Assembly: GCA_040902555.1 (NCBI GenBank)
Contig: JBBDXC010000010.1
Span: forward strand, 2,309 to 66,308
Reading direction: 5' to 3'
Length of the DNA: 64,000 bases
DNA from: Dehalococcoidia bacterium
Lineage (GTDB): Bacteria; Chloroflexota; Dehalococcoidia; WHTO01
Shown here: positions 1-64,000 of the stretch, piece after piece
Layout of the letters: every line of letters starts with the position of its first letter
How positions within the stretch are numbered: position 1 is the first letter of the stretch
The notes under the pieces: generated by a model
What the model was told of the DNA's origin: nothing
The model's input: the letters and a program-made list of their open reading frames with translations, nothing else
The model's database searches: none
Made by a program: the position numbers and the translations under genes

Positions 1-387
1 CAGCTCGTAGCCTCCGTCGAGGATCACTTCGTTGCGATCGAGGCCGCGGAGCACGAGATCGTCTGTCGTGACAACGACATCTTCCTCGTAAAGGCCGGGC
101 GAAATAAGGACGAGGTCGCCGGGCTGGGCGGCATCCACGGCCGCCTGGATCGAGTCGTACTCGCCCGGTACGGCGCGCACCTCTTCGCGAGCGGGATCGG
201 CGACCCCTTGTGGCGCTGATGTCCCCGTCGGGGAGGCTGCTGTTGCTGGTGTGCCTGTCGGAGTGGCCGCTGCTGGAGGGCCATCGTCATCGTCGCCGCA
301 GGCCGCTAACGGCGAGAGGGCGAAGAACAGTACCAGTGCCAGAATGCTGGGTGTAACGGTGTTGACAGGCTGCGAGTATGGAGCCAA
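1..387 (-). CDS. Lipoprotein with right-handed parallel beta-helix-like domain (partial; C-terminal part lies beyond window start)
   Basis: Not in ORF track because it runs off the window edge. Reverse-strand frame directly after the ADH stop has TTG at 387 preceded by GGAGAGGAGAG. Product: hydrophobic leader ...ILALVLFFALSPLAAC-GDDDDG (lipobox), Pro/Thr/Ala-rich linker, then ...VRAVPGEYDSIQAAVDAAQPGDLVLISPGLYEEDVVVTTDDLVLRGLDRNEVILDGGYEL, typical of beta-helix proteins. Confidence 0.6.
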   Translation of the reverse strand, partial: MAPYSQPVNTVTPSILALVLFFALSPLAACGDDDDGPPAAATPTGTPATAASPTGTSAPQGVADPAREEVRAVPGEYDSIQAAVDAAQPGDLVLISPGLYEEDVVVTTDDLVLRGLDRNEVILDGGYEL

Positions 388-420
388 GCTTCTCTCCTCT
401 CCCTCGGGCGACGCGGATCG

Positions 421-1542
421 TCAGGCCGGGACAACGACGGCGCGGCTTATCTTGGTCTGGTCGCCCTGGCGGTTCTGCCACTCGGCCTGCTTGAAGGCCT
501 CGTTTATGTCAGCCAGCGGGAACTTGTGGGAGACCACGCGATCGAACGGGTAGCGGCCCTTTGAGCGGACGAGAAAGTCCAGGGCTTTGGGTATGACCCA
601 TGGGTCGTACATGATGACGCCGACCATCTTCTTACTGCCCCAGACGAAGAGCGCCGCGGGGTCGATCTCGACCGTGTTGCCGATGCTGATGTTGCCGATC
701 TCAAGGTAGGTGCCGCCGGCACGCAGCATCGACATGCCCTCAGGGATGACGCTAGGAAGTCCGACGAACTCGCCCACGACGTCGGCGCCCTTGCCGCCGG
801 TCAACTCCATCACCCGGCCGACGCGCTCCATCATGTCGGTGGTCTGGCTGATGTCGATCGTCTCGTCGGCACCGAAGTCGCGCGCCATCTTCAGGCGGTC
901 AGCCACGGCGTCGATGACGATGACCTTGTCTGCCCCCATATCCTTGGCCACGGCGCAGGCGTTCAATCCGAGCCCGCCGGCGCCCTGGACGACCAGGGTG
1001 TCGCCGAAGCGCAAGCCGGCCTGGTGCAGGCCGAAGATCACCTGCGAGAGCGCGCAGTTGACCGGCGTCACGACTTCGTTCGTCAGCTCATCGGGGACTT
1101 TGAAGACCCAGTGATTGGGGTGGAGGTAGTAGTACTCGGCAAAGGCGCCGCTGAAGCGGGTGTAGCCGCTGCTCATCTTGGCTGTCTTGTTGGGGCAGGC
1201 GGCGAACTGGCCGTGTAGGCAGGACCAACAATGCAGGCAGGGGTAGAAATAGGCGTAGGCGATGCGGTCGCCCTCCTTGAGGGGCTGGCCGAGCGAGTCC
1301 GTGGTCACGCCCTGGCCGAGGGCGGCCACCTGCCCCACCATCTCGTGTCCGCCGGTTCGGCCGACGAGGCCCGCCCAGACCGGCGAATCGCCACGCCAGA
1401 TGTGGAGGTCGGAACCGCAGACCCCGCCCATGCTCACCTTGACGAGGATCGACCCGGGCTCGAGCTCGGGGACTTCGACCTCTTCGATGGCGTAGCCCTT
1501 CTGCGGGCCCTGGTAGATAGCGGCCTTGCCTGTCTGAGCCAT
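421..1542 (-). CDS. Zinc-dependent alcohol dehydrogenase (MDR superfamily)
   Basis: 373-aa ORF; GHE zinc-ligand motif (GHEMVG), structural-zinc Cys cluster (CLHCWSCLHGQFAAC), Rossmann GxGxxG (VQGAGGLG); AGGAGG 7 nt upstream of ATG at 1542. Confidence 0.9.
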   Translation of the reverse strand: MAQTGKAAIYQGPQKGYAIEEVEVPELEPGSILVKVSMGGVCGSDLHIWRGDSPVWAGLVGRTGGHEMVGQVAALGQGVTTDSLGQPLKEGDRIAYAYFYPCLHCWSCLHGQFAACPNKTAKMSSGYTRFSGAFAEYYYLHPNHWVFKVPDELTNEVVTPVNCALSQVIFGLHQAGLRFGDTLVVQGAGGLGLNACAVAKDMGADKVIVIDAVADRLKMARDFGADETIDISQTTDMMERVGRVMELTGGKGADVVGEFVGLPSVIPEGMSMLRAGGTYLEIGNISIGNTVEIDPAALFVWGSKKMVGVIMYDPWVIPKALDFLVRSKGRYPFDRVVSHKFPLADINEAFKQAEWQNRQGDQTKISRAVVVPA

Positions 1543-1620
1543 GTAGAGCCTCCTGGATTGATGTGTGACGGTGAAGGGTAGTGTCCCGAGGCAGACGCCC
1601 CGGCGTCAAGCGGCGCCGGG

Positions 1621-3582
1621 TTAAGCGGTGACCGCCGGCTCACGCTCAAGCGTGTCGATCTCCTCCAATTGACGGCGATCGAACCTGGAGAGGGCGAAGC
1701 CGAGGGCCACGACGATGACGCCAACGACCAAGAAGACGAGCGAGTTGCGCAGGAAGAGGAAGCTGATGTCGGCCGCGATATCGCCCAGCCCGTCGGAAAG
1801 GGTGTCGTCTTCGCTGGACGTGGCGCGATCGAAGACGAAGCGGATCAAGAGCGAGCCCGCAACGGCGATGACTCCACCGAGGATCATCGCCGCGCCCAGG
1901 CCGCTGAGGCGGCCGCTGCGCCGCGTCAGGAGCAGCAGCGCGGCGGCGAGGAAGACGCTGACCCCGCCGAAGACCGCTGTTAGCTGCAGGAAGCGGTCGT
2001 GAGCGCTCTCTTGCATAACTTCAATGCCAAAGCGCACAAGGCCGGGCGTTGAGAGGTCGTCGAGCAGGCCGGAACTCGGCCCGTAGGCCTCAACGCCGGT
2101 GGCATAAGTCAAGTCTGCCGCGCGGTCGAGGATAACATCGCGCAGCTCGTCGCTCCCCAGCTCCGCGGCCTCCTCTGCGGAAAGGGTTATCGGCAGGGGG
2201 TATCCCGGCAGGGCGACCCGGCCGCCGTCGTCGGGCTCGGCTTCACGGATGGCTTGGAGGTTGTTTGCCAGGTAGCGGTCGACCTCGGTCAGCTGTGCGG
2301 CGATGCGGCGGTTGACGTCGCTGGCGGACTCCTCGCGGGTCAGCACCCAGCCGCTGAGGGCACCGATGAAGCCGGCCAGAGCGATCCCCAGCAGGATTAC
2401 GTTGAGCACCTTCCAGGGCACGCGGCCGGCGGTGTCCGGTTGGAAGCGACGCTCCCGCGCCGGCGGCGGGGCCACGTAGGGAGCTGCGGTGCGGGCGAGC
2501 GCCGGGTCGGCGGCCGCCGGCAGCCGGTCAAGCTCCTTAAAATTCTGGTCGACCTCGTCGGCCATCGCCTCGGGCATGAGGTCGAGGTAGGGTTCTGTCT
2601 TGCCGTCGCGCGGGCGCTCGAGGAGCGAGGGGTATTCGTCAGGCGAGACCGCGGGTGCCGGGCGCGATGGCCGCGGCTGTGTGGGCGACGCCGCGGGAGG
2701 GGCCTCGAAATATTCATCCCTCGCGGCCATCTCCTCCGCGTCTGGAATCACCGGTGGAATCGAGGGCTCGGCCGCTTGCGGGAAGATGGGTGGGGCCAGG
2801 GGCACCCTCCGCTGCTTCTCCGCCTCCTTGAGGATGTCGGAGAGGCGCAGGCGGGCGCTCGTCGTAGATATCTCCGGAGTGGGCTGCGGTGGCGGCAGCT
2901 CATCCGCGGCGCCGGGTGGGAATATGGGCCTCTCCGCGGCCTCCGTTACCTCGGCTGGCCGATCATGATCAGCAAGACCGGTGCTGCCTGCCGGCATTTC
3001 ATCAGGAACGGCCATGACGGACGCGGGTGGTTCGGGCTGGATCGCTTGCGGCTGCGGCTCGGTTACGGCCGAACGTGGGGTGGCCTCGATGGCCTCCTCG
3101 ACCGCGGAAGGCTGGATCAGCGTTGGTTGCTCGGCCTGGACCGAACTAAGGTCATCGCTTGCGGTGATTGGCAGGGTCGTCTGTTCGTTCAGAGGCTCGG
3201 CGGTTTTGCGGGGGCGCCTACCCCTCTTCTTCGGAGCCGCCTCGGCTATCGCCTCGGCCGTCGGGACAGGAGGAAGAGGGATGGGGTATTCCGACGTTTC
3301 TGGCGCTTCGGTTTGATCCGACGGCATGTCCGCAGGGATTTCCTCGGCCTCCGGCTCGGGAACAGCGGGGGCAGCCGCGGGAGGGATCTCGGTGGTGTCA
3401 ATCGGCTCAGCCGGCGCAGCGTACGGGCGGGTTTCCGTCAGCTCCCTGGCGTCAACGTCGGCGGTACCGTTGACCGCCTGCGCGTCGTCGGTGGCTTCCG
3501 GCGCGGGCGTAGGCTCGGCCTGCCGCGACGGCTTGAGCCAGGGAAGCGGGTTGCCGCCACCGTCGAAGGGACTGGACGCCAT
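1621..3582 (-). CDS. Hypothetical membrane protein with long Pro/Ala/Glu-rich N-terminal region
   Basis: 653-aa ORF; its ATG directly abuts the RDD gene stop (TAAATG on the coding strand). First ~370 aa are low-complexity and proline-rich; C-terminal part has several hydrophobic TM-like segments; no catalytic motif recognised. Confidence 0.6.
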   Translation of the reverse strand: MASSPFDGGGNPLPWLKPSRQAEPTPAPEATDDAQAVNGTADVDARELTETRPYAAPAEPIDTTEIPPAAAPAVPEPEAEEIPADMPSDQTEAPETSEYPIPLPPVPTAEAIAEAAPKKRGRRPRKTAEPLNEQTTLPITASDDLSSVQAEQPTLIQPSAVEEAIEATPRSAVTEPQPQAIQPEPPASVMAVPDEMPAGSTGLADHDRPAEVTEAAERPIFPPGAADELPPPQPTPEISTTSARLRLSDILKEAEKQRRVPLAPPIFPQAAEPSIPPVIPDAEEMAARDEYFEAPPAASPTQPRPSRPAPAVSPDEYPSLLERPRDGKTEPYLDLMPEAMADEVDQNFKELDRLPAAADPALARTAAPYVAPPPARERRFQPDTAGRVPWKVLNVILLGIALAGFIGALSGWVLTREESASDVNRRIAAQLTEVDRYLANNLQAIREAEPDDGGRVALPGYPLPITLSAEEAAELGSDELRDVILDRAADLTYATGVEAYGPSSGLLDDLSTPGLVRFGIEVMQESAHDRFLQLTAVFGGVSVFLAAALLLLTRRSGRLSGLGAAMILGGVIAVAGSLLIRFVFDRATSSEDDTLSDGLGDIAADISFLFLRNSLVFLVVGVIVVALGFALSRFDRRQLEEIDTLEREPAVTA

Positions 3583-4176
3583 TTAGCCCTCCACCACCAC
3601 TGTGCCAGCCAGGATGTCGTGCAAGCCCCGGCGCTCGGCGTCGAACAGTGAATAAATGAAGCCGCCCACGCCGGCCAGGGCTATGACGAGGAAGATGCCG
3701 ATGGTGACCGTGAAGCTGCCGAAGTCGCCACTGGCCGCGTCGAAGAGGACTATCGCGGCCCAGAGCGAAAACAGGGCGATGAAGACGAAAATCGAGGGGA
3801 TGGCCAGCGCCAGGTAGCGCAGGAAGGCGCGTGACAGGCCGAGCTTGTAGCCGTCCCGGCGGACGACCCTGATCGAGACGATCATCTGGCCGATTGTCTG
3901 CCCCGCCGAAAGCCAGAGGCCGACGTAGTAGAGCAGGGTGAAGAGGATGAAGGCGGGAACTATCGGGATCACGGCCCAGATCGCCCAGTCGGGAAGATCC
4001 TCCTCGCCCGAGTCTGTAGCGAAGACGAGGGGGAGAAGAAAAAGGGCAATGAGCAGCAACAGCACGCCGGCGAGGACGAGCAGGTCGAGCAGATAGGCCA
4101 CGACCTTAGCTTCAAAAGATGCGTAGGACAGGCCGTAACGCGTGTGTTGCCTTGCCTGGGCTGCGCTGACGGTCAA
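3583..4176 (-). CDS. RDD family membrane protein
   Basis: 197-aa multi-TM ORF with the Arg...Asp...Asp signature of RDD proteins (VRRDGYKLGLSRAF ... ERRGLHDILAGT). Confidence 0.8.
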   Translation of the reverse strand: MTVSAAQARQHTRYGLSYASFEAKVVAYLLDLLVLAGVLLLLIALFLLPLVFATDSGEEDLPDWAIWAVIPIVPAFILFTLLYYVGLWLSAGQTIGQMIVSIRVVRRDGYKLGLSRAFLRYLALAIPSIFVFIALFSLWAAIVLFDAASGDFGSFTVTIGIFLVIALAGVGGFIYSLFDAERRGLHDILAGTVVVEG

Positions 4177-4232
4177 AAGTTCAGGCTCCGGCTGGACGAG
4201 AGTCCGAGGGCGATTATAGGGAAGCCCACCTT

Positions 4233-6095
4233 CTAGGGGATAGAGATAACGGACTGCGCGACCGGCGGCAGCTCGTCCTCGGCGGCTTCCACCAGCTCCA
4301 AATGGTATTTTTCGTCGCGCTGCAGGATCAGCTTCATACTGGGCTGGCCGAAGGAGAGCAGGTGCAGGTCGTGACGCTCGCCCAGGCGTTTCATGATCAC
4401 CTGGATCACGCTGAAGGCCTGCGCGGTTACCTCGTTCAGGCTGAGGTCGTGGCCGACTCTCGACTCGAGGTCGGACTGTGCGATGGAGCGCAGCCCGAGC
4501 CGGCTGAAGGCGTCGATCAAGAGCCCCACCTCTACGCCGCGGCCGGCGAAGATCGGCATCTGCTCGACGGCTGAGCGGCGAATGGCGTGCTCGCGACTCA
4601 GCGGCTCGACCACGCCGGACAGCTCGGGGAAGAAGAGGTTGAGCAGCGGGCGCGCGGTGAGCTCGGTGATCTGCATGCGGCCGTCGCCGAAGTCGGCGTC
4701 GTTGGCCGTCTCAGGCCGCTGGTAGAAGCCTTTAACGTACTGCAGGCCGTCGTGCGTCAGCAACGGCCCGACCACGCCGTAGACCATGCGCGGGTGGATA
4801 TTGCGGATGTCACCCTCGAGCCAGGCCACGATGTCGCCTTTGAGGTGGCCGAGGCTATTCCAGATCGCTCGCCCCGGGCGGGCCCCCGCCGGGCCCCGGC
4901 CGTTCCTCGATAAGGTCGCTGGAGCCTCCGTAGCAGAGCTCAGAGGAACGCCCTCCTGGTCGAAGACGACCAGCTCGTCGAGCAGAGCGTGGCGTTCTTG
5001 CAGCTCGGCGCGCAGCGTCTCCACGATGTTGGGCAGGGCGCCGCGGTCCTCAGACGCCATGACAGCGAGGCTGACCGTCAGCCGGGCGCGGCGCTTTGCC
5101 TTGACGAGCAGGCCGATGTCGCTGAACTCGCGGCAGTGGAAGGTGTTGTCGGCGAACCAGCGGTCGACGAGCACGTTGATGCTGGGGGCTGGGGCCTGAA
5201 AGATCGCAGGGTCGGGCGGCGTCCCGGCCTTAACCACAACTGTTGTGCACGAAGCCTCCGCTGCGACACGCTCGGGCACCTCGCCGAGGCCCTCGCCGGG
5301 TTGCCCGCTGGCCAGGGCGGCGCCGAGGACGAGCAGGTCGAAGCGCTGAGATTCCTTGACGATGGTCTCGCTGACTTCCTCCGTGCTGACCGTGTGCAGG
5401 TGCAACCGCGGGTAGTCGCGGCAGCGCGCAAGGAGCGACTGGAAGAGGCGGTGCTCGCGCTGGCGAGCCTGTTCGCCGCTGGACGGCCGTTCGACATGCA
5501 TCAGGGTGATGTCGGCCCCGTAGCGGTGGCCGATGCTGAGCGCGAGTTCGAGGGCCAGCTCGGCCTGAGGCCCGCCGCGCGCAGCGACGAGGACACGCCG
5601 CCAGTCGCCCGCCTCGCCGGAGCGAAGGAAGGCGGCATCGCAGGGTGGCGACGACGCGAGGTCGGCATCGTCCTTCGCCCCGCTCTGCCCCGGCCAGCCG
5701 ACGACCAGGAAGGATGCGGGAGCACTGCGGACCGCCGCCCTGACCCCCGCCGCAAAGGACGGCGCGGTCCGCACGATGGTGCGCTCTCCATAGAGACCTG
5801 CCTTGCGCACGGCGGTACCGATGCCGCGGCGCAGCTGGCGAGCGCTATGAGCGTCGCGGCCCGCGTCACCCGACGCCGCGACCACACCGAGCACGATCAG
5901 CTCTTGGTCGGGGTGGGAGGCACGCATTGCACTGTTGGCAAAGTTAAGTAGGGACTGCGCGTCCTCGGCGCTACTCAGGGCAAGAATGACCCTGTACGTT
6001 TGCTCTCCAGCTCCCAATCCAGCCGCCACTGCACTACCGAGCGAGTTGCGGGAACCGGACGGGCCGTGCACCCGGCGGCTCCTGAGTTCAAGCAT
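4233..6095 (-). CDS. Tandem universal-stress-protein domains fused to a glycosyltransferase-like domain (glucosyl-3-phosphoglycerate synthase-like)
   Basis: ORF track 4233..6170. N-terminal half has two UspA-like alpha/beta units (YRVILALSS..., RRVLVAARGG...LMHVER...TTVVVK). C-terminal ~300 aa resembles GT81-type glycosyltransferases (IVAWLEGDIRNIHPRMVYG..., ITELTARPLLNLFFPEL...). Start uncertain (6170, 6122 or 6095). Confidence 0.65.
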   Translation of the reverse strand: MLELRSRRVHGPSGSRNSLGSAVAAGLGAGEQTYRVILALSSAEDAQSLLNFANSAMRASHPDQELIVLGVVAASGDAGRDAHSARQLRRGIGTAVRKAGLYGERTIVRTAPSFAAGVRAAVRSAPASFLVVGWPGQSGAKDDADLASSPPCDAAFLRSGEAGDWRRVLVAARGGPQAELALELALSIGHRYGADITLMHVERPSSGEQARQREHRLFQSLLARCRDYPRLHLHTVSTEEVSETIVKESQRFDLLVLGAALASGQPGEGLGEVPERVAAEASCTTVVVKAGTPPDPAIFQAPAPSINVLVDRWFADNTFHCREFSDIGLLVKAKRRARLTVSLAVMASEDRGALPNIVETLRAELQERHALLDELVVFDQEGVPLSSATEAPATLSRNGRGPAGARPGRAIWNSLGHLKGDIVAWLEGDIRNIHPRMVYGVVGPLLTHDGLQYVKGFYQRPETANDADFGDGRMQITELTARPLLNLFFPELSGVVEPLSREHAIRRSAVEQMPIFAGRGVEVGLLIDAFSRLGLRSIAQSDLESRVGHDLSLNEVTAQAFSVIQVIMKRLGERHDLHLLSFGQPSMKLILQRDEKYHLELVEAAEDELPPVAQSVISIP

Positions 6096-6121
6096 AGTCG
6101 GCCCCCTCTGTCGTAGAACCA

Positions 6122-7318
6122 TTGTGTATGCAGGACGGACGGCGCCAGTTCCGGATCGCGGTGTTGGCATTTGCCCTCTACCTGGGGACGCTCGCCGGCG
6201 GTACGCTCCTGCTGGCGCAGACGCTCGGGGCGGTGGGCGGCGGGCAGGGCTTCAGCGTCCCCCGCTACGAGGTCGATCACCTGCTCGGTCATGGGCTCTA
6301 CCAGCTCAGGGTCGCTTTTGGCCTCGAGAATCGGTCTGACGGAGAAGAGCGAGAGCTCATCCTCGAGTTCCTGGCGCTGACGGCGGAGGCGCGCGACCTC
6401 GCCGAGGCCGACGCCACTGACCCACGGATCGACGCAGTCCTTGCGCGTCGCGACCAGATCGAAAACGACGTCGAGGCCGTCCTCGCGGGCTATGTCGCCG
6501 ACGCCATCCGTTCGGCCGGCCTGACGACGGAGCTCCCGCTCTTTAGCTCGGCGGAGCCGGTCTGGCCGCCCGTCGCCCTCGAGTTTGAAAGGCCGCCGCG
6601 AATCCTGGCGGTTTCCCCCCGCGACAGGATCGAATTGGTCAGCTCGGACCTGCTCGACCCGGACCTCGAAAGTGCAGAGGCCATCGAGATTGAGCAGCGT
6701 TCCGAGGACGATGGTTTCTCCGCGCTTGTCGAGGACATCGGCGGGCTGGGCTCCTATCCGAGCAACGTCCGGCCCGGCCTCTACTACGAGCGGCTGCTGA
6801 CCCTGATCGCCCATGAGTGGATGCACCACTATCTCTCGTTCTATCCCCTGGGACTGACTTACTTCGACAACGCGGAATCACGAATTTTAAACGAGACGGT
6901 GGCCACACTGGTTGGCAACGAGCTCGGCGACGAAGCCGTGAGGCTGCATCCGATCGAGGGCGCCCCGGCGCCGCCGGCGCCGACGACCACGATCGACTTC
7001 CGGGGCACCATGCGCTCGCTGCGGCTGGAAGTGGACGACCTCCTGGCTCAGGGGGACATCGCCCAGGCCGAGGCGCGGATGGAAGAGGTGCGCCAGCAAC
7101 TCGCGGATGAAGACATTTTTATCCGCCGGATCAACCAGGCTTACTTCGCTTTTCATGGCAGCTATGGCGACGCACCGCAGTCGAGCAGTCCGATTGGACC
7201 CCTGATCAATGAGCTGCGAGAGGCGTCTGCGTCACTCGCCCGCTTTGTCGTGCTGGTGCGGGAGATAACGACCGAACGCGAGCTGGCCAGGGCAGCCGAC
7301 GCGGTTCAACCTGACTGA
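6122..7318 (+). CDS. Putative membrane-anchored zinc metalloprotease (HExxH motif)
   Basis: 398-aa ORF with GC-rich third codon positions; N-terminal TM helix (FRIAVLAFALYLGTLAGGTLLLA); HEWMHH zinc-binding motif. Overlapping minus-strand ORF 5975..6829 judged antisense. Confidence 0.6.
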   Translation: MCMQDGRRQFRIAVLAFALYLGTLAGGTLLLAQTLGAVGGGQGFSVPRYEVDHLLGHGLYQLRVAFGLENRSDGEERELILEFLALTAEARDLAEADATDPRIDAVLARRDQIENDVEAVLAGYVADAIRSAGLTTELPLFSSAEPVWPPVALEFERPPRILAVSPRDRIELVSSDLLDPDLESAEAIEIEQRSEDDGFSALVEDIGGLGSYPSNVRPGLYYERLLTLIAHEWMHHYLSFYPLGLTYFDNAESRILNETVATLVGNELGDEAVRLHPIEGAPAPPAPTTTIDFRGTMRSLRLEVDDLLAQGDIAQAEARMEEVRQQLADEDIFIRRINQAYFAFHGSYGDAPQSSSPIGPLINELREASASLARFVVLVREITTERELARAADAVQPD

Positions 7319-7361
7319 CCCCGCTTCTATACTCGTCAGACATCCAGCACCCGGGAGGTAT

Positions 7362-7652
7362 TTGTTGGCGCTCAGCTCCGACGAGGTACGCCACATCGCT
7401 TCGCTCGCCAGGCTCGCCCTCGCCGAGGCTGAGGTTGAGCGGCTGCGCGAGCAGCTCTCAGGCATCCTGGAGCACTTCGAGCTCCTCGGCGAGCTTGATA
7501 CGAGCGGCGTTGAGCCGACGGCCCACACCCTGCCCCTGACCAACGTGATGCGCGACGACGTGGCGAGGCCCTCGCTCAGCGTTGAGGACGTCCTATCCGT
7601 GGCCCCGCGAACGGAGTCTGCGTACATCCGCATCAGGGCTGTCTTCGAGTAG
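7362..7652 (+). CDS. gatC: Asp-tRNA(Asn)/Glu-tRNA(Gln) amidotransferase subunit C
   Basis: 96-aa ORF with typical GatC sequence; TTG start after GGGAGG; stop overlaps the gatA start. Confidence 0.9.
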   Translation: MLALSSDEVRHIASLARLALAEAEVERLREQLSGILEHFELLGELDTSGVEPTAHTLPLTNVMRDDVARPSLSVEDVLSVAPRTESAYIRIRAVFE

Positions 7653-9106
7653 TGGAGCTGTTCGAGCTCAGCGTCGAGGAGGCCGGCCGCCGGCTGGCGT
7701 CCAAAGAGGTCTCATCGGTCGAGCTGACCCGCGCGGTCCTTGAAAGGACAGACCGGGTCGAGCCTGGCATCCGTTCGTTCATCACGCGCACGCCGGAACT
7801 GGCCCTGGAGCAGGCGGCAGAGGCGGACCGGGCGATCGCCGGCGGCAGGGCCGGCCCTCTGACCGGGGTTCCCATGGCGCTGAAGGATGCCCTCTCCACT
7901 GCCGGCATCCGCACGACCTGCGGGTCGAAGATACTCGAGAATTTCGTGCCGCTCTATGACGCCTTCGTCGTCGCGCGGCTGCGGGAGGCGGGGGCGGTGC
8001 TCGTCGGCAAGACGAACATGGACGAGTTCGCGATGGGCTCCTCGACCGAGAACTCAGCCTACTTCCCCACGCGGAACCCGTGGAACAAGAACCTGGTGCC
8101 GGGCGGATCGTCCGGGGGCAGCGCGGCCGCTGTTTCCGCCGGGGAGGCGCTGTTTGCCCTAGGCACGGATACCGGCGGTAGCATCCGCCAGCCGGCAGCC
8201 CTGACGGGGGTCGTGGGCATGAAGCCGACCTATGGGCGGGTCAGCCGCTACGGCGTCGTCGCCTTCGCCAGCTCGCTCGACCAGGTGGGGCCATTGACGC
8301 GGACCGTGCGCGATTCTGCGCTCGTCCTGCAAGCAATTGCCGGACACGACGACGACGATTCGACCAGCGCGCCGCTGGAAGTCCCCGACTTCACTGGCGG
8401 GCTCGACGGCGGCGTCCGCGGCCTACGCATCGGTGTGCCCCGCGAGTACTTCCCCGACGACATGGAGCCCGGGGTCCGCGAGGCCGTATCGCAGGCGATC
8501 AACGTCCTTGTCGCTGAGGGAGCCACGGTTGACTGGGAGGTTAGCCTGCCCAGCACGCCCTACGCCCTGGCGACCTACTACATCATCGCCCCGAGCGAGG
8601 CCTCGGCGAACCTGGCCCGCTATGACGGCGTCAAATACGGCTACTCCTACCAGGAAGGCAGGTCGATGTGGGAAAACATGGAGCAGACGCGGGGCCGCGG
8701 CTTCGGGGCCGAGGTCAAGCGCCGTATCATGCTCGGGACCTACGCGCTGTCGTCCGGGTACTACGACGCGTATTACGTCAAGGCGCAGAAGGTGCGGACG
8801 CTTATCCGCGCGGAGTTCGACGAGGCCTTCAAAACCTACGACGTTCTGGTCTCGCCCACTACGCCGACCACCGCCTTCCCCATCGGGGCCAAGGTCGACG
8901 ACCCCTACACCATGTACCTGAACGATGTCTGCACGCTGCCGGTGAATATCGCTGGTCTGCCCGGGATCTCCGTGCCCTGCGGGCTGGTGGACGGCCTGCC
9001 GGTGGGCCTGCAGGTGATGGGTAAGCCCTTCGACGAGGCCACGATGCTGAGGGTTGCCCACACCTACGAGATTGCCGCGGGGTTCAGCGCGCGCCCGCCG
9101 CTCTAG
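7652..9106 (+). CDS. gatA: Asp-tRNA(Asn)/Glu-tRNA(Gln) amidotransferase subunit A
   Basis: 484-aa amidase-signature protein (GGSSGGSAAAV); conserved GatA N-terminus; immediately downstream of gatC. Confidence 0.95.
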   Translation: MELFELSVEEAGRRLASKEVSSVELTRAVLERTDRVEPGIRSFITRTPELALEQAAEADRAIAGGRAGPLTGVPMALKDALSTAGIRTTCGSKILENFVPLYDAFVVARLREAGAVLVGKTNMDEFAMGSSTENSAYFPTRNPWNKNLVPGGSSGGSAAAVSAGEALFALGTDTGGSIRQPAALTGVVGMKPTYGRVSRYGVVAFASSLDQVGPLTRTVRDSALVLQAIAGHDDDDSTSAPLEVPDFTGGLDGGVRGLRIGVPREYFPDDMEPGVREAVSQAINVLVAEGATVDWEVSLPSTPYALATYYIIAPSEASANLARYDGVKYGYSYQEGRSMWENMEQTRGRGFGAEVKRRIMLGTYALSSGYYDAYYVKAQKVRTLIRAEFDEAFKTYDVLVSPTTPTTAFPIGAKVDDPYTMYLNDVCTLPVNIAGLPGISVPCGLVDGLPVGLQVMGKPFDEATMLRVAHTYEIAAGFSARPPL

Positions 9107-9188
9107 GCAGGCTGTCTCCGTGGGCGCCCTGCCTCCACGGGAGTCCTCCTGAGCTGAACCTTGACGCGGTAATCTCGCGGTTCCATGC

Positions 9189-10025
9189 TTGGAGCCATGT
9201 CAAACAGGTCCCCCACGCGGGGTCTTTCTCATACCGCCCGCAGCTCTTCTCCTTGCGATCGCGTTCGCCGGTTCGCAAGCGGAACCGGTTGAGACAGGCC
9301 CGTTCACCTATGTCAGGTCGTTTACAAGCACGGATGGCGCTGGGCCCAACAGCATGGGCACGCTCACGCTCACCTGCCTCCCGAGCGACGACATGCTCGG
9401 GGGTGGCTTCTTTGGCGTAGGACCGGGCACACACGTCCGCGCGAATCTGCCGCACTCCTTAAACCAGTGGAAGGTCTCGTGGCGGAACGACTCGACCGTC
9501 GACAGCGTCGGTATCCGGGTGCTGTGCATGTTCAAGGGAATCATCGGCGGCGACAAGTTCTTCGCTACGGAGTTCGGGCCGGGTAGCAGCATCGGCGCGA
9601 CGATGACGCTAAGCGCAGCCTGTGGTGACGGAGCGACCCTGCTCAGCGGTGGCTGGGACCTCCTCGACCCTGCAAGCTCGATTTCGGCCTCCAGGCCGGG
9701 AGCCGGTACGAAATGGCAGGTCAGTTGGCGAAACGGCGCCTCCCCCGACAACATCAAAGTCAGAGCATTTTGCTTCACCTCGTCGGGAGGGCCGAACCAT
9801 GTGCTCGAACAGGAAACCGGCAGGGGTGGGGCGGGGCCTGGAGAGGTCGGCGCGCTGACCACGGACTGCTCGGTGAGCATTCTGATCGGTGGCGGATTCT
9901 CCGGGCTGGCGCCTGGATTCCCGCTTATGACCAGCGGCCCTTATGACTCCAACAGCTGGCGCCAGCGCTGGCTGAACGGTCCGCTGGCCGATCAAGTGAC
10001 GAACTGGCTCGTCTGCCTGGATTAG
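9189..10025 (+). CDS. Hypothetical secreted protein with three tandem ~60-aa Cys-containing repeats
   Basis: 278-aa ORF; N-terminal signal-like segment (VFLIPPAALLLAIAFAGSQA); three internal repeats each with C...GGG[FW]...W[KQR]xxW[RL]N...C; no known domain recognised. Confidence 0.55.
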   Translation: MEPCQTGPPRGVFLIPPAALLLAIAFAGSQAEPVETGPFTYVRSFTSTDGAGPNSMGTLTLTCLPSDDMLGGGFFGVGPGTHVRANLPHSLNQWKVSWRNDSTVDSVGIRVLCMFKGIIGGDKFFATEFGPGSSIGATMTLSAACGDGATLLSGGWDLLDPASSISASRPGAGTKWQVSWRNGASPDNIKVRAFCFTSSGGPNHVLEQETGRGGAGPGEVGALTTDCSVSILIGGGFSGLAPGFPLMTSGPYDSNSWRQRWLNGPLADQVTNWLVCLD

Positions 10026-10099
10026 TCCAGCGCAAGACATCCGCCCGGCAATTCCGCCTCTGCTTGACTTCTGTGGTTGCGCTTCTCAGGCTCAAGCCA

Positions 10100-10579
10100 G
10101 TGAGTGACATACTGAAGGCCCTTGAGAAAGACGCACGGCTGACGCCGGAGCTGCTGGGCAAAGCCATTGGCCTGTCGGAGTCAGAGACGCGCGACAGGCT
10201 GGAAGAGGCCGAGAAACAGGGCGTCATCCTCGGCTACCGCACGATCATCGATTGGGACCGCGCCGGCGAGGACCGCGTGCAGGCCTGGATCGAGCTACGG
10301 GTGGTGCCACAGCAGGGCGTCGGCTTCGACGCTATCGCTGAGCGCGTCGCCCGCTTCGATGAGGCGCTTTCGGTCTACCTGCTTTCCGGCAGCTACGACA
10401 TCGGCCTGATCGTGGAGGCGCGGACGATGCACGACGTCTCGAACTTCGTGGCCGAGAACCTGGCCACCCTCGAGGGCGTGCAGAGCACGGTAACGCACTT
10501 CATCATGCGCCGCTACAAGGTCCAGGGCGCGCAGACCAATCCTCACGACACCTCGGAAAGGCTGCCACTCTCGCTCTGA
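10100..10579 (+). CDS. Lrp/AsnC family transcriptional regulator
   Basis: N-terminal HTH (SDILKALEKDARLTPELLGKAIGLSESETRDRLEEAEKQGVILGY) plus C-terminal RAM domain; likely GTG start at 10100 (ORF track starts at 10064). Confidence 0.85.
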   Translation: MSDILKALEKDARLTPELLGKAIGLSESETRDRLEEAEKQGVILGYRTIIDWDRAGEDRVQAWIELRVVPQQGVGFDAIAERVARFDEALSVYLLSGSYDIGLIVEARTMHDVSNFVAENLATLEGVQSTVTHFIMRRYKVQGAQTNPHDTSERLPLSL

Positions 10580-10580
10580 C

Positions 10581-11762
10581 ATGACCTCCGACATAGCAAC
10601 CCGCAGCTACCTTTCACGCCGGGTGCAGGCGATCGCACCGTCTGGCATTCGGCGCTTCTTCGACCTCCTCGGCTCGCTTGACGGCGTGATCTCGCTTGGC
10701 GTCGGCGAGCCGGACTTCGTGACCCCCTGGCACATCCGCGACGCCGCGATCCGCTCGCTCGGCCAGGGCCAGACCCACTACACCTCCAATTACGGCCTGC
10801 CCGAGCTGCGTCGGGCACTGTCTGACCACCTCGACGAGCTCTGTGGCCTGCGCTTCGACCCGGCCAGCGAGCTGCTGATCACCGCGGGCGTGAGCGAGGG
10901 CCTCCAGCTAGCCCTGACGTCGGTGCTCGACCCTGGCGACGAGGTCCTCTGCGCCGACCCGGCGTACGTGGCCTATCGGCCGTGCACCGAGCTCGCCGGC
11001 GGAGCGTTCGTGACGGTGCCGACCGAGATGGAGGGCGAGTTCCGGCTGCAGGCGCCAGAGCTTCAACGCCGTGTCACGGACCGCACCAAGGCGATCCTGC
11101 TCGGATACCCCGCCAATCCGACCGGCGCCGTCATGAGTCGGGATGACCTCAAACCGGTGGTTGCGGTGGCCGCCGAGCACGATCTGCTGCTGATCAGCGA
11201 CGAGATCTATGGCCGGCTCACCTATGGCGCCGAGCACATCCCTGTTGCCTCCATTCCCGGCGCGCGGGGCCGGACGATTACGCTCGGCGGGTTCTCCAAG
11301 GCGTATGCCATGACCGGGTGGCGGCTAGGCTGGATCGCCGCACCGGCTGAGCTGCTCGAAGGGATGATGAAGGTCCACCAGTACGTCATGATGTCGGCGC
11401 CGACGACGGCTCAGCACGCGGCGATCGAGGCCCTGCGCAACGGCGAGCACGACGTGCAGGAGATGCTGGCACAGTACCGGCTGCGGCGCCGGCTGGTCGT
11501 TGATGCCTTCAATGAGTTGGGATTGACCTGCCACGAGCCGGGCGGGGCCTTCTACGCCTTCCCGTCGGTCCGCTCGACGGGCCTCAGCGATACCGAATTC
11601 GCGGAGCGTCTGCTGATCGAGGAAAGGGTTGCCGTTGTGCCAGGCTCGGCTTTTGGAGAGGGTGGGCGCGGGCACGTGCGGGCATGCTATGCCGCATCGC
11701 TGGAAGATTTGGCGGAGGCCATGAGGCGGATCGGCGATTTCTTGGCGCGCCTCCGCGCCTAG
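10581..11762 (+). CDS. Class I/II pyridoxal-phosphate aminotransferase (aspartate aminotransferase-like)
   Basis: 393-aa ORF; conserved N-terminus (IAPSGIRRFFDL...LGVGEPDF) and PLP-lysine region (GFSKAYAMTGWRLGW); one nt after the Lrp stop, a classic Lrp-aminotransferase pair. Confidence 0.9.
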   Translation: MTSDIATRSYLSRRVQAIAPSGIRRFFDLLGSLDGVISLGVGEPDFVTPWHIRDAAIRSLGQGQTHYTSNYGLPELRRALSDHLDELCGLRFDPASELLITAGVSEGLQLALTSVLDPGDEVLCADPAYVAYRPCTELAGGAFVTVPTEMEGEFRLQAPELQRRVTDRTKAILLGYPANPTGAVMSRDDLKPVVAVAAEHDLLLISDEIYGRLTYGAEHIPVASIPGARGRTITLGGFSKAYAMTGWRLGWIAAPAELLEGMMKVHQYVMMSAPTTAQHAAIEALRNGEHDVQEMLAQYRLRRRLVVDAFNELGLTCHEPGGAFYAFPSVRSTGLSDTEFAERLLIEERVAVVPGSAFGEGGRGHVRACYAASLEDLAEAMRRIGDFLARLRA

Positions 11763-11883
11763 GGCCCGTTCGCGCGGACCGGGCCGCCTTTGGTTGTTGC
11801 CGGGGCTTCGCAATCAGACGGAGCACCAGGGCAGAAGGCTCTTGGATACGAAGTCAAGAGATGATATCGGCCGGCCATCTGCC

Positions 11884-12741
11884 CTACGGCGCCGTGATCG
11901 CGACTTCGTCGCCGACTTCAACGACGCCGCCGGCGACCACGATGGCGTATACGCCCACGCTGGGCATCTCGCGGCCCGCTCCCGGGATCATGGGCCGGTT
12001 GTGGGTGGCGATGGTGCGCAGGATCCCGGGGTCGGACGGCAGGTCGCCCTGGGCGAGCGTAGTCATGACGCAGCGTGGGCTGGGGATGAGCACCCTCAGG
12101 CGCACCTCGCCGATGGCGAGAGTGCGGCCGGCCCAATCGTTCTCGACAAACCCCGTTTGCCCGGATGTTTCAACGAGGATGTTCGGCCGGAAGCGCGCCG
12201 TGCTGAACTCGCCCGGAGGATAGAGCTCGCTGAGGCGGGCCAGCGTCGAGGTCGTCACGATGTGGATCGGAGAAAAGTCGAAGAAGGTGCCGGGCGCGGC
12301 GCGCGCGATGGGAATGTTCGTCACCGTATCGCGGTGGTCGAGACCTTCCATATCCGGCCAGTACTCGTCCAGGGTTGGAGGGCGCGCGGGGGAAGCATCG
12401 AGGGTCACCGCCCGGCCCACAGCAGCGGAGAGCCGCTCGTTGGCGTCGGCGTCCCGGCTCGTGACTGTCGAGCCGTCGGGCAGTGTGATCGCCACGGTGT
12501 GGCCACCTGCTCCGTTTGGTTCCGTCAGGCAAACGGCTCGAAACTGGAACATCGTCGGCCACTTGCGGGGGTTCTTGGCGCTGGCCACGTCGCCGGTCGC
12601 GCTGTCGACCAGCGCATAGGCTCGATCGCCAGCGATGCCGCGCTCACCGATGCGCGCGGAGGCTAGCTCCTCGCCGAGCATCGATTTCACAGGGTGGCGC
12701 CAGAGGTTCGCCACGGAGCCTGCAGGGCCGTCCGTCGTCAT
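11884..12741 (-). CDS. MOSC domain-containing protein
   Basis: 285-aa ORF; N-terminal beta-barrel motif (LWRHPVKSMLGE) and C-terminal MOSC region with conserved Cys (SPRCVMTT). Confidence 0.85.
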   Translation of the reverse strand: MTTDGPAGSVANLWRHPVKSMLGEELASARIGERGIAGDRAYALVDSATGDVASAKNPRKWPTMFQFRAVCLTEPNGAGGHTVAITLPDGSTVTSRDADANERLSAAVGRAVTLDASPARPPTLDEYWPDMEGLDHRDTVTNIPIARAAPGTFFDFSPIHIVTTSTLARLSELYPPGEFSTARFRPNILVETSGQTGFVENDWAGRTLAIGEVRLRVLIPSPRCVMTTLAQGDLPSDPGILRTIATHNRPMIPGAGREMPSVGVYAIVVAGGVVEVGDEVAITAP

Positions 12742-12800
12742 GTCCCCCGATTGTCGTCAGCGCTGGACGAGCCAACAAGTCACGCAGGCTCGAAAGAGGT

Positions 12801-12840
12801 GCGCCCCCCTGTGCTGGCATACAGGGGGGCGCTTTGTTCG
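12801..12840 (+). terminator. Intrinsic-terminator-like hairpin with no upstream plus-strand gene
   Basis: Perfect 12-bp stem GCGCCCCCCTGT / ACAGGGGGGCGC with 8-nt loop, followed by TTTGTT; lies in the divergent region between the MOSC and acylase genes. Confidence 0.4.
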
Positions 12841-13081
12841 CGGAGCGACACCGCAGTTGGGGGCACATCACCGGCGTCCGCGATTGGGACGGAGGGGACG
12901 GCATCGCTCGCCTCCGGTACCAGGCCTCTGGGGGTCGGTCCCGGTTGTCCGGCTCTCATAAGTTAGGCCGCTGCTGAGCGGGCTTGATTAACGCCCCTTT
13001 GTCGCACGGTTAACGTTCGGTAAAGCGGGGAGCGGCCGCCTCCATAGAGGCCAAGGGCGCCCGCCGCGATAATCGCTTTCT

Positions 13082-15367
13082 GTGGTCCAAACCTCTCCCC
13101 AGGCCCTGATCTCCCGCGGCCTCCTGAAGCTGCGCCGGCGCGGGTCAGCGGTCCAGCGGAACGGCGAGCGGACCATGTCCGCGCTGAAGGCCGAGGCCGA
13201 GATCTTCGTCGACCGCTGGGGCGTCGCCCACGTTTACGCGCGGACTCTCCACGACCTGTTCTTTCTCTTCGGCTACGTGCAGGCCTGGGATCGGCTCTGG
13301 CAAATGGAGTACACGCGGCGTGTTGCGAGCGGCCGGCTGGCCGAGATCCTCGGCCCTGACCTGCTCCCCGTTGACCGCTTTACTCGCCGGGTCGGCTTCA
13401 AGCGCGTTTCGGAAAAGAGTGTGCAGGCGCTGACCGGCGAGGGAGCGCTGATCATCGGTTCGTTTGTCGAGGGCATCAATATGTACATCGGCGAAGCCAG
13501 CCGCCGGCCTGTCGAGTTCGAGCTTCTGGGCTACGAGCCCGAACCCTGGGAGGCGTCCGACGTATCCGCCGCTTCAATGCTCGCCGCCTTCAACGTCACG
13601 CCAAACTGGGACCTCGAGGTGATCCGCTCGCTCCTTCTTGCATCCGTGGTGTCGCCGGAAGACCTGGCGGCGCTGGAGATGGAAGGCTTCGAAGCGGGGG
13701 CCGGCGGCACGCGGTTCAAGGCGGCCGCCGCCGCCCTGGGCGAGTTCCGCAGGGCGATCCCTCAAGCCCTGGGGCCGCTGGGAGGCAGCAACGCCTGGGC
13801 AATCGCGGGTTCGCGGACGACGAGCGGCAAGCCGGTCCTCGCCGGCGACCCTCATTTGGCCGCCGGAATTCCCAACATCTGGCACCAGGTGCATCTGAGC
13901 TGCGGCGACCTGGACGTGATCGGGGCGGCGATGCCGGGGATACCCGGCGTGATCATCGGCCACAACCGCCATGCCGCCTGGTCGGTGACGGCCGGGATGG
14001 TCGACTGCTCTGACATTTTCATTGATGACGGCGACGGTCAGACCGTGCCCGAGGAGATCAAGGTGGCGGGCGCCGAAACCGTGGTCGAGGAGGTCTTCGT
14101 CGGCCGTCACGGCCCCGACATCGGTCCCGCGGTTGGTGTCAGCGATAGGAGGCTCTGCCTGAAGACCGTCTTCGCCGGTGGCGACAGCCTGGTCGGGCCC
14201 CTGCTGAATATCGCCCGCAGCAAGGACTGGTCGGGCTTCCGCGAGGCCCTCAGCGAGTGGACGGCGCCGGTGCTCACCTTCGTCTACGCCGACCGCCACG
14301 GCGACATCGGTTCGCAGCTTGCAGGCCAGGTGCCGATACGAGCCGGCGGCGCGAAGGGTCTGTTGCCCAACGAGCCCGGAGACGGAGAATGGACCGGGTT
14401 CATCCCGTTCGCCGAGCTGCCGTCCCTCCACAACCCCGATGAGGGATTCGTGGTCTCGACCAACAACAGGCAGGCGCCCGCGGATTATCCCTATTGGCTG
14501 GGCATTGATTTTATCGAGGGGGCGCGGGCGCCGCGGATCGTTGAGATGCTTCGCGCGAGGGAGAAGCACTCCCCACTCGATGTCTCCCGCATGCAGGTTG
14601 ATGTCGAGTCCGTGCCCGCTCGCCAGATCGTCGCCGCCCTGTGTGGGCTGGCCCTGAGCTCCCCCGCTTGCCGGCCGGCCCTGGACCTTCTCGCCTCGTG
14701 GGACTGCCGCCTTGCGGCCGATAGCGCGGCGGCATGCGTCTACACCGGCTTCGTGCGTGAGATGTCGCGCCGGATCGGGAAGCGGCGGTTGGGGGGCGGC
14801 GGGGACTTCTGGATGGGCCGTTACGTCAACCCGCTGACGGGTGAGAACGGCTGGGTCTTCAACCAGGCGGCGAAGCTCGCGCAGCTGCTTAGTGAACAGC
14901 CCAGCGGCTGGTTCGACAGTTGGGCGGATCAGGCGGAGGGCGCGCTGCGCGACGCTGTCGAGCTCCTTGGGGCGAACCTCGGCGCTGACATCTCGAAGTG
15001 GCGGTACGGTCGCCTGCACCGGCTCACCCTGCGCCATCCCCTCGGCGACGGCGACAAAGATGCCCTATTGAACCGAGGGCCCTACGAGGCGCCGGGCGAC
15101 GCCCAGTGCGTCTTCGCTAACGGAATGCCTGCCGACGGCTTCGATGTGGTCCTCGTGCCGGGCTTTCGACAGGTCGTCGACCTTTCCGATGTCAACGCCG
15201 GGCACGCAATGATGCCGGGGGGACAGAGCGGGGATCCCGCCAGCACGCATTACGATGACCTGACGCCCTTCTGGCTGGAGGGGCGTATGCACCGTCAGTA
15301 CTTCGCGCGGACCGACGTTGTGCGGCACTCGGAGTCCAGCCTGAGGTTGTTGCCAGCCGCTGACTAG
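13082..15367 (+). CDS. Penicillin acylase family protein (Ntn-hydrolase; possibly acyl-homoserine-lactone acylase)
   Basis: 761-aa ORF; conserved alpha-subunit region and the beta-subunit N-terminal nucleophile motif GGSNAWAIAG; start may be the internal ATG at 13175. Confidence 0.9.
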   Translation: MVQTSPQALISRGLLKLRRRGSAVQRNGERTMSALKAEAEIFVDRWGVAHVYARTLHDLFFLFGYVQAWDRLWQMEYTRRVASGRLAEILGPDLLPVDRFTRRVGFKRVSEKSVQALTGEGALIIGSFVEGINMYIGEASRRPVEFELLGYEPEPWEASDVSAASMLAAFNVTPNWDLEVIRSLLLASVVSPEDLAALEMEGFEAGAGGTRFKAAAAALGEFRRAIPQALGPLGGSNAWAIAGSRTTSGKPVLAGDPHLAAGIPNIWHQVHLSCGDLDVIGAAMPGIPGVIIGHNRHAAWSVTAGMVDCSDIFIDDGDGQTVPEEIKVAGAETVVEEVFVGRHGPDIGPAVGVSDRRLCLKTVFAGGDSLVGPLLNIARSKDWSGFREALSEWTAPVLTFVYADRHGDIGSQLAGQVPIRAGGAKGLLPNEPGDGEWTGFIPFAELPSLHNPDEGFVVSTNNRQAPADYPYWLGIDFIEGARAPRIVEMLRAREKHSPLDVSRMQVDVESVPARQIVAALCGLALSSPACRPALDLLASWDCRLAADSAAACVYTGFVREMSRRIGKRRLGGGGDFWMGRYVNPLTGENGWVFNQAAKLAQLLSEQPSGWFDSWADQAEGALRDAVELLGANLGADISKWRYGRLHRLTLRHPLGDGDKDALLNRGPYEAPGDAQCVFANGMPADGFDVVLVPGFRQVVDLSDVNAGHAMMPGGQSGDPASTHYDDLTPFWLEGRMHRQYFARTDVVRHSESSLRLLPAAD

Positions 15368-16140
15368 CGCTGCCCGTTGACCGTGAGTGTCATGAGGTCG
15401 TGGGCGATGCGGACGCTGCCGCTATAGACGGCCGCGGCCTCCTCGGCGATACCCTGCTCGTACTTGCAATCGCGATCGATGTGGGTGAGCATGAGCTGCC
15501 TGGCGCCGGACTCGCGCGCCGTGACGCCGGCGTCTTGCGGGCTCGAGTGACCCGTGAGCTGCAGCCATTCGGTGCGGTCCGCCGACGCCGCGGCCTCGTG
15601 GATCAAAAGGTCGCAGTTGCGCGCAGCCTTGACGAGATTCTCTGTGAAGCGGGTGTCCCCGCTGACTACCGCGGCGTGGCCGTTGTCGCGAACCACGTAG
15701 GCAAAGCAGGCCACCGTGTGGTCGACGGCAACTGCTTCGACCTTCGTCTTGCCGGCGATGTGGCAGGTCTCGCCCGATTCCATTTTGTGCCACTTGAGCC
15801 GGCCGCCCATCCACTTCTCAACCCCTGGGAGCTCGTCGTAGATGGAGCAGCGGACGGCTTCGAGCGTCTCGGCGGCGCCGTGGACGGTAAGGCCCGGCGA
15901 GGGCGTATCCATCATGGCGAGGAAGAGGGGCGGCAGACCGCCGGCGTGGTCGAAATGGGCATGGCTGAGGAAAACGTGGTTGAGGGAGGAGAGGTCGATG
16001 CCTGCACTGGAAAGCTGCCGGAGGACGCCTGTACCACTTGTGGCGTCGAAAAGCAGCGTTTCATCCGCTTCGACAGCGATGCAGCATTGCTCGCGGTCCG
16101 GGTTGGCGGCAGCCCCGGTACCGAGAAAAGTGACCTTCAT
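15364..16140 (-). CDS. MBL-fold metallo-hydrolase (RNase Z/BN-like)
   Basis: 258-aa ORF with HxHxDH motif (HAHFDH) and downstream His/Asp ligands; stop overlaps the acylase stop (convergent). Confidence 0.85.
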   Translation of the reverse strand: MKVTFLGTGAAANPDREQCCIAVEADETLLFDATSGTGVLRQLSSAGIDLSSLNHVFLSHAHFDHAGGLPPLFLAMMDTPSPGLTVHGAAETLEAVRCSIYDELPGVEKWMGGRLKWHKMESGETCHIAGKTKVEAVAVDHTVACFAYVVRDNGHAAVVSGDTRFTENLVKAARNCDLLIHEAAASADRTEWLQLTGHSSPQDAGVTARESGARQLMLTHIDRDCKYEQGIAEEAAAVYSGSVRIAHDLMTLTVNGQR

Positions 16141-16340
16141 TGTGGCGACGTTATCTTAGCCAAGTTTTAACCGCCTGAGTGTTGCAAATATCGCGTAAGC
16201 ATATTCGGCTCATATCAACACGGTCAACACAGGAGCCGAACGGGCACTCTGGCGGCTCCAAGCGGCCCCTTTGGGCGATCCTTAGATTCAACTCCGCTAT
16301 CCTGCCTGTTGAGCCGGCTTCCCCGGCGCCAGGAGGTAAT

Positions 16341-16886
16341 GTGACAAGAATCACACGCGCGCTTCCGATCTGGCTGCTAATAGTCACGTTGGGACTGTCG
16401 CTTATTGCGCTCTCCGCCTGCGGCGGCGATGACGATGATGACGCCACCGAGGAAGAGAACGCCACTAACGAAGAAGGCGTCGACCCAGAAGAGGAGGCGG
16501 CCGAGCCAGATGAGCCGACCGACCCGTTGGCCGGCGAAGTCAACAACTCGCCCGCTACCGGAGCGGAGTACATCCAGTCTTACAGCACCCTGGCCTCGCA
16601 ACTCCTTGAGGAGCATCCAAACTGCCAGGGTTCGGTAGATTTTACGGAGCTGAACCCGGAGACCCTCCAGGTTCCGCCGGAATGCCAGGACTACTACCAG
16701 GCCTTTGCCGACGGTATCCGGGAGATCCAGCCGCCGGCGAGCTGCGAGGATCTGCACCAGCTGCTGCTGGATACGGTCGAGGCCGTCGCTGCCGGGGATC
16801 AGGGAGCGCTTTCGGATCTGTTCTCAAGTAGCGAGGAAGGCACTCAAATCTTGATCGACGCGAGCGTGGCCTGCAGCACGGGCTAG
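16341..16886 (+). CDS. Hypothetical acidic lipoprotein
   Basis: GTG at 16341 preceded by AGGAGG (16331-16336); signal peptide with lipobox LSAC followed by GGDDDDD; Asp/Glu-rich mature protein with four Cys. ORF track start at 16179 is too early. Confidence 0.6.
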   Translation: MTRITRALPIWLLIVTLGLSLIALSACGGDDDDDATEEENATNEEGVDPEEEAAEPDEPTDPLAGEVNNSPATGAEYIQSYSTLASQLLEEHPNCQGSVDFTELNPETLQVPPECQDYYQAFADGIREIQPPASCEDLHQLLLDTVEAVAAGDQGALSDLFSSSEEGTQILIDASVACSTG

Positions 16887-16908
16887 GCGCAGCGACGACT
16901 AAGTCCAA

Positions 16909-16941
16909 CGAGGGGCCCCGTCGAGGCCCCTCGTTTATGTT
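16909..16941 (+). terminator. Rho-independent terminator after lipoprotein gene
   Basis: CGAGGGGCC / GGCCCCTCG stem with 7-nt loop, followed by TTTATGTT. Confidence 0.6.
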
Positions 16942-16947
16942 CAATCC

Positions 16948-17427
16948 ATGAGCGAAGCGAAGCCGCTGGCCGGCCGCCAGGCCTTCGTCCTGGGGGCGAT
17001 CGGCCCGCTGGGCAGGCGCATAGCCGTAGCGCTCGCCGAGGCCGGCGCAACGGTATCGACGACAACGCTGACTGAAGACCCAGGCGAGCAGTTCCAGGCC
17101 AACTCGACGTTGAACGAGATGTGGGCGCTGGGCCGCGCCGGCGCAGCCTTCAACGTAGACGAGGCCGGCCAGGAAGAACTGCGCACGGCAGTCGAGCGGG
17201 CCGGCGAGAACGCGATCCTCGTGGCTACTCCCGAAGCCGCGGGTGCGGCCTGGGTGCGTGACCTCGCCGAGTCCTCGGAAGGTGGCCGGCTTCTGTGCAT
17301 CCGGGCCTCGGGCGATGGCTGGGCCATCGAGGTTGCGGGCGGGAGCGAGTCCGCAGAGGACGAGGGAGAACTGGCGGCGCTTGTGGTCAGACGCGCGGCA
17401 GCCACGCTGCCGGCGCCCCTGGCCTAG
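16948..17427 (+). CDS. Hypothetical protein with Rossmann-like NAD(P)-binding N-terminus
   Basis: 159-aa ORF with GC-rich third positions; glycine-rich N-terminal motif (AFVLGAIGPLGRRIAVALAEAGATV); no clear SD. Confidence 0.5.
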   Translation: MSEAKPLAGRQAFVLGAIGPLGRRIAVALAEAGATVSTTTLTEDPGEQFQANSTLNEMWALGRAGAAFNVDEAGQEELRTAVERAGENAILVATPEAAGAAWVRDLAESSEGGRLLCIRASGDGWAIEVAGGSESAEDEGELAALVVRRAAATLPAPLA

Positions 17428-18377
17428 AGCATGCTTCCAGCCTGCGTGCTGGGTAAGCTCGCCAGCGGGGCGCCCTCGGGGCCGGGCAGAGCGGTAGAGC
17501 GGAGCCGTCGCTGCTCGTCGAGGCTGGCTACCAGGATGGCGGCGAACAGAACAGCCATGCCGGCGTAGACCCACGGTCCCGGAATCTCATCAAGGAAAAC
17601 TACGGCGAGGAGAGTGCTCAGAACAGGCTCGCCGAGGATAACCAGCGTGACAAAGCTCGCCGGCAGGTGCCCGAGCGCGTAGTTGAACGACGAGTGGCCG
17701 ACGAGCTGTGGCACCAGGGCGAGGAGAATCAGCCACAGGTAGCCCTCGGCCTCATCTGGCAGGACCCGCGTCCCGCTGGCGAGCGCGACCGGCACAAGGA
17801 CGAGCGCGGCGATCCCGTAGACGATGCTGATGAAGGCGAGGAGGGGCAGTCTCGGCCGAACGCTGCGGCCAAAGAGGAAATAGACCGCCGCTGCCGCCGC
17901 GCCGGCCAGGGCCAGGGCGTTGCCGGCGATGTCCCCGGACAAGGGGTTGCCGCTGTCGAGGGCGATCAGGACAATCCCCACCATTCCCACGATTACCGCT
18001 ACCAGCACCAGCCTGCGCGGAGTCTCTCTCAGGATCAGCGGCGACGCCACGGCTACCATAAGTGGATAAGTGGCGACGAGGGTCGTCGAGGCTGCCACCG
18101 TGGTCAGGTCGAGTGAGCTGACCCAGGTCATGAAGTGTACGGCGAGAGCCACTCCCGCCAGGGCACATAGTCCCAGGACCTGGCGAGGGGGCCGCGGCAC
18201 CTGCCCGCGGGCGACTACATACGCCCAGAGCACCAGTGAGGAAACAGCCAGGCGCCAGGCCGCTACAGGGAGAGGGTCAATGTGGTCGAGCGAAAGGCGA
18301 ATGAACAGGGCCGCGGTCGAGACGGCGCAGAGGCCGGTCGCCATAGCGATGTAAGGTCGGGCGCCGGCTTCGCTCAC
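17424..18377 (-). CDS. EamA/DMT family transporter
   Basis: 317-aa ORF with about ten hydrophobic helices arranged as two EamA-like halves. Confidence 0.85.
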   Translation of the reverse strand: MSEAGARPYIAMATGLCAVSTAALFIRLSLDHIDPLPVAAWRLAVSSLVLWAYVVARGQVPRPPRQVLGLCALAGVALAVHFMTWVSSLDLTTVAASTTLVATYPLMVAVASPLILRETPRRLVLVAVIVGMVGIVLIALDSGNPLSGDIAGNALALAGAAAAAVYFLFGRSVRPRLPLLAFISIVYGIAALVLVPVALASGTRVLPDEAEGYLWLILLALVPQLVGHSSFNYALGHLPASFVTLVILGEPVLSTLLAVVFLDEIPGPWVYAGMAVLFAAILVASLDEQRRLRSTALPGPEGAPLASLPSTQAGSML

Positions 18378-18450
18378 CTCGAAAGGCTACCAACCGCGTC
18401 GCTGATCGAGCTGCCGAAGGGTACGCCCCCCCCCCGCAGCCACCCCTCAA

Positions 18451-18485
18451 CCTCACCCTGCCCTCTCCTTGCCAAGGAGAGGGTT
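18451..18485. repeat. REP-like bipartite palindromic repeat (copy A)
   Basis: CCTCACCC box followed by palindrome CCCTCTCC-TTGCCAA-GGAGAGGG; intergenic between the EamA and CoA-binding genes. Confidence 0.6.
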
Positions 18486-18546
18486 CCGCGTATTAGCAAC
18501 CTTTAAAGCGTTTGAATCGCGAATGAACAGAATGGATGCGGGCGGG

Positions 18547-18948
18547 TCAGCGCATGAGACGGCCGTGCTCGACCATCAGGCAGCGGTTTTGGACCACGCC
18601 GATGCCGGCCTCGCGCAGCTTTTGGGCGACCGCCTCATTGGCGATACCAAGCTGCATCCAGGCGTACTTGGGCTTGGCCCGGAGGATCTCCTCAAGGTGG
18701 CCCGGCACGTCCTCGCTGCGGCGGAAGATGTTAACCATGTCCACCGGCTGATCGAGGTCATCGAGCGTATCGAGAGCCGGTATGCCGAAGACGGCGTCCA
18801 AGCCCGGGTTCACCGGTGTGATTTCGTAGCCGGCGTCCTTCATGTACATCGGGACGTAGCCGGCGGCGCCCTGCTCGCGCATGCCGATCACGGCGATCGT
18901 CTTAGTTTCCTCGAGGACTTTGCGCAGGTCAGGCTCTTCCATTTGCAC
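18547..18948 (-). CDS. CoA-binding domain protein (YccU-like)
   Basis: 133-aa ORF; IAVIGMREQGAAGYVPMYMKDAGYEITPVNP is typical of the CoA_binding_2 family. Confidence 0.85.
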   Translation of the reverse strand: MQMEEPDLRKVLEETKTIAVIGMREQGAAGYVPMYMKDAGYEITPVNPGLDAVFGIPALDTLDDLDQPVDMVNIFRRSEDVPGHLEEILRAKPKYAWMQLGIANEAVAQKLREAGIGVVQNRCLMVEHGRLMR

Positions 18949-18952
18949 CTCG

Positions 18953-20512
18953 TTAGCTGACGCCGCGGGGGATAGACGGCCCTCCGGATTCTTTGGCGTG
19001 GGGAGCGTGTTCGGCGCTGGGCTGCCAGCGCAGGATGGGCTTGCGGGCGGCCGTCGCCTCGTCTAGGCGGCGCACCGGCGAATAGTGCGGAGCCGTCTTG
19101 ACGACCTCCGGGTCTTCCTCCGCCTCGCGGGCGATCGCCAGCATGGCGTCGCAGAACGCGTCGAGGTTTTCCAGCCCTTCCGACTCAGTGGGCTCGATCA
19201 TCAGGGCTTCATCGACGATCAGCGGGAAGTAGACCGTTGGCGGATGGAAGCCGTAGTCGATCAGGCGCTTGGCGATATCCAGGGTGCGCACGCCGTGGGC
19301 CTTCTGGTTGCTGCCCGAGAAGACGACCTCGTGGAGGCAGGAACGGTCGTAGGGCAGCTTGTAGACGCCCTTCAGCCGCTCCCGGATGTAGTTGGCGTTG
19401 AGGACCGAGTTCTCGCTGACCGAGCGCAGGCCCTCGAGGCCGTGGGCGCGGATGTAGGCGTAGGCGCGCACGAGCACGCCGAAGTTGCCGTGGAACAGGC
19501 CGACCTTGCCGATGGACTTCGCGGGTGCGGCCAACCGGAAGGCGCCTGCCTCGTCCCGCTCGACGACCGGCGTTGGCAGGTAGGGGGCCAGGTGGCTGCG
19601 CACGCCGATCGGCCCCGCGCCGGGCCCGCCGCCGCCGTGGGGCGTGCTCATCGTCTTGTGCAGGTTCATGTGGACGACATCGAAGCCGAGGTCGGCGAAG
19701 CGCGCGCGTCCGATGATGGCGTTCATGTTGGCGCCGTCCCCATACATCAGGGCGCCCGCCGCGTGGACCATCTCAGCCACGCGGCAGATCTCCGGCTCGA
19801 AGAGGCCGAGCGTGTTGGGCATCGTGATCATCAGCGCGGCGACATCGTCGTCGAGCTGCGCCGCGAGGTCGTCGATGTCGAGGTTGCCGTCGGGCGCCGT
19901 CCTGATGCTGGCCACGCTGAAGCCGCACATCGCGGCCGTCGCCGGGTTGGTACCGTGCGCGGAGTCGGGGACCAGTATCTTGTGTCGCTTCTCGCCGCGG
20001 TCCTGGAGGTACGCCTTGACCGAGAGGATGCCGGACAGCTCGCCGTGGGCGCCGGCCGCCGGCGCCAGGCAGACGGCGTCCATGCCGGTCAGCGCGGCAA
20101 GGCACTCCTGGAGGCGGTACAGGACCTCAAGGGCCCCCTGGGTTGTGGCGTCGTCCTGCATCGGATGGACGCGGCTGAAGCCGGGGAGGGCCGCAATGTC
20201 GTCGTTGACCTTGGGGTTGTACTTCATCGTGCAGCTGCCGAGCGGGTAGAAGCCGGTATCGATGGAGTAGTTCAGTGTGCTCAGCGCCGTAAAGTAGCGC
20301 ACTACGTCGATCTGGGACATCTCCGGGAGGGTCAGATCGGCGCGAAGCAGGTCCTGCGGTAGTTCCGCCTCGGGCACGTCGAGCTTCGGCAGGATGCAGC
20401 CAATACGCCCGGGCCGGCTCAGGTCGAATGTCAGGCGGTCGCCCATGTCGGTCTCGAAGGGCTGACGCGCCATCGGGTGGACACGGTCGTGGCCGGGTTC
20501 GTGGTTGACCAC
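18953..20512 (-). CDS. gcvPB: Glycine dehydrogenase (aminomethyl-transferring) subunit 2
   Basis: 519-aa ORF with conserved GcvPB N-terminus ([36 protein letters not shown]); follows gcvPA. Confidence 0.95.
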
Positions 20513-20535
20513 GCGGGGCCGGTCGAGCAGCTCGC

Positions 20536-21846
20536 TCAGCGCACGACCTCCTGCATTGATTCCACCAACCTGTCGACCTCCGCCCTGCTGTTCATCTCCG
20601 TGACGCAGACCAGGAGGCCATTAGCGAAGCGGTCGCTGACGTCGTAGCCGGCGATGATCCCCTTCTCGAGGAGGCTCGCCTTCAGCTCCGGCGTCGGCAG
20701 CGGGCCAGACACCACGAACTCGTGGAAGAAGGTGCCGGAGATCGGCAGCGAGAACCCGGGGATCTCGGCTATCCGGCCGGCGGCGTAGTGGGCCTTGTGG
20801 TAGCAGAGCTCGGCCACTCGACGCAGCCCGTGTTTGCCGAGGGTGGTCATGTAGACGGTGGCCGCCAACGCCAGCAGCTGCTGGCTGGTGCAGATGTTTG
20901 AGGTCGCGTGCTCGCGACGGATGTGCTGCTCGCGGGTCTGCAGGGTCAGGACGTAGGCGGTCCGTCCATCGACATCGGCCGTGCGGCCGACGATGCGGCC
21001 CGGCATCTTCCGCACGAGGTCCTGGCGACAGGCAAAGATGCCCGCATAGGGGCCGCCAAACGACGGCGGGATTCCCAGGGACTGGGCCTCGCCGACAACA
21101 ATGTCGGCGCCGTAGTCCGACGGCGGGCGGAACATCGCCAGTGAGATGGGGTCGGCAGAGACTATGAAGAGGGCACCGGCCGCCTTCGCGCTTTGTGAAA
21201 GGGCTTCGACATCCTCGAAGTAACCGAAGAAGTTGGGGTTTTGGATGGCCAGGCAGGCGTGGTCGGGGCCGAGCTCGACCTGGTCGGGCTCGAGGACGTC
21301 GACCTCGTAGCCTTTGCCGGCGGCGTAAGTCTTGATCACGGACTCGAAGGAGACGTGGGCGGTGGACAGGAGCGCGATGCGGCGCCGGCCCGTGACGCTT
21401 GCTGCCATCAGGCAGGCTTCGGCGAGGGAGCTGGCGCCGTCGTACATGCTGGTGTTAGCGACGTCCATGCCGGTCAGCTCGCAGATCATCGACTGGAACT
21501 CGAATGCGGTCTGTAGGGTGCCCTGGCTGATCTCCGGCTGGTACGGCGTGTAGGCGGTCTTGAACTCGCCGCGATTGATGATGTGCGAGACGACGGATGG
21601 GGTGTAGTGGCGATACGCCCCCGCGCCGAGGAAGCTCAACGGCCGCTGGGGCTGTATGTTCTTCCAGGCCAGCCCCGCCAGTTCGGCCACCAGCTCCTGT
21701 TCAGACAGTTGCGGCGGGAGGTCGATGCGGGGGTCGCGGCAGTCTTCGGGGATGTCGGCGAACAGCGCGTCCGAGGAATCGAGGCCGAGCCGGTCGAGGA
21801 TCTGGCGCCGGTCCTCGTCGGTGTTCGGGATGTACGGGTGGCTCAC
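20536..21846 (-). CDS. gcvPA: Glycine dehydrogenase (aminomethyl-transferring) subunit 1
   Basis: 436-aa ORF with conserved GcvPA sequence ([22 protein letters not shown]..., [18 protein letters not shown]). Confidence 0.95.
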
Positions 21847-21853
21847 GAGCCGC

Positions 21854-22237
21854 TCAACCGCTGGCGGTCAGGGCTTCGTAGTCCGCGGCGCTCATCAGCT
21901 GGTCAATCTGGGCGGCGTCGGCGGGCGTCAGTCTGAGCAGCCAGCCGCCGCTGTAAGGCTCGCTGTTGACCAGCTCAGGTTGGCGGTCAAGGGCTGCGTT
22001 GCGCTCGACGACGTCGCCGCCGATCGGCGAAAAGAGGTCGGAGACTGCTTTCACCGATTCAATCTCGCCGAACTTGGCAAACTGCTCGATGTTTGCACCC
22101 GGCTCCGGGAGCTGGACATAGACCACATCGCCGAGGGAGTCCTGGGCGAAGTCGGTGATGCCGATGACCGCCTGCTCACCCTCCATCCGCAGCCATTCGT
22201 GTTCCTTGGTGTACTTCAGGTCTGAGGGGATTTCCAA
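21854..22237 (-). CDS. gcvH: Glycine cleavage system H protein
   Basis: 127-aa ORF; lipoyl-lysine region (ESVKAVSDLFSPIGGDVVE) and conserved N-terminus (KYTKEHEWLRMEG). Confidence 0.95.
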   Translation of the reverse strand: MEIPSDLKYTKEHEWLRMEGEQAVIGITDFAQDSLGDVVYVQLPEPGANIEQFAKFGEIESVKAVSDLFSPIGGDVVERNAALDRQPELVNSEPYSGGWLLRLTPADAAQIDQLMSAADYEALTASG

Positions 22238-22322
22238 GCGAGCGGCTACCTCCAGCAGGATCGGGGGGTCTCAGGGAATTGTAGCCGAGCCTATCGCTTC
22301 AGAAACCGAGGGCTGCCCAGCC

Positions 22323-23339
22323 TCAGGCGAGGCGGATCACCTGGCCGAGGCGGGCCGATTCGTAGGCGGCGATGGCGACCGCGAGGCTGGCACGGCCCTC
22401 GCGACCGTCGACGAGCGGCCGCTCGCCGCCCTGGATCACGCGTATGAAGTGGACGTAGGGGTTGATGAATGCGCTCTTCTCGGGCAGATCCGGCACGACC
22501 TTGTTGACCCCGCCGGCGCCGGCGAGATAGACGACCAGCGGCTCTTTGCTGGACTGGCCCAGCACGGCACGCCCCTTCTCGCCCTGGATGACCATCTGCG
22601 TGTCCGGGAAGGGCCGAGCCGTCCACGAAGTTTGGAGACCGGCGATGACATCGCCCTCGAAGCGCATCAGGAGGAAGGCGTTGTCCTCGGCGAAGGTGGG
22701 CTTTTCGAGGCGCGCGGTCAGCGCGCTTACCTCGGTAACTTCTCTGCCGACGGTCCAGCGCAGAAGGTCGATCATGTGGATGCCGAGGTCGAGCAGAGCG
22801 CCGCCCCCCGCGGCCTCCTCGCGCCAGAACCAGTCGGAGCTGGCGCCCCAGGCTTCGTCGGGTCCGGCGTGCATGAAGCTGGCGCGGGCGCTCAGCACTC
22901 GACCGAGCGTTCCCTCGGCGACGATGCGCTGGAGCTCAGCGAAGAGGGGGATGAAGCGCAGGTTGTGGGCGACCATCAGGACGGTGCCCGCGCTCTCGGC
23001 GGCTGCCACCATGGCGTCGGCCTGCTCGAGGGAAACCGCCATTGGCTTTTCGACCAGGACGTGCTTGCCCGCTTGCGCGGCGGCGATGGCGATCGGTGCA
23101 TGCAGGGAATTGATCGTGCAGACGTCCACCGCATCGACAGTCGGGTCCGCGACAAGCTCCTCCCAGGTCTCGTAGACCTGTGGGACCTTGAACTCCGCGG
23201 CCGCGGAACGCGCTGAGTCGGCCCGGCCGCTGGCCAGCGCCACCACCTCGGTGTCTGGATCGGCACAGAGCGCAGGAAGATGGGCGCGGCGGGCGATCAG
23301 GCCGGTGCCGACGAGACCGATGCGGATCTTTGATGGCAT
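22323..23339 (-). CDS. Gfo/Idh/MocA family oxidoreductase
   Basis: Rossmann N-terminus (IRIGLVGTGLIARRAHLPAL) and EKP motif (VLVEKPMA); start taken as the internal ATG at 23339 (ORF track starts at 23471). Confidence 0.85.
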   Translation of the reverse strand: MPSKIRIGLVGTGLIARRAHLPALCADPDTEVVALASGRADSARSAAAEFKVPQVYETWEELVADPTVDAVDVCTINSLHAPIAIAAAQAGKHVLVEKPMAVSLEQADAMVAAAESAGTVLMVAHNLRFIPLFAELQRIVAEGTLGRVLSARASFMHAGPDEAWGASSDWFWREEAAGGGALLDLGIHMIDLLRWTVGREVTEVSALTARLEKPTFAEDNAFLLMRFEGDVIAGLQTSWTARPFPDTQMVIQGEKGRAVLGQSSKEPLVVYLAGAGGVNKVVPDLPEKSAFINPYVHFIRVIQGGERPLVDGREGRASLAVAIAAYESARLGQVIRLA

Positions 23340-23633
23340 AGAAGATGAGTGTGCAACCCTGAGATTTAGCGCGAAAGCAACGCCAACGGCGTGCGCGCGG
23401 CCAGAGTCTCCGCGAGAATTAGCGTGGCCCTCGGGAAGTGGCCCCGTCTCCCCGGTACTGTCTGACTCCACCGTCTTGGGGCTCTTGCGGTGGCTGTCAT
23501 GGTGCCGGCCGGGCGTCCACTTTACCGAGGGCCCTTTGCTTCGGGGCTCTCTGGGGCTCCTGAGCCTCTTTTCAGGGGCTCTCTTACTAGAGACGCAACA
23601 CCGCGCGCAAACTTGCGCCGCTTTCTCAGGAAT

Positions 23634-24431
23634 TTACAAAGCCCCGAGCCGCGCAAGAGCGGCTATCGGCGGGCGGGTCACGCGGTACTCCTCGGCGTAC
23701 TCGAGGCCATGGCGCCGGCCGGTGTCGGCAAGCCCCGCGCGCACGATGGCGGCCGCGATCGCGCCCAGGCTGGGTGTCCCCTGCAGCATCGGGACTTCCA
23801 TGTCCACCGTGGCTGCCTGCAGGCGCCATTGGTGGACCATGTGTCCAAGCATCGTCTCGTGTGAGGCGACCGCCGCGATGACCTTGTCGACCTGTCCTGA
23901 TACGTCGATAGGATCGGTGACCTCGAGGAGGCGCCGGGCGAAGTACCAACGCTCAAAGACCGCGTGGGGCGCCAGGCCCTCGGCGAAGTGTTCGGGGTGG
24001 TGCTTGTCGAACATCGATGTCCAGTAGGCCTCGTCGGCAGCCTGGGCGACCTTGATGTGGTCCTGGTTGTCCTCGTGGAAGGCGCCGTAGGGGTCGAACG
24101 ACATCACCGCGTAGGGCTTGTGCTTGCGGTAGAGGCGAATCAGCCGCTCGCGGAGCTCGACCTCGCTGGCGTCGCCGAGCGTATCGGTGACGTAGCCCAG
24201 CTCCTCGATCTGGTGGACGCCGAGGGCTGCCATGGCGGCCTGGAACTCCTGGGTGTTCCGCCGCTCCGTCTCAGCTTTGTCGAGACCCACCGAGTCTTTG
24301 TCATCGTTCGTGGCGCGCACTACGACTCTCCAGCCCTCCTCGGCCCAGCGGGCCACGCGGCCACCGCAGAAGAAGGCAACATCGTCGGCGTGGGCGACCG
24401 TGACGAGAGCGGTGCGCTCAGTCACGGACAC
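23634..24431 (-). CDS. PIG-L (LmbE-like) family N-acetylglucosaminyl deacetylase
   Basis: 265-aa ORF with the family motif near the N-terminus (LVTVAHADDVAFFCGG) and downstream His/Asp ligands; GTG start 3 nt after the DegT stop. Confidence 0.85.
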   Translation of the reverse strand: MSVTERTALVTVAHADDVAFFCGGRVARWAEEGWRVVVRATNDDKDSVGLDKAETERRNTQEFQAAMAALGVHQIEELGYVTDTLGDASEVELRERLIRLYRKHKPYAVMSFDPYGAFHEDNQDHIKVAQAADEAYWTSMFDKHHPEHFAEGLAPHAVFERWYFARRLLEVTDPIDVSGQVDKVIAAVASHETMLGHMVHQWRLQAATVDMEVPMLQGTPSLGAIAAAIVRAGLADTGRRHGLEYAEEYRVTRPPIAALARLGAL

Positions 24432-24434
24432 TCG

Positions 24435-25694
24435 CTAGAGGTAAGCGTGGGCGACCTTCCGCACGGATCGCACAATGTCGTCGACGTCCGCGTCTGTCAT
24501 CCGCGGGCCGACGGCGATGCCCACCGACCGGCCCAACAGGTCTTCACTGCGCGGACAGAGCCCCATGTAGTAGCGCCTGGCGGTCGGGTGCAGCTCGCAG
24601 TTGAACGGGCAGCCCTTCGACCACGGCGTCCGCTGCTCCAGCACCGCGGGATTCGCGTAAACAGGCTTGCCGCCGTAGATCTGGCCCGCCGGGATACCCT
24701 CGGCGCGCAAGGCTTTACCGAATTGGCGGGCCCCTGCTGCATCGCGGAGATAGAACGTGACGCTGCCACCCTCGCCCGCCTCATGCGGCAGAGTTCGCCA
24801 ATCAACCGGGATATCACCGAGGCGCTGCCTGATTTGGCGGGCCCTCTCGCGGCCGCTGGAGACGATTTCGTCCATCCTTCCCAGTTGCACTGAGGCGATG
24901 GCGCTGGCGATCTCCGTGATCCGCAGGTTCGTGCCGATGAAGGGGTCGCCGGAGCTGTGCTCCCTGACGTCGCCCTTCGAGGTAGTGAACTGACCGCCCT
25001 GGTCCTGGTACCGAACGGCCCGGTCGAAGACCTGGAAGTCGTTGGTGAGGAGGAAGCCGCCTTCACCGCTCGTTATGTTCTTTTCCAGCTGGAGGCTGAA
25101 GGCACCCGCGTCCCCGATGGTGCCGACCGGGCGTCCGCGGTAGCTGACGCCGGCGGCCTGTGCCGCGTCCTCAAGGACGCGGATGCCCCGGCGTTTGGCG
25201 ATCTCCATGATCGGGTCCATGTCGCAGGCCGCGTTGATCAGGTGGACAGGGACGACGGCTGTCGTCTTGTCTGTGATGTTCTCCTCGAACGACGCCGGGT
25301 CCAGGTTCAGAGACTCATCGACTTCGGCGAAGACCGGGACGGCCCGCGCGTTAACCACGGCGCCCACTGTCGCGATAAACGTGACCGCGGGGACAATCAC
25401 CTCGTCCCCCTCCTCGACGCCGAGCCCCACCAGCCCGGCCTGGAGCGCAGCCGTGCCGGAGCTCACAGCGACGGCATGCTCTACGGAGAAACGCTCGCGG
25501 AGCTCGGCCTCGAACCCGCCCGATTTGTCGAGGAACTCGGGGCCGTAGTAGCGGAAGAGCGACCGGCTCTTGAGGACCTCGACGGCTGCATTGAGCTCGT
25601 CGTCATCCAGGTAGCCAACACCGTGGGCGGTGTCGAACGATTCGCTGCGCACCGGCATGCCGCCGTTGAGGGCCAGGCGTTCGTCGTCTGCCAA
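24435..25694 (-). CDS. DegT/DnrJ/EryC1/StrS family PLP-dependent sugar aminotransferase
   Basis: 419-aa ORF; conserved DegT regions (AVSSGTAALQAGLVGLGV..., GDAGAFSLQLEKNITSGEGG). Confidence 0.9.
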   Translation of the reverse strand: MADDERLALNGGMPVRSESFDTAHGVGYLDDDELNAAVEVLKSRSLFRYYGPEFLDKSGGFEAELRERFSVEHAVAVSSGTAALQAGLVGLGVEEGDEVIVPAVTFIATVGAVVNARAVPVFAEVDESLNLDPASFEENITDKTTAVVPVHLINAACDMDPIMEIAKRRGIRVLEDAAQAAGVSYRGRPVGTIGDAGAFSLQLEKNITSGEGGFLLTNDFQVFDRAVRYQDQGGQFTTSKGDVREHSSGDPFIGTNLRITEIASAIASVQLGRMDEIVSSGRERARQIRQRLGDIPVDWRTLPHEAGEGGSVTFYLRDAAGARQFGKALRAEGIPAGQIYGGKPVYANPAVLEQRTPWSKGCPFNCELHPTARRYYMGLCPRSEDLLGRSVGIAVGPRMTDADVDDIVRSVRKVAHAYL

Positions 25695-27023
25695 TCAGCG
25701 CTCCTCGTAAAGCTCCCGCAGCGCATCGAGCGCGGCGTCTCTGACAAGCTTCTCTGAATCCTCGGCAAAGCGGGCAAAGCCGACTTCGTAGCCGCCGTTC
25801 GGGAACTCCTCGAGCGGTGGCACATAGCCGATGTAGTCGTTCGCGTACCCGCAGACCAGGAGGCGCTCGACCGGGGCGTCCCGCTCGAGACTCTCACGCG
25901 TGGCCACCAGGAACTCGCCGGGCAACGCGACCAGCGCGCAATTGGCCGACAGCCGAAACACCTGCACCTCAACCTCCCGGCGTTCCGGGGCTCGCAGCTG
26001 GTGGTAGGTCTGCTGCAGGCGCTCCATGGCCAGCTGGTTGATACGAGGCAGAAGCGGCCGGCGGCCTTTCTGGTCATCCGCGGGGAGCTCCGCAAGTGAC
26101 TTCTCCAGCTTTTCGATCTCCTCAACGATGTCGTCAAGGGGAGCCAGGTCCCGCTGTCGTAGTTCGACCCTGCGCACAGCAAAACCGAGGGATGCCATCT
26201 CCAGGACGCGACCGGTGATGGGCGGTTCAGGAATCTCCTCCGACCAGCTGAGGTTGATCCCCCACTGGCCGCGCCCGAGGGGCCGCATCTCCTGGACGGC
26301 GCGGGTGGCCGCGGCGCCGACTATGCCTCCAACGCGGTCTACGTCGTTGAAGTCGTGCGCCATCCAGACGGGATTCACGTCGCCGCAGCAGCCCTGGAGG
26401 TAGATGCCGACACCGCCGACGTTCCTCTCGACAAACGCGCAGGCGGCGCCGGGGAAATCGGCTGAGTATTCCATGTTGTCGTGTTCGAGGACAGTCGCGT
26501 GGCAGGCGTAATTGACCAACGTCGCGATGGGCATGCCGGTGTCCTCGTTCTCAGCGAGGAGGAGGTGAGCCTCGTGCTGCAGGCGCCCCGCGGGGTCGCG
26601 GCGATTCTGGGCAATGCTGTCCAGTGGCACTGTCGCCAGCTTGAGCACCGCGGGAACCGCGTCCGTACGCGCCTTGGCAATCGCCTGCATGACGGTATTC
26701 GCCGAGCGCTCCAGGTAATCGTCGAGGCGATGGCTGTAGACCACGCTTGGTCCCGAGTGGGTGTGCGTAGCGGCAACGCAAACGGCCGCGGCCGGAATAC
26801 CAAGCTCGCCCTCGATTCGCTGACGGACCCGGCGTACGAAGTGGTCTGGGACGCCGACGAAATCGCAGACGGCGATGGCGACTTCCTTGTCGCCGTCGCT
26901 CAGGCACAGCGTGCGGACCATGAGGTCGTCGTGCGTCCCCGTGGCCGTGCCCTGCCGCGCGCCGTAGCCGCCCATCGGCAGCCCCGGTGGCGGGGTCAGG
27001 GATTTGGCGGTGGCGCCGGCCAT
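25695..27023 (-). CDS. Neutral/alkaline ceramidase-like amidohydrolase
   Basis: Conserved N-terminal region of the neutral ceramidase family (LTPPPGLPMGGYGAR ... VAATHTHSGP); start taken at ATG 27023 (ORF track 27089). Confidence 0.8.
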   Translation of the reverse strand: MAGATAKSLTPPPGLPMGGYGARQGTATGTHDDLMVRTLCLSDGDKEVAIAVCDFVGVPDHFVRRVRQRIEGELGIPAAAVCVAATHTHSGPSVVYSHRLDDYLERSANTVMQAIAKARTDAVPAVLKLATVPLDSIAQNRRDPAGRLQHEAHLLLAENEDTGMPIATLVNYACHATVLEHDNMEYSADFPGAACAFVERNVGGVGIYLQGCCGDVNPVWMAHDFNDVDRVGGIVGAAATRAVQEMRPLGRGQWGINLSWSEEIPEPPITGRVLEMASLGFAVRRVELRQRDLAPLDDIVEEIEKLEKSLAELPADDQKGRRPLLPRINQLAMERLQQTYHQLRAPERREVEVQVFRLSANCALVALPGEFLVATRESLERDAPVERLLVCGYANDYIGYVPPLEEFPNGGYEVGFARFAEDSEKLVRDAALDALRELYEER

Positions 27024-27122
27024 CAGTACCAAGGGACGACTCTCATGCAAACCTGCTGAAAGACTGAGGGCGAAGCACGGCGAGCGCAATCACAGTGGGT
27101 TTTCGGCGTGCGACGCGCTGGG

Positions 27123-28679
27123 TCAGGGAAGGGGCAGGTCGGGGCCGTCCAGGAGGCCCCCGCCGTCGTCCTCAGGGCCCTCGCCGGGGTCGGGTGTTGT
27201 GTCTGTAACACCTTCGACCTCGTCCACGACGTCCTCGATAGCACTCACCTGTTCGTCGACGGCGTCAGTCAGGTCGTCGGCGGCGTCCTCAACTTCCGAT
27301 ACCACCTCATCGGCGGTGTCGCTCACTTCGTCAGTGGAAACTTCCGAGGACAGGTCACCGTGCGGCAGCTCCCCAACGAGCTCGGCTGAGTCATCAGCGG
27401 CGTCTTCGGAGGTGACCGTCTCGTCGCTCGTGCCTGGTCCATCAGGCTCGACAGCGTCGTCCGGCGAGGGCGAAGCAACGGAGGTTTCGGGCGGCGGGGA
27501 GGCCGGCTCAGACCCCTGGGCCGCCGCTACGTCCTCGCCTGCCCCATGAAGGACCCGGCCGGGCACAGGCGAAATAGTCATTAGGTCGATGCTGACGCCT
27601 CGGCGGTCGACCCGTATTGTGTCGGCGCCCGCTGAGGATGACGTGGCAGCGACGTCGGCACGGTCGCTGGCGGCCTCCAGAGCCGTTTCGGCAGTAATGC
27701 CGCCGGCTGAGCTGTCGTTGGTGACAGCGGCCACGCCGACCACGGTGATTACAGCACCCGCGCCGACAACCGCGACCGCCGAACCGACGGCGGTGGCGCT
27801 GGTCGCAGCCACGGTGCCACCGGCCTTGGCCAGCCCGGCGGACAGCCGCTTGGCGAGGCCGGCGATAGTGGTCCCCAAAGAAAAACCAGGGAGGAGCAGG
27901 GGCGGCAGGAAGCCATGCCAACTGGCGCCCATCTTGTCCTGTACGACCCGGCAACGTGAACAGAGGTCGAGGTGGGTCAGGACGCGCACGCGCCGGCGGT
28001 CGCTGAGCGTCCCGGCGGATAGCCCCCTGAGGTGGGCCCGCATCTTGTAGCAGGCCAGGTTGTCGGAAGCCTGGACCCCGCTGAGCACGGAGTCGAAGTT
28101 GCGATGGAAGTTGGAGCGCGCGCGGTAGAGGAGCGTCTCGACAGCCGACAGGGACTGGCCAAGCCTTTCAGCGATCGCGCAGTAGCTCTTGCCCTCTATC
28201 CAGCGCAGGCGCAGGACTTCTCGCTGCCGGTCCGGTAGCTGCTTGAGGGCGGTGCTGGCGGCGCGGCGGCGCTCATTGAGCTCGGCGATGTCGTAGGGGT
28301 CATCGACGGCCTCGAGCTGGCTTTCGTCGGATTCGTCGAGGTAGACGGCGCGGCGGGTGGGCTCTCTCAGTACGCTGCGGCCGCAGTTGCGGGCTATCGT
28401 GGCAAGCCAGGAGAAGAAAGCTTCGGGGCGATCAAGGTCAGCGAGGCGCTGGTAGGCCTTGAGCCAGGCATCCTGAGCCGCGTCGTCCGCGATCTCAGGA
28501 GGGAGCGACATGCGGAGGCCGGCGAGCAACCTATCGTTGTAGCGCTCATAGAGGCGGCGGTAAGCCCCGTCATCGCCAGCTCTCACTGCTCTGACGAGCT
28601 CGGCCGCCGCCAGGAGTTCCGGTTCGGCCTCTTTTACCATTGGCCGGCCTCTCGCCGGGTTGTCAGCATCTGCACTCAA
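27123..28679 (-). CDS. ECF sigma factor fused to a ZAS-type anti-sigma domain, with TM segment and acidic C-terminal tail
   Basis: 518-aa single ORF. N-terminal ~190 aa has sigma-70 regions 2 and 4 (YRRLYERYNDRLL..., DRQREVLRLRWIEGKSYCAIAERLGQSLSAVETLLYRAR). Then HxxxCxxC zinc-finger motif (LTHLDLCSRC), a Gly/Ala/Val-rich hydrophobic stretch, and an Asp/Glu-rich tail. Confidence 0.8.
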   Translation of the reverse strand: MSADADNPARGRPMVKEAEPELLAAAELVRAVRAGDDGAYRRLYERYNDRLLAGLRMSLPPEIADDAAQDAWLKAYQRLADLDRPEAFFSWLATIARNCGRSVLREPTRRAVYLDESDESQLEAVDDPYDIAELNERRRAASTALKQLPDRQREVLRLRWIEGKSYCAIAERLGQSLSAVETLLYRARSNFHRNFDSVLSGVQASDNLACYKMRAHLRGLSAGTLSDRRRVRVLTHLDLCSRCRVVQDKMGASWHGFLPPLLLPGFSLGTTIAGLAKRLSAGLAKAGGTVAATSATAVGSAVAVVGAGAVITVVGVAAVTNDSSAGGITAETALEAASDRADVAATSSSAGADTIRVDRRGVSIDLMTISPVPGRVLHGAGEDVAAAQGSEPASPPPETSVASPSPDDAVEPDGPGTSDETVTSEDAADDSAELVGELPHGDLSSEVSTDEVSDTADEVVSEVEDAADDLTDAVDEQVSAIEDVVDEVEGVTDTTPDPGEGPEDDGGGLLDGPDLPLP

Positions 28680-29115
28680 GAATACTCAGCCGGCCGGCGC
28701 AAGTTTCGGCGCGCCAGACGTATCTCTACCTCGAAAGCCGCGAACGCCCTGCGCTGCGATGAAATCTCAACGCGAGCCCTGCTGCTGTAACGGTTTTGTT
28801 ACGCGCAGTCGGGGAAACATTCGCTCAGCCGGTTCGCCGGAAGCTCCGCTCCCAGCAACCTGGGCACGGTTCTCATGGTCGCGGGAGCGGTACAGGATGC
28901 TCCCCCATGGAGATCGGCCCTTTCTATTCCCGCAGCAAGCGAGGCTTGGTCGAAAGGCCGCGACTAAACCTGTCGCCCTCATCCCTGAAGCTTTCTCAAT
29001 CACCTTTGAGGAGCCCTGGTGCGACCAACCCCGCCTGCCAGATCTCTCGCCGCCTGGGCTCGGCCCAACAACGGCTTCGCATACCCCAGCGAAATCGCCT
29101 CTTACCGGGCGAGCG

Positions 29116-29197
29116 GACAAACAAGTCAAACAACTCAAACAAACCAACAACTCGCTGGCGAATCTGAAATGGATGCCGCGCCCTTCAAACAATTCAT
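29116..29197 (+). repeat. AC-rich ~80-nt conserved element, copy 1 (upstream of LVIVD-like gene)
   Basis: GACAAACAAGTCAAACAACTCAAACAAACCAACAACTCGCTGGCGAATCTGAAATGGA...TCAAACAATTC; near-identical to the reverse complement of 36509-36591. Confidence 0.7.
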
Positions 29198-29325
29198 CCT
29201 CTCAACCAGCGCAAGTTTTGGCGGGGATTGTGAGTCTCTAAGGAAAGACCACGCGCCGCGTTGCAAACTGTTCGCCTTTCGACTGGTATTGCAAATTGAA
29301 AGGCAGCACGAGAAGGAGTTCGAGG

Positions 29326-30990
29326 ATGGACCATCGAGCTAGAGAACTGTTTGGCGGGGAGGCTTCGACCTTTCCGCTGCGGCGATGGGCGCCGGTTGCC
29401 GTGGCCTTTGTCGCGCTGGTCGTCGGCGTCGTGGCTTCCGCGAGCAGCGTGTTTGGCCACGGTGGTCCTAGCGAAGATGGCTCCGACCCCCTGCGAAACA
29501 CGCCGTTGCCTTGCGAGGTGGTCAACACGCCGGGCCTCACGGCCCGCTCGGCCAACGGCATCGAGCACGTTGCCAACGTCTGCGGCTTCGTCGGCACCGA
29601 CATCGAGTTCCAGTCGCGAATGGCCAATGACGGCGTCCACGATTACGCGTTCGTCGGGACGATGGGCGCCGGAATGCGAATCTATGACATCACCGACCCG
29701 ACAACGCCGACATTCGCCGGGGGCTACGCGGACCCGGGCTGGGAGAATGACATCCAGGTCGAGGGCCACCTTGCGGTTGCTACCTTCGACGGACTCGTGG
29801 GCGAGGACTCCTCAGCTTCAACTTGCCTGAAGGAGCGTTACCCGGACGCAATGGGGCAGGGCGTCGATGTGTACGACCTGGAGTACGACGCGGCTACGGC
29901 GCTATTCAACGTGGTGCTGCTGACCTGCGTGGCGAACCCACCGGGTGGCGCACACAACGTCACATTGAACCCGCGTTCCCAGTGGATGGCCATCTCCAAC
30001 TGCTGTTCCGACTGGGCGATGGATGTCATCGACCTTCGCCGTATCGAGAACAACAGCTCCCGGACGAGTGGAACGGCGCCCGATGCCAAGCACATCTATC
30101 GGCTGATCGATGCCTCGCAGAGGGATTCGTCGACATGTCCGGCCGGGGCGACCTACAGGTGCGTCGTCATCAAGAAGCCGAACGGCACCAACGCCACCGG
30201 GCTCTGGCAGCCTCACGACGTGCACTTCTCGCGCAACGGCAAGACAGCTTACGTGGCGGCGATCAATTCGACGTTCATCATCGACGTCAGCCGGGTATTC
30301 GAGGGCGTAGTCAAAACGATTGCCATCATTCCTAACATCTCGGAGCCCGGTGGCTTCGCCAGCCGGCACAACATTGACATCTCGCACCAGGCGGACGTGA
30401 CCGCGGACGGCAAGATCCTGGTCATCTCGGATGAGCGGGGCGGCGGCCTGACCGACCAGAACTGCAATGTCGAGGCCGGCGACGAGCTGGTCGGAGGCCT
30501 GCACTTTTGGGCCCTCGCCGAGATCAACGGCGTTGCCGCCTCGCGCGGGGCGTCGCCCTCCAACCCCAAGAAGCTTGGCGTCTACGTCAATCCCAACCCG
30601 AACGACCTGGGGGCGGACCCGCTGCAGCCGGCGCTGGATCTTCTCCCGCGCTTCACCTCGGGCTGCACAGTGCACGTGTTCCGCATCGGGCGCAACGGCA
30701 CGGCTTCGCCAGACGCGGCGGAGATTGAATTCGGCGGTGTCTCCAGCCTGAGTCAGCGCCAGCTGACGACGGCCTGGTACGGCGCGGGCGTGTGGTGGAT
30801 CGACTTCTCGGGCCGGCCAGACCGCAAGGCCGGTGACACCATCCGGGAGAGCACGGAGACTACGTGGGGCAACACGCTCGGTTGGAATGTGATGCCTGGT
30901 GCAAGCACGTGGGCGGCCAAGGAGTACAAGGGCTACATCTTCGCCTCGGATATTACGCGCGGCTTCGACGTTTACCGCTTTGCGGACTGA
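29326..30990 (+). CDS. Secreted beta-propeller protein (LVIVD-repeat-like)
   Basis: ATG at 29326 preceded by GAAGGAG; N-terminal TM/signal segment (WAPVAVAFVALVVGVVASASS); repeated blade-like motifs (HDYAFVGTMGAGMRIYDITDP, GLWQPHDVHFSRNGKTAYVA, GYIFASDITRGFDVYRF). Confidence 0.7.
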   Translation: MDHRARELFGGEASTFPLRRWAPVAVAFVALVVGVVASASSVFGHGGPSEDGSDPLRNTPLPCEVVNTPGLTARSANGIEHVANVCGFVGTDIEFQSRMANDGVHDYAFVGTMGAGMRIYDITDPTTPTFAGGYADPGWENDIQVEGHLAVATFDGLVGEDSSASTCLKERYPDAMGQGVDVYDLEYDAATALFNVVLLTCVANPPGGAHNVTLNPRSQWMAISNCCSDWAMDVIDLRRIENNSSRTSGTAPDAKHIYRLIDASQRDSSTCPAGATYRCVVIKKPNGTNATGLWQPHDVHFSRNGKTAYVAAINSTFIIDVSRVFEGVVKTIAIIPNISEPGGFASRHNIDISHQADVTADGKILVISDERGGGLTDQNCNVEAGDELVGGLHFWALAEINGVAASRGASPSNPKKLGVYVNPNPNDLGADPLQPALDLLPRFTSGCTVHVFRIGRNGTASPDAAEIEFGGVSSLSQRQLTTAWYGAGVWWIDFSGRPDRKAGDTIRESTETTWGNTLGWNVMPGASTWAAKEYKGYIFASDITRGFDVYRFAD

Positions 30991-31022
30991 ACGGCGATCG
31001 CGACCGAACACAAAGGGGCGCC

Positions 31023-31055
31023 CCAGGGGCGCCCCTTCTCCGTCTTCTCGATAAT
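31023..31055 (+). terminator. Rho-independent terminator after LVIVD-like gene
   Basis: 25-nt near-perfect palindrome AAGGGGCGCCCC-A-GGGGCGCCCCTT followed by a pyrimidine/T-rich tract. Confidence 0.55.
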
Positions 31056-31063
31056 CGAACGCG

Positions 31064-31970
31064 ATGGACGCCGAACGCGTTGCCTACAAGGGCTGGCCGA
31101 GCTGCTGGAGACTTTCCGATGGGCGCCTTGAGGTCATCGTCACGACCGATATTGGGCCGCGAGTCATGTTCTTCGGCTTTGCCGGCGGCGCCAACGAGTT
31201 CGGGGAAATAGAAGCGACGCTCGGGCATACCGGCGGCGACGAGTGGAAGCCCTATGGCGGACACCGCCTCTGGCACGGGCCCGAGGCCATGCCCCGGAGC
31301 TACCAACCGGACAACGAGCCGCTGGAGGCCCAGGTCAGTGGTGGAGTGGCAACGCTCACGCAGAGGACAGAGGCGGCGACCTGTATCCAGAAGGAGATCG
31401 AGATCAGCTTCGCGGCCGGCGGCGTGGTGGTAAGACACCGCCTCCACAACCGGAACCTCTGGCCGGTCGAGCTGGCCGCCTGGGGAGTGACGATCATGAC
31501 GGCCGGCGGGCAGGCCATCATCCCTCTAGGCCGCTGGGGCGCCCACGGCGAGAACCTGGCCGCTCGCAGCACGGTGTCGCTCTGGGCCTATACGGATATG
31601 ACGGACCCCCGCTGGTCGTTGGGCCGCGACTTTCTCCGCCTCAGGCAGGACAGCGGTAACGGCGAGCCCCAGAAGGCCGGCGCGTACGTGGACGAGGGTT
31701 GGGCGGCGTATGAACGGGGGCGGCCACCTGTTCGTGAAGCGCTTCGATGTCGTGAGTGGCGGCCGCTACCCGGACCTCGGCTGCTCTGTGGAGGTCTTCA
31801 CGAAAGGTGAGGTGCTGGAGCTGGAGACCTTGGGGCCGCTGACCGTGGTCGAGCCCGGCAGAGTGGTTGAGCACGTCGAGCGCTGGTACCTGTTCGAGGG
31901 CCTGGGGGCGTGCGACAGCGAGGAGCAGGTGGCGGGTGAAGTCCTGCCCAGGGTGAGAGAAACGTCATAG
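31064..31970 (+). pseudogene. Hypothetical protein split by a +1 frameshift at a G5 run (frameshifted gene or assembly error)
   Basis: ORF 31064..31810 (248 aa) and ORF 31710..31970 (86 aa) overlap in adjacent frames; the switch maps to GGGGG at 31716-31720; the second ORF has no RBS of its own. Confidence 0.5.
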
Positions 31971-32021
31971 CCTGTCGGAGGATGGCGGCGGAAGGTGGAA
32001 CCGCTAAACTAGAGCACGCGT

Positions 32022-32098
32022 GGGCGATTAGCTCAGTTGGCTAGAGCGCTTGCTCGACACGCAAGAGGTCACTGGTTCAAGTCCAGTATCGCCCACCA
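32022..32098 (+). tRNA. tRNA-Val (anticodon GAC)
   Basis: Cloverleaf by eye: acceptor GGGCGAT/ATCGCCC, D-arm GCTC...GAGC, anticodon stem CTTGC/GCAAG with loop TCGACAC, T-arm with GGTTCAAGTCC, encoded CCA. Confidence 0.9.
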
Positions 32099-32198
32099 CC
32101 TTTTGAATCTGCGTTCGGGGCATTTGGCGCGGCCGTCCATCGCCCGAAGGTGCCACTGCGGTGCCTATTCGCGAGAACCGGGCACCAGGTGCATCAGT

Positions 32199-32274
32199 GG
32201 GGACATAGCTCAGCCGGGAGAGCGCTGCGTTCGCATCGCAGAGGTCGGGGGTTCGAATCCCCCTGTCTCCACCA
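32199..32274 (+). tRNA. tRNA-Ala (anticodon CGC)
   Basis: Acceptor GGGGACA/TGTCTCC with G3:U70, anticodon stem CTGCG/CGCAG with loop TTCGCAT, T-loop GGTTCGAATCC, encoded CCA. Confidence 0.9.
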
Positions 32275-32325
32275 CCCCCCTGCTCGGATGGCCGCCAACG
32301 CTGGCTAAGATAGACCTTGTTCGGT

Positions 32326-32402
32326 GCCCCCGTAGCTCAGGTGGATAGAGCAACGGTTTCCTAAACCGTGTGTCGGGTGTTCGAGTCACCCCGGGGGTAC
32401 CA
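32326..32402 (+). tRNA. tRNA-Arg (anticodon CCT)
   Basis: Acceptor GCCCCCG/CGGGGGT, anticodon stem ACGGT/ACCGT with loop TTCCTAA, T-arm GGGTG-TTCGAGT-CACCC, encoded CCA. Confidence 0.85.
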
Positions 32403-32462
32403 CTTCCGCCCAGGAACCTGAATCTAATCGGCGGCGGCCGTCGACGCGCCTGAGGCTGCCGT

Positions 32463-32918
32463 TTAAGCTGGCGCCTTCCAATCCGATTCCTCGCCCCTCA
32501 TCACCGCCTCCAATGCCAATTTCGCTAGTTCGTCGGTCTCCGACATTAGCTCCTGGTAATCCTTTCCCAGCGCGATGGCCAGTGATCCGAGCTCGATTTT
32601 CGAAACTTCTGACGGGTCGGCGGCGTCCTCAACTGTCAGATCGATGTGACAGAATGAGCGGTAAAGCCCCACAGTCGCGTCCATCAGCTTCGTATAGGTG
32701 ATCACGCGGTCGATGAGTCGAAAGTAGCTTCCCGTCAGATCTGCCGGGCCGGTCGAAACTCTAAAGATCTCATTCGCGTCAGGGAGCGGCACCGCGCCAT
32801 CGTAACGGAAGTTCTGCACGGGCAAGAGCTGCCCCTGGCGCCTCACGGTGACGGAGATAGGGAAGAAATCACTCGCCGGGGCTTCGTCCGGTCTCATCCC
32901 AGTGCTCGCCATAGTCAA
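32463..32918 (-). CDS. Hypothetical protein, visibly lower GC than neighbours
   Basis: 151-aa ORF immediately downstream of the tRNA cluster; no recognisable motif; start ambiguous (several N-terminal Met). Confidence 0.45.
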   Translation of the reverse strand: MTMASTGMRPDEAPASDFFPISVTVRRQGQLLPVQNFRYDGAVPLPDANEIFRVSTGPADLTGSYFRLIDRVITYTKLMDATVGLYRSFCHIDLTVEDAADPSEVSKIELGSLAIALGKDYQELMSETDELAKLALEAVMRGEESDWKAPA

Positions 32919-33024
32919 AATCTACTCCAGACGGAGCGGCCCCGGCCTCATGGATTGCAAACAACAGGAGCTGCCGCCTTGAAGACGGGAGTACTCCAGT
33001 CCATAGGTGTTCTGCCAAGAGCCT

Positions 33025-35346
33025 TTAATGGGGCAAAGGCGGGCTGACAGTAACACCAGCCGCAGCCAGACGCTCAAGATCCGCACCACGTCCGATCTCC
33101 TCGAGGATCTCGGCGGTGTGCTCGCCCAGCAGCGGCGCCACCCGCTGGATGACGCCGGGGGTTTTCGACAGGCGGAAGAGGAGGCCTGTTTGGGTGATTT
33201 GGCCGAGCTCAGCGTGGTGGCCGCTCGCGAGCAGGTCGTTGGCGGCAACCTGGGGGTCGTTGAAGAGGTCGAGGGGCGAGCGGAGGCGGGCACAGGGAAC
33301 CCCGACGCCGTCGAGAAGGCGTTCCGCATTCTTTGAGTCGAGGCCGGCGAGTACGGCGCTTACTGTGGTCGCATCGCTCCGCTCGGGACCGGAGAAACGG
33401 GCGGTAGCGAAGTCCTGTAACGCAAGGCCGAGCGCAGACCCTAAAGCCTCCCAATGGCTCGCTTCGCGGCAGGCTACGAAGAGCCAGTGATCGCCCGCGC
33501 AGCGATAGGCCCGGTAGCCCGGCCAGGGCCCTTTGGCTTCCGATGGTAAGGTGCGGGGTTCAGGAACTCCCTGGCCGAAGAGGAACTGGCCGGACTGGGC
33601 GGCCATCGTGGAGTTGGTCAGCGAGAGGCGGACGTGAGAGCCCTCACCGGTCTTCTCGCGCATCCAAATGGCCGCCAGCGCGCCGAAGGCATTAAGCATG
33701 CCGGCGGCGTGGTCGGACAGCGGCACAGCGAAGAAGACCGGGTCGCCGTCGCCGCCCTGGGCGGCCATTGCGCCCGACCGCGCCTGCAGCAGAGGATCGA
33801 AGGCCGGACGCTCGGCCAGCGGTCCCGTAAAGCCATTACCGACAACGCTGACGTAGACCAGGCGCGGATTGACCGCCTTGAGCGACTCATAGTCGACGCC
33901 GAGCCTCTGGGTGACGCCGGGGCGGTAATTCTCCACGAGCACGTCCGCGCCGCGGACGAGGTCAAGCAGTATCTCCTTGCCCTCAGGGCTGCGCAGGTCG
34001 AGGCCGATGCTGCGTTTACCACGGTTCCAGCCCAGGAAGCCGACAGCCATCTGGCGGAAAGGCTCGCCCTGCACCGGCTCAATCTTGATGACGTCGGCGC
34101 CCAGGTCGGCCAGCATCATTGGGCCAAGCGGGCCGGCGATGTAGAACGACAGATCAAGCACGCGCAGACCATCCAGTGGACTCTTGAGACCACGAGCAGC
34201 TTGCGCCCCTGGTCTGAGCTGCACCCCTGACCAGATTTCCTCGATCGCCCTCTCTCTTGGCACCGGCGCAGCCTTCTTGACGACCGGCTCGTCGGTACCG
34301 ACGCGGATCGGGACGCCCATCTGCACTGTTGGGCCGAGGACTGGGTCGTCGACCTCGACGCGCATGCCATTGGCGATCACCTGCGGGTCATCGATGAAGG
34401 CGCGCCGAGAGCCGACCTGGGCGGCCGGGACGTCCGATGCATCGAAGATGCTCAGCCACTCGCCACAGGGCTTCGAAGCGATGGCCTCGCCGATTACGGC
34501 CACCAGCGCCGCCCGGTAATCGGGAGCGACGACGCCCCAGGGGGCGTTTTGGAAGCGTTCATCGCCGACAAGCTCTGGTCGCTCGATGGCTATCGCCATC
34601 TTGTTGAAGAAGACATTGTTGCCGCAGGCCAGGAAAATCCACTCGCCGTCGGCGCACTGGTAGAGGCGATAGGCCGGGACGGCGCCAAGCGGGAAGCCAC
34701 GGGCCAGCGTGAGGCGCATGACAGCACCTTCGAGGGCGTTGACGAGGCTGCCGGTGGTCATCGCCAGGGCGCCGGCCAGCCAAGACACCTCAACGGTCTG
34801 CCCTCGACCGGTCGTTCGGCGTGCGAGTAGCGCGGCCATGGCCGCAATAGCACCCAGGAAGGCGGCGCCATAGCTCGCGAAGGGTAGCGTCAGGTAGACG
34901 GGCTCCAGGCTGGCGCTCGGCTGACCTTCGAGTAGGCCCGCGGCCGCGGCGGCCAGGGCATCATCCGCGAAGCGGCCGGCGTCGGGGCCGCGCGAACCCA
35001 AGGGCGGCAGCCAAAGGTGAACAAGGTGAGGATGTCTCGTGGCGATCTCGTCGGCATCCAGGCTGGCGGGCGCGGCACGTGGGAGGTAGCTGGTCACGAG
35101 CACGTCGGCGCATTGCAGCAGTCGTTCGAGCCGTTGCCGATCCTCACTACTTTCGAAGTCGACAAGGCAACCATCCTTGCTGCGGTTCCAGACGTGGAAG
35201 CCGGGGAGGCGCCGGCCGGGATCGCCCGACGGCGCGAGCTCGACCTTGACGACATCGGCGCCCTGCTCCGCGAGCAGCATCGTCGCGTAGGGGCCGGCGA
35301 TCTCCTCGCTGAGGTCGACGACGCGCAGGCCTTCCAGAGGCAGCAT
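33025..35346 (-). CDS. CoA-transferase family III (CaiB/BaiF) protein with two tandem complete transferase domains
   Basis: Two copies of the family N-terminal signature (LEGLRVVDLSEEIAGPYATMLLAEQGADVVKVE and LDGLRVLDLSFYIAGPLGPMMLADLGADVIKIE); start taken at ATG 35346 (ORF track 35385). Confidence 0.85.
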   Translation of the reverse strand: MLPLEGLRVVDLSEEIAGPYATMLLAEQGADVVKVELAPSGDPGRRLPGFHVWNRSKDGCLVDFESSEDRQRLERLLQCADVLVTSYLPRAAPASLDADEIATRHPHLVHLWLPPLGSRGPDAGRFADDALAAAAAGLLEGQPSASLEPVYLTLPFASYGAAFLGAIAAMAALLARRTTGRGQTVEVSWLAGALAMTTGSLVNALEGAVMRLTLARGFPLGAVPAYRLYQCADGEWIFLACGNNVFFNKMAIAIERPELVGDERFQNAPWGVVAPDYRAALVAVIGEAIASKPCGEWLSIFDASDVPAAQVGSRRAFIDDPQVIANGMRVEVDDPVLGPTVQMGVPIRVGTDEPVVKKAAPVPRERAIEEIWSGVQLRPGAQAARGLKSPLDGLRVLDLSFYIAGPLGPMMLADLGADVIKIEPVQGEPFRQMAVGFLGWNRGKRSIGLDLRSPEGKEILLDLVRGADVLVENYRPGVTQRLGVDYESLKAVNPRLVYVSVVGNGFTGPLAERPAFDPLLQARSGAMAAQGGDGDPVFFAVPLSDHAAGMLNAFGALAAIWMREKTGEGSHVRLSLTNSTMAAQSGQFLFGQGVPEPRTLPSEAKGPWPGYRAYRCAGDHWLFVACREASHWEALGSALGLALQDFATARFSGPERSDATTVSAVLAGLDSKNAERLLDGVGVPCARLRSPLDLFNDPQVAANDLLASGHHAELGQITQTGLLFRLSKTPGVIQRVAPLLGEHTAEILEEIGRGADLERLAAAGVTVSPPLPH

Positions 35347-35406
35347 CAGCGCAGCACCTCTCCCCCTGGCACCGTCTCCGTCCACCGAGAAGGGGACATG
35401 GGCCTG

Positions 35407-36423
35407 CTACCAGGCCGCGCGCAAACCACGCTCTACCTGCTCTTCACTCAGGACGTGGGCTATGCCGAAGGGGAGGTGGTTCCTCGCGGCATAGTCGGGT
35501 AGGGAGCGCAGCGTGGCTTCAGCCGCAACCCACGGGACGCTTTCTAAGGCGATGCCGGCCTGGTCGAGGGCGTCGCGGAGGGGCTCCCAGTTCTGTTCCT
35601 GGGCTGCCGCGATGGCAACGATACCGGGACCAACGAGTTCGCCATGTGGAAGCCCCGAGCCAACGACATTTTCCACCGCGTAGGCGAAGTAGTGCTCGCT
35701 GCCCTCCTCGGCCCGCGAATGGCCAATGAGGTTGCAAAGCTGCACCTCGATGGCCAGCAGGGACAGGAGGCGCTGCAGAGCCGCGATCTCGCCGCGGCCC
35801 AATCGCGGCGCCAGGAGCACCGCCTCATCAAGGATGTCGCGAGCTATCCGCGCGATGAACGGAATCACGTTGCCGCCGCCGAGTAGCTTTCCCTCGGACT
35901 CGGCGAAGTGCCAGTCCCAAAGTGCTGTGGCGATCGAGATCACGTCGGCGACGCCGGCCGCGCGAATGTAGGCGGGTGCGGCAGCGAGTAGTTCCCAGTC
36001 GAGATAGAGGACCTGGGCGGCGCCCGTCTCGACGTAGGAGACAAAGCCGTCACGGCGAACCCCGCTCGCCGGCGTCAGGAAGGCGTCGACGGAGATTGCG
36101 GTTGGGACGCCGGCCAGCGGCAGGCTGTGCTGAAGCGCGGCGTACTTGGCGGCGTCGAAGGCCAGCCCTCCGCCCACCGCGTAGATCACCTCGACCTGGT
36201 CGGGCATCTCCCTAGCCAGTGACGCGAAGTGCGCTTCGCTGGCCTCAGTTGGCTCAGCGCGCCAGACCTCGTTTACGTTGAGCGTCCCGTTTAGGGCGGA
36301 CCAGGCGGCCGGCTGCGTAAAGATGGCAACGTTGTGGTCCTCGCGGATTCGCGAGAGCGGCGTATTTTCGAAGCCTGGCAGAGCATAGATGCGGAGCACA
36401 GGTTTGGCTTGAGATGTTGTCAT
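35407..36423 (-). CDS. Iron-containing alcohol dehydrogenase / glycerol-1-phosphate dehydrogenase-like protein (DHQ-synthase-like fold)
   Basis: Glycine-rich NAD motif (YAVGGGLAFDAAKY) and metal-ligand region (GHSRAEEGSEHYFAYAVE); ATG at 36423 with GGAAAGG SD (ORF track start 36465). Confidence 0.7.
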   Translation of the reverse strand: MTTSQAKPVLRIYALPGFENTPLSRIREDHNVAIFTQPAAWSALNGTLNVNEVWRAEPTEASEAHFASLAREMPDQVEVIYAVGGGLAFDAAKYAALQHSLPLAGVPTAISVDAFLTPASGVRRDGFVSYVETGAAQVLYLDWELLAAAPAYIRAAGVADVISIATALWDWHFAESEGKLLGGGNVIPFIARIARDILDEAVLLAPRLGRGEIAALQRLLSLLAIEVQLCNLIGHSRAEEGSEHYFAYAVENVVGSGLPHGELVGPGIVAIAAAQEQNWEPLRDALDQAGIALESVPWVAAEATLRSLPDYAARNHLPFGIAHVLSEEQVERGLRAAW

Positions 36424-36508
36424 TCGGTCAGCCTTTCCGGGATGACGGCAACTCCATCCTCGCACGGGGCCAGCGTCGCTCGTGCGCCGGACCTACATTC
36501 GAAGGCGC

Positions 36509-36591
36509 GAGTTGTTTGATGGCCGCAGGGTTCATCTCAGATTCGCCAGCCAGTTGTTGGTTTGTTTGAGTTGTTTGACTTGTTTGATCCT
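36509..36591 (-). repeat. AC-rich ~80-nt conserved element, copy 2 (upstream of Fe-ADH-like gene)
   Basis: Reverse complement reads GATCAAACAAGTCAAACAACTCAAACAAACCAACAACTGGCTGGCGAATCTGAGATGAA...TCAAACAACTC; about 51 of 53 core nt identical to copy 1. Confidence 0.7.
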
Positions 36592-36622
36592 CCCCCCTTG
36601 CCAAGGGGAGGGGAAAGGAGGG
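36592..36622. repeat. REP-like palindromic repeat (copy B)
   Basis: CCCCCCTTGCCAAGGGGAGGGG hairpin immediately abutting AC-rich copy 2. Confidence 0.5.
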
Positions 36623-36890
36623 GCCGCCGCCGTCGGATCCGGAGGACCGATGTGGAACCAGCGAACCCCGCCCCGCCATCTCACCCGTGGCCCCCTACGC
36701 CGAGGCTCATTCTTCGAATTCCGTAAAGAGAGGGGGTAGAGTGAGCGGTCGAAGATCAGCGTGAAACTGGGCGGGCGTGGATAGTTGCACCGGGACTCCC
36801 CAAGGGTGGTTGAGAGAGCTTGAGAGACGAGAGCGACAGGTTTGGTCGTTCTGGTGGCTGCTATTCGCGATCTCTCATCGCGAGCAAAGC

Positions 36891-36937
36891 CGGGACACCT
36901 CTCCCCTAGCCCCTCTCCCGGCCGGGAGAGGGGGACA
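36891..36937. repeat. REP-like bipartite palindromic repeat (copy C)
   Basis: ACCTCTCCCCTAGCCCCTCTCCCGGCCGGGAGAGGGGGA; same family as copies D-K. Confidence 0.6.
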
Positions 36938-37064
36938 TCGGCGGGGGCCGGCCGGGTTTCACTCAAAGTCGCGTGTACGTCTTGGATGGGACGACGAGGC
37001 GGTGTCTTTCTGGGCGGCGCACTGCATCGTCCGCCGGACATCCGCCCCGACAATGCGCGGGACG

Positions 37065-37248
37065 CTATTTGCTGTCGTCCTCGATGTTCGCCCTGACCAT
37101 GGCTATAAGCTCCGGGGTGGGGCTCCAGGTCGTGGGTGGCGGCGTGCTCGGCCACAAGCTTCATGAGCTCTTCTTCGCTTTCCGCCCGAACGACGTGCCC
37201 ACAACCGGAAGCCGGATTGACCTTCCCGCAATCAACAACCATTGCCAT
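37065..37248 (-). pseudogene. DUF1059-type small metal-binding protein, frameshifted at a C4 run (or assembly indel)
   Basis: N-terminus MAMVVDCGKVNPASGCGHVVRAESEEELMKLVAEHAATHD matches small DUF1059 proteins. After the GGGG/CCCC run near 37095-37103 the +1 frame continues ...PTPELIAMVRANIEDDSK and stops at 37065 (60 aa if one C is removed). The 238-aa in-frame ORF in the track has noncoding-like codon usage and runs through repeats. Confidence 0.6.
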
Positions 37249-37363
37249 CTGATCCGCTCCTTTCGATTCCGATACCAGAAGAATAGGGCGCGCCTGGCTC
37301 GGTCAGAAGCAAGCGGTGGATAGCGGCGAGGGGTAAGCTCAGGAGAAAATTGAAGGAAGCGGA

Positions 37364-38056
37364 ATGTACCTCAAGCTCCTCCTCGCGCTTGGGCTGATAG
37401 CCCTCGGTCTATTCGAGGCCACCGCCGACAGCCAGGCCGGCCCTCCTCTGTGCGCCGGCAAGGAAGCGACGATCTTTGGTCAGTCGGGCACGATCAACGG
37501 CACGACAGGCAACGACGTAATCGTCGGCTCGGCCGCGAACGACGTGATCCTCGGAAGGGGTGGCAACGACACGATCTGCGCCAGCGCTGGCAGCGACGGC
37601 CTTAATGGGGGCGCCGGAAACGACAAACTCTACGGACAGGCGGGGGACGATGACCTCCTCGGCGGGGCCGGGACCGATGTCCTGTCCGGCGGTGGCGGTC
37701 CTGACCTCTGCAACGGCGGGGGCGGCACGGAGAAGACCATCGGCTGCGAAGTCCTGACGAACCTCACCATAGTTGCCACCGACTTCAACTTTGACATGAA
37801 CCAGTTCAACGTCCGTCCCAACACGACCGTCAGGGTTGCCTTGAACAACAAAACCAACGGCACGCCGCACAACGTAGCGTTCTACACGGACCCGGCGCAT
37901 ACCGACCTTGTGGCCAACACAGCCCTTGTGCCGGGTCCCGCCGTGCGAGAGATAAGCTTCCTGGCTCCAGAGGAGGGAGTGACCTACTTCTACAAGTGCC
38001 AGCAGCATGCAGAGATGAATGGCCAAATGACGACGAACAACGTCTTCCCGCCCTGA
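37364..38056 (+). CDS. Secreted protein with RTX-type glycine-rich repeats and a C-terminal type-1 copper (cupredoxin) domain, paralog 1
   Basis: Signal peptide (LLLALGLIALGLFEATA); repeats GNDVIVGSAANDVILGRGGNDTI...GGAGNDKLYGQAGDDDLLGGAGTDVLSGGGGPD; copper-ligand pattern H...C-x2-H-x5-M (PHNVAF ... YFYKCQQHAEMNGQM); GAAGGAAG SD before ATG. Confidence 0.75.
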   Translation: MYLKLLLALGLIALGLFEATADSQAGPPLCAGKEATIFGQSGTINGTTGNDVIVGSAANDVILGRGGNDTICASAGSDGLNGGAGNDKLYGQAGDDDLLGGAGTDVLSGGGGPDLCNGGGGTEKTIGCEVLTNLTIVATDFNFDMNQFNVRPNTTVRVALNNKTNGTPHNVAFYTDPAHTDLVANTALVPGPAVREISFLAPEEGVTYFYKCQQHAEMNGQMTTNNVFPP

Positions 38057-38084
38057 TCAATCTCCGTTTCCAGAAAGGACCCTT

Positions 38085-38756
38085 GTGAGAGCAACCATCC
38101 TCCTCCTTATGGCCGTGGCCGCGGCGGTCTTTAGCCTGTCAGGCAGCTCAGCCGGACCGTATTACGGGCAGACCTGCGACGGGGATCCGGTTACCAACAA
38201 CAACACGCCCACGGCGGGCGATGATGTGCTGGTCGGCACTTCTGGTGCGGACAACATCAACGGCGGCGGCGGCCGCGACAAGATCTGCGGTGGGCCGGGC
38301 GCCGACCTCCTTTCCGGGGGCGCCGGGGCAGACGAGCTCTTCGGCGAGGGCGGCAACGACCGCCTCTTCGGCGGCGGCGCCGTTGACACCCTGAGCGGCG
38401 GGCCCGGGACGAAGGACCGCTGTGATGGCGGGGCCGGGTTGGAAACATCGCTCAACTGCGAGATCTTCACCAACCTGACTGTGAAGACGGCCCCTGGCTT
38501 GGAGTTCGCACCCACTACCTTCACGGTCCCGCGGTCCAAGCAGATCAACGTGACACTGAACAACCTCGGCGGGACCCACAACATCGACTTCTACCAGGGC
38601 ACGGACTCATCTGGGGTCTTTGTGGCCGGCACGGATCTCGCCAACGGCCCGAACATCGACGACGTAACCTTCACGACGCCTTCCGAGCCGGGTTCGTACT
38701 ACTACGAGTGCGCGCTCCACGGCTCAGGTATGAGCGGCACCTGGGTGGTGCAGTAA
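38085..38756 (+). CDS. Secreted protein with RTX-type glycine-rich repeats and a C-terminal type-1 copper (cupredoxin) domain, paralog 2
   Basis: GTG at 38085 with AGGA 5 nt upstream; signal peptide; repeats GTSGADNINGGGGRDKICGGPGADLLSGGAGADELFGEGGNDRLFGGGAVDTLSGGPG; copper ligands THNIDF ... YYYECALHGSGMSG. Confidence 0.75.
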   Translation: MRATILLLMAVAAAVFSLSGSSAGPYYGQTCDGDPVTNNNTPTAGDDVLVGTSGADNINGGGGRDKICGGPGADLLSGGAGADELFGEGGNDRLFGGGAVDTLSGGPGTKDRCDGGAGLETSLNCEIFTNLTVKTAPGLEFAPTTFTVPRSKQINVTLNNLGGTHNIDFYQGTDSSGVFVAGTDLANGPNIDDVTFTTPSEPGSYYYECALHGSGMSGTWVVQ

Positions 38757-38790
38757 CCCGCGCGTCAAATCCTGTCGCGGCGACACTCTA

Positions 38791-38830
38791 GCGTCAGAGA
38801 GGAAGAGCCCTCTCTGACGCTTTTCTTTAT
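38791..38830 (+). terminator. Rho-independent terminator after cupredoxin paralog 2
   Basis: GCGTCAGAGAGG / CCTCTCTGACGC stem with short loop, followed by TTTTCTTTAT. Confidence 0.75.
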
Positions 38831-38961
38831 CCCATAGCCCTCGGCCGCGGCCGTGCACCCGCAAGCAGAAAGGAACAGGCAATCAACCTTCTCACCACAA
38901 CCCTTGGACAACTCAACATCGACGCGCCTCGCCATTTGGCGGACTCACGGTATGGCCCCTG

Positions 38962-39879
38962 ATGAAACCGGGCCTGCCCGCGCCGCCCGACTACCTGACG
39001 CTGGATCAGGCGCTGGCCTCCGGCTTTCTGAAGATCTCTGAGGTCTCAGCCGGCGGTAGCGTGCCGAATTTAAGGGCCGAGAACCTCGGGGCGCGTTCCG
39101 TGCTCCTCCTAGACGGCGAAGAGCTGGTCGGCGCCAAGCAGAACCGCGTCCTCAACCTAACGCTGCTTCTCGCGGCGAACAGCACCACCACGATCCCGGT
39201 CTCCTGCGTGGAGGCAGGACGCTGGAGCTCGCGGAGCGCCGAGTTCGCCAGCGCGCAGCGCATGCACTTCGCGGCCGGCCGGGCTAAGCGCCAGGAACAC
39301 GTCACGGAGTCGCTCAATCTGCGCGGCGACCGGCGCTCGCGGCAGGGTGAGGTCTGGGAGGAGATCGCCGCCAAGTCGAGTGAGCTATCAGCGCCCTCGG
39401 CGACCGGGGCCATGGCGGACATCTACCAGAAGCACCAGCACACGGTGGACGAGTACACGTCGGCCTTTTCGGTCTCATCCGAGCAGGTGGGGGCGGTCTT
39501 CGCCGTCGGAGGCGACGTGCTGGGCTGCGAAGTCTTCGAGCATCCAGATGTTCTCCAACGCGTCTTCCCCAAGCTGCTCGGTAGCTACGCCCTCGAGGCC
39601 GTGGGCAAGGCGGCCGGTGGTGAACCCGCGGAGGGCGCGGCGCGAATCTTTCTCGAGAGCGTTGCCGCCGCTAACTACCGCGAGTTTCCGGCCCTCGGCC
39701 TGGGAAGAGATATGCGCATATCCGGCGACTCAATCACTGGCGGCGGACTGCTGCTGGACGAGAGGTTCGTCCACATGGCCGCCTTCCGCCAGGCTGGCTC
39801 GACGGCACGTCGCACCGCCGGGGCGACCGGCATGGCGCGCCCCAGCCAGCGCGCGCGGAGGCCAGCCTCCGATAGGTGA
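38962..39879 (+). CDS. Hypothetical protein (conserved-looking N-terminal domain, Arg-rich C-terminus)
   Basis: 305-aa ORF with GC-rich third positions; no motif I can assign to a named family. Confidence 0.6.
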   Translation: MKPGLPAPPDYLTLDQALASGFLKISEVSAGGSVPNLRAENLGARSVLLLDGEELVGAKQNRVLNLTLLLAANSTTTIPVSCVEAGRWSSRSAEFASAQRMHFAAGRAKRQEHVTESLNLRGDRRSRQGEVWEEIAAKSSELSAPSATGAMADIYQKHQHTVDEYTSAFSVSSEQVGAVFAVGGDVLGCEVFEHPDVLQRVFPKLLGSYALEAVGKAAGGEPAEGAARIFLESVAAANYREFPALGLGRDMRISGDSITGGGLLLDERFVHMAAFRQAGSTARRTAGATGMARPSQRARRPASDR

Positions 39880-40115
39880 GCCGTAGGGCACCTAAACTAC
39901 TGTGTAGTCGCGAGTCTCTCAGACTCGCTGGACTTTGACCGAGACGCACTGTCCACGCCAGATGAAAGGCGCCCGTTAAATGTGTCAGGGAACGCTCTCC
40001 CTGCTACTTCTTAAGGCCAACAGCGAGAATCGAGCGGCCGGTGTGGGCGGGCCGACGGCGGGTCTGAGACACCGCGACTACACGAGGGCTCATCGACGAG
40101 GTGTCCGCGTGACCC

Positions 40116-40958
40116 TCAGACGGCGCGGACGCGGTTGGTCAGGACGCCGATTCCGGAGACTTCGGATTCCACGAGGTCCCCGTCCTTCAGCCACTCCGGC
40201 GGGGTGCGGGCGAAGCCGACGCCGCTGGGCGTTCCCGTGGCGATGATGTCGCCCGGCTCCAGGGTCAGGCCCTGGCTGAGGACGCTGATGATGGTAGCCA
40301 CATCGAAGATCATCTGCGCGGTGCTGGCCGACTGTTTCTCAACTCCGTTGACCCGACAGGCGAGCTGGAGCTGCTGCGGATCGGGGACCTCGTCAGCCGT
40401 GAGGATGCAGGGGCCGATTGGGCACGAGCCGTCGAGGCCCTTGCCCTTGAACCACTGCCTGTGCCGGCTCTGGATGTCGCGGCTCGTCACGTCGTTGACG
40501 ATCGTGTAGCCGAAGACGTAGCCGAGGGCTGTCTCAGGAGTGACATCCCGGCACTCGGCGCCGATGACAACGCCCAGCTCAACCTCCCAGTCGAGCTGTT
40601 CGGAGACTCCGCGGTGAAGAAGGATGTCACCGCCGGGCGGCACCACGGCCGTGGGCGGCTTGGTGAAGAAGACAGGCACGTCCTGACTGGAGACATCGCG
40701 GCCGAAGGTGCGGTTGCCCTCGGCAACGTGATCTGAGTAATTGAGTCCTACACAGAAGATGTTCTTGCGTGGGCGGGGTATGGGGGCCAGGAGCTGCACA
40801 TCCTTCAGCTTGAGGATGCTGCCCGTCTCGAAGGTCGACGGTTCAGGCGTTTGCTCGATCAGCTCAACCATGTCGGGCACGCTGAGGACGCAGACCTCGC
40901 CATCGAGGAGCTCGCCGATCTGGCGGCGGCCGCCGTGGATGAACGATACGAGCTTCAC
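40116..40958 (-). CDS. Fumarylacetoacetate hydrolase (FAH) family protein
   Basis: Conserved FAH regions (IFCVGLNYSDHVAEG..., DWEVELGVVIG..., GDIIATGTPSGVG); GTG at 40958, 5 nt after the rfbB stop (ORF track start 41075). Confidence 0.85.
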   Translation of the reverse strand: MKLVSFIHGGRRQIGELLDGEVCVLSVPDMVELIEQTPEPSTFETGSILKLKDVQLLAPIPRPRKNIFCVGLNYSDHVAEGNRTFGRDVSSQDVPVFFTKPPTAVVPPGGDILLHRGVSEQLDWEVELGVVIGAECRDVTPETALGYVFGYTIVNDVTSRDIQSRHRQWFKGKGLDGSCPIGPCILTADEVPDPQQLQLACRVNGVEKQSASTAQMIFDVATIISVLSQGLTLEPGDIIATGTPSGVGFARTPPEWLKDGDLVESEVSGIGVLTNRVRAV

Positions 40959-40963
40959 GGGCG

Positions 40964-41992
40964 TTAGCCGCCGCGTCCGGCGGCGGCGAAGCGCTCGCCG
41001 TACTGCTGCTCGTAGTAACGCTTGTAGTCTCCCGACTTGATCGGTTCCCACCACCAGTGGTTGTCTACATACCACTGGACGGTGGTGTCCAGGGCGCGCT
41101 CCAGGTCGAATTCCCGCTTCCAGCCCAGCGCCCGCAGCTTCGCGCCGTCCATGTAGTAGTGGCGGTCGTGGCCGGCACGGTCTTCCACCGGGACGATCAA
41201 GTCACGGCTGGCGCCGAGCCTATCGAGGATGAACTCGACGACGTAGCGGTTGTTGCAAGGGTTTCCGGCCCAGACGTTGTAGGCCTCGCCGGCCCTCCCT
41301 TCGTGGAGCACGAGATCGATGGCCGCGCAGTGGTCTGTGACGAAGAGCCGGTCACGCACCTGCTCGCCGTCGCCGTAGAGCGGCAACGGCTGCCCCTCGA
41401 TGGCGTTGGTGGTGAAGAGCGGGATCGCCTTCTCCGGATACTGGTAGGGACCGATGGTGTTGGCGCCGCGGGTGATGACCACGGGCAGCCCGTAGCTGCG
41501 GAAGAACGATGCAGCGAGCAGTTCTCCGCCCGTCTTGCTGGCTGCGTATGGACTGCTGGGATTAAATGGCGCGTCTTCCCTGGAGGGGTTCTCCGGGCCG
41601 ACGGGGCCGTAGACCTCGTCGGTGGAAACGTGGAGGAAGCGCTTGACGCCGTTTTCGCGTGCGGCTGTGAGCAGGGCGTACGTGCCAAATACATTGGTGG
41701 CGATGAACTCTGCCCCGCTGATCAGGCTGCGGTCTACGTGGCTTTCGGCGGCGAAATGGACGACGAGGTCTATGTCTCGCATCAGGTCGGCCATCTGCGG
41801 CGCGTCGGCGATATCGGCCTGGACGAAGCGGTAGCGCTCATCGCCCTCGACGTCTCGCAGGTTGGCCAAATTGCCGGCGTAAGTCAGCTTGTCGACGTTC
41901 GTAATGCGCCAATCCGGGTGCCGCTCTAAAGCCCAGCGCACGTAGTTGGAGCCGATGAAGCCGCAACCGCCGGTGACCAGGACGCTCGTCAC
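40964..41992 (-). CDS. rfbB: dTDP-glucose 4,6-dehydratase
   Basis: SDR-type motifs (VLVTGGCGFIGSNYV, YAASK) and conserved RfbB C-terminal region; GTG start overlaps the rfbA stop (GTGA). Confidence 0.9.
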   Translation of the reverse strand: MTSVLVTGGCGFIGSNYVRWALERHPDWRITNVDKLTYAGNLANLRDVEGDERYRFVQADIADAPQMADLMRDIDLVVHFAAESHVDRSLISGAEFIATNVFGTYALLTAARENGVKRFLHVSTDEVYGPVGPENPSREDAPFNPSSPYAASKTGGELLAASFFRSYGLPVVITRGANTIGPYQYPEKAIPLFTTNAIEGQPLPLYGDGEQVRDRLFVTDHCAAIDLVLHEGRAGEAYNVWAGNPCNNRYVVEFILDRLGASRDLIVPVEDRAGHDRHYYMDGAKLRALGWKREFDLERALDTTVQWYVDNHWWWEPIKSGDYKRYYEQQYGERFAAAGRGG

Positions 41993-43056
41993 GGCAGCCT
42001 CCCCTGGCTGTGGTCGCCAAGCTGAAGGGCGTAGCTCTCCGAGCCGCCGCGAAGGTGGACAAAGCGCCCGATGATGCTCTCGTTGAAGGGACGATCGCAC
42101 TCCTCGAGCGTCGAGTCCTGCATCACGATCGAACGGTTGACGACCACGTTTCGCAGGACGCAGCGGTCGTGGATAGACGTCGAGGGCCCCACGATTGAAC
42201 TCTCGACCAGCGTGTCGCGTCCGATGATGGCCGGCCCGTTGATCACGCTCTGAACCACGCGTGCCCCGGATTCGAGAACGACGGGACCATTTACAAATGA
42301 CTGGGCGTCAATTTCGCCATCCAGCCGCCGGCTCAAGGAAGCCAGCGCCACCTCGTTGGCCTCGAGGAGGTCATCGAACTTGCCGGTGTCGATCCAGCGG
42401 CCCTCGACAGTGGCGGCGCGTACCTTCTTCCCACTATCGAGCAGGCTCTGAATGGCGTCGGTGATCTCCAGCTCCCCGCGGGCAGATGGTTGGATGCTAC
42501 GGGCAGCGGTGAAGATAGAGCTGTCGAACATGTAGATGCCGATGACCGCCAGGTCACTGACAAACTCCTGTGGCTTTTCGACCAGCCGTTTCACCTGCTC
42601 GTGCTCGACCACGGCCACGCCCAGGCCCGTCGGATCAGCGACACGCTTGAGCAGAATCTGGGCGCTGCAGGATTCGTCAAACGTCTCCGTATACGGCGTA
42701 ATCCCACCGACCAGGAAGTTGTCTCCCAGCATCAGAACGAACGGATTCCCGTCAAGGAAGGCCTCTCCCGTAAGGACGCCGTCGGCAAGTCCCCGCGGCG
42801 CTTCCTGGGTTATGCACTCGATACTGGCGCCGAAGGCACTACCGTCGCCCACAGCCGCGCGGATCTGGTCGCCCGTGTCACCGACGATGATGCCAATCTC
42901 GGTTATGCCGGCCTCGACCAACTGCTCTATTCCGTAGAAGAGGACAGGCTTATTGGCCAGTGGGACCAGTTGCTTGGCACCTGTGTAAGTGAATGGCCGC
43001 AGGCGACTGCCCTTGCCACCGGAAAGGATCAGCCCCTTCAGCTTGCGTGCGGGCAT
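41989..43056 (-). CDS. rfbA: Glucose-1-phosphate thymidylyltransferase (long form with left-handed beta-helix C-terminus)
   Basis: N-terminal nucleotidyltransferase signature (KGLILSGGKGSRLRPFTYTGAKQLVPLANKP) followed by hexapeptide-repeat region. Confidence 0.9.
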   Translation of the reverse strand: MPARKLKGLILSGGKGSRLRPFTYTGAKQLVPLANKPVLFYGIEQLVEAGITEIGIIVGDTGDQIRAAVGDGSAFGASIECITQEAPRGLADGVLTGEAFLDGNPFVLMLGDNFLVGGITPYTETFDESCSAQILLKRVADPTGLGVAVVEHEQVKRLVEKPQEFVSDLAVIGIYMFDSSIFTAARSIQPSARGELEITDAIQSLLDSGKKVRAATVEGRWIDTGKFDDLLEANEVALASLSRRLDGEIDAQSFVNGPVVLESGARVVQSVINGPAIIGRDTLVESSIVGPSTSIHDRCVLRNVVVNRSIVMQDSTLEECDRPFNESIIGRFVHLRGGSESYALQLGDHSQGRLP

Positions 43057-43117
43057 CGCGGTTGATCATAGATGACTACCCGCGCGAGCCCAATCTCAAG
43101 ATGCGGCCCGCGAATCC

Positions 43118-44005
43118 TCAGGGAGACGCCTTGCCAAGCACCTCGTGAAGCTGGTGGACGCCGTCCTTGCCCTTGAGCTCGACTCCGAACTGCCCGCCGA
43201 AGGCAAAGCTGTCGTCGAGCAGGGTCTTTACATCATCGGTGACGAGGAACCGGGTGCCGGTCTCCTTCACGGCGTCCTGGACGCGAGAGGCCGTGTTCAC
43301 AACGTCCCCGATAACGTTGAGCGAGGACTTGTTGTAGTAGCCGACCTGACCGATGACGGCGTGGCCCCAGGCGATACCGATTCCAATGCGCAACGGGAAC
43401 TCGAACTGTTCCTGCGAGAAGGCGTCGAAGGCCTCGGCCGTGGCCAGCATCTGCAAGGCGCAGTTGACGGCGTGCTCCGCCGCGTGGCGCCTGTCGAGAT
43501 CCTCGAAGAGGCAGGCCATGCCGTCGCCGAGGAAAGCGATGACCTGCCCGTGGTTGAGCTCCACCACTGTGCCCATGCGGTCGAAGTAGCGATTCAGGAG
43601 GTGGAGGACATCGAAGGCAAGGCGCTGCTGGGCAAAGTTTGTGAAGCCACGGATGTCGCTAAAGAGGATCGCGACCTCGCGTTCCCGAGCCAGTCCCTCA
43701 GGGCGGAGCTCAGCGCCCTTCTGGGCCAGTAGCCGGCGGACGGTTACGTCTCCGTGAGGCACCAGCTGGCAGGCGAGCCGGACATCTTCGCCGAAGCGGC
43801 TGATCTTGAGGACCTGGGCCTCGGCCTCGGCGCGAGGCGGGCAGTTCTCCTGGCCGGCCAGGACCTCGACGCGGCAGGTGGTACAGCGGGCTTGACCACC
43901 GCAGGCGTGCATATGCTGGAGCCCATGCTGGATGGAGGCGTCGAGGACCGACATGCCCTGTGGCACATCGATCACCAGCCCGTCCCCGAAGTCGATGAGT
44001 GGCAT
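43118..44005 (-). CDS. 2Fe-2S ferredoxin domain fused to class III adenylate/guanylate cyclase catalytic domain
   Basis: N-terminal Cys cluster (HACGGQARCTTCRV ... LACQL) typical of plant-type ferredoxins; C-terminal cyclase motifs (VAILFSDIRGFTNF, NVIGDVVNTASR). Confidence 0.8.
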   Translation of the reverse strand: MPLIDFGDGLVIDVPQGMSVLDASIQHGLQHMHACGGQARCTTCRVEVLAGQENCPPRAEAEAQVLKISRFGEDVRLACQLVPHGDVTVRRLLAQKGAELRPEGLAREREVAILFSDIRGFTNFAQQRLAFDVLHLLNRYFDRMGTVVELNHGQVIAFLGDGMACLFEDLDRRHAAEHAVNCALQMLATAEAFDAFSQEQFEFPLRIGIGIAWGHAVIGQVGYYNKSSLNVIGDVVNTASRVQDAVKETGTRFLVTDDVKTLLDDSFAFGGQFGVELKGKDGVHQLHEVLGKASP

Positions 44006-44050
44006 GCCCTCACTGAAGCATTGATGGCGTGCTGGAGCAACCCGCGCGGG

Positions 44051-44989
44051 TTACGAGAGTGAGGCCACGAGCTCGGCGACGGGCTCGTAGCGGTTGAAGG
44101 ACGGGATGAAGTAGACACCCGCCGCCAGCTCGCGGGCCACGGCGTAGAGCTCCTTGGCTATGGCGTCACCCTCGTGGCGCCCGTCCTCGCCGGCCTTCTT
44201 CATGCGCTCGCGGATGTCCTCGGGGATGTCGATACCGGGAAGCTCGCGGTGGAGGAACTCGGCGTGGCGGTAGTTCTGCAAGGGCATGATGCCGACGATG
44301 AAGGGCAGCTTGAGGCCCTTGACCCGCTCGAAGAACTGGTAGAGCGCCTCGGGATTGAAGATGGCCTGCGTCATGAAGAACGACGCCCCGGCCTCTCTTT
44401 TGCGCTTGAGCAGCTTCAATTCCCGTTCAAAGGATGGCGCTGTGGGGCTAACCGAAGCGCCAATCAGGAACTGGGTGGGCTTGCCGATGTCCTTTTCGGC
44501 CCAATCCTTGCCTTCGTTCAGCAGCTTGAGGATGCGCATGAGTCCGGACGAGTTCACGTCCCAGACGCCGATGGCGTCGGCGTAGCCTCCGACCTGAGGC
44601 GGGTCGCCCCGCAGGCAGAGGACGTTGCGGATACCGAGCACGTGCGCGCCCAGCAGGTCGCTGTGAATGGCCATCAGGTTGCGGTCCCGGGTGGTGAAGT
44701 GGACGATGGCCTCGACGCCAAGCTCCTGCTTGAGCAGGACGCCGATGGCGATCGGGCTGACGCGGGCGCGGGCCATGGGGCTGTCGGCCACGTTGACCAC
44801 GTCGACGCCGGCGTCGCGCAGGAGGCGCACGCCGTCGACCACGCGGCGGGATGAGATGCCACGGGGCGGGTCAACCTCGACGCTGACGATAAAGCGCCCG
44901 GCGGCGATCTTCTCGCTGAGGTTGGCTGGTTCGGCCACGGCGTCCTGCTCGCCGGCCGGGGGCGCTTTCAGAGTCGTGGCTTCGTTCAC
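44051..44989 (-). CDS. metF: Methylenetetrahydrofolate reductase
   Basis: 312-aa ORF with conserved MetF-family TIM-barrel regions (FIVSVEVDPPRG..., HFTTRDRN...). Confidence 0.85.
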   Translation of the reverse strand: MNEATTLKAPPAGEQDAVAEPANLSEKIAAGRFIVSVEVDPPRGISSRRVVDGVRLLRDAGVDVVNVADSPMARARVSPIAIGVLLKQELGVEAIVHFTTRDRNLMAIHSDLLGAHVLGIRNVLCLRGDPPQVGGYADAIGVWDVNSSGLMRILKLLNEGKDWAEKDIGKPTQFLIGASVSPTAPSFERELKLLKRKREAGASFFMTQAIFNPEALYQFFERVKGLKLPFIVGIMPLQNYRHAEFLHRELPGIDIPEDIRERMKKAGEDGRHEGDAIAKELYAVARELAAGVYFIPSFNRYEPVAELVASLS

Positions 44990-45174
44990 GCTATAGAGCC
45001 TGACGAATACGAGGGCTGGATGCCAACTTGCTGGTAATGGACCGGACGCAACAGACGCTGCAAGTGGCAGGAGTTGGGCTCGCAGACACGACGAACTTCG
45101 GCGTGTGCGTGACGCTGACGCCTATCATCGGCGTGACTGGATGCGGGCACATTGAAGCGGGAAGGGCATAAGCG

Positions 45175-45543
45175 ATGGTCACCGCAACATGGACGGTCCT
45201 GGCCAGTACCTTCCTTTTGGCAGGGATTTTGGCACTCACGCCGCGAGGAATACATGAGGTTGTCCACGGCTCACTGTCAGAGTGTTTCGTAGACGACACG
45301 CTCGTGGTCGACGGCGATCACAGCAGCGCCACATTGTGGATTGGCCCGGATTGCCAAAAGGTAGTCACGTACGACGACGAACCAGGCCCCGAGTGGGTTG
45401 GCGCCGCATCTGTCTCACGGCAGGGATGGACGGTGTACCGTGCGCAGGAATGCAGGGCTAGAAACCGTCTCCCCGACTTAAGGGTCGCTGGCGCGACGAT
45501 AACACGGACAGCCGGAAACGGTTTGGGAGCGCTCCATTGCTAG
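45175..45543 (+). CDS. Possible small secreted Cys-containing protein (weak call)
   Basis: 122-aa ORF with signal-like N-terminus (WTVLASTFLLAGILALTP) and four Cys; third codon positions less GC-biased than neighbours; sits in a ~600-nt gap between iscA-like and metF. Confidence 0.3.
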   Translation: MVTATWTVLASTFLLAGILALTPRGIHEVVHGSLSECFVDDTLVVDGDHSSATLWIGPDCQKVVTYDDEPGPEWVGAASVSRQGWTVYRAQECRARNRLPDLRVAGATITRTAGNGLGALHC

Positions 45544-45593
45544 GGCAAGAAAGGTTCGACTGCCTGCCAGCGCTCCGTAACCGCCCAAGCGGT

Positions 45594-45950
45594 TTAGCAA
45601 CAGGCGCGGGCGCTGCCGCCACCTTCGGCGGTCTGGAAGCTGGTGCCGCAGGCACAGCTCTTGACAGCGTTGGGGTTGTAGACAGTGAAGCCGCTCTTCA
45701 TCAGGTCTTCGACGTAGTCGACCTGGGCACCCTCAAGGAGCGGGGCGCTGTCGGGGTCCATGACGACCTTGACGCCCTCGTACTCGAGGATGATGTCCTC
45801 GGTCTCGATCTCGGGGGCCAGCGCCATGCCGTACTGGTAGCCGGCGCAGCCGCCGCCGACGACGAACACCCTGAGGGCGCCCGCCGACATTTCCTTCTCC
45901 ACAAGGAGATTGCGAACCTTGTCGGCCGCCTTTTCAGTAATAGTCAGCAT
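45594..45950 (-). CDS. Iron-sulfur cluster insertion protein (IscA/ErpA A-type carrier)
   Basis: Conserved A-type carrier motifs (LRVFVVGGGCAGYQYGMA ... FTVYNPNAVKSCACGTSF); start taken at internal ATG (MLTITEKA); ORF track start 46034. Confidence 0.8.
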   Translation of the reverse strand: MLTITEKAADKVRNLLVEKEMSAGALRVFVVGGGCAGYQYGMALAPEIETEDIILEYEGVKVVMDPDSAPLLEGAQVDYVEDLMKSGFTVYNPNAVKSCACGTSFQTAEGGGSARACC

Positions 45951-46084
45951 CGTTACCTCGCGCCGGTGGCCACGACGGGCGGCCGGCTCCATTCCTATCA
46001 ATTGTATAGTGCCCGCGCAAACCCTGCCGGGCATCTTAAGCGGGGAGCGCCCACGCTGTAGCCTGTATAGCAGACTGCGCCGAG

Positions 46085-47641
46085 GTGGCCGTGCAACTCA
46101 AACAAGTACTTCAGGCGGTTGAGGGCGTGCGACACGTCGCCGGACCAGAGGATGTCGACATCTCCGATGTCGCCTATGACTCCCGCAAGGCGCGCCCGGG
46201 CTCGCTGTTCATAGCCGTCCGCGGCTTCGTAACCGACGGCCACGAGTACATCGCTAGCGCGGTCGCCCAGGGCGCCTCCGCGGTCATCGTGGAGGAGGGT
46301 CGCGCTGGCGAGTTAGCCAGCAGCCGGTTAAGTCAGTCGATGGCGGTCTACGCGGTCGATGACACGCGGCGGGCCCTGGCGGACGCCGCTGCAGCCTTCT
46401 ACGGCTTCCCGACCCGCGCCCTGAAGACCGTGGGCATAACGGGGACGAAAGGCAAGACGACCACTACCTACCTGACCACGGCGGTGCTCGAGGCCGGCGG
46501 TCATTCGACAGGACTGCTCTCCAGCGTCGAGTTCAAGATCGGCCGGCACTTCGAGGTCAACGGCTCGCAGTTCACAACGCCGGAATCGCTCGAGGTCCAG
46601 TCTCTGCTGCGCCAGATGGTCGACGAGGGCGCCGAGTATGCCGTCGTCGAGTCAACGTCCCACGGGCTCAAGCTCAACCGCCTGCGCAACGTCGAGTACG
46701 ACGTGGGGGTCTTCACCAACCTATATGCCGACCACCTTGATTTTCACCCCGACATGAAGGACTACCTGGAATCCAAGGGTCTGCTCTTCGAGTGGTTGGA
46801 CAGCTCGGCCGATAAAGGAATTCCGAAGACCGCCGTGCTCAACATGGACGACCCGAACAGCGAGTACCTGCAGGGTCGGACCAAGAAGACCAGCGTGGTC
46901 ACTTACGGGGTTAAGGGCCGGGCGGACGTCACAGCCCCCGGCGCTGAGCTCTCCGACAGGGGCTCCCGCTTCCGCCTGCAGACGCCCGCCGGCTCGATCA
47001 ACATCGAGAGCCCGCTGCCCGGCCTATTCAACGTTTACAACTCCCTGGCTGCGTCGGCCGTGGGCTTCAGCCAGGGGGTATCCTTGGAGGCGATAGCGGA
47101 GGGACTGCACAGCGTGCGCGGCGTTCCCGGACGCATGGAGCGCATCGAGAGCAGCCAGCCCTTCACAGTGATCGTCGACTACGCCCACATGCCCGAGTCG
47201 CTGACCGCCGTCCTGCGGGCCCTGCGCCCGCTGACGATGGGTCAGCTGACGGTGGTCTTCGGTTGCGGTGGCGACAGAGACCCCGGGCGGCGTGGAGGGA
47301 TGGGCCGCGCGGCGGCCGCCGGCGCCGATTTCACGGTGATCTGCAACGACAACCCGCGCACCGAGGACCCCCTGGAGATCATCGAAACGATCGCCAACGC
47401 CATGCTTGCGGCGGGCAAGCACGAGGGCCACGATTTCGTGCGCATCCCCGACCGCCGGGATGCCATGACGTTCGCCTTCGAGAAGGCGCGGGCCGGCGAC
47501 GTGGTGTTGGTCGCCGGAAAGGGACACGAGCCCTACCTGATCGTGGGCGACCAGTATCTTCCCTGGGACGACCGCGAGGTAGCCCGGGAGGTCCTGCAAG
47601 AGCTGGGCTGGGAGGCCACCGCCGCCGTCGTCCGGGCGTAA
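46085..47641 (+). CDS. murE: UDP-N-acetylmuramoyl-L-alanyl-D-glutamate--2,6-diaminopimelate ligase
   Basis: 518-aa Mur ligase with ATP-binding motif GITGTKGKTTTT and conserved MurE N-terminus; GTG start. Confidence 0.9.
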   Translation: MAVQLKQVLQAVEGVRHVAGPEDVDISDVAYDSRKARPGSLFIAVRGFVTDGHEYIASAVAQGASAVIVEEGRAGELASSRLSQSMAVYAVDDTRRALADAAAAFYGFPTRALKTVGITGTKGKTTTTYLTTAVLEAGGHSTGLLSSVEFKIGRHFEVNGSQFTTPESLEVQSLLRQMVDEGAEYAVVESTSHGLKLNRLRNVEYDVGVFTNLYADHLDFHPDMKDYLESKGLLFEWLDSSADKGIPKTAVLNMDDPNSEYLQGRTKKTSVVTYGVKGRADVTAPGAELSDRGSRFRLQTPAGSINIESPLPGLFNVYNSLAASAVGFSQGVSLEAIAEGLHSVRGVPGRMERIESSQPFTVIVDYAHMPESLTAVLRALRPLTMGQLTVVFGCGGDRDPGRRGGMGRAAAAGADFTVICNDNPRTEDPLEIIETIANAMLAAGKHEGHDFVRIPDRRDAMTFAFEKARAGDVVLVAGKGHEPYLIVGDQYLPWDDREVAREVLQELGWEATAAVVRA

Positions 47642-47758
47642 ACCCCGTGCGCGCCGGCGATGGAACGTCCGCTTAATCCCGCCGTGAGCTGCCTGCGGTA
47701 GGTGATCACTTGCGGCGGGCGAAAGGTTTCCGCTATGTTGGCCGCAGGAAAGGAGGTG

Positions 47759-47827
47759 ATGCACTTGGATTTAGACCGTAGTCTGGGTCTGGCCCGAGTG
47801 CTGAGCCTCCGCGGAATCCGCGGATAG
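47759..47827 (+). CDS. Candidate 22-codon small ORF / leader peptide upstream of birA
   Basis: ATG at 47759 preceded by AAGGAGG at optimal spacing; encodes MHLDLDRSLGLARVLSLRGIRG; stop embedded in a CCGCGGAATCCGCGG hairpin; followed by a strong terminator. Confidence 0.3.
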   Translation: MHLDLDRSLGLARVLSLRGIRG

Positions 47828-47855
47828 GTTCAGCAAGCCGGGTTAGACCTGGCTA

Positions 47856-47890
47856 AGAGGGGCCCCCTTCACAGGGGGCCCCTCTTTCGT
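47856..47890 (+). terminator. Rho-independent terminator between small ORF and birA
   Basis: AGAGGGGCCCCC-TTCACA-GGGGGCCCCTCT hairpin followed by TTCGT. Confidence 0.6.
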
Positions 47891-47897
47891 CCCCCCC

Positions 47898-48689
47898 TTG
47901 GGAGGTCCGTTGCCTGCGACGTTTGACCCCGACCGGTTTCAAGAGCTCCTCGATACGCGCACCCTCGGCCATCCGACCGTCTACCTGGCCAGCACAGCGT
48001 CGACCCAGGATGTTGCGCGGCGGCGCGCGCAGGGCGGCGCCGCCGAGGGGCTTCTCGTAGTCGCCGACCAGCAGACCGCCGGGCGGGGTCGGCAGGGGCG
48101 CCGCTGGGTCTCGCCACCGGGTACCAACCTCTACTTCACGCTCGTGCTGCGGCCCAGGGCAAGCGAGCTGGCCACCATCGCGATGGCCTGCCCCCTGGCC
48201 GTCGTCGAGGGGATCGAGGCAATCACGGCGTTGAAGGCGGGAATCAAGTGGCCCAACGATGTCCTCGTCAACGGCAAGAAGATCGGCGGCATCCTGGTAG
48301 ACAGCGAGCTTGAAGGCGAACGCGTTCATCACGCCCTGGCCGGCATTGGCGTCAACGTCAACTTCGACCCGCGCTCACAGCCGGAAATCGCGGAGATCGC
48401 GACGAGCGTGATGGCAGCCAGCGGGCAAAAAGCGTCACGCGAAGAACTGCTGGCGGCCATTCTCGGCCGGCTGGAAGCTTACTACCTGAGTTCCACAGCC
48501 AACGATGTATTCGACGCCTGGAGCCAGCGGCTCGTGCACATGGGAGACGACGTGACGGTGCACTCTTCATCCGGTGAGCTGGTTTCCGGCCGCGCGGAAT
48601 CGGTGAACGCGGATGGCTCGCTGGTGCTGCTGAAACGCGACGGCGAACGGGTCACGCTGCCGTCCGGCCAGATGGCGGCCGCCTCCTAG
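47898..48689 (+). CDS. birA: Biotin--[acetyl-CoA-carboxylase] ligase (no DNA-binding domain)
   Basis: Conserved BirA catalytic motifs (QTAGRGRQGRRW, KWPNDVLVNGKKIGGILV); 263 aa, too short to carry an N-terminal HTH. Confidence 0.8.
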   Translation: MGGPLPATFDPDRFQELLDTRTLGHPTVYLASTASTQDVARRRAQGGAAEGLLVVADQQTAGRGRQGRRWVSPPGTNLYFTLVLRPRASELATIAMACPLAVVEGIEAITALKAGIKWPNDVLVNGKKIGGILVDSELEGERVHHALAGIGVNVNFDPRSQPEIAEIATSVMAASGQKASREELLAAILGRLEAYYLSSTANDVFDAWSQRLVHMGDDVTVHSSSGELVSGRAESVNADGSLVLLKRDGERVTLPSGQMAAAS

Positions 48690-48727
48690 CTGTTACCTGC
48701 GGCCGCTTTGCCGTACTCTTTGCATTC

Positions 48728-49753
48728 GTGCGCGTGGTGGTTACCGGGGCCAGCGGGTTCATCGGTTCGCAAATCTGCCGCCGGCTCGAGGCGGCGGGTC
48801 ACGAGGCCGTCGCCTTCGTGCGCAAGTCGAGCAACCGGCAGCGGTTGCAGGGCTCCGACCTCGAGGTGATGACCGGTGACATCCGCAACCAGGATTCCCT
48901 GCGAACCGCTTTCCACCACGCCGAGGCGGTGGTCCACTGCGCCGCGCTGGCCGACCCCTATGCCAATCCGTGGGAGTCGCGGGCAGTCAACTTCATAGCT
49001 GCGTTCAACGTCTGTCGCGCGGCCACGGACAGCGGCGTGAGCCAGCTCGTCCAGATGAGCACGGCGGCCGTCTATGCGCGGGATCACCCTCGAGGCGTGC
49101 CCCTGCGCGAGGAGGCCCGGTTGGTCAAAGAGCCGCCCGTCTACGACACCTACAGCATCAACAAGGCAGCAGCCGAGGGCTACGTCCAGGACTTTGGTCG
49201 GGCCGGCAGGCTGGCGACAACAATCCTTCGCCCGGGCGTCGTCTACGGTCCGGGCGACCGTGTCAGCGCCGCGCTGGTCTCGCTGATGCATCGTGGGAAG
49301 TTGATTATTCCAGCCGGCCGGGATCGGCGACTTCCACTGATCCACGTCGACGACCTTGGCTCGGCGGTGTTGGCCGCCCTCTCGAACTCGCCGGCGGGCG
49401 CGCGGAGGTACAACCTCGATGGGCCGAGGCCGGTAACGTTTGCCGCGTTTGCCGACGCTCTAGCCCGCAACACGACCCGTTCGAGTGGCAGAGTCCTTAC
49501 AGAGAGAGTGGCGCACCGATTGGCGTGGGGCTTTGAGAAGTGGTGGCACATCCAAAAGCTCGAGGGACGGCCACCACTGAACCGCTACGCGGTCGACCTG
49601 ATCACGGCCGATATGATCCTCGACACAATCAGGGGCATAGAAGAGCTGAAGTGGGAACCGGCTGTGAGCCTCGACGAGGGCGCGCAGCTAACCAGCGAGT
49701 GGTTGGGCAGCGAGCCGGCCGACCCCGCGGCCGGTTTTCCGCCCCTGGCCTGA
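48728..49753 (+). CDS. NAD-dependent epimerase/dehydratase family protein
   Basis: Rossmann motif VVVTGASGFIGS and a YxxxK-like motif (YSINK). Confidence 0.85.
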   Translation: MRVVVTGASGFIGSQICRRLEAAGHEAVAFVRKSSNRQRLQGSDLEVMTGDIRNQDSLRTAFHHAEAVVHCAALADPYANPWESRAVNFIAAFNVCRAATDSGVSQLVQMSTAAVYARDHPRGVPLREEARLVKEPPVYDTYSINKAAAEGYVQDFGRAGRLATTILRPGVVYGPGDRVSAALVSLMHRGKLIIPAGRDRRLPLIHVDDLGSAVLAALSNSPAGARRYNLDGPRPVTFAAFADALARNTTRSSGRVLTERVAHRLAWGFEKWWHIQKLEGRPPLNRYAVDLITADMILDTIRGIEELKWEPAVSLDEGAQLTSEWLGSEPADPAAGFPPLA

Positions 49754-49790
49754 TCTTGATCGGCCGGGCGCTCTGGTATCTTCCCCTCTG

Positions 49791-50630
49791 ATGACGGTTC
49801 GCGTCCTTACCGACAGCACGGCTTACTTCGCCCCTGGCGAAGCGGCGGCGCGTGGCGTAACGATCGTCCCGCTTTACGTGATTTTTGGCGAAACCACCTA
49901 CAAGGACGGGGTGGAGCTTTCCATCGACGAGTTCTTCGCCAAACTGGTCTCCAGCAAGGATCTGCCAAAGACCTCCCAGCCCTCGGCCGGCGACTTCCAC
50001 GACGCCTACCGCAGTCTCGGCCAGCCGGGGGTCCAGGTAGCGGCGATCCACCTGTCCTCGCATCTGTCGGGGACGCACAACACCTCGCGCATGGCGGCCG
50101 AGCAGATGGCGGGGCATCCGCCGGTCGAGGTCGTCGACTCGCTGACCACCTCTGTGGGCCAGGCTTTCGTCGTTCGCGCCGCCGCTGAGGCTGCCGCCCG
50201 CGGCGCCGGCCTCAGCGACGTGACAAGCGTGGCCCGCGAAGTCGCCGCCAAGGTCCACACCTACCTGGCCATCGACACGCTGCAGTATCTCCAGCGCGGC
50301 GGAAGGCTCGGGCGGGCGCAGGCTTTCTTTGGCTCCGCCCTCGACGTCAAGCCGATCATCGGCCTCGACGACGAGGGCAAGATCGCCCAGTTCGCGAAGG
50401 TCCGCACGCGCCGCAAGGCGCTGGACACCCTGCTCGAGCTGGCCGGTTCCCGGGGAACCCCGCGGAGGCTGGCGGTCGTGGATGCCACCACGCCGGCGGA
50501 CGCTCAGAGCGTCAAGATCCGCCTCGAGCGCGCCTTCCCCAACACCCCGGTGGAGGTGGGCCGTGCCGGCCCGGTAATTGGCGTACACGCCGGGCCGGGG
50601 ATGATGGGGATCCAGGTCGAGGAGGTCTAG
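49791..50630 (+). CDS. DegV family fatty-acid-binding protein
   Basis: 279-aa ORF with conserved DegV N-terminus (VRVLTDSTAYFAP...TSQPS) and family-typical length. Confidence 0.9.
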   Translation: MTVRVLTDSTAYFAPGEAAARGVTIVPLYVIFGETTYKDGVELSIDEFFAKLVSSKDLPKTSQPSAGDFHDAYRSLGQPGVQVAAIHLSSHLSGTHNTSRMAAEQMAGHPPVEVVDSLTTSVGQAFVVRAAAEAAARGAGLSDVTSVAREVAAKVHTYLAIDTLQYLQRGGRLGRAQAFFGSALDVKPIIGLDDEGKIAQFAKVRTRRKALDTLLELAGSRGTPRRLAVVDATTPADAQSVKIRLERAFPNTPVEVGRAGPVIGVHAGPGMMGIQVEEV

Positions 50631-50639
50631 ACGGCAGGC

Positions 50640-53096
50640 TTGACTTCGCCCGCGGTGCGCAACGAGGCAGAGGAGCGCCTGCTCAGGGTCCTCAAGCAGG
50701 AAGAGAGGCGGGGCTTCGACGACCGAGCCGTGATGGGCGGCCTCGACCGGCTGCTCAAGAACTTCGTGGGCCGGCTTGGGCCGCAGTCGGCCTTGCTGCG
50801 AGCCATCCTCGATCTCCCACCGATGGGCTACGCCGCCCTCACCCCGCCCCAGCGCCGACATTGGGCCGAGCGAGTCCAGAATCCGCCCGCGGCCGCGAAG
50901 GAGGTTGCCGCCGGCCGCAAACAGCCTCGGCCGAGACCGGCCACAGGTGTGCCGGCGGCCATCCACGCCGTGGGCGGGTTGAGCACGCCAATCTCCAGGT
51001 TGAGCATTCGCGAGACCACGGCCCAGAAGATAGCCAAGATAAAGCGCGGGGTCGGTCCGCTGGCTTCGGTCTACGACCTGCTCACGCATTACCCTTTCCG
51101 CCACATCGACTATGGCCGCCTCGCGAAGGTCGCCACGCTGCAACCCGGCGATAGGGCCACTTTGGCCCGGGTCGCGTCCGTGGACGCGCCGTTTCGTGGC
51201 AACCGCGGCCGCCCAGTGAGGGCGGTGTTGACCGACGACTACGGCCGGATCGAGGCCGTCTGGTTTAACCAATCGTGGGTTGCCGCGCAGCTCAAGCGGG
51301 ACCAGTGGTTCGTCTTCGCCGGCAAGGTCGGCTACTTTAACGGCCGCCTGCAGTTCGAGAACCCCGAGTACGAGCCGGCCAACGAAGAAACCCGCGAGTA
51401 CATCGACCGCGGGCGCCTCGTGCCGGTCTATCCGTCCACAGCAGGGCTGCCGCAACGGACCCTGCGGCGCGCAGTAGGCCTCGCCCTCAAGGGGTACCTC
51501 CAACTCGTTCCCGAGCTCCTTCCGGCAGAGATCCGCCACGAGGCAGCACTGCTGGAGCAGCAGGAGGCTATCCAGTCTTATCACTATCCACAGTCGCTCG
51601 ATGAGTACACCGAGGCCGAGAAGCGGCTTGGTTTCGACGAGTTCTTCATCAAGCAGATGGTGGTCCTGGCGCGACGGCGCGCCTGGCAGTCGGGAGCGCC
51701 GGCGCCCAACCTGTCGCTGGCGCCCGAAATCCTCGAGCGCTTCACGACATCTCTGCCCTTCAGCCTGACCGGCGCCCAGGAGCGCGCGCTGGCGGCGATC
51801 CTGCGTGACCTGCGCGGGCCGGCGCCGATGAGCCGGTTGCTGCAGGGAGACGTCGGCAGCGGCAAGACCGTCGTGGCGACGGCGGCGATTGTCGCGGCGC
51901 TGGCCAACAGTCATCAGGCGGTGGTTATGGCGCCGACCGAGATCCTGGCCGAGCAGCACTACCAGACCATCTCCCGCCTGCTCGGCGCCCCAGAGACCGC
52001 TGGCGCGTTGACCACGGCCGGCAACGATTACCTCGACCGCCCGGTCACGATTGCCCATCTCACGGGCGGGCAGAAGGGTTCGACCAAGAAGGAGGTGCGT
52101 GCCGCGATCGCCGCCGGCGAAGTGGATGTTGCCATCGGCACCCATGCCCTGGTCGAGGAGAGCGTGGACTTCGCCCGCCTCGGGCTCGCGGTTGTCGACG
52201 AGCAGCACCGCTTTGGGGTGGTCCAACGCGACCGCTTGAAGAAGAAGGGCGAAAGCCCCCATCTGCTGGTGATGACGGCCACACCGATACCGCGGACGCT
52301 CTCGCTGACCGTCTATGGCGACCTGGACAACTCGATCATCGACGAGCTGCCGCCGGGCCGGCAGCGCATTGAGACGCGCTACGTCGCCCCGTACGACCGG
52401 CCCTGGGCCTACACGTTTCTGCGCGAGCAGGTGCAGGCGGGGCGGCAGGCCTTCGTCATCTGCCCGCTGGTGGAGGAGAGCGAGACGATAGAGGCGAAGG
52501 CGGCTGTGCAGGAATACCAGCGACTCTCCACGGAGATCTTTCCCGACCTGCGGCTCGCGCTGCTGCACGGGCGGATGAAACCGGCGGAGAAGGACCGCGT
52601 CATGACCGAATTTCGCGCCGCCGACGCCGACATTCTCGTATCGACATCCGTGATCGAGGTCGGCATCGACATCCCCAACGCCACCGTGATGCTGATCGAA
52701 GGCGCCGACCGCTTCGGCCTCGCCCAGCTCCACCAGTTCCGCGGGCGCGTCGGCCGTGGCAGCGAGCAGAGCTTCTGCCTGCTGCTCTCGGACGACCCCT
52801 CGGACGAAGCGAAGGAGCGGCTTGACGTGGTGGTCTCGACCAACGACGGCTTCAAGCTGGCCGAGGAGGACCTGCGCATCCGCGGGGCGGGCGAGTACTA
52901 CGGGGTGCGCCAGAGCGGCCTCGCCGACTTCCGTGTGGCTCAGCTGAGCGACGAGGGTCTGCTGGCTACCGCGCGCCAGATCGCCGACCGGGTGCTGACC
53001 GAGAACCCGCAGCTGGAAGGCGAGGAGTACGCCGAGCTCAAGCATCAGGTCACCGACTTCGCGGCCAGCCGCAACATCATACTGGCCTTCCACTAA
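50640..53096 (+). CDS. recG: ATP-dependent DNA helicase RecG
   Basis: 818-aa ORF; Walker A (GDVGSGKT), DEQH box (VVDEQHRFGV), helicase motif (LVMTATPIPRTL). The 1212-aa antisense ORF 49629..53267 is an artefact. Confidence 0.9.
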   Translation: MTSPAVRNEAEERLLRVLKQEERRGFDDRAVMGGLDRLLKNFVGRLGPQSALLRAILDLPPMGYAALTPPQRRHWAERVQNPPAAAKEVAAGRKQPRPRPATGVPAAIHAVGGLSTPISRLSIRETTAQKIAKIKRGVGPLASVYDLLTHYPFRHIDYGRLAKVATLQPGDRATLARVASVDAPFRGNRGRPVRAVLTDDYGRIEAVWFNQSWVAAQLKRDQWFVFAGKVGYFNGRLQFENPEYEPANEETREYIDRGRLVPVYPSTAGLPQRTLRRAVGLALKGYLQLVPELLPAEIRHEAALLEQQEAIQSYHYPQSLDEYTEAEKRLGFDEFFIKQMVVLARRRAWQSGAPAPNLSLAPEILERFTTSLPFSLTGAQERALAAILRDLRGPAPMSRLLQGDVGSGKTVVATAAIVAALANSHQAVVMAPTEILAEQHYQTISRLLGAPETAGALTTAGNDYLDRPVTIAHLTGGQKGSTKKEVRAAIAAGEVDVAIGTHALVEESVDFARLGLAVVDEQHRFGVVQRDRLKKKGESPHLLVMTATPIPRTLSLTVYGDLDNSIIDELPPGRQRIETRYVAPYDRPWAYTFLREQVQAGRQAFVICPLVEESETIEAKAAVQEYQRLSTEIFPDLRLALLHGRMKPAEKDRVMTEFRAADADILVSTSVIEVGIDIPNATVMLIEGADRFGLAQLHQFRGRVGRGSEQSFCLLLSDDPSDEAKERLDVVVSTNDGFKLAEEDLRIRGAGEYYGVRQSGLADFRVAQLSDEGLLATARQIADRVLTENPQLEGEEYAELKHQVTDFAASRNIILAFH

Positions 53097-53129
53097 GCTT
53101 CGCCCCGCCGCCCCGCCGCCCCGCCCCGA

Positions 53130-53169
53130 CCTCACCCCTAACCCCTCTCCGCAAGCAGAGAGGGGGAAC
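53130..53169. repeat. REP-like bipartite palindromic repeat (copy D)
   Basis: CCTCACCCCTAACCCCTCTCCGCAAGCAGAGAGGGGGAAC, preceded by a (GCCCCGCC)x3 tract. Confidence 0.65.
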
Positions 53170-53260
53170 GGCGAAGGGAGCGCCAGGCCTCTGTATGTTG
53201 CGAATTGACCCGGAGGTGTGCCGCCGCCTGAGATCGAGTACGCCCCGCCACACCACCCCC

Positions 53261-53302
53261 ATCTCACCCCCTAACCCCTCTCCGCACCCGGAGAGGGGAG
53301 TT
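53261..53302. repeat. REP-like bipartite palindromic repeat (copy E)
   Basis: ATCTCACCCCCTAACCCCTCTCCGCACCCGGAGAGGGGAGTT. Confidence 0.65.
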
Positions 53303-53357
53303 ACCGGGGAAGCGCCCGAGTGACGCCTGCCCCGGCGCCGCGCAGAATCGGAGGGAC

Positions 53358-54173
53358 GTGAGTAAGCATCCGGGCGACTTCTCCGGTGTCGACATCCGCT
53401 GGGATACCGAGGACCTGTTCCTGGGCGACCTCGGGCCGGACTCCTTCTACCTCTTCGACCGCATGCTGGAGACGACGCTGGACGAAGTGGCCTCGCGGGA
53501 TGGGGTGGGGCCGTGGTTCGGGGGGCGCGTCCTGGACATCGCCTGCGGCGCCGCCGGCGACGTCGCCCAGCTCGTCCCCAACGGCTGGGAGGCCCACGGC
53601 ATGGAGCCGTCGTCGACGATGCTCGGCTTCGCGCGGGAGCGGGAGGCCCGGGAGGGTGGCGAGGTGCGGTTGGTGCGGGGCATCGCCGAAGCGCTGCCCT
53701 ACGCGGACGACAGCTTCGACCGGGTCATGTGCAAGGGCTCGTTCGACCACTTCGCGCGGCCCAGGGCGGCCATCGAGGAGATAAGGCGGGTTCTGCGGCC
53801 CAACGGGCGTTTCGTTATGTCGCTGGCTAACTTCGAGAGCCTGTCCTGCCGCCTGGGGCGGCGGCTGCATCCCGTGATAAAGGCGACGAACGCCGACTTC
53901 CGCAACGGCTCCCGACCATACTGGGTGATCCCCGGCGACCACACCTTCAAGGGCGACCTGCCCACGATCCTCCGGCTGGTCGACGGCGTTCTGGACCTGG
54001 AGGGCTACCAGGGCGTCTCGCTGATGTGGGCCTTCCCCTGGTGGGTAGGCTTCCTGAAGGCGGTGCCGGACCGGGCCGCGAGCGTGGCGCTGCGCCTGGC
54101 CAACCGCATGGGCCGGCAGCACCCTTCGAAGTCCGACGTGATCGTGGCCTCCTGGGTCAAGCGCCCACGCTAG
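53358..54173 (+). CDS. Class I SAM-dependent methyltransferase
   Basis: SAM motif I (RVLDIACGAAGD) and motif post-I/II (DDSFDRVMCKGSF), then LRPNGRFVMS. Confidence 0.85.
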   Translation: MSKHPGDFSGVDIRWDTEDLFLGDLGPDSFYLFDRMLETTLDEVASRDGVGPWFGGRVLDIACGAAGDVAQLVPNGWEAHGMEPSSTMLGFAREREAREGGEVRLVRGIAEALPYADDSFDRVMCKGSFDHFARPRAAIEEIRRVLRPNGRFVMSLANFESLSCRLGRRLHPVIKATNADFRNGSRPYWVIPGDHTFKGDLPTILRLVDGVLDLEGYQGVSLMWAFPWWVGFLKAVPDRAASVALRLANRMGRQHPSKSDVIVASWVKRPR

Positions 54174-54204
54174 CAGAAGCCGGAAGCGCCCCCGCCCCAC
54201 CCCA

Positions 54205-54248
54205 ACCTCACCCCCTGCCCCCTCTCCGTAAACGGAGAGGGGAAAGCT
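54205..54248. repeat. REP-like bipartite palindromic repeat (copy F)
   Basis: AACCTCACCCCCTGCCCCCTCTCCGTAAACGGAGAGGGGAAAGC, between convergent genes. Confidence 0.65.
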
Positions 54249-54258
54249 CGTCAGGCCG

Positions 54259-55140
54259 TCAATCAAAAGCTGGGGCCTCCGACCCGAGGCGAATGCCGGC
54301 GTCGGAAGACTGGCCGGCCAGCCGGGCGCGGACCAGGGTGTAGGCGATGACGACGAGGAAGACTGAGGCCTGGAGCAGGACAATCGCCGCGCCTGATGCG
54401 ACATCCCACCAGTAGCTGATGTAGATGCCCATGAAGCCGGTCACGGCGCCCAGGACCGTTGAGATGACCATCATGCGGGAGAAGCTGTTCGTCAGCAGGC
54501 GGCCCGTGATTGGGGGCACGACCAGCGTGGCCGCGATCAGCGTGACGCCGAGGATACGCATCGTGGCGACGACGACGGCCGCCAGAATCAGGGCGAAGGC
54601 GGTGTCAACCCAGCCGCTGCGCACGCCGTAGGCCGGCGCAACCTCGGCGTCGAAGGTCATGAACAGCAGCTGCTTGTAGAGGACGGCGATCAGCAGGGCT
54701 ACCCCGACGGCGACGCCGATCAGGATGTAGATGTCGGTCGAGGTCACCCCCAGGACGTTGCCGAAGAGGGCGGCCTCGAAGTTGCGGCTGAAGCGGCTGG
54801 CCCGGCTGATGATCGCCACGCCCAGCGCGAAGCTGGCCGTCGTGACGACGCCGATGGCCACGTCGGCGCTGATCTGGCGCTTGCGCGTGGCTAGGTTGAT
54901 CAGCAGCGCCGAGGCGAAGCCCCAGAGACCGGCCCCGATGTAGAAGTTGATCGAGGCGACAAAGCTGACCACCGCCCCGCCGAAGATGGCGTGCGAGAGA
55001 CCGTGGCCGATGTAGCTCATGCGCCTGAGGACGACGTAGACGCCGACGAGGCCACAAAGCCCCCCGGCCATCGTCGCCGCGAGGAGCGCGTTCTTGAAGA
55101 ACTCGTACTGCAGAGGCTCGCTGAAGGAGATGTCAGGCAT
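54259..55140 (-). CDS. Metal (Zn/Mn-type) ABC transporter permease
   Basis: 293-aa multi-TM protein typical of ZnuB/MntB-type permeases; overlaps the ATPase gene stop. Confidence 0.9.
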   Translation of the reverse strand: MPDISFSEPLQYEFFKNALLAATMAGGLCGLVGVYVVLRRMSYIGHGLSHAIFGGAVVSFVASINFYIGAGLWGFASALLINLATRKRQISADVAIGVVTTASFALGVAIISRASRFSRNFEAALFGNVLGVTSTDIYILIGVAVGVALLIAVLYKQLLFMTFDAEVAPAYGVRSGWVDTAFALILAAVVVATMRILGVTLIAATLVVPPITGRLLTNSFSRMMVISTVLGAVTGFMGIYISYWWDVASGAAIVLLQASVFLVVIAYTLVRARLAGQSSDAGIRLGSEAPAFD

Positions 55141-55972
55141 CGTGGCCCTCGTGGGGGCTCTCGCCGACGAAGACCATGCCCTGGTGGTGGAAGACCACCA
55201 TTGCCGCCCCGTAGGTGGCGCTCAGGACCTCTGGGGTCATGATCTCGGCGGGTGGGCCCTCAGCGATGACGCGCTGGCTTAGGCAGACGACCCAGGGCAG
55301 GTGGGCGGCGGCGGAGTTCAGGTCGTGCGTCGTCATCACGATCGTGATGCCTTCATGATTGAGGTCGTGGAGCAGGTGGAGGACTTCGTCGCGGGTCTTG
55401 ATGTCGATGCCGCTGGTGGGCTCGTCGAGCAGCAGCAGGCGTGGCTTGCCGACGAGAGCCCGCGCCAGGAAGACCCGCTGCTGCTGGCCGCCCGATAGCT
55501 CGCGGATGTGGCGGCCGGCAAGGTCGGCGATCCCCAAGCGCTCCATCATGTGTCTCGCCTCACCGCGGTCTTCCCTCGACGCCCAGGGGACGAAGGGCCG
55601 GCTGGACCAGCGGCCCATCAACACGACCTCTTCAACCGTTACCGGGAAGTTCCAGTCGACGGTTTCGAGCTGCGGCACGTAGCCGACGAGCGGGCTGGCG
55701 GACGCCACGGCTCGTGTCAGTGAGCCAGACGAGGGCTTGACGATGCCGAGGATGAGCCGCAACAGGGTCGTCTTGCCCGAGCCGCTGGGACCCAGGATGC
55801 CCATGAACTGGCCATCGTGGATGGTCAGATTGAGGTTGCGGACGGCGAATATCTTCCCGCCGTAGCCGGCGCTGACGTTGTCGAAGCGGACGAGGGGCTC
55901 GCCTTCCTGCCACGCTTCGACGGCGGCCGGGTGAAGGAGGCCGCTGAGCGGGGCGGGGACGGTGAGCGTCAT
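55133..55972 (-). CDS. Metal ABC transporter ATP-binding protein
   Basis: Walker A (GPSGSGKTT), ABC signature (LSGGQQQRV), Walker B (LLLLDEP). Confidence 0.9.
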   Translation of the reverse strand: MTLTVPAPLSGLLHPAAVEAWQEGEPLVRFDNVSAGYGGKIFAVRNLNLTIHDGQFMGILGPSGSGKTTLLRLILGIVKPSSGSLTRAVASASPLVGYVPQLETVDWNFPVTVEEVVLMGRWSSRPFVPWASREDRGEARHMMERLGIADLAGRHIRELSGGQQQRVFLARALVGKPRLLLLDEPTSGIDIKTRDEVLHLLHDLNHEGITIVMTTHDLNSAAAHLPWVVCLSQRVIAEGPPAEIMTPEVLSATYGAAMVVFHHQGMVFVGESPHEGHDA

Positions 55973-56994
55973 TGTGGGTACTCGGCTCCCGTGCCTTCGA
56001 TGAGGTTTGCCTCTTCGATCCCTTCCAGGGCGTCCACGTTGCCGCCGAGGGCGGGGATCATGATGCGCATGTTGCGCAGGATGAGGCCGATGTAGGAGTG
56101 CTCGGGGTCTCCGGGCTCGCCGGGGAGGTCGTCGTCGCGCAACTCGTCGATGTAGTCGGCGCCACTTTCGGAGGCGATCTGCTCGAGAACGTCGCTGGGG
56201 AACTCCTCCGAGCCGAAGACCGCGGTCACCCCTTCGGACTCAATCTGGTCGATCAGGTCGGCGACTTCGCTGGCCGAGGGCTCGCCGAAGTCGGAGGGCT
56301 GGACGGCGCCGATAACCTCGAAGCCTGTCTCGAGCGCGAAGTAGGCGTAGGAATCGTGGTAGGTGAGAAGTTTGCGGTTCTCCTCGGGGATCGTCTGCAC
56401 GGCTTCCTTGACCGCTGCGTCCAGCTCCTCGAGGCGCGCGATATAGGCAGCCGCGTTGTCTTCGTAGTAGTCGGCGTTGACCGGATCGAGATCAACGAGG
56501 CTGTCGCGGATTATCTCGGCGTAGCGGATGCCGAAGGGAACATTGGGCCAGAGGTGAGGGTTAGGGGCACCGCCGTCCTCGGGAAAGCTGAAGTCGAACT
56601 GGTAATCCTCGGGGGTGATCGTCTGGTCGCCGAGGCTGATGATCTCCGTGTCGTCCTTCTTCACGTCCTCCGCCAGATCGACGGTGGGCTCTTCAAGCTG
56701 GAGGCCGTTGACGAAGATGATGTCGGCGTCGGAGAGGATCTCGGCATCCGAGGGAGCCGGCTCGAAGGTGTGAGAGTTGACGCCCTCGGGGACGATGCCG
56801 ACCAGGCGGATACGGTCGCCGGCGATGTTCTCCACGATGTTGGTGATCGGCGAAACGGTCGTGACGACCGTCGGCACGCGGGCGAACTCGCCGGAGTCGC
56901 TCGGCGCGTAGTCGTCGTCATCGCCGCAGGACGCGGCGAGGAGAGAAGCTACGATGAGGGCTGAGCATAGTAACGCGTCGGGGGTTATCCGCAA
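55969..56994 (-). CDS. Metal ABC transporter substrate-binding lipoprotein (ZnuA/TroA-like)
   Basis: Lipobox LLAASC followed by GDDDDY; cluster-9-type SBP with an acidic His/Asp/Glu-rich region; likely TTG start near 56994 (ORF track start 57276 runs through a repeat). Confidence 0.8.
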   Translation of the reverse strand: MRITPDALLCSALIVASLLAASCGDDDDYAPSDSGEFARVPTVVTTVSPITNIVENIAGDRIRLVGIVPEGVNSHTFEPAPSDAEILSDADIIFVNGLQLEEPTVDLAEDVKKDDTEIISLGDQTITPEDYQFDFSFPEDGGAPNPHLWPNVPFGIRYAEIIRDSLVDLDPVNADYYEDNAAAYIARLEELDAAVKEAVQTIPEENRKLLTYHDSYAYFALETGFEVIGAVQPSDFGEPSASEVADLIDQIESEGVTAVFGSEEFPSDVLEQIASESGADYIDELRDDDLPGEPGDPEHSYIGLILRNMRIMIPALGGNVDALEGIEEANLIEGTGAEYPQ

Positions 56995-57036
56995 GAAGGG
57001 CCGTCGAGTTAGTGCGCGCCTGGCCCCTCCCCGCCC

Positions 57037-57090
57037 GACCTCACCCCCGCTGCGGCTGGCCCTCTCCGCACCCGGAGAGGGAGGGGTTCC
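57037..57090. repeat. REP-like bipartite palindromic repeat (copy G), inside the regulator-transporter operon
   Basis: GACCTCACCCCCGCTGCGGCTGGCCCTCTCCGCACCCGGAGAGGGAGGGG, between the Fur-family gene stop and the SBP start. Confidence 0.65.
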
Positions 57091-57104
57091 TGGCAGGGAC
57101 GCGA

Positions 57105-57521
57105 TCACTGGCATTCGTTGCAGGTCCCGAAGACGGCGAAATGGTCGATGTCCGGCCGGAAGCCGGTGGAGCTGGTGATCTGGGAGCCGAGGTCTTCGAA
57201 GTAGCGGTGCTCGAGCTGCTCGATGCTGCCGCAGCGCTTGCAGATCAGGTGGTGGTGGGGCTCCTCGCGGATCCACTCGTAGACGGTCTCCCCTTCGCCT
57301 ATATCGGTCTCACTGACCAGGCGCAGGTCCTTGAGGACGGTGAGGGTGCGATAGACCGTGGAGCCGTCGACGTAGGCGAACTGGCGGCGAACCTCGGCAA
57401 GGATGTCGGCTGCTGACAGGTGGCCGGGAGCCTTGCGGCAGGCGGAGACGATGAGCATCCGCTGAGGGGTAAGCTTGTGGCCGGCCTCTTTGAGGAGGAC
57501 CGCGGTGGGGTCGTCGGGCAA
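57105..57521 (-). CDS. Fur family transcriptional regulator (Zur-like)
   Basis: Fur-type HTH (KLTPQRMLIVSACRKAPGHLSAADI) and metal sites (HHHLICKRCG ... CNEC); TTG at 57521 preceded by GGAGG (ORF track start 57554). Confidence 0.85.
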   Translation of the reverse strand: MPDDPTAVLLKEAGHKLTPQRMLIVSACRKAPGHLSAADILAEVRRQFAYVDGSTVYRTLTVLKDLRLVSETDIGEGETVYEWIREEPHHHLICKRCGSIEQLEHRYFEDLGSQITSSTGFRPDIDHFAVFGTCNECQ

Positions 57522-57534
57522 GTCGCCTCCGAAG

Positions 57535-57548
57535 GTAGTTGCAACTAC
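57535..57548. promoter_or_regulatory. Perfect 7-7 palindrome GTAGTTGCAACTAC just upstream of the Fur-family gene RBS (candidate operator)
   Basis: 14-bp perfect inverted repeat at 57535-57548, overlapping the position expected for the promoter or 5' leader. Confidence 0.4.
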
Positions 57549-57622
57549 TTGCAAATGCTAGTGCTGGTGGCATAGACACGCAATGAAAGCGCCCTGTCAC
57601 GACAATCACGTGCGCCAGGCCC

Positions 57623-57682
57623 GGGGCAGGTATCACGATTCATCCGGGAGGTTCGTAATCCCACCGTTGTGATACCTGCCCC
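57623..57682. other. Long hairpin (14-bp perfect stem, ~32-nt loop) between YloV and Fur-family genes
   Basis: GGGGCAGGTATCAC ... GTGATACCTGCCCC; no U-tract on either strand. Confidence 0.4.
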
Positions 57683-57759
57683 TGCGGGGGCGGGCCGGAC
57701 TGGGCACCGGGGCGGAATGGGGTTCCGGCGGCAGTTGGGTCGCGCCGACGACGGCGCGG

Positions 57760-59397
57760 CTATTCGACGGACAGGAAGTAGTCGTAGTAGGGCTGGCCGC
57801 CGCGGACCACCTGGGCCTCTACGTCCGGAAAGCGGCCTTCGACCTGGCCGGCCAGCGCCGATGCTTCGGCGGCGGTCACGCTTTCGCCGTGGTAGAGGGT
57901 GACGAGAGAGCTGTCGGGGCTGACCATGCGGTCCAGGGCGTCGACCACGGCGGCGTCGAGGGCCGGCGTCGAGGCTACGAGGTCGCCGTCGACCATGGCG
58001 ATGTAGTCGCCCTCGCGCACGTCGATCCCGCTCAGCTTGACCGTGCGCACGGCCTTGCAGACTTCGGCATAGCGGATGGCGCGGGCGGCCTCGCCCATGG
58101 CCCGCGCATTCTCCTCCAGGTCCTTATCGGGCGAGAAGGAGAGGAGCGCGGCGATGCCCTGGGGGATGCTGCGCGCCTCGACGACTAGGGTTGGCTTGCC
58201 GGCGACGGTGGCGGCCTGGCGCGCCGCCATGACGATGTTTTTGTTATTGGGCAGCACGATGACGCTCTCGCCCGGCGCGGACTTGATGGCCTCGACGAGA
58301 GCGGCGGTGCTGGGGTTCATCGTCTGGCCCCCCTCCACAACGCTGGACGCACCCATGCTTTTCAGCACGTCGATGATGCCGTCGCCGACGCCGACCGCGA
58401 CGACGCTGATCGCGCTCGCGGGCGCCCGTGAGGGCCGCGCAGCAAGCTGCTGGTGCTGCAGCTCCATGTTGTCGACCTTGACGCGGGCCAGCGGGCCTAG
58501 CGACGTGGCGTAGGAGATGATGCTGCCCGGGTCCTGGGTGTGGACGTGCACATGCGCGGCGTGCTCGTCGCCGACGACCAATAAAGAGCGGCCCAAGGGC
58601 TCCAACTCCGTGCGCATGGTCTCGATCGACAGTCCGTCGGCCTTGATCACGAATTCGGTACAGTAACCGAACGCCTGCTCGCCCTCGTGCAGATCGTGCG
58701 CCTGAGCCAACCAGCCTTCGTCGATGGCGCCGAAGTCCTTGCGGTCCCCAGTCGTCAGCTGGATCCCCTGGAGGTAGCTCAGGGCGCCCTCAAACATGAC
58801 GTAGAGGCCCTGGCCGCCGGCGTCGACGACCCCGGCCTCCTTCAGCACCGGGAGGAGGGCGGGCGTGCTGTCGACGGCGACCCGGGCGGCGCGCACGGCC
58901 TCCTCGAGGATGTCTGTTATGTCGTCTACAGGGCTCCCCGACCGGCGCAGTGCCGCCTCGCCGGCGGCGCGACAGACTGTCAGGATTGTGCCCTCCAAAG
59001 GGTTGGTAACTGCCTTGTAGGCCGCCTGCGTCGCCTGCCCGAAGGCATCGGCGAGCTCCCCGGGGTCCACTTCGTCCTTGCCGGCCATACCCGCCGCCAG
59101 GCCGCCGATGATCTGGGAGAGGATCACGCCGGAGTTGCCGCGCGCGCCCATGAGGGCGCCATCGGCCATCGCCCGGGCAACGGCAGCCGCGCTATCGCCA
59201 GAAGCGTCGGCGGCGGCGTCCATCGTGGCGCGCATCGTCAGGAACATGTTGGTGCCGGTGTCGCCGTCTGGGATCGGGAAAACGTTGATGGCGTTGATAG
59301 CCTCGGCGTTCTGCTCGAGCCAGTCGGTAGCCGCGAGGAACATCTCGCGGAGCGCGGTGCCATCGAGATGCGAGCGCTTCGGCGGAGCTACAACCAA
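57760..59397 (-). CDS. DAK2 domain fusion protein YloV
   Basis: N-terminal DAK2 domain motif (FPIPDGDTGTNM) and family-typical length (545 aa); divergent from rpmB. Confidence 0.9.
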   Translation of the reverse strand: MVVAPPKRSHLDGTALREMFLAATDWLEQNAEAINAINVFPIPDGDTGTNMFLTMRATMDAAADASGDSAAAVARAMADGALMGARGNSGVILSQIIGGLAAGMAGKDEVDPGELADAFGQATQAAYKAVTNPLEGTILTVCRAAGEAALRRSGSPVDDITDILEEAVRAARVAVDSTPALLPVLKEAGVVDAGGQGLYVMFEGALSYLQGIQLTTGDRKDFGAIDEGWLAQAHDLHEGEQAFGYCTEFVIKADGLSIETMRTELEPLGRSLLVVGDEHAAHVHVHTQDPGSIISYATSLGPLARVKVDNMELQHQQLAARPSRAPASAISVVAVGVGDGIIDVLKSMGASSVVEGGQTMNPSTAALVEAIKSAPGESVIVLPNNKNIVMAARQAATVAGKPTLVVEARSIPQGIAALLSFSPDKDLEENARAMGEAARAIRYAEVCKAVRTVKLSGIDVREGDYIAMVDGDLVASTPALDAAVVDALDRMVSPDSSLVTLYHGESVTAAEASALAGQVEGRFPDVEAQVVRGGQPYYDYFLSVE

Positions 59398-59562
59398 TGA
59401 ATCCTCCCGGGCCGGCGCTTCTTGTCCGCCGAATGGGGCAATGCTAGCCTCTATTTTGTAAAGTCGGCAATCTACCTCTCCCTTGCCCTCTCGGGGTCCC
59501 CGCGCGGTTCACAAGCCGCCGGGGGTTAAGGAGAGGGAATTAATTTTGGTAAGGAAACCCCA

Positions 59563-59775
59563 ATGGCAACTGGGTGTACCGTTTGCGGCAAGACGACGAG
59601 CTTCGGCCGCAACATCAGACACAAGAGCTCCGGCCGCTGGCAGCGCAAGGCGCACAAGACCAGCAGGACGTTCCGCGCCAATCTGCAGAAGCAGGTGGTC
59701 GACATCGGCGGCGTGCGCCGCCGGCGGGTGATCTGCACGCGCTGTTTGCGGACGCAGATGAAGCAGGCTATCTAA
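59563..59775 (+). CDS. rpmB: 50S ribosomal protein L28 (zinc-ribbon form)
   Basis: 70-aa basic protein with CxxC...CxxC (CTVCGK ... CTRC) and bL28-like sequence; AAGGAAA SD. Confidence 0.9.
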   Translation: MATGCTVCGKTTSFGRNIRHKSSGRWQRKAHKTSRTFRANLQKQVVDIGGVRRRRVICTRCLRTQMKQAI

Positions 59776-59860
59776 GCCCGGGCCGAACTTCTCGAGACGG
59801 TAGAAGCTGATGAGGGGCTCTTTTTACGACTCCACCGCTAAGCGTGCATGGAATCTCGAT

Positions 59861-59898
59861 CACCCTCACCTGGCCTCTCCCTCAAGGGAGAGGGGAGC
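59861..59898. repeat. REP-like bipartite palindromic repeat (copy H)
   Basis: CACCCTCACCTGGCCTCTCCCTCAAGGGAGAGGGGAGC. Confidence 0.6.
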
Positions 59899-59966
59899 TG
59901 ACTCAAGCCTTATCGATCTCGCTGATGTTTCTGTTAGGGCGAAACAGGAACGCCCCCGCGCTGCCC

Positions 59967-60009
59967 AACCTCACCCCCTAGCCCCTCCCTGCAAGCAGAG
60001 AGGGGGAAG
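59967..60009. repeat. REP-like bipartite palindromic repeat (copy I)
   Basis: AACCTCACCCCCTAGCCCCTCCCTGCAAGCAGAGAGGGGGAAG. Confidence 0.65.
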
Positions 60010-60061
60010 AGACTGGCGGCTTTCACGGCGACGCACACCGAATGCGGAGTGCTCCCTGGCC

Positions 60062-60586
60062 CTAGGGCCTTCCCGGAGACCCAAGGCTCGGCAACAGCTT
60101 GCCGCCATTGTTGATCGCCAACAACAGGACTGTGATTACCAGCACTACGACGAGGCTTATGGTCTGGACGGCGGCGTCGCCGTTGCCCAACTCGTCGGCG
60201 TGGATGACGTGGAAGATGAAGTGGGGCACCTGCCAGACCAGGCTGCCGATCAGGGCAACATCAACCACGCGCCGCTCCAGGTAGTACGCCGCCAGACCGA
60301 GGACCGCGGCCAGCGCCAGGTTGAGGGCGCCGAAGTCACGGACCATGTGCTCGTTGTAGGCCCCCAGGGGGGCAACCCACGAGCGTCCGCCACCGGGAAA
60401 GTCCGTATGGAAGTTCTCGGGAGCGAGCAGGGCCCAAAGGCCGGGCAGCGCAGCAAATACTGCCAGGAGGATCAGACCGGGCCGCAGCCAGCGGCGCCCG
60501 ACGAAGCTCAACAATTTCCATCCCCATTTCCACACCGTGCTGGCCAGTCTACAGCCGGCGATGACCGTCAACATGCCACCCGTCAC
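60062..60586 (-). CDS. Hypothetical integral membrane protein
   Basis: 174-aa ORF with GC-rich third positions and four hydrophobic helices; the overlapping plus-strand ORF 59810..60637 is judged antisense. Confidence 0.65.
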   Translation of the reverse strand: MTGGMLTVIAGCRLASTVWKWGWKLLSFVGRRWLRPGLILLAVFAALPGLWALLAPENFHTDFPGGGRSWVAPLGAYNEHMVRDFGALNLALAAVLGLAAYYLERRVVDVALIGSLVWQVPHFIFHVIHADELGNGDAAVQTISLVVVLVITVLLLAINNGGKLLPSLGSPGRP

Positions 60587-60604
60587 CGCTCCGCTGTGAC
60601 AGAG

Positions 60605-61507
60605 CTACGCCATGTAAGTTGCCAGTCCCTCACGTAGGGAACGGGGCTGGATGCCCAGTGCGGTCTGGAGGTCGGTGTTGTCAACGACGGCGTCCATCGA
60701 GGCGAACTCAACGCCGTCAGGGGTTAGCGGTGGGCCCGGGAGGATGCTGGCCACCGATGCAACGGCCTTCATCAAGCCCTTTGGCTGATGAAGGATCGGC
60801 CGCTTGCGGCCGGAAACCTCGAGGGCGGTGCGCACGACCTCATCCATGGAGTGAACCTCGGGGCCGCCGATTTCTAGAGTCTTATTCTGAGCCTCTGGAC
60901 GCTCGAAGCTCTCGGCCACGGCGCGAGCGACATCGTCGACGAAGACGGGCTGGAGTTTCTGCTTCGAGCCGTCGCCGATCACGGGTATGAAGGGCAGGAA
61001 GCGACCGAACCCGAGCATACGGTTGAGCGACTTGTCGCCGGGCCCGTAGACCCACGACGGTCGGATTATCGTGAAGGCGACCCCGCTGTTGCGCACAGCC
61101 TCCTCAGCGGCCCATTTGGCGCGGAACCAGTGGTAGCGGGCCTCGGGGCCGGCGCCGGCGCCACTGAGATAGACCAGGTACCCGACGCCGGCCTCGCGGG
61201 CCACACCGGCGACGGTCTCGGCGCCTTTCTGGTCGACATCCTCGAAGGTGCGGCCGGCGCTCTTCTTCTCCATTGGAAAATTGTCGAAGGCCAGCGAGAT
61301 CACTACGCCCTCGGCTCCGCGGACCGCCTCCAGGACCTGGGCGGGCTCGCGGGCATCGGCGGTGCGGACCTCGATGCCCAAACCTGGGAAGACCTTGTCG
61401 ACCTTCGCGGCGTCCCTGCTGACCACAGCGACCGGCTTGCCACGTCCGTGCAGCTCTTTGACGATGGCCGAGCCGATAAAGCCTGTCCCGCCGATGACGA
61501 CGAACAT
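60605..61507 (-). CDS. NAD(P)H-binding protein (NmrA/complex-I-NDUFA9-like atypical SDR)
   Basis: Rossmann motif MFVVIGGTGFIGSAIVKEL at the chosen ATG start (61507); ORF track start 61570. Confidence 0.8.
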   Translation of the reverse strand: MFVVIGGTGFIGSAIVKELHGRGKPVAVVSRDAAKVDKVFPGLGIEVRTADAREPAQVLEAVRGAEGVVISLAFDNFPMEKKSAGRTFEDVDQKGAETVAGVAREAGVGYLVYLSGAGAGPEARYHWFRAKWAAEEAVRNSGVAFTIIRPSWVYGPGDKSLNRMLGFGRFLPFIPVIGDGSKQKLQPVFVDDVARAVAESFERPEAQNKTLEIGGPEVHSMDEVVRTALEVSGRKRPILHQPKGLMKAVASVASILPGPPLTPDGVEFASMDAVVDNTDLQTALGIQPRSLREGLATYMA

Positions 61508-61559
61508 CTGGTCCTCCTCGCCGGCAACGCCGGCTGATCTCATTCTTAGGCTCGCCGGT

Positions 61560-61604
61560 AAACGACGCACGAAAGGGGCGCCGACCCGAAGATCGGCGCC
61601 CCTT
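61560..61604 (-). terminator. Terminator-like hairpin after small membrane protein gene
   Basis: AAGGGGCGCCGA-CCCGAAGA-TCGGCGCCCCTT (12-bp stem); on the minus strand followed by UUCGUGCGUCGUUU. Confidence 0.4.
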
Positions 61605-61655
61605 CGGTATCCCGCAGGGAGGACGAGGCAAGCCTCGTCCCTAACAGAAATTGGG

Positions 61656-61943
61656 CTAGTAGCCGTTCTGCTCGGTCAGGCGGCGCGCCTCGGCCACTTC
61701 GGTCGAGGGGCGGAGGAGCTTATAGAAGAGGGCCAGCGAGATGATCGAGGGGACCCAGAGGCCCACAAACTGCGAGGCTTCCTTCTTGCCGATCAGGTAG
61801 AGGAACGCGGACGCGACCATCGAGCCGATGGCCCCGAACCAGTAGCCGGTCAGGGGGACCTGCTCAATTGCCTTCGTGGAGTGCTCGGCGAACTGGGCGC
61901 CGGTCTTGGTTGCGTCGCGTGCTTCGACTATGGTGTCTGCCAT
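61656..61943 (-). CDS. Hypothetical small membrane protein
   Basis: 95-aa ORF with one or two TM helices (YWFGAIGSMVASAFLYLIG, LWVPSIISLALFYKLL). Confidence 0.55.
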   Translation of the reverse strand: MADTIVEARDATKTGAQFAEHSTKAIEQVPLTGYWFGAIGSMVASAFLYLIGKKEASQFVGLWVPSIISLALFYKLLRPSTEVAEARRLTEQNGY

Positions 61944-62051
61944 GAATAACCCTTCCTTGTGTTTGGTCTCTCAACCAGTTTCAAGGGGAAGGGATAACAG
62001 GCGCGTAGACCTCGGCGCAGAGCCTGACAGACGCATAAAGTTCCGGGCGGA

Positions 62052-62092
62052 AACCTCACCCCCGGGCGCCCTCTCCGAAAACAGAGGGGGAG
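62052..62092. repeat. REP-like bipartite palindromic repeat (copy J)
   Basis: AACCTCACCCCCGGGCGCCCTCTCCGAAAACAGAGGGGGAG. Confidence 0.65.
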
Positions 62093-62095
62093 ACT

Positions 62096-62223
62096 TAGTT
62101 GGCGAGTACCACGCCGATCATCGAGAAAACGGTAACGAGAAAGATTGGCACTCCCAGCACGATCATGAACATTGCGAAGCCGGCGTAGCCGGAGTCGTCG
62201 CCTACGTCTAAGCGGTCTTTCAC
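62096..62223 (-). CDS. Candidate 42-aa single-TM small membrane protein (below ORF-track size cutoff)
   Basis: GTG at 62223 preceded by GGAGG at ~7 nt; encodes VKDRLDVGDDSGYAGFAMFMIVLGVPIFLVTVFSMIGVVLAN; stop abuts REP copy J. Confidence 0.35.
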
Positions 62224-62509
62224 TGGCTGCCTCCTCGTCTTCTTTCGCCGATTCTACTCGCTCCGGCGCGCTGGCACCCCCGACTGGCGAGGGCGACTGT
62301 GCTTCTCTCTGACCGGTGTCGTCGGTGCCTGCCACAGGAGGGGAGGGTTGCGCTGCTATATGAGATGCATGGCCCCGATGAGATGCGCAACCCTCCCCTC
62401 CTGTTCGCGTGAGACGCCGGTGCCGTAGCTGGTCCCGCGGGCAGCTAGGGCTAGACTGGATGGGGGCTCGTGGAAGCTAAGGGCTGCCGGCGCGAGACTA
62501 AAGCAGACC

Positions 62510-62550
62510 ACATCACCCCCTGGGCCCCCTCTACGCACACGGAGAGGAGG
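62510..62550. repeat. REP-like bipartite palindromic repeat (copy K), overlapping the rpsP ribosome-binding region
   Basis: ACATCACCCCCTGGGCCCCCTCTACGCACACGGAGAGGAGG; its 3' GGAGAGGAGG arm lies 14 nt upstream of the rpsP TTG start. Confidence 0.6.
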
Positions 62551-62564
62551 AATGGAGTAGCTAT

Positions 62565-63074
62565 TTGATTCGCATCCGCCTCGCCCGCGTGGGCAAGAAG
62601 AAGCAGCCGAGCTATCGGCTTGTCGTCTCGACCCAGGAAGCGCCGCGTGACGGCCGCTTCATCGAGATCCTCGGCCACTACAACCCGCTGAAGAACCCCG
62701 CTGAGCTCGAGTTCAACGCTGAGCGGACCCGCGAGTGGATCGCCAAGGGCGCCCAGCCATCGGAGGCCGCTGCCAAGATTTTGGCGCGTGAGGGCATCGG
62801 CGAGGCCCCGCGGCGGGCGTCGAAGCCGCCAGCGCCGGCCAAGGCCCCTGCTGAAGCGGCCCCCAAGCCAGCACCGGCAGCGAAGGCGGAACCGGCCGCT
62901 CAAGCGGAGCCCGCCGCAGAGGCCGAGGCCGCCGCACCCGAGGCTCCTGAACCGGAACCGGCAACCGAAACCGAGGCCGCTCCCGCTGAAACTGAGCCCA
63001 CAGAGAACCAGGTGGAAGCTGCCGCGCCGGCTGACGGCGAGGGCGAGAAGGCAGTTGAGCAGCGACAGCCATGA
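62565..63074 (+). CDS. rpsP: 30S ribosomal protein S16 with long Ala/Pro/Glu-rich C-terminal extension
   Basis: N-terminal 80 aa is canonical bS16 (MIRIRLARVGKKKQPSYRLVV...HYNP); C-terminal ~90 aa is low-complexity; TTG start; stop overlaps the KH gene start. Confidence 0.9.
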   Translation: MIRIRLARVGKKKQPSYRLVVSTQEAPRDGRFIEILGHYNPLKNPAELEFNAERTREWIAKGAQPSEAAAKILAREGIGEAPRRASKPPAPAKAPAEAAPKPAPAAKAEPAAQAEPAAEAEAAAPEAPEPEPATETEAAPAETEPTENQVEAAAPADGEGEKAVEQRQP

Positions 63075-63301
63075 AACAGCTCGTCGAATACGTGGCACAG
63101 CAGCTGGTCGAGCACCCCGAGGACGTCGTCGTGCGCGAGAACTCGTCGCCCTACCGCACCGTCTACCACCTGACCGTCCACGAGGAGGACATGGGCCGCG
63201 TTATCGGCAAGCAGGGACGCATCGCGCAAGCCGTGCGCACACTCCTGAAGGTCGCCGCCACGCGCTCGGGTCGCCGGGTCTCGCTCGAGATCGGCGACTA
63301 G
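63071..63301 (+). CDS. KH domain RNA-binding protein (YlqC-like)
   Basis: 76-aa ORF with KH motif (VIGKQGRIAQAVRTLL); conserved position between rpsP and rimM. Confidence 0.85.
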   Translation: MKQLVEYVAQQLVEHPEDVVVRENSSPYRTVYHLTVHEEDMGRVIGKQGRIAQAVRTLLKVAATRSGRRVSLEIGD

Positions 63302-63312
63302 CCCCGCCGCCA

Positions 63313-63831
63313 ATGCCCCAAGGCCCAGCTTTCGAAGCCGAGCCGCCCGAAGGCCAGATAGCCGTCGGCAGAGTCGTGGGAGCCTGGGGTATCCAAGGTC
63401 ACCTCAAGGTCGAAGTCATGACCGACTTCCTGGACCGCTTCCTGCCGGGCGCGAGCCTGAACCTTCGCGGACGCAGTCACCGCATCCTCGACGTCAAGCA
63501 ACGCCGGCAGCAACTCCTGGTGCGGCTTACCCGGATCGCGACTCCGGAAGCCGCCGCCGCGCAGCGGGGGACGCTGCTGACCATAGACGAGGCCGAGCTG
63601 GGGCCCCTGGGCGAAGGGGAGTTCTACCGCTTTCAGCTGGTGGGCCTTGCCGTGATTGACCAAAACGGGGCGGCGCTGGGATCGGTTGAGGAAATCCTCG
63701 ATACGGGCGAGACGCAGGTACTGGTTGTCCGCGGAGACTCCGGGGAGGTGCTGATTCCGCTCGTCGAGGGTTTCGTCAGCGAGGTTGACCTCGCCAAAGG
63801 TCAGGTGGCTGCCGACACGACCGACCTTTAG
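63313..63831 (+). CDS. rimM: 16S rRNA processing protein RimM
   Basis: Conserved RimM N-terminus (IAVGRVVGAWGIQGHLKVEV) and C-terminal PRC-barrel-like region; ATG at 63313 within a longer open frame. Confidence 0.85.
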   Translation: MPQGPAFEAEPPEGQIAVGRVVGAWGIQGHLKVEVMTDFLDRFLPGASLNLRGRSHRILDVKQRRQQLLVRLTRIATPEAAAAQRGTLLTIDEAELGPLGEGEFYRFQLVGLAVIDQNGAALGSVEEILDTGETQVLVVRGDSGEVLIPLVEGFVSEVDLAKGQVAADTTDL

Positions 63832-64000
63832 CCTCTGCCCCTGTACTTCTCTCCCGGCCAGGAGGGATTTTCGAACGCGACAATTTCTGTCGCTTGCATT
63901 AGTACGCATGTTCTTGTAAACAGTAAGGTGTAAACCGGAGACGAGCAGAAGGAGTGAAAGACGTGAACGACAGGACCGGCGACAGGACATTCGAGCCAGG

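Follow-up and report, generated by a model that had tools for sequence, protein, structure and literature searches.

Four neighbouring genes of an uncultured Dehalococcoidia bacterium encode a ceramidase-like amidase (CER), a DegT-type aminotransferase, a PIG-L deacetylase and a Gfo/Idh/MocA oxidoreductase, which raises the question of whether they belong to one pathway and on what it would act. The genes are located at 22323-27023 of the 64-kb stretch of DNA that was analysed (the window). The co-directional cluster with these domains described in the first-pass annotation was confirmed by the ORFs and Pfam matches, all four genes being carried on the minus strand, and the ECF sigma factor fusion adjacent to the cluster and the glycine cleavage genes downstream were likewise found where it had placed them (Table 1). 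The annotated form of CER begins at Met23 of the longest ORF (coordinate 27023, as in the first-pass annotation), while the ATG of Gfo at 23339 agrees with the public gene call.

Table 1. Coordinates of the four genes and of flanking features in the window.
Feature	Coordinates	Strand	Remarks
CER, short ceramidase-fold Zn-amidase (predicted)	25695..27023	-	442 aa; predicted cytoplasmic; conserved module anchor
DegT, KdnA-like DegT/DnrJ/EryC1 PLP aminotransferase	24435..25694	-	419 aa
PIG-L/LmbE-family N-deacetylase	23634..24431	-	265 aa; variable deacetylase slot
Conserved non-coding stretch, PIG-L/Gfo interval	23340..23633	-	possible leader, promoter region or small RNA
Gfo/Idh/MocA NAD(P)-dependent sugar oxidoreductase	22323..23339	-	338 aa
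ECF sigma factor with zf-HC2 anti-sigma motif (fusion)	27123-28679		upstream of CER; Pfam
gcvH	21854-22237		downstream of Gfo; then gcvPA, gcvPB

The DegT start abuts the CER stop with a gap of 0 nt, and about 3 nt separate DegT from PIG-L. PIG-L is followed by a non-coding gap of 295 nt before Gfo, with gcvH-gcvPA-gcvPB tightly behind the latter; CER-DegT-PIG-L and Gfo could therefore be two transcription units, and Gfo may be on a separate transcript, given this gap and the Gfo-gcvH adjacency kept in the nearest syntenic relative (L090). In a comparison of three distinct sequences, the non-coding stretch shared long identical blocks with L090, the majority of indels not being multiples of 3; its alignment with L092/L093, in which it stands without any downstream gene, extended over ~190 nt. 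Its predicted RNA fold had a z of -3.16, and no Rfam match was found for it.

CER matched Pfam Ceramidase_alk (2.9e-14, 53 bits; cut-off 32.1), and its family profile matched the Pseudomonas neutral ceramidase 2ZWS (1.7e-25). In the numbering of this enzyme (PaCD), His97, His204, Glu411 and Tyr448 are the Zn ligands and His99, Arg160 and Tyr460 are catalytic; in the profile alignment, 7/7 of these 2ZWS residues (H97, H99, R160, H204, E411, Y448, Y460) fell on invariant columns of the CER family, which has many invariant polar and charged residues. Foldseek searches with the AlphaFold model (pLDDT 82) returned only neutral ceramidases below E 1e-4 (best E 2.6e-21, TM 0.68). Compared with PaCD (2ZWS/2ZXC; Pseudomonas aeruginosa) and human ASAH2 (4WGK), CER shares the catalytic-domain fold (E ~1e-21 to 1e-19) but at 15–17% identity, and covers only ~47–49% of the solved ceramidases (TMt). 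The protein ends at 442 aa, as against 630–670 aa for solved ceramidases and about 630–700 aa for neutral/alkaline ceramidases overall, with no C-terminal ceramidase domain by Pfam and no signal peptide, and its score against the NCBIfam ceramidase equivalog NF041649 was 32.7, below the cut-off of 1200. These comparisons place CER, with its neutral-ceramidase fold and complete set of catalytic residues, in a large uncharacterised family of short proteins, and with fold, Zn ligands and catalytic residues retained, Zn-dependent amide hydrolysis would be expected. The superfamily is functionally heterogeneous, one distant member being fused to a lipid-binding SCP2 domain.

The DegT protein (Pfam DegT_DnrJ_EryC1, 4.3e-78, 263.5 bits) had as best solved homologue the Kdo8N transaminase KdnA (5K8B, 3.8e-59), a label carried by many of its orthologues in the JGI annotation. 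The alignment was full-length (query 38-414 against KdnA 16-392), C-terminal region included, and the PLP Schiff-base lysine in SLQLEKNITSGEGG aligned to the KdnA lysine in YSFDSVKTITCGEGG; this lysine separates DegT-family aminotransferases from His-containing dehydratases. The substrate of KdnA is a free sugar, not a nucleotide sugar. An arrangement like that of KdnA, with 8-dehydro-Kdo as substrate and KdnB as adjacent partner, was not supported, because the redox partner beside the window DegT is a Gfo/Idh/MocA enzyme, not a KdnB-type Fe-ADH, and no Kdo genes were found near it.

Gfo matched the N- and C-terminal GFO_IDH_MocA domains of Pfam (~1e-32 each; 112 and 113 bits) and carries the motifs VLVEKPMA (EKP lysine) and LDLGIH (D-x3-H). 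The best solved homologue was the Sinorhizobium 1,5-anhydro-D-fructose reductase 2GLX (1.9e-38), followed by DgpA (1e-35); Gfo shares family motifs with 2GLX and the DgpA-type glycoside 3-dehydrogenases, a similarity that fixes neither substrate nor regiochemistry. The DegT similarity gives no regiochemistry either. Assignments as IolG (166.6; cut-off 355), UDP-GlcNAc 3-dehydrogenase (139.9; 450) or levoglucosan dehydrogenase (138.2; 650) were rejected, as all NCBIfam scores fell below the cut-offs.

The PIG-L protein aligned with all 129 positions of the Pfam PIG-L profile (1.1e-19, 71.7 bits), with the metal motifs AHADD and HEDNQDH (AHPDD-type and HxDH-type), and its best solved homologues were LnmX and archaeal diacetylchitobiose deacetylases. 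Identification as BshB1 (65.2; cut-off 182.5), BshB2 (31.6; 195.25) or Mca (23.5; 277.15), the best NCBIfam matches, was likewise rejected on sub-threshold scores.

Whether these genes belong together was assessed in 80 genomic loci with CER homologues (1.33 Mb), with unrelated metagenome contigs (0.705 Mb) as control. DegT was found near CER in 18 loci, Gfo in 14, PIG-L in 10 and ROK in 12, versus 0 for each family in the control, and unsupervised clustering of neighbours returned DegT, Gfo and PIG-L as the three most frequent families; the clustering of CER, DegT, Gfo and PIG-L thus exceeds chance. DegT orthologues (49–68% identity) flanked CER in 9/12 of the closest genome loci (L001-L012), and the CER-DegT pair was present in every annotated CER-orthologue context, with DegT orthologues of 50–74% identity adjoining CER in L082-L087, L090, L092 and L093. 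Gfo orthologues adjoined DegT in L090 (66% identity), L083 (61%), L086 and L087 (45% each), the last two showing the unit on its own in its smallest form, Gfo<-DegT / CER. The conserved core is therefore CER abutting a KdnA-like DegT, usually with an orthologous Gfo, and not a four-gene unit: all four families occurred together in only 1/80 genome loci (L020), PIG-L was missing from L090, and YdjC or NagA occupied its slot in other relatives. The earlier proposal was partly supported: membership of the genes in a functionally linked amino-sugar pathway stood, with the CER-DegT association and the place of Gfo beside DegT in its favor, while co-conservation of all four genes did not.

The flanking genes fared differently from the core. 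The 80 genome loci contained no ECF homologue, the one in L090 lying ~1 kb away, and relatives have ROK regulators instead; the suggested control by the ECF fusion was not supported. Nor was a link to gcv, since the direct adjacency is shared only with L090.

The setting of the CER-DegT-Gfo trio in relatives is, by gene content, amino-sugar catabolic and not lipid. Opp/Dpp-type (SBP_bac_5) ABC importers and NagC-like ROK regulators shared operons with CER orthologues in L082-L085, where ABC importer, ROK, NagA, YdjC and GH20 fit a nag/chb-type operon, and NagA of relatives scored above the equivalog cut-off (289 and 274 bits vs 225.65). The orthologues that supply this importer/ROK/NagA context are about 50% (CER) and 53–68% (DegT) identical; no transporter, ROK regulator or NagA was adjacent in the window or in the nearest relatives L090, L092 and L093, and a search of the whole 64 kb gave no SBP5 or ROK homologue. 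YdjC, GH20, SIS_2 and TIM barrels of the xylose-isomerase type were recurrent neighbours of CER homologues. Distant CER clades follow the same logic with unrelated enzymes: a class-III aminotransferase is accompanied by a GMC oxidoreductase, or a PLP enzyme resembling D-Ser dehydratase by a sugar MFS transporter.

A parallel is provided by the archaeal Dac pathway and the chb operon of E. coli, in which an N-acetylated amino-sugar oligomer is taken up and deacetylated by a PIG-L or YdjC enzyme, with regulators that respond to sugar. The window PIG-L matches Dac structures, its orthologues have GH4, ROK and SIS genes in their home cluster, YdjC (ChbG; ChbF is a GH4) fills the PIG-L slot in relatives, and Opp/Dpp-type or sugar ABC uptake is shared. 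However, the Dac and chb pathways have no ceramidase-fold amidase, DegT or Gfo enzyme, and the window encodes no glycosidase.

The best model, in which we place about even confidence, would be a cytoplasmic module that catabolises or salvages an N-acylated amino sugar, probably of hexosamine or N-acetylhexosamine type and imported as a mono- or disaccharide; we infer both the substrate and the order of steps. CER, together with any second deacetylase (PIG-L, or YdjC/NagA in relatives), would cleave amides to free amines, the KdnA-like DegT would pass the exposed amine to a 2-oxo acid to give a keto sugar, and Gfo would reduce the latter with NAD(P)H to a neutral sugar entering central metabolism. 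As for the last step, the closest solved homologue of Gfo, 2GLX, is a 2-keto-sugar reductase. Intact catalytic motifs, the tight packing of CER-DegT-PIG-L and the conservation of CER-DegT(-Gfo) beside sugar importers, NagC-like regulators, NagA and GH20 are in favor of the model. If CER were itself an N-deacetylase, the second deacetylase would lack an explanation, unless the substrate has two amides. No literature on this cluster was found.

The pair of amidases would be explained by scavenging of glycopeptides or aminoacyl-sugars, which we consider unlikely. CER would cut a non-acetyl amide between an amino sugar and an attached amino acid or peptide (MurNAc-L-Ala of muropeptides, GlcNAc-Asn, or Cys-GlcN of bacillithiol- or mycothiol-type thiols), deacetylation would fall to PIG-L, YdjC or NagA, and the amino sugar set free would go on to DegT and Gfo. 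Consistent with this are the Opp/Dpp-type importers, whose binding protein had GsiB and DppA as best NCBIfam matches, the sub-threshold BshB1, BshB2 and Mca matches of PIG-L, a gamma-glutamyltranspeptidase, GH20 and GlmA-like NAT_N/GNAT_C acetyltransferase in L085, Asparaginase_2 in L084, and an M28 peptidase directly behind CER-PIG-L in L020. However, each of these peptide-related neighbours occurs sporadically, in a single locus, and all are missing from the minimal units L086 and L087; marker genes of MurQ/MurK type or specific to thiols were not identified, and SBP_bac_5 transporters also carry oligosaccharides.

A second question is the direction of the DegT-Gfo chemistry. Pairing of a dehydrogenase with a DegT enzyme is shared with KdnA/KdnB (Shewanella Kdo8N synthesis), WbpB/WbpE, GnnA/GnnB and NtdC/NtdA, which interconvert a sugar hydroxyl and an amine via a carbonyl, and the keto/amino logic of the first-pass annotation is reasonable. 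Those pairs are biosynthetic, from hydroxyl to amine, and KdnB is an Fe-ADH, whereas the partner here is of the Gfo family. Unlike them, DegT-Gfo is accompanied by amidases, importers and NagC-like regulators, a setting suggesting that the pair runs in the reverse, catabolic direction. A biosynthetic module, in which Gfo would oxidise a sugar hydroxyl and DegT aminate the ketone, the resulting amino sugar going into a natural product or an envelope glycoconjugate, with the hydrolases trimming or activating intermediates like BtrD, the PIG-L enzyme of aminoglycoside synthesis, appears distinctly improbable. It draws on the classically biosynthetic role of such pairs, on the envelope-stress-type ECF sigma factor upstream, and on an apparent biosynthetic cluster in Kitasatospora that counts against the catabolic model, where a 59%-identical DegT is paired with a Gfo-family gene beside an adenylation-thiolation protein, a condensation domain, a sulfotransferase and a glycosyltransferase. 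However, the Kitasatospora Gfo is not orthologous to that of the window and its cluster lacks CER, the ECF adjacency is not conserved, and no glycosyl-, nucleotidyl- or acyltransferases recurred beside CER-DegT in annotated contexts, where importers, NagC-like ROK regulators, NagA and GH20 do.

The gene order could also be an accident, with CER-DegT one unit, PIG-L a recent insertion out of another sugar cluster and Gfo functionally tied to the glycine-cleavage operon, to which we assign a small probability. The conserved 295-nt gap, the synteny of Gfo-gcvH-gcvPA-gcvPB-CoA_binding-EamA in L090 and the single locus with all four families are consistent with it, as are the absence of PIG-L from L090, L092 and L093 and the occurrence of its orthologues (59–60% identity) in a different sugar cluster (GH4/ROK/GntR/Fe-ADH). 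Nevertheless, Gfo orthologues lie next to DegT with gcv genes absent in L083, L086, L087, L003, L006 and L012, PIG-L is packed closely against DegT, a neighbouring clade of Chloroflexota repeatedly shows CER-PIG-L pairs (L013, L015, L017, L019, L020, L025, L027), and the home cluster of PIG-L, which also holds SIS genes and a DegT, is itself an amino-sugar cluster.

The sphingolipid-like or amino-lipid substrate of the first-pass annotation, with CER a true ceramidase or N-acyl-aminolipid amidase, is very improbable despite the retained fold and catalytic residues, the SCP2 fusion and a GH123 gene (a family first described on glycosphingolipids) adjoining CER in five distant loci, since CER diverges from real ceramidases in identity, architecture and equivalog score, its family has many invariant polar and charged residues, and its neighbourhood is sugar-related (importers, ROK, NagA, YdjC, GH20) with no lipid-metabolism genes.

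By these comparisons, the four genes most probably make up an uncharacterised pathway, centred on the conserved trio of CER, DegT and Gfo, in which imported amino sugars would lose their N-acyl and amino groups.

The CER, DegT, PIG-L and Gfo genes, encoding a short ceramidase-like amidase, an aminotransferase, a deacetylase and a Gfo/Idh/MocA oxidoreductase, respectively, were co-directional between positions 22323 and 27023 of the window (G+C content 63–69%). The first-pass annotation had placed them there, and its observation and coordinates proved correct, with all domains confirmed by Pfam, although the cluster may comprise two transcription units. CER, DegT and PIG-L abutted one another (gaps of 0 and ~3 nt), a 295-nt non-coding gap separated PIG-L from Gfo, and the glycine-cleavage genes gcvH, gcvPA and gcvPB followed tightly after Gfo. 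Simple promoter and terminator scans at the cluster were uninformative. An extended Gfo ORF of 382 aa (GTG at 23471) was rejected, since both the public gene call and the lengths of homologues favoured the ATG at 23339, and a putative second DegT at ~10.7 kb was an unrelated class I/II aminotransferase. The ECF sigma/anti-sigma fusion was a single chain of 518 aa, with a hydrophobic middle and a long, acidic, low-complexity C-terminus. No gcvT adjoined the glycine-cleavage genes, which were followed by a CoA_binding_2 gene and an EamA transporter gene.

Coordinates of features in the window and of their counterparts in related loci
Feature	Locus	Position	Strand	Remarks
CER	window	25695-27023	minus	annotated 442-aa product, start at Met23 of the longest ORF
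DegT	window	24435-25694	minus	domain confirmed by Pfam
PIG-L	window	23634-24431	minus	domain confirmed by Pfam
Gfo/Idh/MocA	window	22323-23339	minus	ATG at 23339, in agreement with the public gene call
ECF sigma with zf-HC2 anti-sigma motif	window	27123-28679		upstream of CER; Pfam
gcvH, gcvPA, gcvPB	window	18953-22237		directly downstream of Gfo; Pfam
gcvH, gcvPA, gcvPB	L090	11629-14914		
Conserved non-coding element	window	23340-23633	minus	
Conserved non-coding element	L090	10239-10541		
Conserved non-coding element	L092	4405-4591		
Conserved non-coding element	L093	8494-8680		
Amidase-signature enzyme	window	7652-9106		
Penicillin-amidase-family Ntn protein	window	13082-15367		
Three consecutive tRNA genes	window	32022-32399	plus	between LVIVD-repeat protein region and CoA-transferase gene
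Fused double family-III CoA-transferase	window	33025-35385		786 aa
Fe-ADH_2 protein	window	35407-36465		adjoins the CoA-transferase
RTX-cupredoxin paralogue 1	window	37364-38756		
RTX-cupredoxin paralogue 2	window	38962-39879		

The CER family profile matched the Pseudomonas neutral ceramidase at 1.7e-25, and the Zn ligands (H97, H204, E411, Y448) and catalytic residues (H99, R160, Y460) all fell on invariant columns of the family. Structure matches to the AlphaFold model of CER (pLDDT 82, pTM 0.85) below an E-value of 1e-4 were exclusively neutral ceramidases (E 2.6e-21, TM 0.68, 15–17% identity). CER lacked the C-terminal ceramidase domain, its N-terminus was not signal-peptide-like, and its ceramidase equivalog score was 32.7 against a cut-off of 1200. 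Judged from sequence and predicted structure, CER is best described as a putatively competent Zn-amidase of the ceramidase fold, and not as a ceramidase. The short CER family comprised 4,361 representatives of 50%-identity clusters at E ≤ 1e-30, with a length of 410–480 aa in almost all of the best 150 full-length matches. Rare fusions were found among its members (P0385, P0474, P0486), of a tandem CER with an SCP2 lipid-transfer domain (952 aa) or of CER with DUF7133 and cytochrome c (1942 aa), and a further rare form of 905 aa had a 480-aa N-terminus without annotation. As Rosetta-stone partners, SCP2 and DUF7133/cytochrome c gave no clue for the CER clade of the window.

DegT aligned over its full length with KdnA (3.8e-59), and the alignment took in the PLP lysine as well as the C-terminal region; the substrate of KdnA is a free sugar, not a nucleotide sugar. 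Gfo carried the EKP and D-x3-H motifs, and its nearest solved homologue was 1,5-anhydro-D-fructose reductase, which acts on a 2-keto sugar; DgpA came next. The metal motifs were present in PIG-L, whose nearest solved homologues were LnmX and archaeal diacetylchitobiose deacetylases. None of the four proteins reached an NCBIfam equivalog cut-off.

Linkage was examined at 80 genomic loci with CER relatives, selected among the matches in species-representative genomes, which numbered at least 588. At these loci, genes were predicted with a GC3-weighted caller and all neighbours were clustered. The three commonest neighbour families were Gfo (21 loci), DegT (16) and PIG-L (10). By tblastn over the same loci (1.33 Mb), DegT was found at 18, Gfo at 14, ROK (a NagC-like regulator family) at 12 and PIG-L at 10, against none of the four in 0.705 Mb of unrelated metagenome contigs, a control whose taxonomic mix differs from that of the 80 phylogenetically non-independent loci. 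DegT orthologues (49–68% identity) occurred in 9 of the 12 closest loci, where CER was 42–51% identical. At least 15 of the best 120 DegT homologues agreed with a CER homologue in the length of the longest contig, which suggests that the two lie on the same contigs. The four families came together at a single locus of the 80 (L020, which also encoded a xylose-isomerase-type TIM barrel and an M28 peptidase), so that co-conservation of all four genes was not supported. Neither an ECF nor a gcvH homologue was found near CER relatives at any of the 80 loci, and the suggested control by the ECF fusion thus finds no echo in a conserved adjacency to CER.

The annotated contexts of CER orthologues (L082–L087, L090, L092, L093) made this pattern plain. 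The nearest relative, L090, read ECF, then NMO / CER, DegT, a 303-nt gap, Gfo, gcvH, gcvPA, gcvPB, CoA_binding, EamA, which is the gene order of the window minus PIG-L (CER 54%, DegT 74% and Gfo 66% identical); its ECF gene lay ~1 kb upstream of CER, beyond two opposite-strand genes (NMO and a small gene). L092 and L093 held NMO / CER, DegT only, and L086 and L087 held Gfo<-DegT / CER and nothing more. Larger clusters were ROK / SBP_bac_5 (an ABC binding protein), two permeases, CER, DegT, small ORF, Gfo in L083 (Gfo 61% and DegT 65% identical to the window); Gfo / DegT, YdjC, permeases, ATPase, SBP_bac_5, CER in L084; SBP_bac_5, permeases, ROK, CER, DegT, NagA in L082; and DegT, YdjC, gamma-glutamyltranspeptidase, ABC genes, CER, GH20, acetyltransferase, PhzF in L085. 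Across these loci, CER and DegT form the conserved core, which Gfo usually joins. The deacetylase position varies (PIG-L, YdjC or NagA), and the gcv adjacency is lineage-specific, being common to the window and L090 only.

PIG-L is indeed partly independent of the other three genes. In a neighbouring Chloroflexota clade (CER 38–41% identical), PIG-L directly followed CER at seven loci, and these proteins were 31–36% identical to that of the window. The orthologues of the window PIG-L (59–60%) normally reside in a second amino-sugar cluster, likewise uncharacterised (L214, L216), composed of a sugar ABC importer, SIS, class-III aminotransferase, PIG-L / Fe-ADH, GntR/UTRA, ROK, GH4, a second-type DegT and an Fe-ADH/DHQ-synthase-like gene. 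Its logic is similar to that of E. coli chb, where a deacetylase works together with the GH4 enzyme ChbF, with a KdnA/KdnB-like pair of DegT and Fe-ADH added. This residence in a chb-like cluster argues that the window PIG-L is, as predicted from its relatives, an amino-sugar deacetylase recruited into the operon from outside the ancestral core. For Gfo, separate transcription is possible, but its orthologues adjoin DegT in many genomes with no gcv genes at that place.

The neighbourhood of CER relatives is a setting of amino-sugar uptake and catabolism. Recurrent ROK proteins had an N-terminal HTH and were NagC/Mlc-like but under the NagC and Mlc cut-offs, and recurrent NagA proteins exceeded their equivalog cut-off (289.5 and 274.3 bits vs. 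225.65). Other recurrent partners were YdjC (of the chitin-disaccharide-deacetylase family), GH20, GH123, SIS_2, xylose-isomerase-type TIM barrels and sugar or Opp-type ABC importers. In Actinomycetota (L014, L023, L024, L029 and L026, the last from the cultured Micromonospora sp. NBS 11-29), CER was flanked by SIS_2 proteins of ~245 aa, ROK kinases, Gfo and a sugar ABC importer; these SIS proteins might be related to NagS, a recently described GlcNAc-6-P dehydratase (PMC12680351).

In the pathway proposed here, an imported N-acylated amino sugar would be de-N-acylated by CER, plus a second deacetylase where one exists, DegT would transaminate the exposed amine to give a keto sugar, and Gfo would reduce the ketone. 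The substrate may be a chitobiose-like HexNAc oligomer, a di-N-acetyl diamino sugar or a conjugate of the glycopeptide type; GsiB/DppA-like binding proteins and sporadic GGT, M28 and Asparaginase_2 neighbours suggest such a conjugate. A catabolic direction is favoured because the module accompanies hydrolases, importers, NagC-like regulators and NagA, and not transferases (no glycosyl-, nucleotidyl- or acyl-transferase genes recurred beside CER relatives), and because in distant CER clades the amidase is accompanied by different PLP enzymes that remove amines and by different oxidoreductases. One such clade had a class-III aminotransferase, a GMC oxidoreductase and a TIM barrel, another a D-Ser-dehydratase-like PLP enzyme and a sugar MFS transporter; these partners are non-homologous, and the logic of unmasking an amine and then removing it thus recurs. 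Distant members occupied such other conserved clusters in Chloroflexota (L047, L059, L079) and Planctomycetes (L048, L049), and the GMC cluster also contained a methyltransferase, a PhyH dioxygenase and a Cache-repeat protein.

Two observations leave room for a biosynthetic role of the module: the existence of classical oxidoreductase-DegT pairs, and a DegT of 59% identity within a natural-product-like cluster of Kitasatospora sp. GP30 (L088/L089). That cluster, however, is without CER, and its Gfo-family gene is not orthologous to the window Gfo. The same cluster also carried genes for AdoMet synthase, TauD, a luciferase-like protein, an A-T didomain, sulfotransferase, GT1, a kinase, AlaRS-like proteins and a condensation domain. 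A lipid substrate, as the first-pass annotation had allowed, has little support, since no lipid-metabolism genes recurred beside CER relatives.

The gap before Gfo, downstream of DegT/PIG-L and upstream of Gfo-gcvH, contained a conserved non-coding element. The 295-nt stretch was conserved with L090, and ~190 nt also with L092 and L093, where no gene followed; the element was common to these three loci only (three distinct sequences). Identical blocks were long, and its RNA fold was somewhat better than that of shuffled sequences (z = -3.16). A coding origin was rejected, because the block CAAGAGCCCCAA fell in different frames in the window and L090 and most indels were not multiples of 3. A glycine or other riboswitch was rejected, as Rfam gave no match to the gap at gathering thresholds or at E ≤ 1. 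A metagenome scan for further elements with AAASCGGCGCAAGTTT returned at least 120 matches, none confirmed by nhmmer. The stretch is possibly a leader, possibly a small RNA; in L092 and L093 the copy lies within a gene-free stretch of ~900 nt, so that a small RNA standing on its own may be more apt than a leader.

Elsewhere in the window, the fused CoA-transferase had similar proteins near CER or PIG-L clusters (L082–L084, L214, L216), yet its link to CER is weak because it was seen at 4 of the 80 genome loci, which is not convincing as co-conservation. Two further amide hydrolases were encoded within 20 kb, of which the penicillin-amidase-family gene appears syntenic in L090, as a truncated gene at the end of that locus. 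Two tandem paralogues, in which RTX calcium-binding repeats are fused to a cupredoxin domain, were followed by an ARPP-1 domain protein.

The amino sugars that chitin and bacterial cell walls contain make up a major organic-nitrogen pool in soils, sediments and the ocean, and the Chloroflexota and Acidimicrobiia that consume them there are abundant and for the most part uncultured. Nothing was found in the literature on the CER-DegT-PIG-L-Gfo combination or on the short ceramidase-like family; one paper on PF04734 noted only that partial domain matches are common. The parts are ordinary enzyme families; what appears undescribed is that they are conserved together and that an amidase of the ceramidase fold stands in a sugar context. 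Our broadest proposal is speculative and, taken whole, rather unlikely: the short ceramidase-fold family would be unrecognised cytoplasmic N-acyl amino-sugar amidases. Combined with an aminotransferase of the KdnA type and a keto-reductase of the Gfo family, they would make up a new route of "transaminative deamination" that is non-phosphorylative and distinct from canonical NagA/NagB. This route would convert hexosamines of chitin or cell-wall necromass to neutral sugars and pass nitrogen directly to glutamate or alanine. If true, the conserved module of amidase, aminotransferase and reductase would harvest amino-sugar carbon and nitrogen in a way not recognised before, and would provide the first functional lead for a very large family now mislabelled "neutral ceramidase". 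At minimum, the analysis puts right an annotation by which the bacteria that carry CER are wrongly credited with sphingolipid metabolism.

Follow-up and report, generated by a model that had tools for sequence, protein, structure and literature searches.

Sigma and anti-sigma functions of the split pairs SigW-RsiW, SigL-RslA, and SigE-ChrR are encoded by two translationally coupled genes, and RsiW and RslA carry a single transmembrane (TM) helix behind the anti-sigma domain. In a 64,000-nucleotide stretch of Dehalococcoidia DNA (the window, meaning the whole stretch analyzed), the same two modules and zinc motif are instead covalently joined in one polypeptide, with a linker of ~3 residues between the sigma domain and the anti-sigma domain. 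This raises the questions of whether the fusion is genuine and, if so, how a sigma factor attached to its own anti-sigma domain might be activated. The original prediction described a 518-aa protein of unusual layout that heads a lipid/aminosugar operon.

Gene extent and start codon

As predicted, the reading frame is uninterrupted, running from 28679 to 27123 on the minus strand and specifying 518 aa if counted from TTG, and the hybrid is likewise a single CDS in GenBank. The length of 518 aa requires correction. Every ortholog starts at the position of M14 in the alignment, and the TTG at 28679 sits in an upstream motif that is noncoding in the orthologs. GenBank protein MEX2237020.1, from a Dehalococcoidia metagenome-assembled genome (MAG), has exactly the 505-aa sequence, and the protein collection searched has no entry for the 518-aa form; the gene was therefore assigned to 27123..28640 (Table 1). 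The TTG was rejected as a start on the grounds of the ortholog starts, the noncoding alignment, and the identity with MEX2237020.1. These comparisons indicate that the true start is almost certainly ATG 28640 and that positions 28641 to 28679 are most likely 5' untranslated; a GAGAGG Shine-Dalgarno-like site lies within this segment, 8 nt before the ATG. Residue numbers given here follow the 518-aa numbering, from which 13 is subtracted for the 505-aa protein. GC3 is uniform over the entire ORF (0.64 to 0.88).

Table 1. Features of the sigma/anti-sigma hybrid gene and its surroundings (positions in the window)
Feature	Position	Strand	Basis or remark
GFO/IDH/MocA sugar or inositol dehydrogenase	22323-23471	-	Pfam/NCBIfam, synteny
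PIG-L/BshB-like deacetylase	23634-24431	-	Pfam/NCBIfam, synteny
DegT-family sugar aminotransferase	24435-25694	-	Pfam/NCBIfam, synteny
Ceramidase-N-like hydrolase	25695-27089	-	Pfam/NCBIfam scans; true start probably near 27022-27031
Spacer between sigma gene and ceramidase-like gene	27023..27122	-	No terminator-like site; TGATTGCGCTCG at 27081-27092
Sigma/anti-sigma hybrid gene	27123..28640	-	505 aa + stop; ATG 28640 by ortholog alignment and exact GenBank match
Extracytoplasmic tail (aa 323-518)	27126..27713	-	Predicted; acidic, low complexity, no recognizable domain
Single transmembrane helix (aa 296-322)	27714..27794	-	Predicted; Gly/Ala/Val-rich, core AVAVVGAGAVITVVGVAAV
Juxtamembrane linker (aa 257-295)	27795..27911	-	Conserved LP..P motif; basic K277, R278, K285
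Class I anti-sigma domain, ZAS type (aa 204-256)	27912..28070	-	Predicted; invariant ligands, zf-HC2, PDB matches, AF2 helices
Putative Zn ligand C243	27951-27953	-	
Putative Zn ligand C240	27960-27962	-	
Putative Zn ligand H236	27972-27974	-	
Putative Zn ligand C210	28050-28052	-	
Sigma-70 region 4 (aa 140-188)	28116..28262	-	PF08281 Sigma70_r4_2, 49.4 bits; PF04545, 42.6 bits
Sigma-70 region 2 (aa 43-105)	28365..28553	-	PF04542 Sigma70_r2, 33.3 bits (cutoff, 24 bits)
13 codons added by TTG start	28641..28679	-	Aligns to noncoding ortholog DNA
Upstream region conserved with orthologs	28641..28800	-	Alignment; conserved block CTGAGTATTCTTG at 28677-28689

Sigma factor domain

The N-terminal part is an ECF (group 4) sigma-70 factor with the predicted regions 2 and 4. 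Pfam matches to Sigma70_r2, Sigma70_r4_2, and Sigma70_ECF (aa 26 to 195) all exceed their cutoffs, and the score for NCBIfam model TIGR02937 is 85.9 bits (cutoff, 42.9), which passes the threshold of a curated ECF model; regions 1 and 3 gave no match in the Pfam scan of the protein. The family profile matches AlgU, RpoE, and SigW with E values of 1e-34 to 1e-40. AF2 models region 2 with a pLDDT of >90 and region 4 with a pLDDT of >95, and a Foldseek search of the PDB matched ECF sigma chains, with the sigma fold alone recovered.

Anti-sigma domain and zinc site

By its sequence, the module that follows is the zinc-binding (ZAS) subtype of class I anti-sigma domain, with a putative zinc site. 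All four ligands of the pattern C210-x25-H236-x3-C240-x2-C243 are invariant, whether 6, 18, or 133 sequences are aligned. Its last three ligands form the HxxxCxxC motif that had been recognized in LTHLDLCSRC, of which composition alone would produce 5.5e-4 occurrences in the protein. The class I anti-sigma zinc signature is defined as Hx3Cx2C spanning helices 2 and 3, with a further Cys or His ligand ahead of it in helix 1 (PMC7406223). AF2 predicts three helices (pLDDT 78 to 89) that carry C210 (helix 1), H236 (end of helix 2), and the CxxC (start of helix 3), and the agreement of this placement with the definition supports the anti-sigma assignment. The Pfam family zf-HC2 scores 20.9 bits in the full-length scan, slightly below its cutoff of 22.2, and 25.6 bits for the isolated segment; of 30 family members, 13 match the model. 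Among PDB entries, ChrR ranks first in a single-sequence phmmer search (E = 1.4e-3), and RsiW, ChrR, and RslA are matched weakly by the profile (E = 0.035 to 0.07), for which the top match is a spurious repeat match to collagen IV. Taken with the ORF, its conservation in orthologs, and the GenBank call, these results bear out the prediction of a sigma factor and a ZAS-type anti-sigma domain in one polypeptide.

The extension might not be an inhibitor at all, but a zinc-binding helical module that, together with the TM helix, has a structural, tethering, or activating role, as in ECF41, ECF42, and CorE-type proteins; extensions of other ECF groups do activate (PMC8999054). At the sequence level, the module only marginally resembles solved anti-sigma domains, and two AF2 models (aa 14 to 330 and aa 14 to 262, each from a 133-sequence alignment) combine confident single domains with a pTM of only 0.41 and 0.45, such that the module is not confidently docked on the sigma domains. 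Foldseek superpositions on sigma chains have an rmsd of 12 to 16 Å. Nevertheless, the best PDB matches besides collagen IV are all anti-sigma proteins, the Pfam family matched is an anti-sigma zinc finger, and helix topology and ligand placement suit a class I anti-sigma domain. Furthermore, for a Gemmatimonadales relative of the sigma factor, a ZAS anti-sigma partner is encoded by a gene of its own in the collinear position. We therefore regard a noninhibitory extension as decidedly improbable and an inhibitory anti-sigma domain as the better reading.

Membrane helix and acidic tail

The anti-sigma domain is connected to the membrane by a linker in which P259 is almost invariant across 133 sequences. 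The first AF2 model places a low-confidence helix here, a possible anti-sigma helix 4. The predicted Gly/Ala/Val-rich hydrophobic segment was recovered, with a Kyte-Doolittle maximum of 2.47. Charges ahead of it are mainly positive (five K+R versus one D+E), and the predicted acidic tail is evident behind its core, where 199 aa contain 52 D/E versus 5 K/R and 17 Pro. From this charge distribution, the tail is predicted to be outside the cell and both the sigma part and the anti-sigma part in the cytoplasm.

Within the tail, the last 118 residues contain 40 D/E and no K/R. It is the most acidic of the 132 tails compared; every tail of its clade is acidic, and net negative tails constitute 26% of those compared, its own clade included. 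No Pfam domain, carbohydrate-binding modules included, was detected in the tail at E values up to 0.1, and the tail is probably disordered. Its C terminus is hydrophobic and weakly conserved, LL..(P)DLP.

Conservation of the fusion

Sigma domain, HxxxCxxC motif, and TM helix occur in one ORF in five orthologs with 44 to 55% identity, which derive from independent assemblies (ENA, NCBI, JGI, and Logan). Among 134 distant homologs, HxxxCxxC follows the sigma domain in 132, and in at least 127 there is also a TM helix behind the motif. The search of related genomes that the original prediction proposed has thus recovered the same fusion. A large family with ~30% identity and a shared layout is present in Thermoleophilia/Solirubrobacterales. 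A scan of GTDB species representatives returned just distant sigma-only matches (≤35% identity), and the Streptomyces loci from that scan encode split sigma/anti-sigma pairs of the ordinary kind rather than ECF52.

When the anti-sigma domain and TM helix were used as a query, only 10 proteins were found among 1.84e9 representatives. Three of these (P0139, P0140, and P0142) are multistretch or doubtful matches. The other seven clearly belong to the same family, and in all of them the match follows a sigma domain: in six it lies at approximately aa 184 to 311 of proteins 408 to 654 aa long, and in the seventh (P0135), whose N terminus is cut within region 4, it still follows sigma sequence.

The split form exists in the Gemmatimonadales relative (locus L002), in which the sigma gene (7980-8561) and the ZAS anti-sigma gene (8558-9286) share a 4-nt overlap, and we take this pair to favor an origin of the hybrid by gene fusion. 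It also shows how an artefact could arise, as one frame change would fuse such genes, and the protein examined here comes from a MAG; a 1-nt assembly or sequencing indel could have merged overlapping sigma and anti-sigma genes. An error of this kind would, however, have to recur in the five independently assembled orthologs and in >120 distant homologs with a continuous ORF. At the protein level, the orthologs share the junction SNFH..LSG..ACYK, no conserved internal start codon is present (the residue aligned with M214 varies among V, I, and M), and GC3 is even along the ORF. An artefact is thus of negligible probability and was rejected on the strength of the conserved single ORF and the uniform GC3; comparative sequence evidence confirms the fusion as genuine.

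Neighboring genes and upstream region

Four genes follow on the same strand (22323..27089), with orthology and synteny established by comparison with ortholog contigs L057, L055, and L059-61. Gene scans agree with the predicted ceramidase-like, DegT, and PIG-L genes. The ceramidase assignment is weak and concerns the N-terminal domain only (53 bits in Pfam; 32.7 bits for the NCBIfam equivalog versus a cutoff of 1200 bits). The sigma, ceramidase-like, and DegT genes remain linked in all ortholog contigs that cover the downstream side (L057, L059-61, and, in interrupted form, L055), and no terminator-like site was found in the 33- to 100-nt spacer between the sigma and ceramidase-like genes in the window. 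In L055, two opposite-strand genes lie between the sigma gene and the cluster, and cotranscription is therefore not obligatory. The predicted operon is partly upheld, by a conserved linkage and a spacer without a terminator-like site in the window, but the interruption in L055 and the weak ceramidase match count against its stronger form. No TonB-dependent receptor gene is found among the neighbors, and the conserved neighborhood has no thiol-stress genes.

In the orthologs, a tRNA-Arg gene ends ~135 nt before the sigma ATG, and the promoter must therefore fall within 28641..28800. This leader matches no Rfam family; it contains the conserved block CTGAGTATTCTTG, with GAAAC 14 nt upstream of it. 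The original prediction anticipated a cognate promoter upstream of the sigma gene and its neighbors, an expectation that the searches did not bear out: no sigma-70 consensus promoter was matched in the 22.0- to 29.4-kb part of the window, no ECF-type promoter was found upstream of the sigma gene or its neighbors, and GGAAC-type -35 boxes are present in only three of five orthologs. Elsewhere in the window, the conserved upstream block CTGAKTANNCTYG showed no enrichment (5 matches versus 2.0 expected), and no regulon could be defined. An exact match to TGATTRCGCTCG occurs once in the window, in the spacer between the sigma and ceramidase-like genes, and the 16 matches with ≤2 mismatches do not differ significantly from the 11.8 expected. 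The spacer site TGATTGCGCTCG is one mismatch off the ortholog sigma-upstream motif (~0.003 chance per 100 nt), and it lacks a conserved counterpart ahead of the orthologous ceramidase-like genes.

The AC-rich element noted near the sigma gene does lie upstream, at 29118-29195. Both copies of this element are directly upstream of other genes and in the orientation of those genes; the first belongs to a divergent LVIVD-repeat gene and the second precedes another gene. The element was therefore rejected as a partner of the sigma gene.

Comparison with known hybrids

The layout is less unusual than originally predicted, as the same design is already represented by ECF48, ECF52 (SCO4117), ECF53, and IutY. 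ECF48, ECF52, and ECF53 have a fused zinc finger and TM region, for which a proteolytic model has been proposed (PMC8999054, PMC5826349, PMC7593790). In ECF48 and ECF53, the C-terminal extension, which can reach ~400 residues and contains a probable ZAS finger plus one or two TM helices, is predicted to be a fused anti-sigma factor under proteolytic control (PMC8999054). The ~320-aa extension described here, with one zinc finger and one TM helix, has this layout, a likeness drawn from architecture descriptions, as for ECF52. The Thermoleophilia/Solirubrobacterales family may correspond to ECF48 or ECF53, judging from sequence layout. These relatives belong to another phylum than the hybrid, and the spacing of their first ligand is mostly x22, versus x25 here.

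ECF52 (SCO4117 of Streptomyces coelicolor) shares with the hybrid an ECF sigma domain, zf-HC2, one or more TM helices, and a long extracytoplasmic extension. Its tail is proline rich and ends in a carbohydrate-binding module, whereas the tail here is acidic and domain free, and its gene neighborhood is unlike this locus. Activation of ECF52 has been proposed to involve proteolytic release or a conformational change (PMC5826349, PMC8999054). Truncations of SCO4117 indicate that the sigma domain is functional; processing was not demonstrated (PMC5826349). IutY of Pseudomonas putida (ECF243) likewise combines sigma and membrane-spanning anti-sigma functions in one protein, but it is a FecI-FecR-type fusion of a diderm that works with a TonB-dependent receptor, whereas the hybrid has a ZAS class I domain and no FecR domain in the Pfam scan. 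The IutY hybrid is processed by Prc (site 1) and RseP (site 2), the only release shown experimentally (PMC8999054, PMC7593790). IutY and SCO4117 are the only fused proteins with experimental characterization of any kind.

Zinc-finger hybrids are described as confined to Actinobacteria, and ECF52 as exclusive to that phylum. This restriction does not extend to the present protein, as MEX2237020.1 and the GcvPA protein MEX2237014.1 come from the same Dehalococcoidia MAG, and the orthologs share synteny with another Dehalococcoidia MAG. Since the hybrid layout has been described in Actinobacteria, the Chloroflexota (Dehalococcoidia) protein is a new member from a new lineage and not a system of a new kind; it adds modestly to the range known for the design and reveals no new principle. 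Its modest novelty lies in the Chloroflexota clade, the domain-free acidic tail, and the conserved linkage to ceramidase-like and DegT genes.

Proposed activation mechanism

The two mechanisms suggested originally, proteolytic release and intramolecular inhibition, coincide with those proposed in the literature for such proteins. On balance, we favor as fairly probable a one-protein signaling device of the known type (ECF sigma with a fused anti-sigma extension) that would inhibit itself and be freed by proteolysis. Its steps were inferred by homology with the split pairs RpoE-RseA, SigE-ChrR, and SigW-RsiW and the fused proteins ECF52 and IutY. In the resting state, sigma regions 2 and 4 would be bound by the anti-sigma domain of the same chain, and this binding and the membrane tether would keep the sigma factor from joining RNA polymerase. 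Site-1 trimming would be triggered by an envelope signal that the acidic tail senses or that acts on this tail, and would be followed by a site-2 cut inside the helix-weak Gly/Ala-rich TM segment. The new Ala/Val-rich C terminus would then be degraded by cytoplasmic proteases to free active sigma. In the split SigW system, RsiW is removed by regulated intramembrane proteolysis, after which ClpXP acts on the exposed Ala-rich end. The hybrid has indirect features of an intramembrane-proteolysis substrate, a single type II Gly/Ala-rich TM helix and a conserved hydrophobic C terminus. Likely targets would be the promoter of the hybrid gene itself (within 28641-28800), together with the ceramidase-like, DegT, PIG-L, and dehydrogenase genes of the conserved neighborhood, and the nature of these neighbors suggests remodeling of envelope glycolipids or aminosugars.

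The zinc site could alternatively serve as a redox or zinc switch that operates without proteolysis, as in RsrA and RslA, with thiol oxidation or zinc loss freeing the sigma domain in cis, the tethered sigma recruiting RNA polymerase, and the TM helix and tail providing localization only. All four ligands are invariant, and the clade spacing, Cys-x25-His-x3-Cys-x2-Cys, is that of RsrA (C11, H37, C41, and C44), whereas the wider family has mostly Cys-x22; membrane-tethered transcription regulators such as ToxR and CadC also exist. However, redox-sensing ZAS proteins are mostly soluble, and a purely cytoplasmic sensor would hardly explain the conserved TM helix and the long, clade-specific acidic tail. 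The conserved neighborhood also lacks thiol-stress genes. [quoted passage not shown] A switch of this kind is improbable, and under the favored model of proteolytic release the zinc site is more likely to be structural, as in RsiW, than a redox sensor.

A Dehalococcoidia clade of fused sigma factors

The window protein, P0001 to P0005, P0135 to P0138, and a few others form what we term the "ACYK" clade, with ~10 representatives among 1.84 billion proteins; every clear member is fused. It is conceivable, though rather unlikely, that this clade is a separate, unclassified ECF group with an RsrA-like fused ZAS domain and an acidic disordered tail as sensor, which controls the conserved cluster and possibly combines thiol or zinc input with proteolytic release. 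If so, the tail could sense cations, pH, or surface charge of a monoderm/S-layer envelope, and the sigma factor would control a cluster of ceramidase-like, aminosugar, and inositol-modifying genes.

Fused sigma/anti-sigma proteins represent "one-component systems" among sigma factors. The present locus is a compact candidate for studying the removal of a covalently attached anti-sigma domain, in a hybrid gene that stays linked to apparent envelope sugar or lipid modification genes.

Gene identity and start codon

The minus-strand ORF (28679..27123) is present as a single uninterrupted frame holding sigma regions 2 and 4 and HxxxCxxC, as originally predicted, and encodes 518 aa when counted from TTG. 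This TTG start was not borne out. The residue aligned with M14 is the first residue in five of five orthologs, the upstream block containing TTG 28679 corresponds to non-coding DNA of the orthologs, and a GAGAGG site lies 5' of ATG 28640. The 505-aa ATG form matched GenBank MEX2237020.1 ([quoted passage not shown]) at every letter in a protein collection search, and the 518-aa form had no entry in that collection. The entry lies on a 148,861-bp MAG contig that also carries MEX2237014.1, to which the neighboring GcvPA is 100% identical. These findings place the gene at 27123..28640 and assign it to a Dehalococcoidia MAG. Residue numbers follow the 518-aa count (minus 13 for the 505-aa form).

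MEX2237020.1 belongs to a “90% identity” cluster represented by a 50-aa hypothetical protein of Synechococcus, and the sequence was therefore missing from the initial homology search. This placement is probably a clustering artifact of the low-complexity acidic tail.

Features of the fused protein and its surroundings
Feature	Position	Strand	Remark
Sigma70_r2	aa 43-105		Pfam
Sigma70_r4_2	aa 140-188		Pfam
Sigma70_ECF			Pfam
Hydrophobic (TM) segment	aa 296-322		C-terminal of zinc motif; Kyte-Doolittle 2.47
Ceramidase-N-domain-like hydrolase	gene 1 downstream	same as sigma	weak: Pfam 53 bits; 32.7 versus 1200-bit NCBIfam equivalog cutoff
DegT-family sugar aminotransferase	gene 2 downstream	same as sigma	
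PIG-L/BshB-like deacetylase	gene 3 downstream	same as sigma	
GFO/IDH/MocA dehydrogenase	gene 4 downstream	same as sigma	
GcvPA, GcvPB	genes 5-6 downstream	same as sigma	
AC-rich element copy 1	29118-29195	+	ends ~100 nt before LVIVD-repeat gene
LVIVD-repeat protein	29296-30990	+	within extra ~3.2 kb
248-aa ORF	31064-31810		no family; within extra ~3.2 kb
AC-rich element copy 2	36509-36586	-	ends ~45 nt before 352-aa gene (start 36465, -)

A genuine sigma/anti-sigma fusion

The sigma assignment is supported by the NCBIfam ECF superfamily model TIGR02937 (85.9 bits versus a cutoff of 42.9), and GC3 is high throughout the ORF. The motif H236-x3-C240-x2-C243 holds, with C210, three of the five cysteines of the protein, and 5.5e-4 such motifs would be expected from composition alone.

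Sigma domain, zinc motif, TM segment, and tail occur within one ORF in five orthologs (44 to 55% identity) from ENA, NCBI, JGI, and Logan assemblies, and the sigma/anti-sigma junction SNFH..LSG..ACYK is conserved among them. A profile search recovered a large family of ECF proteins of 350 to 720 aa, most of which are unnamed or belong to Solirubrobacterales, Thermoleophilales, or other Actinomycetota. HxxxCxxC lies C-terminal of the sigma domain in 132 of 134 retrieved proteins, 127 of which also have a TM segment after it, and C210, H236, C240, and C243 are invariant in a 133-sequence alignment. With only the anti-sigma and TM part (aa 197-330) as query, a search of 1.84 billion representative proteins gave just 10 matches. 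Seven are clearly family members, and the match follows a sigma domain in every one: six matches lie at about aa 184-311 of proteins 408 to 654 aa long, and the seventh, P0135, has an N terminus cut within region 4. The remaining matches, to P0139, P0140, and P0142, are doubtful or span several stretches. In the ortholog alignment, no internal start codon is conserved. The original prediction named a read-level indel as the finding that would undo the fusion; because the one-ORF layout is kept in five orthologs and at least 127 of 134 homologs, without a conserved internal start, that question is answered without reads. By sequence comparison, the fusion is genuine.

The C-terminal extension

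The predicted ZAS-type motif does follow the sigma regions: Pfam zf-HC2 matched the isolated segment (25.6 bits versus a threshold of 22.2), with the full-length scan just under (20.9 bits), and matched 13 of 30 family members. In a single-sequence search of PDB sequences, the sole matches were to the ZAS anti-sigma factor ChrR (E = 1.4e-3). The family profile gave weak matches to RsiW, ChrR, and RslA (E = 0.035 to 0.07), below a spurious collagen match. AF2 placed three helices in the extension (pLDDT 78 to 89), with C210 on helix 1, H236 closing helix 2, and CxxC opening helix 3, in agreement with the helix placement that defines the Hx3Cx2C signature of class I anti-sigma domains (PMC7406223). 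Models of aa 14-330 and aa 14-262 had excellent domain confidence but a pTM of only 0.41 and 0.45; they neither support nor refute docking of the domain on sigma regions 2 and 4 in cis. Foldseek recovered only ECF sigma chains, the best from sigma/anti-sigma complexes (rmsd 12 to 16 Å). Ligand spacing is Cys-x25-His, as in RsrA, versus Cys-x22-His in most of the wider family. A Gemmatimonadales relative (sigma domain 30% identical) has the classical split form, with sigma (L002 7980-8561) and ZAS anti-sigma (8558-9286) genes overlapping by 4 nt; the module order of the fused protein is thus that of an ordinary gene pair. The evidence is consistent with an anti-sigma domain, but not strong.

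The stretch before the TM segment is basic (K+R 5 versus D+E 1), and the tail is acidic (52 D/E versus 5 K/R over 199 aa; 40 D/E and zero K/R in the final 118 residues), a charge distribution that fits a cytoplasmic N terminus and an external C terminus. No domain was found in the tail by Pfam scan; a weakly conserved hydrophobic C terminus, LL..(P)DLP, is visible in the ortholog alignment. Tails are acidic in every member of the close “ACYK” clade but net-negative in only 26% of 132 compared, among which this tail is the most acidic. The clade relatives P0135, P0136, and P0137 have long extracytoplasmic tails of acidic Cys-rich tandem repeats (e.g., CEDQDPNTEGCQ and PTCETDPLLCP), whereas the tail described here is acidic and Cys-free.

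Comparison with known systems

Published work already recognizes a category of ECF sigma factors that carry a fused anti-sigma extension (PMC8999054, PMC5826349, PMC7593790). In actinobacterial ECF48, ECF52, and ECF53, this extension reaches up to about 400 aa and includes one or two TM helices together with a probable ZAS zinc finger; activation by proteolysis is predicted, and SCO4117 (ECF52) has been characterized in part (PMC8999054, PMC5826349). Processing by Prc and RseP was demonstrated for IutY, a FecI-FecR hybrid (PMC8999054, PMC7593790). Compared with these published descriptions, the protein shares the fused-extension architecture of ECF48/52/53 but lies outside Actinobacteria and lacks the proline-rich, carbohydrate-binding tail of ECF52. 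It is a genuine sigma/anti-sigma hybrid of known design in Chloroflexota; the newer aspects are this host, the unusually acidic sensor tail, and the conserved linkage to sugar/lipid-modifying genes.

Most likely, the fused anti-sigma domain would inhibit sigma in cis at the membrane at rest, regulated proteolysis would relieve this inhibition, and the zinc site would be structural. The architecture is close to certain; proteolytic release, taken singly, is an even call, and the combined statement of architecture and proteolytic relief is somewhat favored.

Downstream linkage

The order sigma, ceramidase-like, DegT recurs in ortholog locus L057 (53% and 74% identity for the ceramidase-like and DegT proteins) and probably in L059-61, whose contigs stop after the ceramidase-like start, before DegT. 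In L055, two opposite-strand genes break the arrangement. No terminator-like site was found in the spacer between the sigma and ceramidase-like genes. The gene was proposed to head a ceramidase-DegT-PIG-L operon: these genes do follow on the same strand and the linkage is conserved, but, given the L055 interruption, co-transcription is not obligatory.

TTAAATG(G/A)AAG.CATG is conserved 5' of the ceramidase-like genes in L055 (7576-7635), L057 (1322-1392), and L059 (1667-1741) and is absent from the window. Its TTAAAT resembles a -10 box, and its position would give a leaderless mRNA beginning at or close to the second ATG.

Upstream region

Gene order in the orthologs is CoA-transferase, tRNA-Val, tRNA-Ala, tRNA-Arg, sigma. 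Because tRNA-Arg ends ~135 nt before the ATG and the homologous 160 nt is retained in the window alignment, the sigma promoter must lie within 28641-28800. No consensus promoter or Rfam family match was found upstream of sigma, and the sole clear feature is a conserved block, CTGA(T/G)TA..CT(C/T)G, with G(G/A/C)AAC 14 nt further upstream in three of five sequences. A near-copy, TGATTGCGCTCG, lies in the sigma/ceramidase-like spacer (27081-27092, minus strand; ~0.003 chance per 100 nt), one mismatch from TGATTACGCTCG, the conserved block that the orthologs have 25 to 30 nt 5' of the sigma start. In the window, the copy upstream of sigma itself, TGAGTATTCTTG (28677-28688), is more degenerate, and TGATTGCGCTCG is not conserved in the orthologs' spacer. 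As a hint only, TGATTGCGCTCG may represent either chance or a promoter or operator element that is shared.

In L056 (4305-4797) and L058 (1334-1827), the tRNA trio of Val(gac), Ala(cgc), and Arg(cct) sits between the CoA-transferase gene and sigma, immediately 5' of the latter. In the corresponding part of the window (28800-32402), the trio is at 32022-32402, reversed in order and orientation relative to sigma, and ~3.2 kb of extra DNA separates it from sigma. The difference represents a rearrangement or insertion specific to this lineage, adjacent to tRNA genes. GC dips to about 0.63 at 28-30 kb and 32-34 kb.

The 78-nt AC-rich element (CAAACAAGTCAAACAACTCAAACAAACCAACAAC...) occurs twice in inverted orientation, with 88% complementarity between copies separated by 7.3 kb, and each copy is oriented toward its own downstream gene. 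Each also contains an ATG from which a short ORF runs (24 and 34 aa), and the first residues of the two are alike (MDAAPFKQF and MNPAAIKQL). The element resembles a leader or regulatory sequence common to both genes. Copy 1, noted originally as opposite the sigma gene, is indeed upstream of it but points to the LVIVD-repeat gene, with no visible connection to sigma in the window.

Further upstream, 33025-35385 (minus strand) encodes a 786-aa protein in which two CoA-transferase family III domains stand in tandem. Its 755-aa counterpart in a second Dehalococcoidia MAG (L056 1963-4230) is syntenic and shares 64% identity with it.

Follow-up and report, generated by a model that had tools for sequence, protein, structure and literature searches.

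Within the 64-kb stretch of a Dehalococcoidia contig analysed here (the window), two unrelated operons are arranged convergently. The first contains the gene of a secreted LVIVD-repeat protein, for which a 100% identical MAG protein exists at NCBI, together with a gene encoding 248 amino acids. The second starts with a gene of the Fe-ADH_2 family and continues with a double CoA-transferase III gene (33025-35385). LVIVD and Fe-ADH_2 show no similarity to each other (best BLASTP E-value 5.7). Each of the two genes is preceded by one copy of an AC-rich repeat, and the genes upstream of the two copies differ in their Pfam family: copy 1 is divergent from a fused ECF sigma/anti-sigma gene, and a DUF1059 gene lies upstream of copy 2. 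No other long repeats were found between the two flanks. As predicted originally, the 7.3-kb block enclosed by the copies contains three tRNA genes (Val, Ala and Arg), an orphan gene of lower GC content (32463-32918) and a frameshifted gene, in which the GC3 signal switches frame at about 31660-31690. Both main genes possess their own Shine-Dalgarno sequence (AAGGAG upstream of the ATG in the case of LVIVD), and the AC tract lies 130-170 nt from their start codons.

Features of the two repeat copies and their neighbouring genes (positions in the window)
Feature	Position	Strand	Description
Fused ECF sigma/anti-sigma gene	27123..28679	-	Divergent from copy 1; Pfam Sigma70_r2/r4, Sigma70_ECF, zf-HC2
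Copy 1 block A	28961..29050	+	90 nt, 77% identical to 36759-36848; hairpin common to both copies
Copy 1 spacer	29051..29117	+	67 nt; no similarity to copy 2 spacer in alignment
Copy 1 block B	29118..29195	+	Array 29118-29153, GCTGGCGAATCTGA, conserved ATG 29169, fifth TCAAACAA motif 29185-29195
uORF1	29169..29342	+	57 codons from conserved ATG; overlaps LVIVD start codon (29326) by 17 nt; GC3 0.60
Secreted LVIVD-repeat protein	29326..30990	+	Downstream of copy 1; Pfam LVIVD; NCBI locus tag WEB00_05740
Fe-ADH_2, glycerol-1-phosphate-dehydrogenase-like	35407..36423	-	Downstream of copy 2; Pfam, homologues, gene calls
uORF2	36428..36535	-	35 codons from conserved ATG; stop 4 nt before Fe-ADH_2 start (36423); GC3 0.69
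Copy 2 block B	36509..36586	-	Array 36586-36551, conserved ATG 36535, fifth TCAAACAA motif 36519-36509
Copy 2 spacer	36587..36758	-	172 nt; strong GC hairpin at end, immediately 5' of AC tract
Copy 2 block A	36759..36848	-	90 nt, 77% identical to 28961-29050

A repeat search of the window revealed two inverted arms of 78 nt (29118-29195 and 36509-36586), which are 88% complementary and lie 7313 nt apart. Aligned with each other by blastn, the copies match over 82 nt at 87.8% identity (E about 6e-22). Compared in register, they differ at two positions of the first 53 nt (positions 36 and 51) and share an exact run of 35 nt. The 26-mer core, searched with up to three mismatches, occurs at two sites only, which are the two copies themselves (0.00 expected from 100 shuffles). 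The original prediction of a near-identical inverted pair was thus confirmed in coordinates and sequence, including the core identity of 51 of 53 nt. No third copy was detected by the repeat and blastn searches within the window. The predicted length of about 80 nt applies to the AC-rich part but not to the full extent of the element, as a second conserved block lies further upstream in both copies. Each copy is bipartite and consists of block A (90 nt, 77% identity), a non-aligning spacer and block B (78 nt, 88% identity). Since block A is found upstream of the AC-rich block in both copies, the repeated unit spans about 235 nt in copy 1 and about 340 nt in copy 2. Divergence between the copies is uneven, with 16 differences in 79 positions of block A versus 2 in 53 in the core of block B (Fisher p=0.008), while the spacers cannot be aligned and differ in length by 105 nt. 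This uneven distribution suggests a constraint on the core.

The AC-rich part of block B was identified by TRF as an array with a period of 9 and 4.1 copies at 29118-29153, in agreement with the four tandem CAAACAA-like 9-mers recognised before. Counting both strands, the 64-kb window contains 11 CAAACAA heptamers, of which eight fall inside the two copies, and it has no further A/C-rich tract of comparable type. Copy 1 carries four ACA motifs in the array and one in the fifth motif at 29185-29195. All predicted folds of both copies leave the tract unpaired, and block B gains no folding stability over its shuffled versions (z -0.03 and +1.4 for the copies). With the period of 9 nt, the tract maintains an (A-R-N)(A-R-N)(UCA) triplet phase, and this would presumably suit binding to the distal face of Hfq. 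Instead of selection, gene conversion between the inverted copies could account for the high identity of the block B core.

Block A can be folded into a consensus hairpin. Comparison of the two sequences revealed three one-sided, wobble-compatible changes and no compensatory ones; these three changes keep the pairing by G-U wobble only on the gene-sense strand. Compared with shuffled sequences, block A is more stable in copy 1 (z -3.2) but not in copy 2 (z -0.15). In copy 1, the fold predicted for the spacer closes with a GC-rich stem directly in front of the AC tract, although without statistical significance (z -1.7).

As had been proposed, each copy is oriented in the same way towards the gene downstream of it. 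The gap between block B and the start codon is 130 nt in copy 1 (29195 to 29326) and 85 nt in copy 2 (36509 to 36423), so that block B occupies positions -208 to -131 and -163 to -86, respectively, relative to the translation start. A conserved ATG without a Shine-Dalgarno sequence is located 16 nt 3' of the end of the AC tract in both copies and opens a short upstream reading frame (uORF) in each. These uORFs are not gene-like: their GC3 values are below those of real genes (0.77-0.82), and the two peptides are unrelated after about residue 10. The repeat itself showed no coding signal, with no significant codon-phase bias (p about 0.15), stops in every alternative frame of copy 2 and a low GC3. 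In both copies the uORF ends within 17 nt of the main start, for which simulations gave chance probabilities of 0.11 and 0.21, or about 0.02 jointly.

The module is most likely a copied regulatory leader, which would be a fairly ordinary kind of feature. More precisely, one non-coding 5' regulatory module may exist here as a family with two members; it would have been duplicated in the manner of a mobile promoter, and its CA/ACA-rich tract would act in the mRNA. This function is deduced from the sequence, and we put the reading forward tentatively, with slightly less than even confidence. The same orientation, the bipartite conservation, the uneven divergence, the conserved ATG and the uORF ends point to a 5' module; of the shared leader, small RNA or regulator-binding array envisaged before, the leader is kept, and the free-standing small RNA is not supported. 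The module would have been placed in the same orientation before two unrelated operons, with both blocks transcribed as part of the leader. Block A would form a moderately conserved, structured 5' part, and this block or the surrounding DNA may carry a non-canonical promoter. Block B would be the functional core, with an unstructured CA/ACA-rich tract made of four 9-nt UCAAACAAC-like units. The tract could offer the 30S subunit a single-stranded platform to land on, either via ribosomal protein S1 or as a standby site; alternatively, it may be recognised by a regulator that acts in trans and is sequence-specific, for instance an RNA-binding protein or a G/U-rich sRNA. Translation from the conserved AUG, which lacks a Shine-Dalgarno sequence, would cross the uORF with its non-conserved peptide and end where the main gene has its ribosome binding site or start codon. 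In this way, main-gene expression would be coupled to initiation at the putative enhancer, and the common module would bring both operons under one post-transcriptional control. Transcription of the module, enhancer activity, coupling and any trans-acting factor are what we infer here. If functional, the module would offer an initial insight into how this uncultured Dehalococcoidia lineage exerts cis-regulatory or post-transcriptional control.

The tandem direct repeats, which are identical in both copies, could also act at the level of the DNA. The 9-bp TCAAACAAC/GTTGTTTGA repeats, together with the fifth unit 50 bp downstream, would then be transcription-factor sites or part of an ECF-sigma promoter, and the two operons would be co-regulated at transcription. 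Cooperative ribbon-helix-helix repressors, acting on short tandem repeats, are a candidate class of binders. The location of copy 1 in the divergent region beside the ECF sigma/anti-sigma gene would fit, and, as no canonical sigma-70 promoter was found, an activator-dependent promoter or the use of an alternative sigma factor is conceivable. Neither a sigma-70 nor a generic ECF motif was found at equivalent positions of the copies, and no TAnnnT hexamer occurs in either region. To our knowledge, the promoters of this Dehalococcoidia lineage are uncharacterised, and we know of no leaders described for it. However, the copies share no conserved ECF pair of the AAC...CGT/GTC type, and none is common to the upstream region of the sigma gene itself. 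The sigma gene is indeed the divergent neighbour of copy 1, but a functional link between the two is not supported, as no conserved ECF-type -35/-10 pair is present at equivalent positions. In addition, LVIVD orthologues elsewhere are not adjacent to sigma genes, and besides the sigma factor no DNA-binding regulator is encoded within about 10 kb. With a 9-bp period, neighbouring sites would also point to different sides of the DNA helix, and neither the G-U-only changes in block A nor the conserved ATG/uORF geometry would be explained at the DNA level. We therefore regard an operator or promoter array at the DNA level as unlikely.

A non-functional origin was also considered. The copies could be the relic of a local inverted duplication or two decayed MITE- or REP-like elements, in which gene conversion, starting from the longest identical stretch, preserved the near-identity of the block B core. 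Just two copies, inverted and 7.3 kb apart, are typical of a local rearrangement, and prokaryotic genomes often contain upstream repeat families with two members (PMC3488235). The small hairpins in block A resemble REP/IS200-type ends, and the presence of two frameshifted genes in the vicinity points to possible decay of the region. No homologues were found elsewhere: the element is absent from the nearest relatives (59-65% protein identity), has no match in the phage, plasmid and viral collections and was not detected in two large genome/metagenome scans with one exact-word pattern each. On the other hand, no hallmark of transposition was observed. Terminal inverted repeats are lacking (longest match of the head with the reverse-complemented tail 5-6 nt), as are target-site duplications (longest flanking direct repeat 5 nt). 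Multiple dispersed copies or a cognate transposase would mark a MITE- or IS-derived repeat; within the 64-kb window there are two copies, and none of the annotated ORFs was found to encode a transposase, integrase, invertase, RAYT or recombinase. The view that the copies are not transposon ends is thus supported. A relic would also be expected to differ from what is seen here, where polarity is the same and the distance to the start codon is similar in both copies, and where the conservation peak coincides exactly with an unusual low-complexity tract plus the ATG. Simple-sequence tracts normally expand, contract or decay, yet the four imperfect 9-mers are identical in both copies. The probability of a mere relic is accordingly low in our estimation; if it is nothing else, the repeat has no wider significance.

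Beyond the ordinary copied leader, the module might be a dedicated, lineage-specific post-transcriptional device, in which the UCAAACAAC platform recruits ribosomes without a Shine-Dalgarno sequence, or an RNA-binding regulator or sRNA, and sets the translation of a small regulon via the uORF. We consider such a device doubtful, with a rather small probability; if it were real, further genomic copies would define the regulon.

The inverted geometry and the perfectly identical core of 35 nt could make the pair a substrate for recombination, in which a 7.3-kb inversion acts as a genetic switch and swaps the upstream regions of the two operons. About 35 nt is roughly the minimum length for efficient RecA-dependent homologous recombination, and with this core an inversion by homologous recombination is physically possible. 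Invertible segments combine inverted repeats with a nearby invertase; here the repeats are present, but the window revealed no gene for an invertase or a site-specific recombinase. Furthermore, an exchange in block B would swap near-equivalent upstream halves and leave each gene with the 3' part of block B that it had before, with little phenotypic change expected, and the MAG contig shows a single arrangement. Two Logan unitigs of sample SRR27977660, which come from an independent assembly, are exactly identical to the window (29123-32050 and 32346-36581). Both begin 30 nt before the first difference between the copies, the point at which a k=31 assembly graph is expected to break at a repeat; these unitigs do not tell inversion isomers apart, since the identical core of 35 nt exceeds k-1. 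We found no support for a programmed inversion switch, which is very improbable. As the unitigs break there, the repeat pair is a known hazard when this MAG is assembled from short reads, and it could allow rare inversion.

A free-standing structured sRNA is not supported, as Rfam gave only noise and the AC-rich block folds no better than shuffles. In the Rfam search, only three tRNAs passed the gathering threshold, and the best permissive matches reached 14-20 bits compared with thresholds of 35-99 bits; the suggested Rfam check thus assigned the AC-rich element to no family. Neither an RNA family nor a close homologue was found for the module in Rfam, the collections and the exact-word scans. 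Two copies of an independent small RNA gene spanning blocks A and B, which would act in trans via the single-stranded CA-rich region, would suit the succession of a structured and an unstructured part and the stable block A of copy 1, but are most improbable given the missing Rfam match, the copy 2 block A that is no more stable than shuffles, the varying spacer length (67 vs 172 nt), the lack of a terminator after block B on the sense strand and a conservation that continues into the ATG, toward the downstream gene.

The copied leader can be compared with several known systems. Nine-nucleotide CAAACAANN microsatellites, which occur mainly in Bacteroidota MAGs, have the same heptamer and the same period and often lie just 5' of start codons; among 59 intergenic arrays, a gene start is located within 150 nt in 20 cases in sense and in 12 in antisense direction. 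These microsatellites are perfect, variable in length and without similarity beyond the array, in contrast to the four imperfect, fixed units inside a larger conserved module described here. Leader-peptide or uORF coupling resembles the module in that both copies have a short ORF whose peptide is not conserved and which terminates at the main start or overlaps it. It differs in that here no attenuator or terminator, no anti-SD hairpin common to the copies and no conserved stalling peptide are present, and the geometry is unlikely by chance only at the level of about 2%.

Unstructured 5' tails have been reported as ribosome standby sites (PMC5934652). Standby sites and S1-dependent leader enhancers are similar to the module, in which an unstructured tract lies between predicted structured RNA and upstream of a start, but the S1-dependent enhancers described are mostly A/U- or U-rich, in contrast to the A/C-rich tract here (PMC5934652; bioRxiv 10.1101/808485). 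In enterobacteria, CA-rich or ACA-motif sequences upstream of starts stimulate translation, and the G/U-rich sRNA GcvB silences them (Sharma et al., 2007, as cited in bioRxiv 10.1101/808485; Yang et al., 2014, PMC3879156). The module likewise has a C/A tract with ACA motifs (4 + 1), single-stranded in the predicted folds and just upstream of a translation start, and this tract is more conserved than its surroundings, as is expected for an accessible or regulator-complementary site. In contrast to GcvB targets, the tract precedes a uORF start without Shine-Dalgarno sequence and not the Shine-Dalgarno sequence of the main gene, and no G/U-rich partner of the putative enhancer was found in the 64-kb window, where the single 12-nt complement to the tract (46094-46105) lies inside a CDS and is within chance expectation. 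We know of no GcvB-type CA-rich enhancer system described in Dehalococcoidia, which belong to the Chloroflexota. If the module is functional, the enterobacterial principle would extend to a distant phylum, combined with a uORF.

A further comparison may be made with putative mobile promoters (PMPs). Homologous upstream regions before non-homologous genes are common, and families with two members form the majority (68%), with a mean identity of 92% and a mean length of 66 nt (Matus-Garcia et al., 2012, Nucleic Acids Res, PMC3488235). In that survey, PMPs were defined by more than 50 nt aligned at an identity of at least 80%, flanking CDS that do not align and a fragment from -150 to -50 (PMC3488235). 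The 78 nt at 88% found here exceed both alignment limits, and the flanking CDS do not align (LVIVD vs Fe-ADH_2, E 5.7; ECF sigma vs DUF1059). Only 20 nt of block B of copy 1 lie inside the -150 to -50 window. The module therefore fits the PMP concept but would fail the window of the survey. Unlike PMPs, it has a core farther from the starts, a bipartite unit with a variable spacer and, instead of a recognisable promoter, a low-complexity CA array with ATG and uORF. Common to both is similar non-coding DNA before non-homologous genes with unrelated flanking CDS, and the module is a concrete case of the reuse of a regulatory region before unrelated genes.

The original prediction described a near-identical, AC-rich pair of inverted elements. 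This pair is present as described, and the repeated unit exceeds the size given there, as it is extended by a second block (block A) and a spacer. The AC-rich block B was identified by repeat search as two inverted arms of 78 nt with 88% complementarity and a gap of 7313 nt. Its first 53 nt are in register between copy 1, located before the LVIVD gene, and copy 2, located before the Fe-ADH_2 gene; they contain 2 differing positions, C/G at 29153 and 36551 and A/G at 29168 and 36536, and an exact run of 35 nt. The region 29118-29153 shows a period of 9 nt with 4.1 copies (TRF), and 8 of the 11 CAAACAA heptamers on both strands of the window lie within the two copies. An A/C richness comparable to this tract was found nowhere else in the 64 kb. 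When searched with up to 3 mismatches, a 26-nt core occurs in both copies and at no third site (shuffle expectation 0.00). Block A is a second inverted repeat (90 nt, 77%), which is located upstream of block B in both copies. Copy 1 has 67 nt of spacer between the blocks and copy 2 has 172 nt, and the two spacers cannot be aligned to each other. Both copies follow the order block A, spacer, block B, 85-130 nt, gene start, and each unit is directed towards the gene 3' of itself. No third copy of block A or B was found in the window by nhmmer profiles or by blastn with a word size of 7.

Two Logan unitigs of the sample SRR27977660 (29123-32050 and 32346-36581) are identical to the window sequence. 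Both start exactly 30 nt ahead of the first position at which the copies differ, as is predicted for a k=31 graph break at the repeat. Since the unitigs match exactly and break in this way, the repeat does not stem from an error of a single assembler. The ends of these unitigs (L120, L001) inside tRNA-Val (32050) and tRNA-Arg (32346) indicate that the tRNA cluster is another break point of the assembly graph of SRR27977660.

Features of the repeated unit and of the genes around it (window positions)
Feature	Position	Strand	Remarks
Fused ECF sigma/anti-sigma gene	27123-28679	-	divergent, flanks copy 1
Block A, copy 1	28961-29050	+	
Block B, copy 1	29118-29195	+	
uORF1	29169-29342	+	57 codons; 17-nt overlap with LVIVD ATG
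Secreted LVIVD-repeat protein gene	29326-30990	+	other flank of copy 1
248-aa gene, function not assigned	31064-31970	+	frameshifted; between the copies
tRNA cluster	32022-32402	+	between the copies
Double CoA-transferase III gene	33025-35385	-	786 aa, two tandem family III domains; Fe-ADH_2 operon
Fe-ADH_2 gene	36423-35407	-	flanks copy 2; heads operon with double CoA-transferase III (Pfam)
uORF2	36535-36428	-	35 codons; stop 4 nt before Fe-ADH_2 ATG
Block B, copy 2	36509-36586	-	
Block A, copy 2	36759-36848	-	
DUF1059 gene	37248-37066	-	just outside copy 2
Paralogous secreted protein genes	37364-38056, 38085-38756	+	adjacent

The LVIVD protein (WEB00_05740 in the NCBI MAG annotated as Dehalococcoidia bacterium) and the Fe-ADH_2 protein are mutually unrelated. 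The divergent gene next to copy 1 encodes a single chain of 518 aa with ECF sigma regions 2 and 4 and a zf-HC2 anti-sigma zinc finger, and therefore sigma and anti-sigma factor are fused. This polypeptide further has a stretch that appears hydrophobic and may span the membrane, and its acidic tail is long. Between the copies, tRNA-Val, tRNA-Ala, tRNA-Arg and a lower-GC orphan gene were found, together with the 248-aa gene. In the latter, a GC3 of 0.8-0.9 passes from frame 0 to frame +1 at about 31660-31690, and the +1 frame continues to a stop near 31970. The independent Logan unitig L120 is exactly identical here, and the gene is a frameshift or pseudogene. The upstream neighbour of copy 2, a DUF1059 gene with a hairpin, looks frameshifted too. 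Its domain-like C-terminus PTPELIAMVRANIEDDSK (stop) reads in the +1 frame after ...HDLEP, and the unshifted frame is open for 238 codons, across copy 2, to a TGA at 36534-36532 overlapping an ATG conserved between the copies. The CoA-transferase gene contains internal DNA repeats with a spacing of 1161 nt, and the two paralogous secreted proteins carry RTX calcium-binding nonapeptide repeats and a C-terminal cupredoxin domain (plastocyanin/azurin-like). The Pfam scan covered 40 of 55 GC3-filtered ORFs, including all above 300 aa and all located no more than about 10 kb from the repeats; these are ordinary housekeeping or metabolic genes.

The copies differ at 16 of 79 positions in block A and at 2 of 53 in the block B core (Fisher p=0.008). 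This suggests that constraint is strongest in the low-complexity core, unless the core was homogenised by gene conversion. Compared with shuffles, folding of block B shows no gain (z -0.03 and +1.4), and no predicted fold contains base pairs in the tract. GC-rich stems, which are not significant, stop 2-4 nt 5' of the tract in both copies. The only block A hairpin common to both copies contains 3 substitutions, none of them compensatory, and at all 3 pairing is kept only via G-U on the gene-sense strand. The conserved ATG, which has no Shine-Dalgarno sequence, is located 16 nt 3' of the array in both copies and opens uORF1 and uORF2. In simulations, the chance of such an ORF ending no more than 30 nt from the main ATG was 0.11 and 0.21, about 0.02 jointly. 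Past about residue 10 the two peptides are unrelated, and the uORFs have GC3 values of 0.60 and 0.69 compared to 0.77-0.82 for real genes. If the uORFs have a role, it would therefore come from their being translated rather than from the product.

From these features of the sequence, we tentatively favour a duplicated 5' regulatory module that may act mainly at the mRNA level. The single-stranded CA/ACA-rich tract would serve as a ribosome-loading (standby or S1) or regulator-binding platform for the AUG lacking a Shine-Dalgarno sequence. Translation of the uORF would then either supply ribosomes at the main gene's start or open that start, and the common module would co-regulate the two operons. 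Transcription of the tract, its enhancer activity, the coupling and any trans-acting factor are what we infer here. A G/U-rich partner complementary to the tract was not found within the window, nor was a common downstream fold sequestering the main ribosome-binding sites, and the leaders show no gain in folding over shuffled sequence. Terminator-like hits antisense to the tract were rejected, being weak 6-7-bp stems no more frequent than expected by chance. We set aside a Rho-utilisation (rut) site, as the C>G region spans about 38 nt only and lies upstream rather than downstream of the uORF. The unit is also not protein-coding, since each long frame open through copy 1 is interrupted in copy 2. 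Third positions account for 9 of the 16 differences in block A, a non-significant excess (p about 0.15) that is due to an excess of transitions.

Conservation in relatives, which the original prediction had proposed to check, was not observed. The best non-self homologues reach at most 65% identity for LVIVD and 59% for Fe-ADH_2, gene order differs at the orthologous loci, and the element was not found at those fetched. At one orthologous LVIVD locus (L121) the upstream region is unrelated, and the Fe-ADH_2 orthologues belong to another operon, directly 3' of a glycoside-hydrolase gene. Apart from the two unitigs, which come from the same organism, no fetched locus was matched by the block A and B profiles. 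The pattern CAAACAANNCAAACAANNCAAACAA, used for scanning a genome collection, was too permissive and yielded at least 116 unrelated low-complexity arrays; the profiles of blocks A and B fitted none of those listed. With the specific 20-base pattern CAACAACTNGCTGGCGAATCT, 2 matches were obtained in metagenomes, which were rejected as chance matches inside coding sequence. Viral contigs scanned for blocks A and B gave no match, nor did plasmids and phages when searched by blastn at low stringency. Because relatives are effectively absent, the readings of anatomy and function rest on two sequences, copy 1 and copy 2, and not on phylogenetic comparison or covariation.

A DNA-level operator or an alternative-sigma promoter array is an unlikely explanation, which keeps some plausibility because the promoter search located none. 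Motifs for sigma-70, extended -10, sigma-54 (by eye only) and generic ECF factors were not found at equivalent positions in both copies. The hexamer TAnnnT does not occur on the gene-sense strand at 28800-29330 (+) and 36990-36420 (-), 530-570 nt each. The search found no recognisable promoter, with neither a sigma-70 pair nor a conserved ECF-type pair nor TAnnnT, and the suggested link of copy 1 to the neighbouring ECF sigma gene is without support. The promoters of both intergenic regions are either non-canonical or located elsewhere. Improbable to a similar degree is a duplication relic without function, or a decayed MITE, kept by gene conversion. The unit is not recognisable as a mobile element, as neither terminal inverted repeats nor target-site duplications were found, nor a cognate enzyme among the 40 scanned ORFs. 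The earlier choice of a regulatory element rather than transposon ends is reasonable, but its support is partial and the regulatory role is putative. Inversion of the 7.3-kb block, also considered originally, is very improbable: the 35-nt identical core would permit a rare RecA-mediated event, but no transposase, integrase, invertase or other recombinase was found among the ORFs scanned, only one isomer is evident in the MAG contig and the functional consequence would be small. A free-standing sRNA is just as hard to credit; in Rfam only the tRNAs reach the thresholds, and permissive matches reach 14-20 bits where 35-99 bits are required and are noise, so that a known RNA family was rejected.

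For the favoured mRNA-level module, several precedents have been described. ACA motifs or CA-rich sequences 5' of start sites act as translation enhancers, and the G/U-rich sRNA GcvB pairs there (PMC3879156; bioRxiv 10.1101/808485). A role of unstructured 5' tails as ribosome standby sites is reported in another study (PMC5934652). As a crude outside comparison, 9-nt CAAACAANN arrays from unrelated genomes were taken from the matches listed. Out of 59 intergenic arrays among them, 20 have a gene start within 150 nt in sense and 12 in antisense orientation, a mild bias which is compatible with a leader role of such tracts. In contrast to the window element, to which they are not homologous, these arrays are perfect microsatellites. 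In other phyla, CAAACAANN-like arrays frequently end few to tens of nt 5' of a start codon. In unrelated Bacteroidales MAGs, a perfect satellite of 9-nt units (AATGCAAAC) was observed in many dispersed copies, with fetched loci L004, L016, L020, L037 and L052 in CAIWMX01 (Bacteroidales bin-2482) and L018, L021 and L039 in CAIYQH01. Homologous upstream regions before non-homologous genes are widespread and were termed "putative mobile promoters"; in the survey that describes them 68% of the families have two members, with a mean identity of 92% and a mean length of 66 nt (PMC3488235). The element belongs to these known kinds, reused upstream regulatory DNA and CA-rich leader tracts, and its novelty is that of a lineage-specific instance of them.
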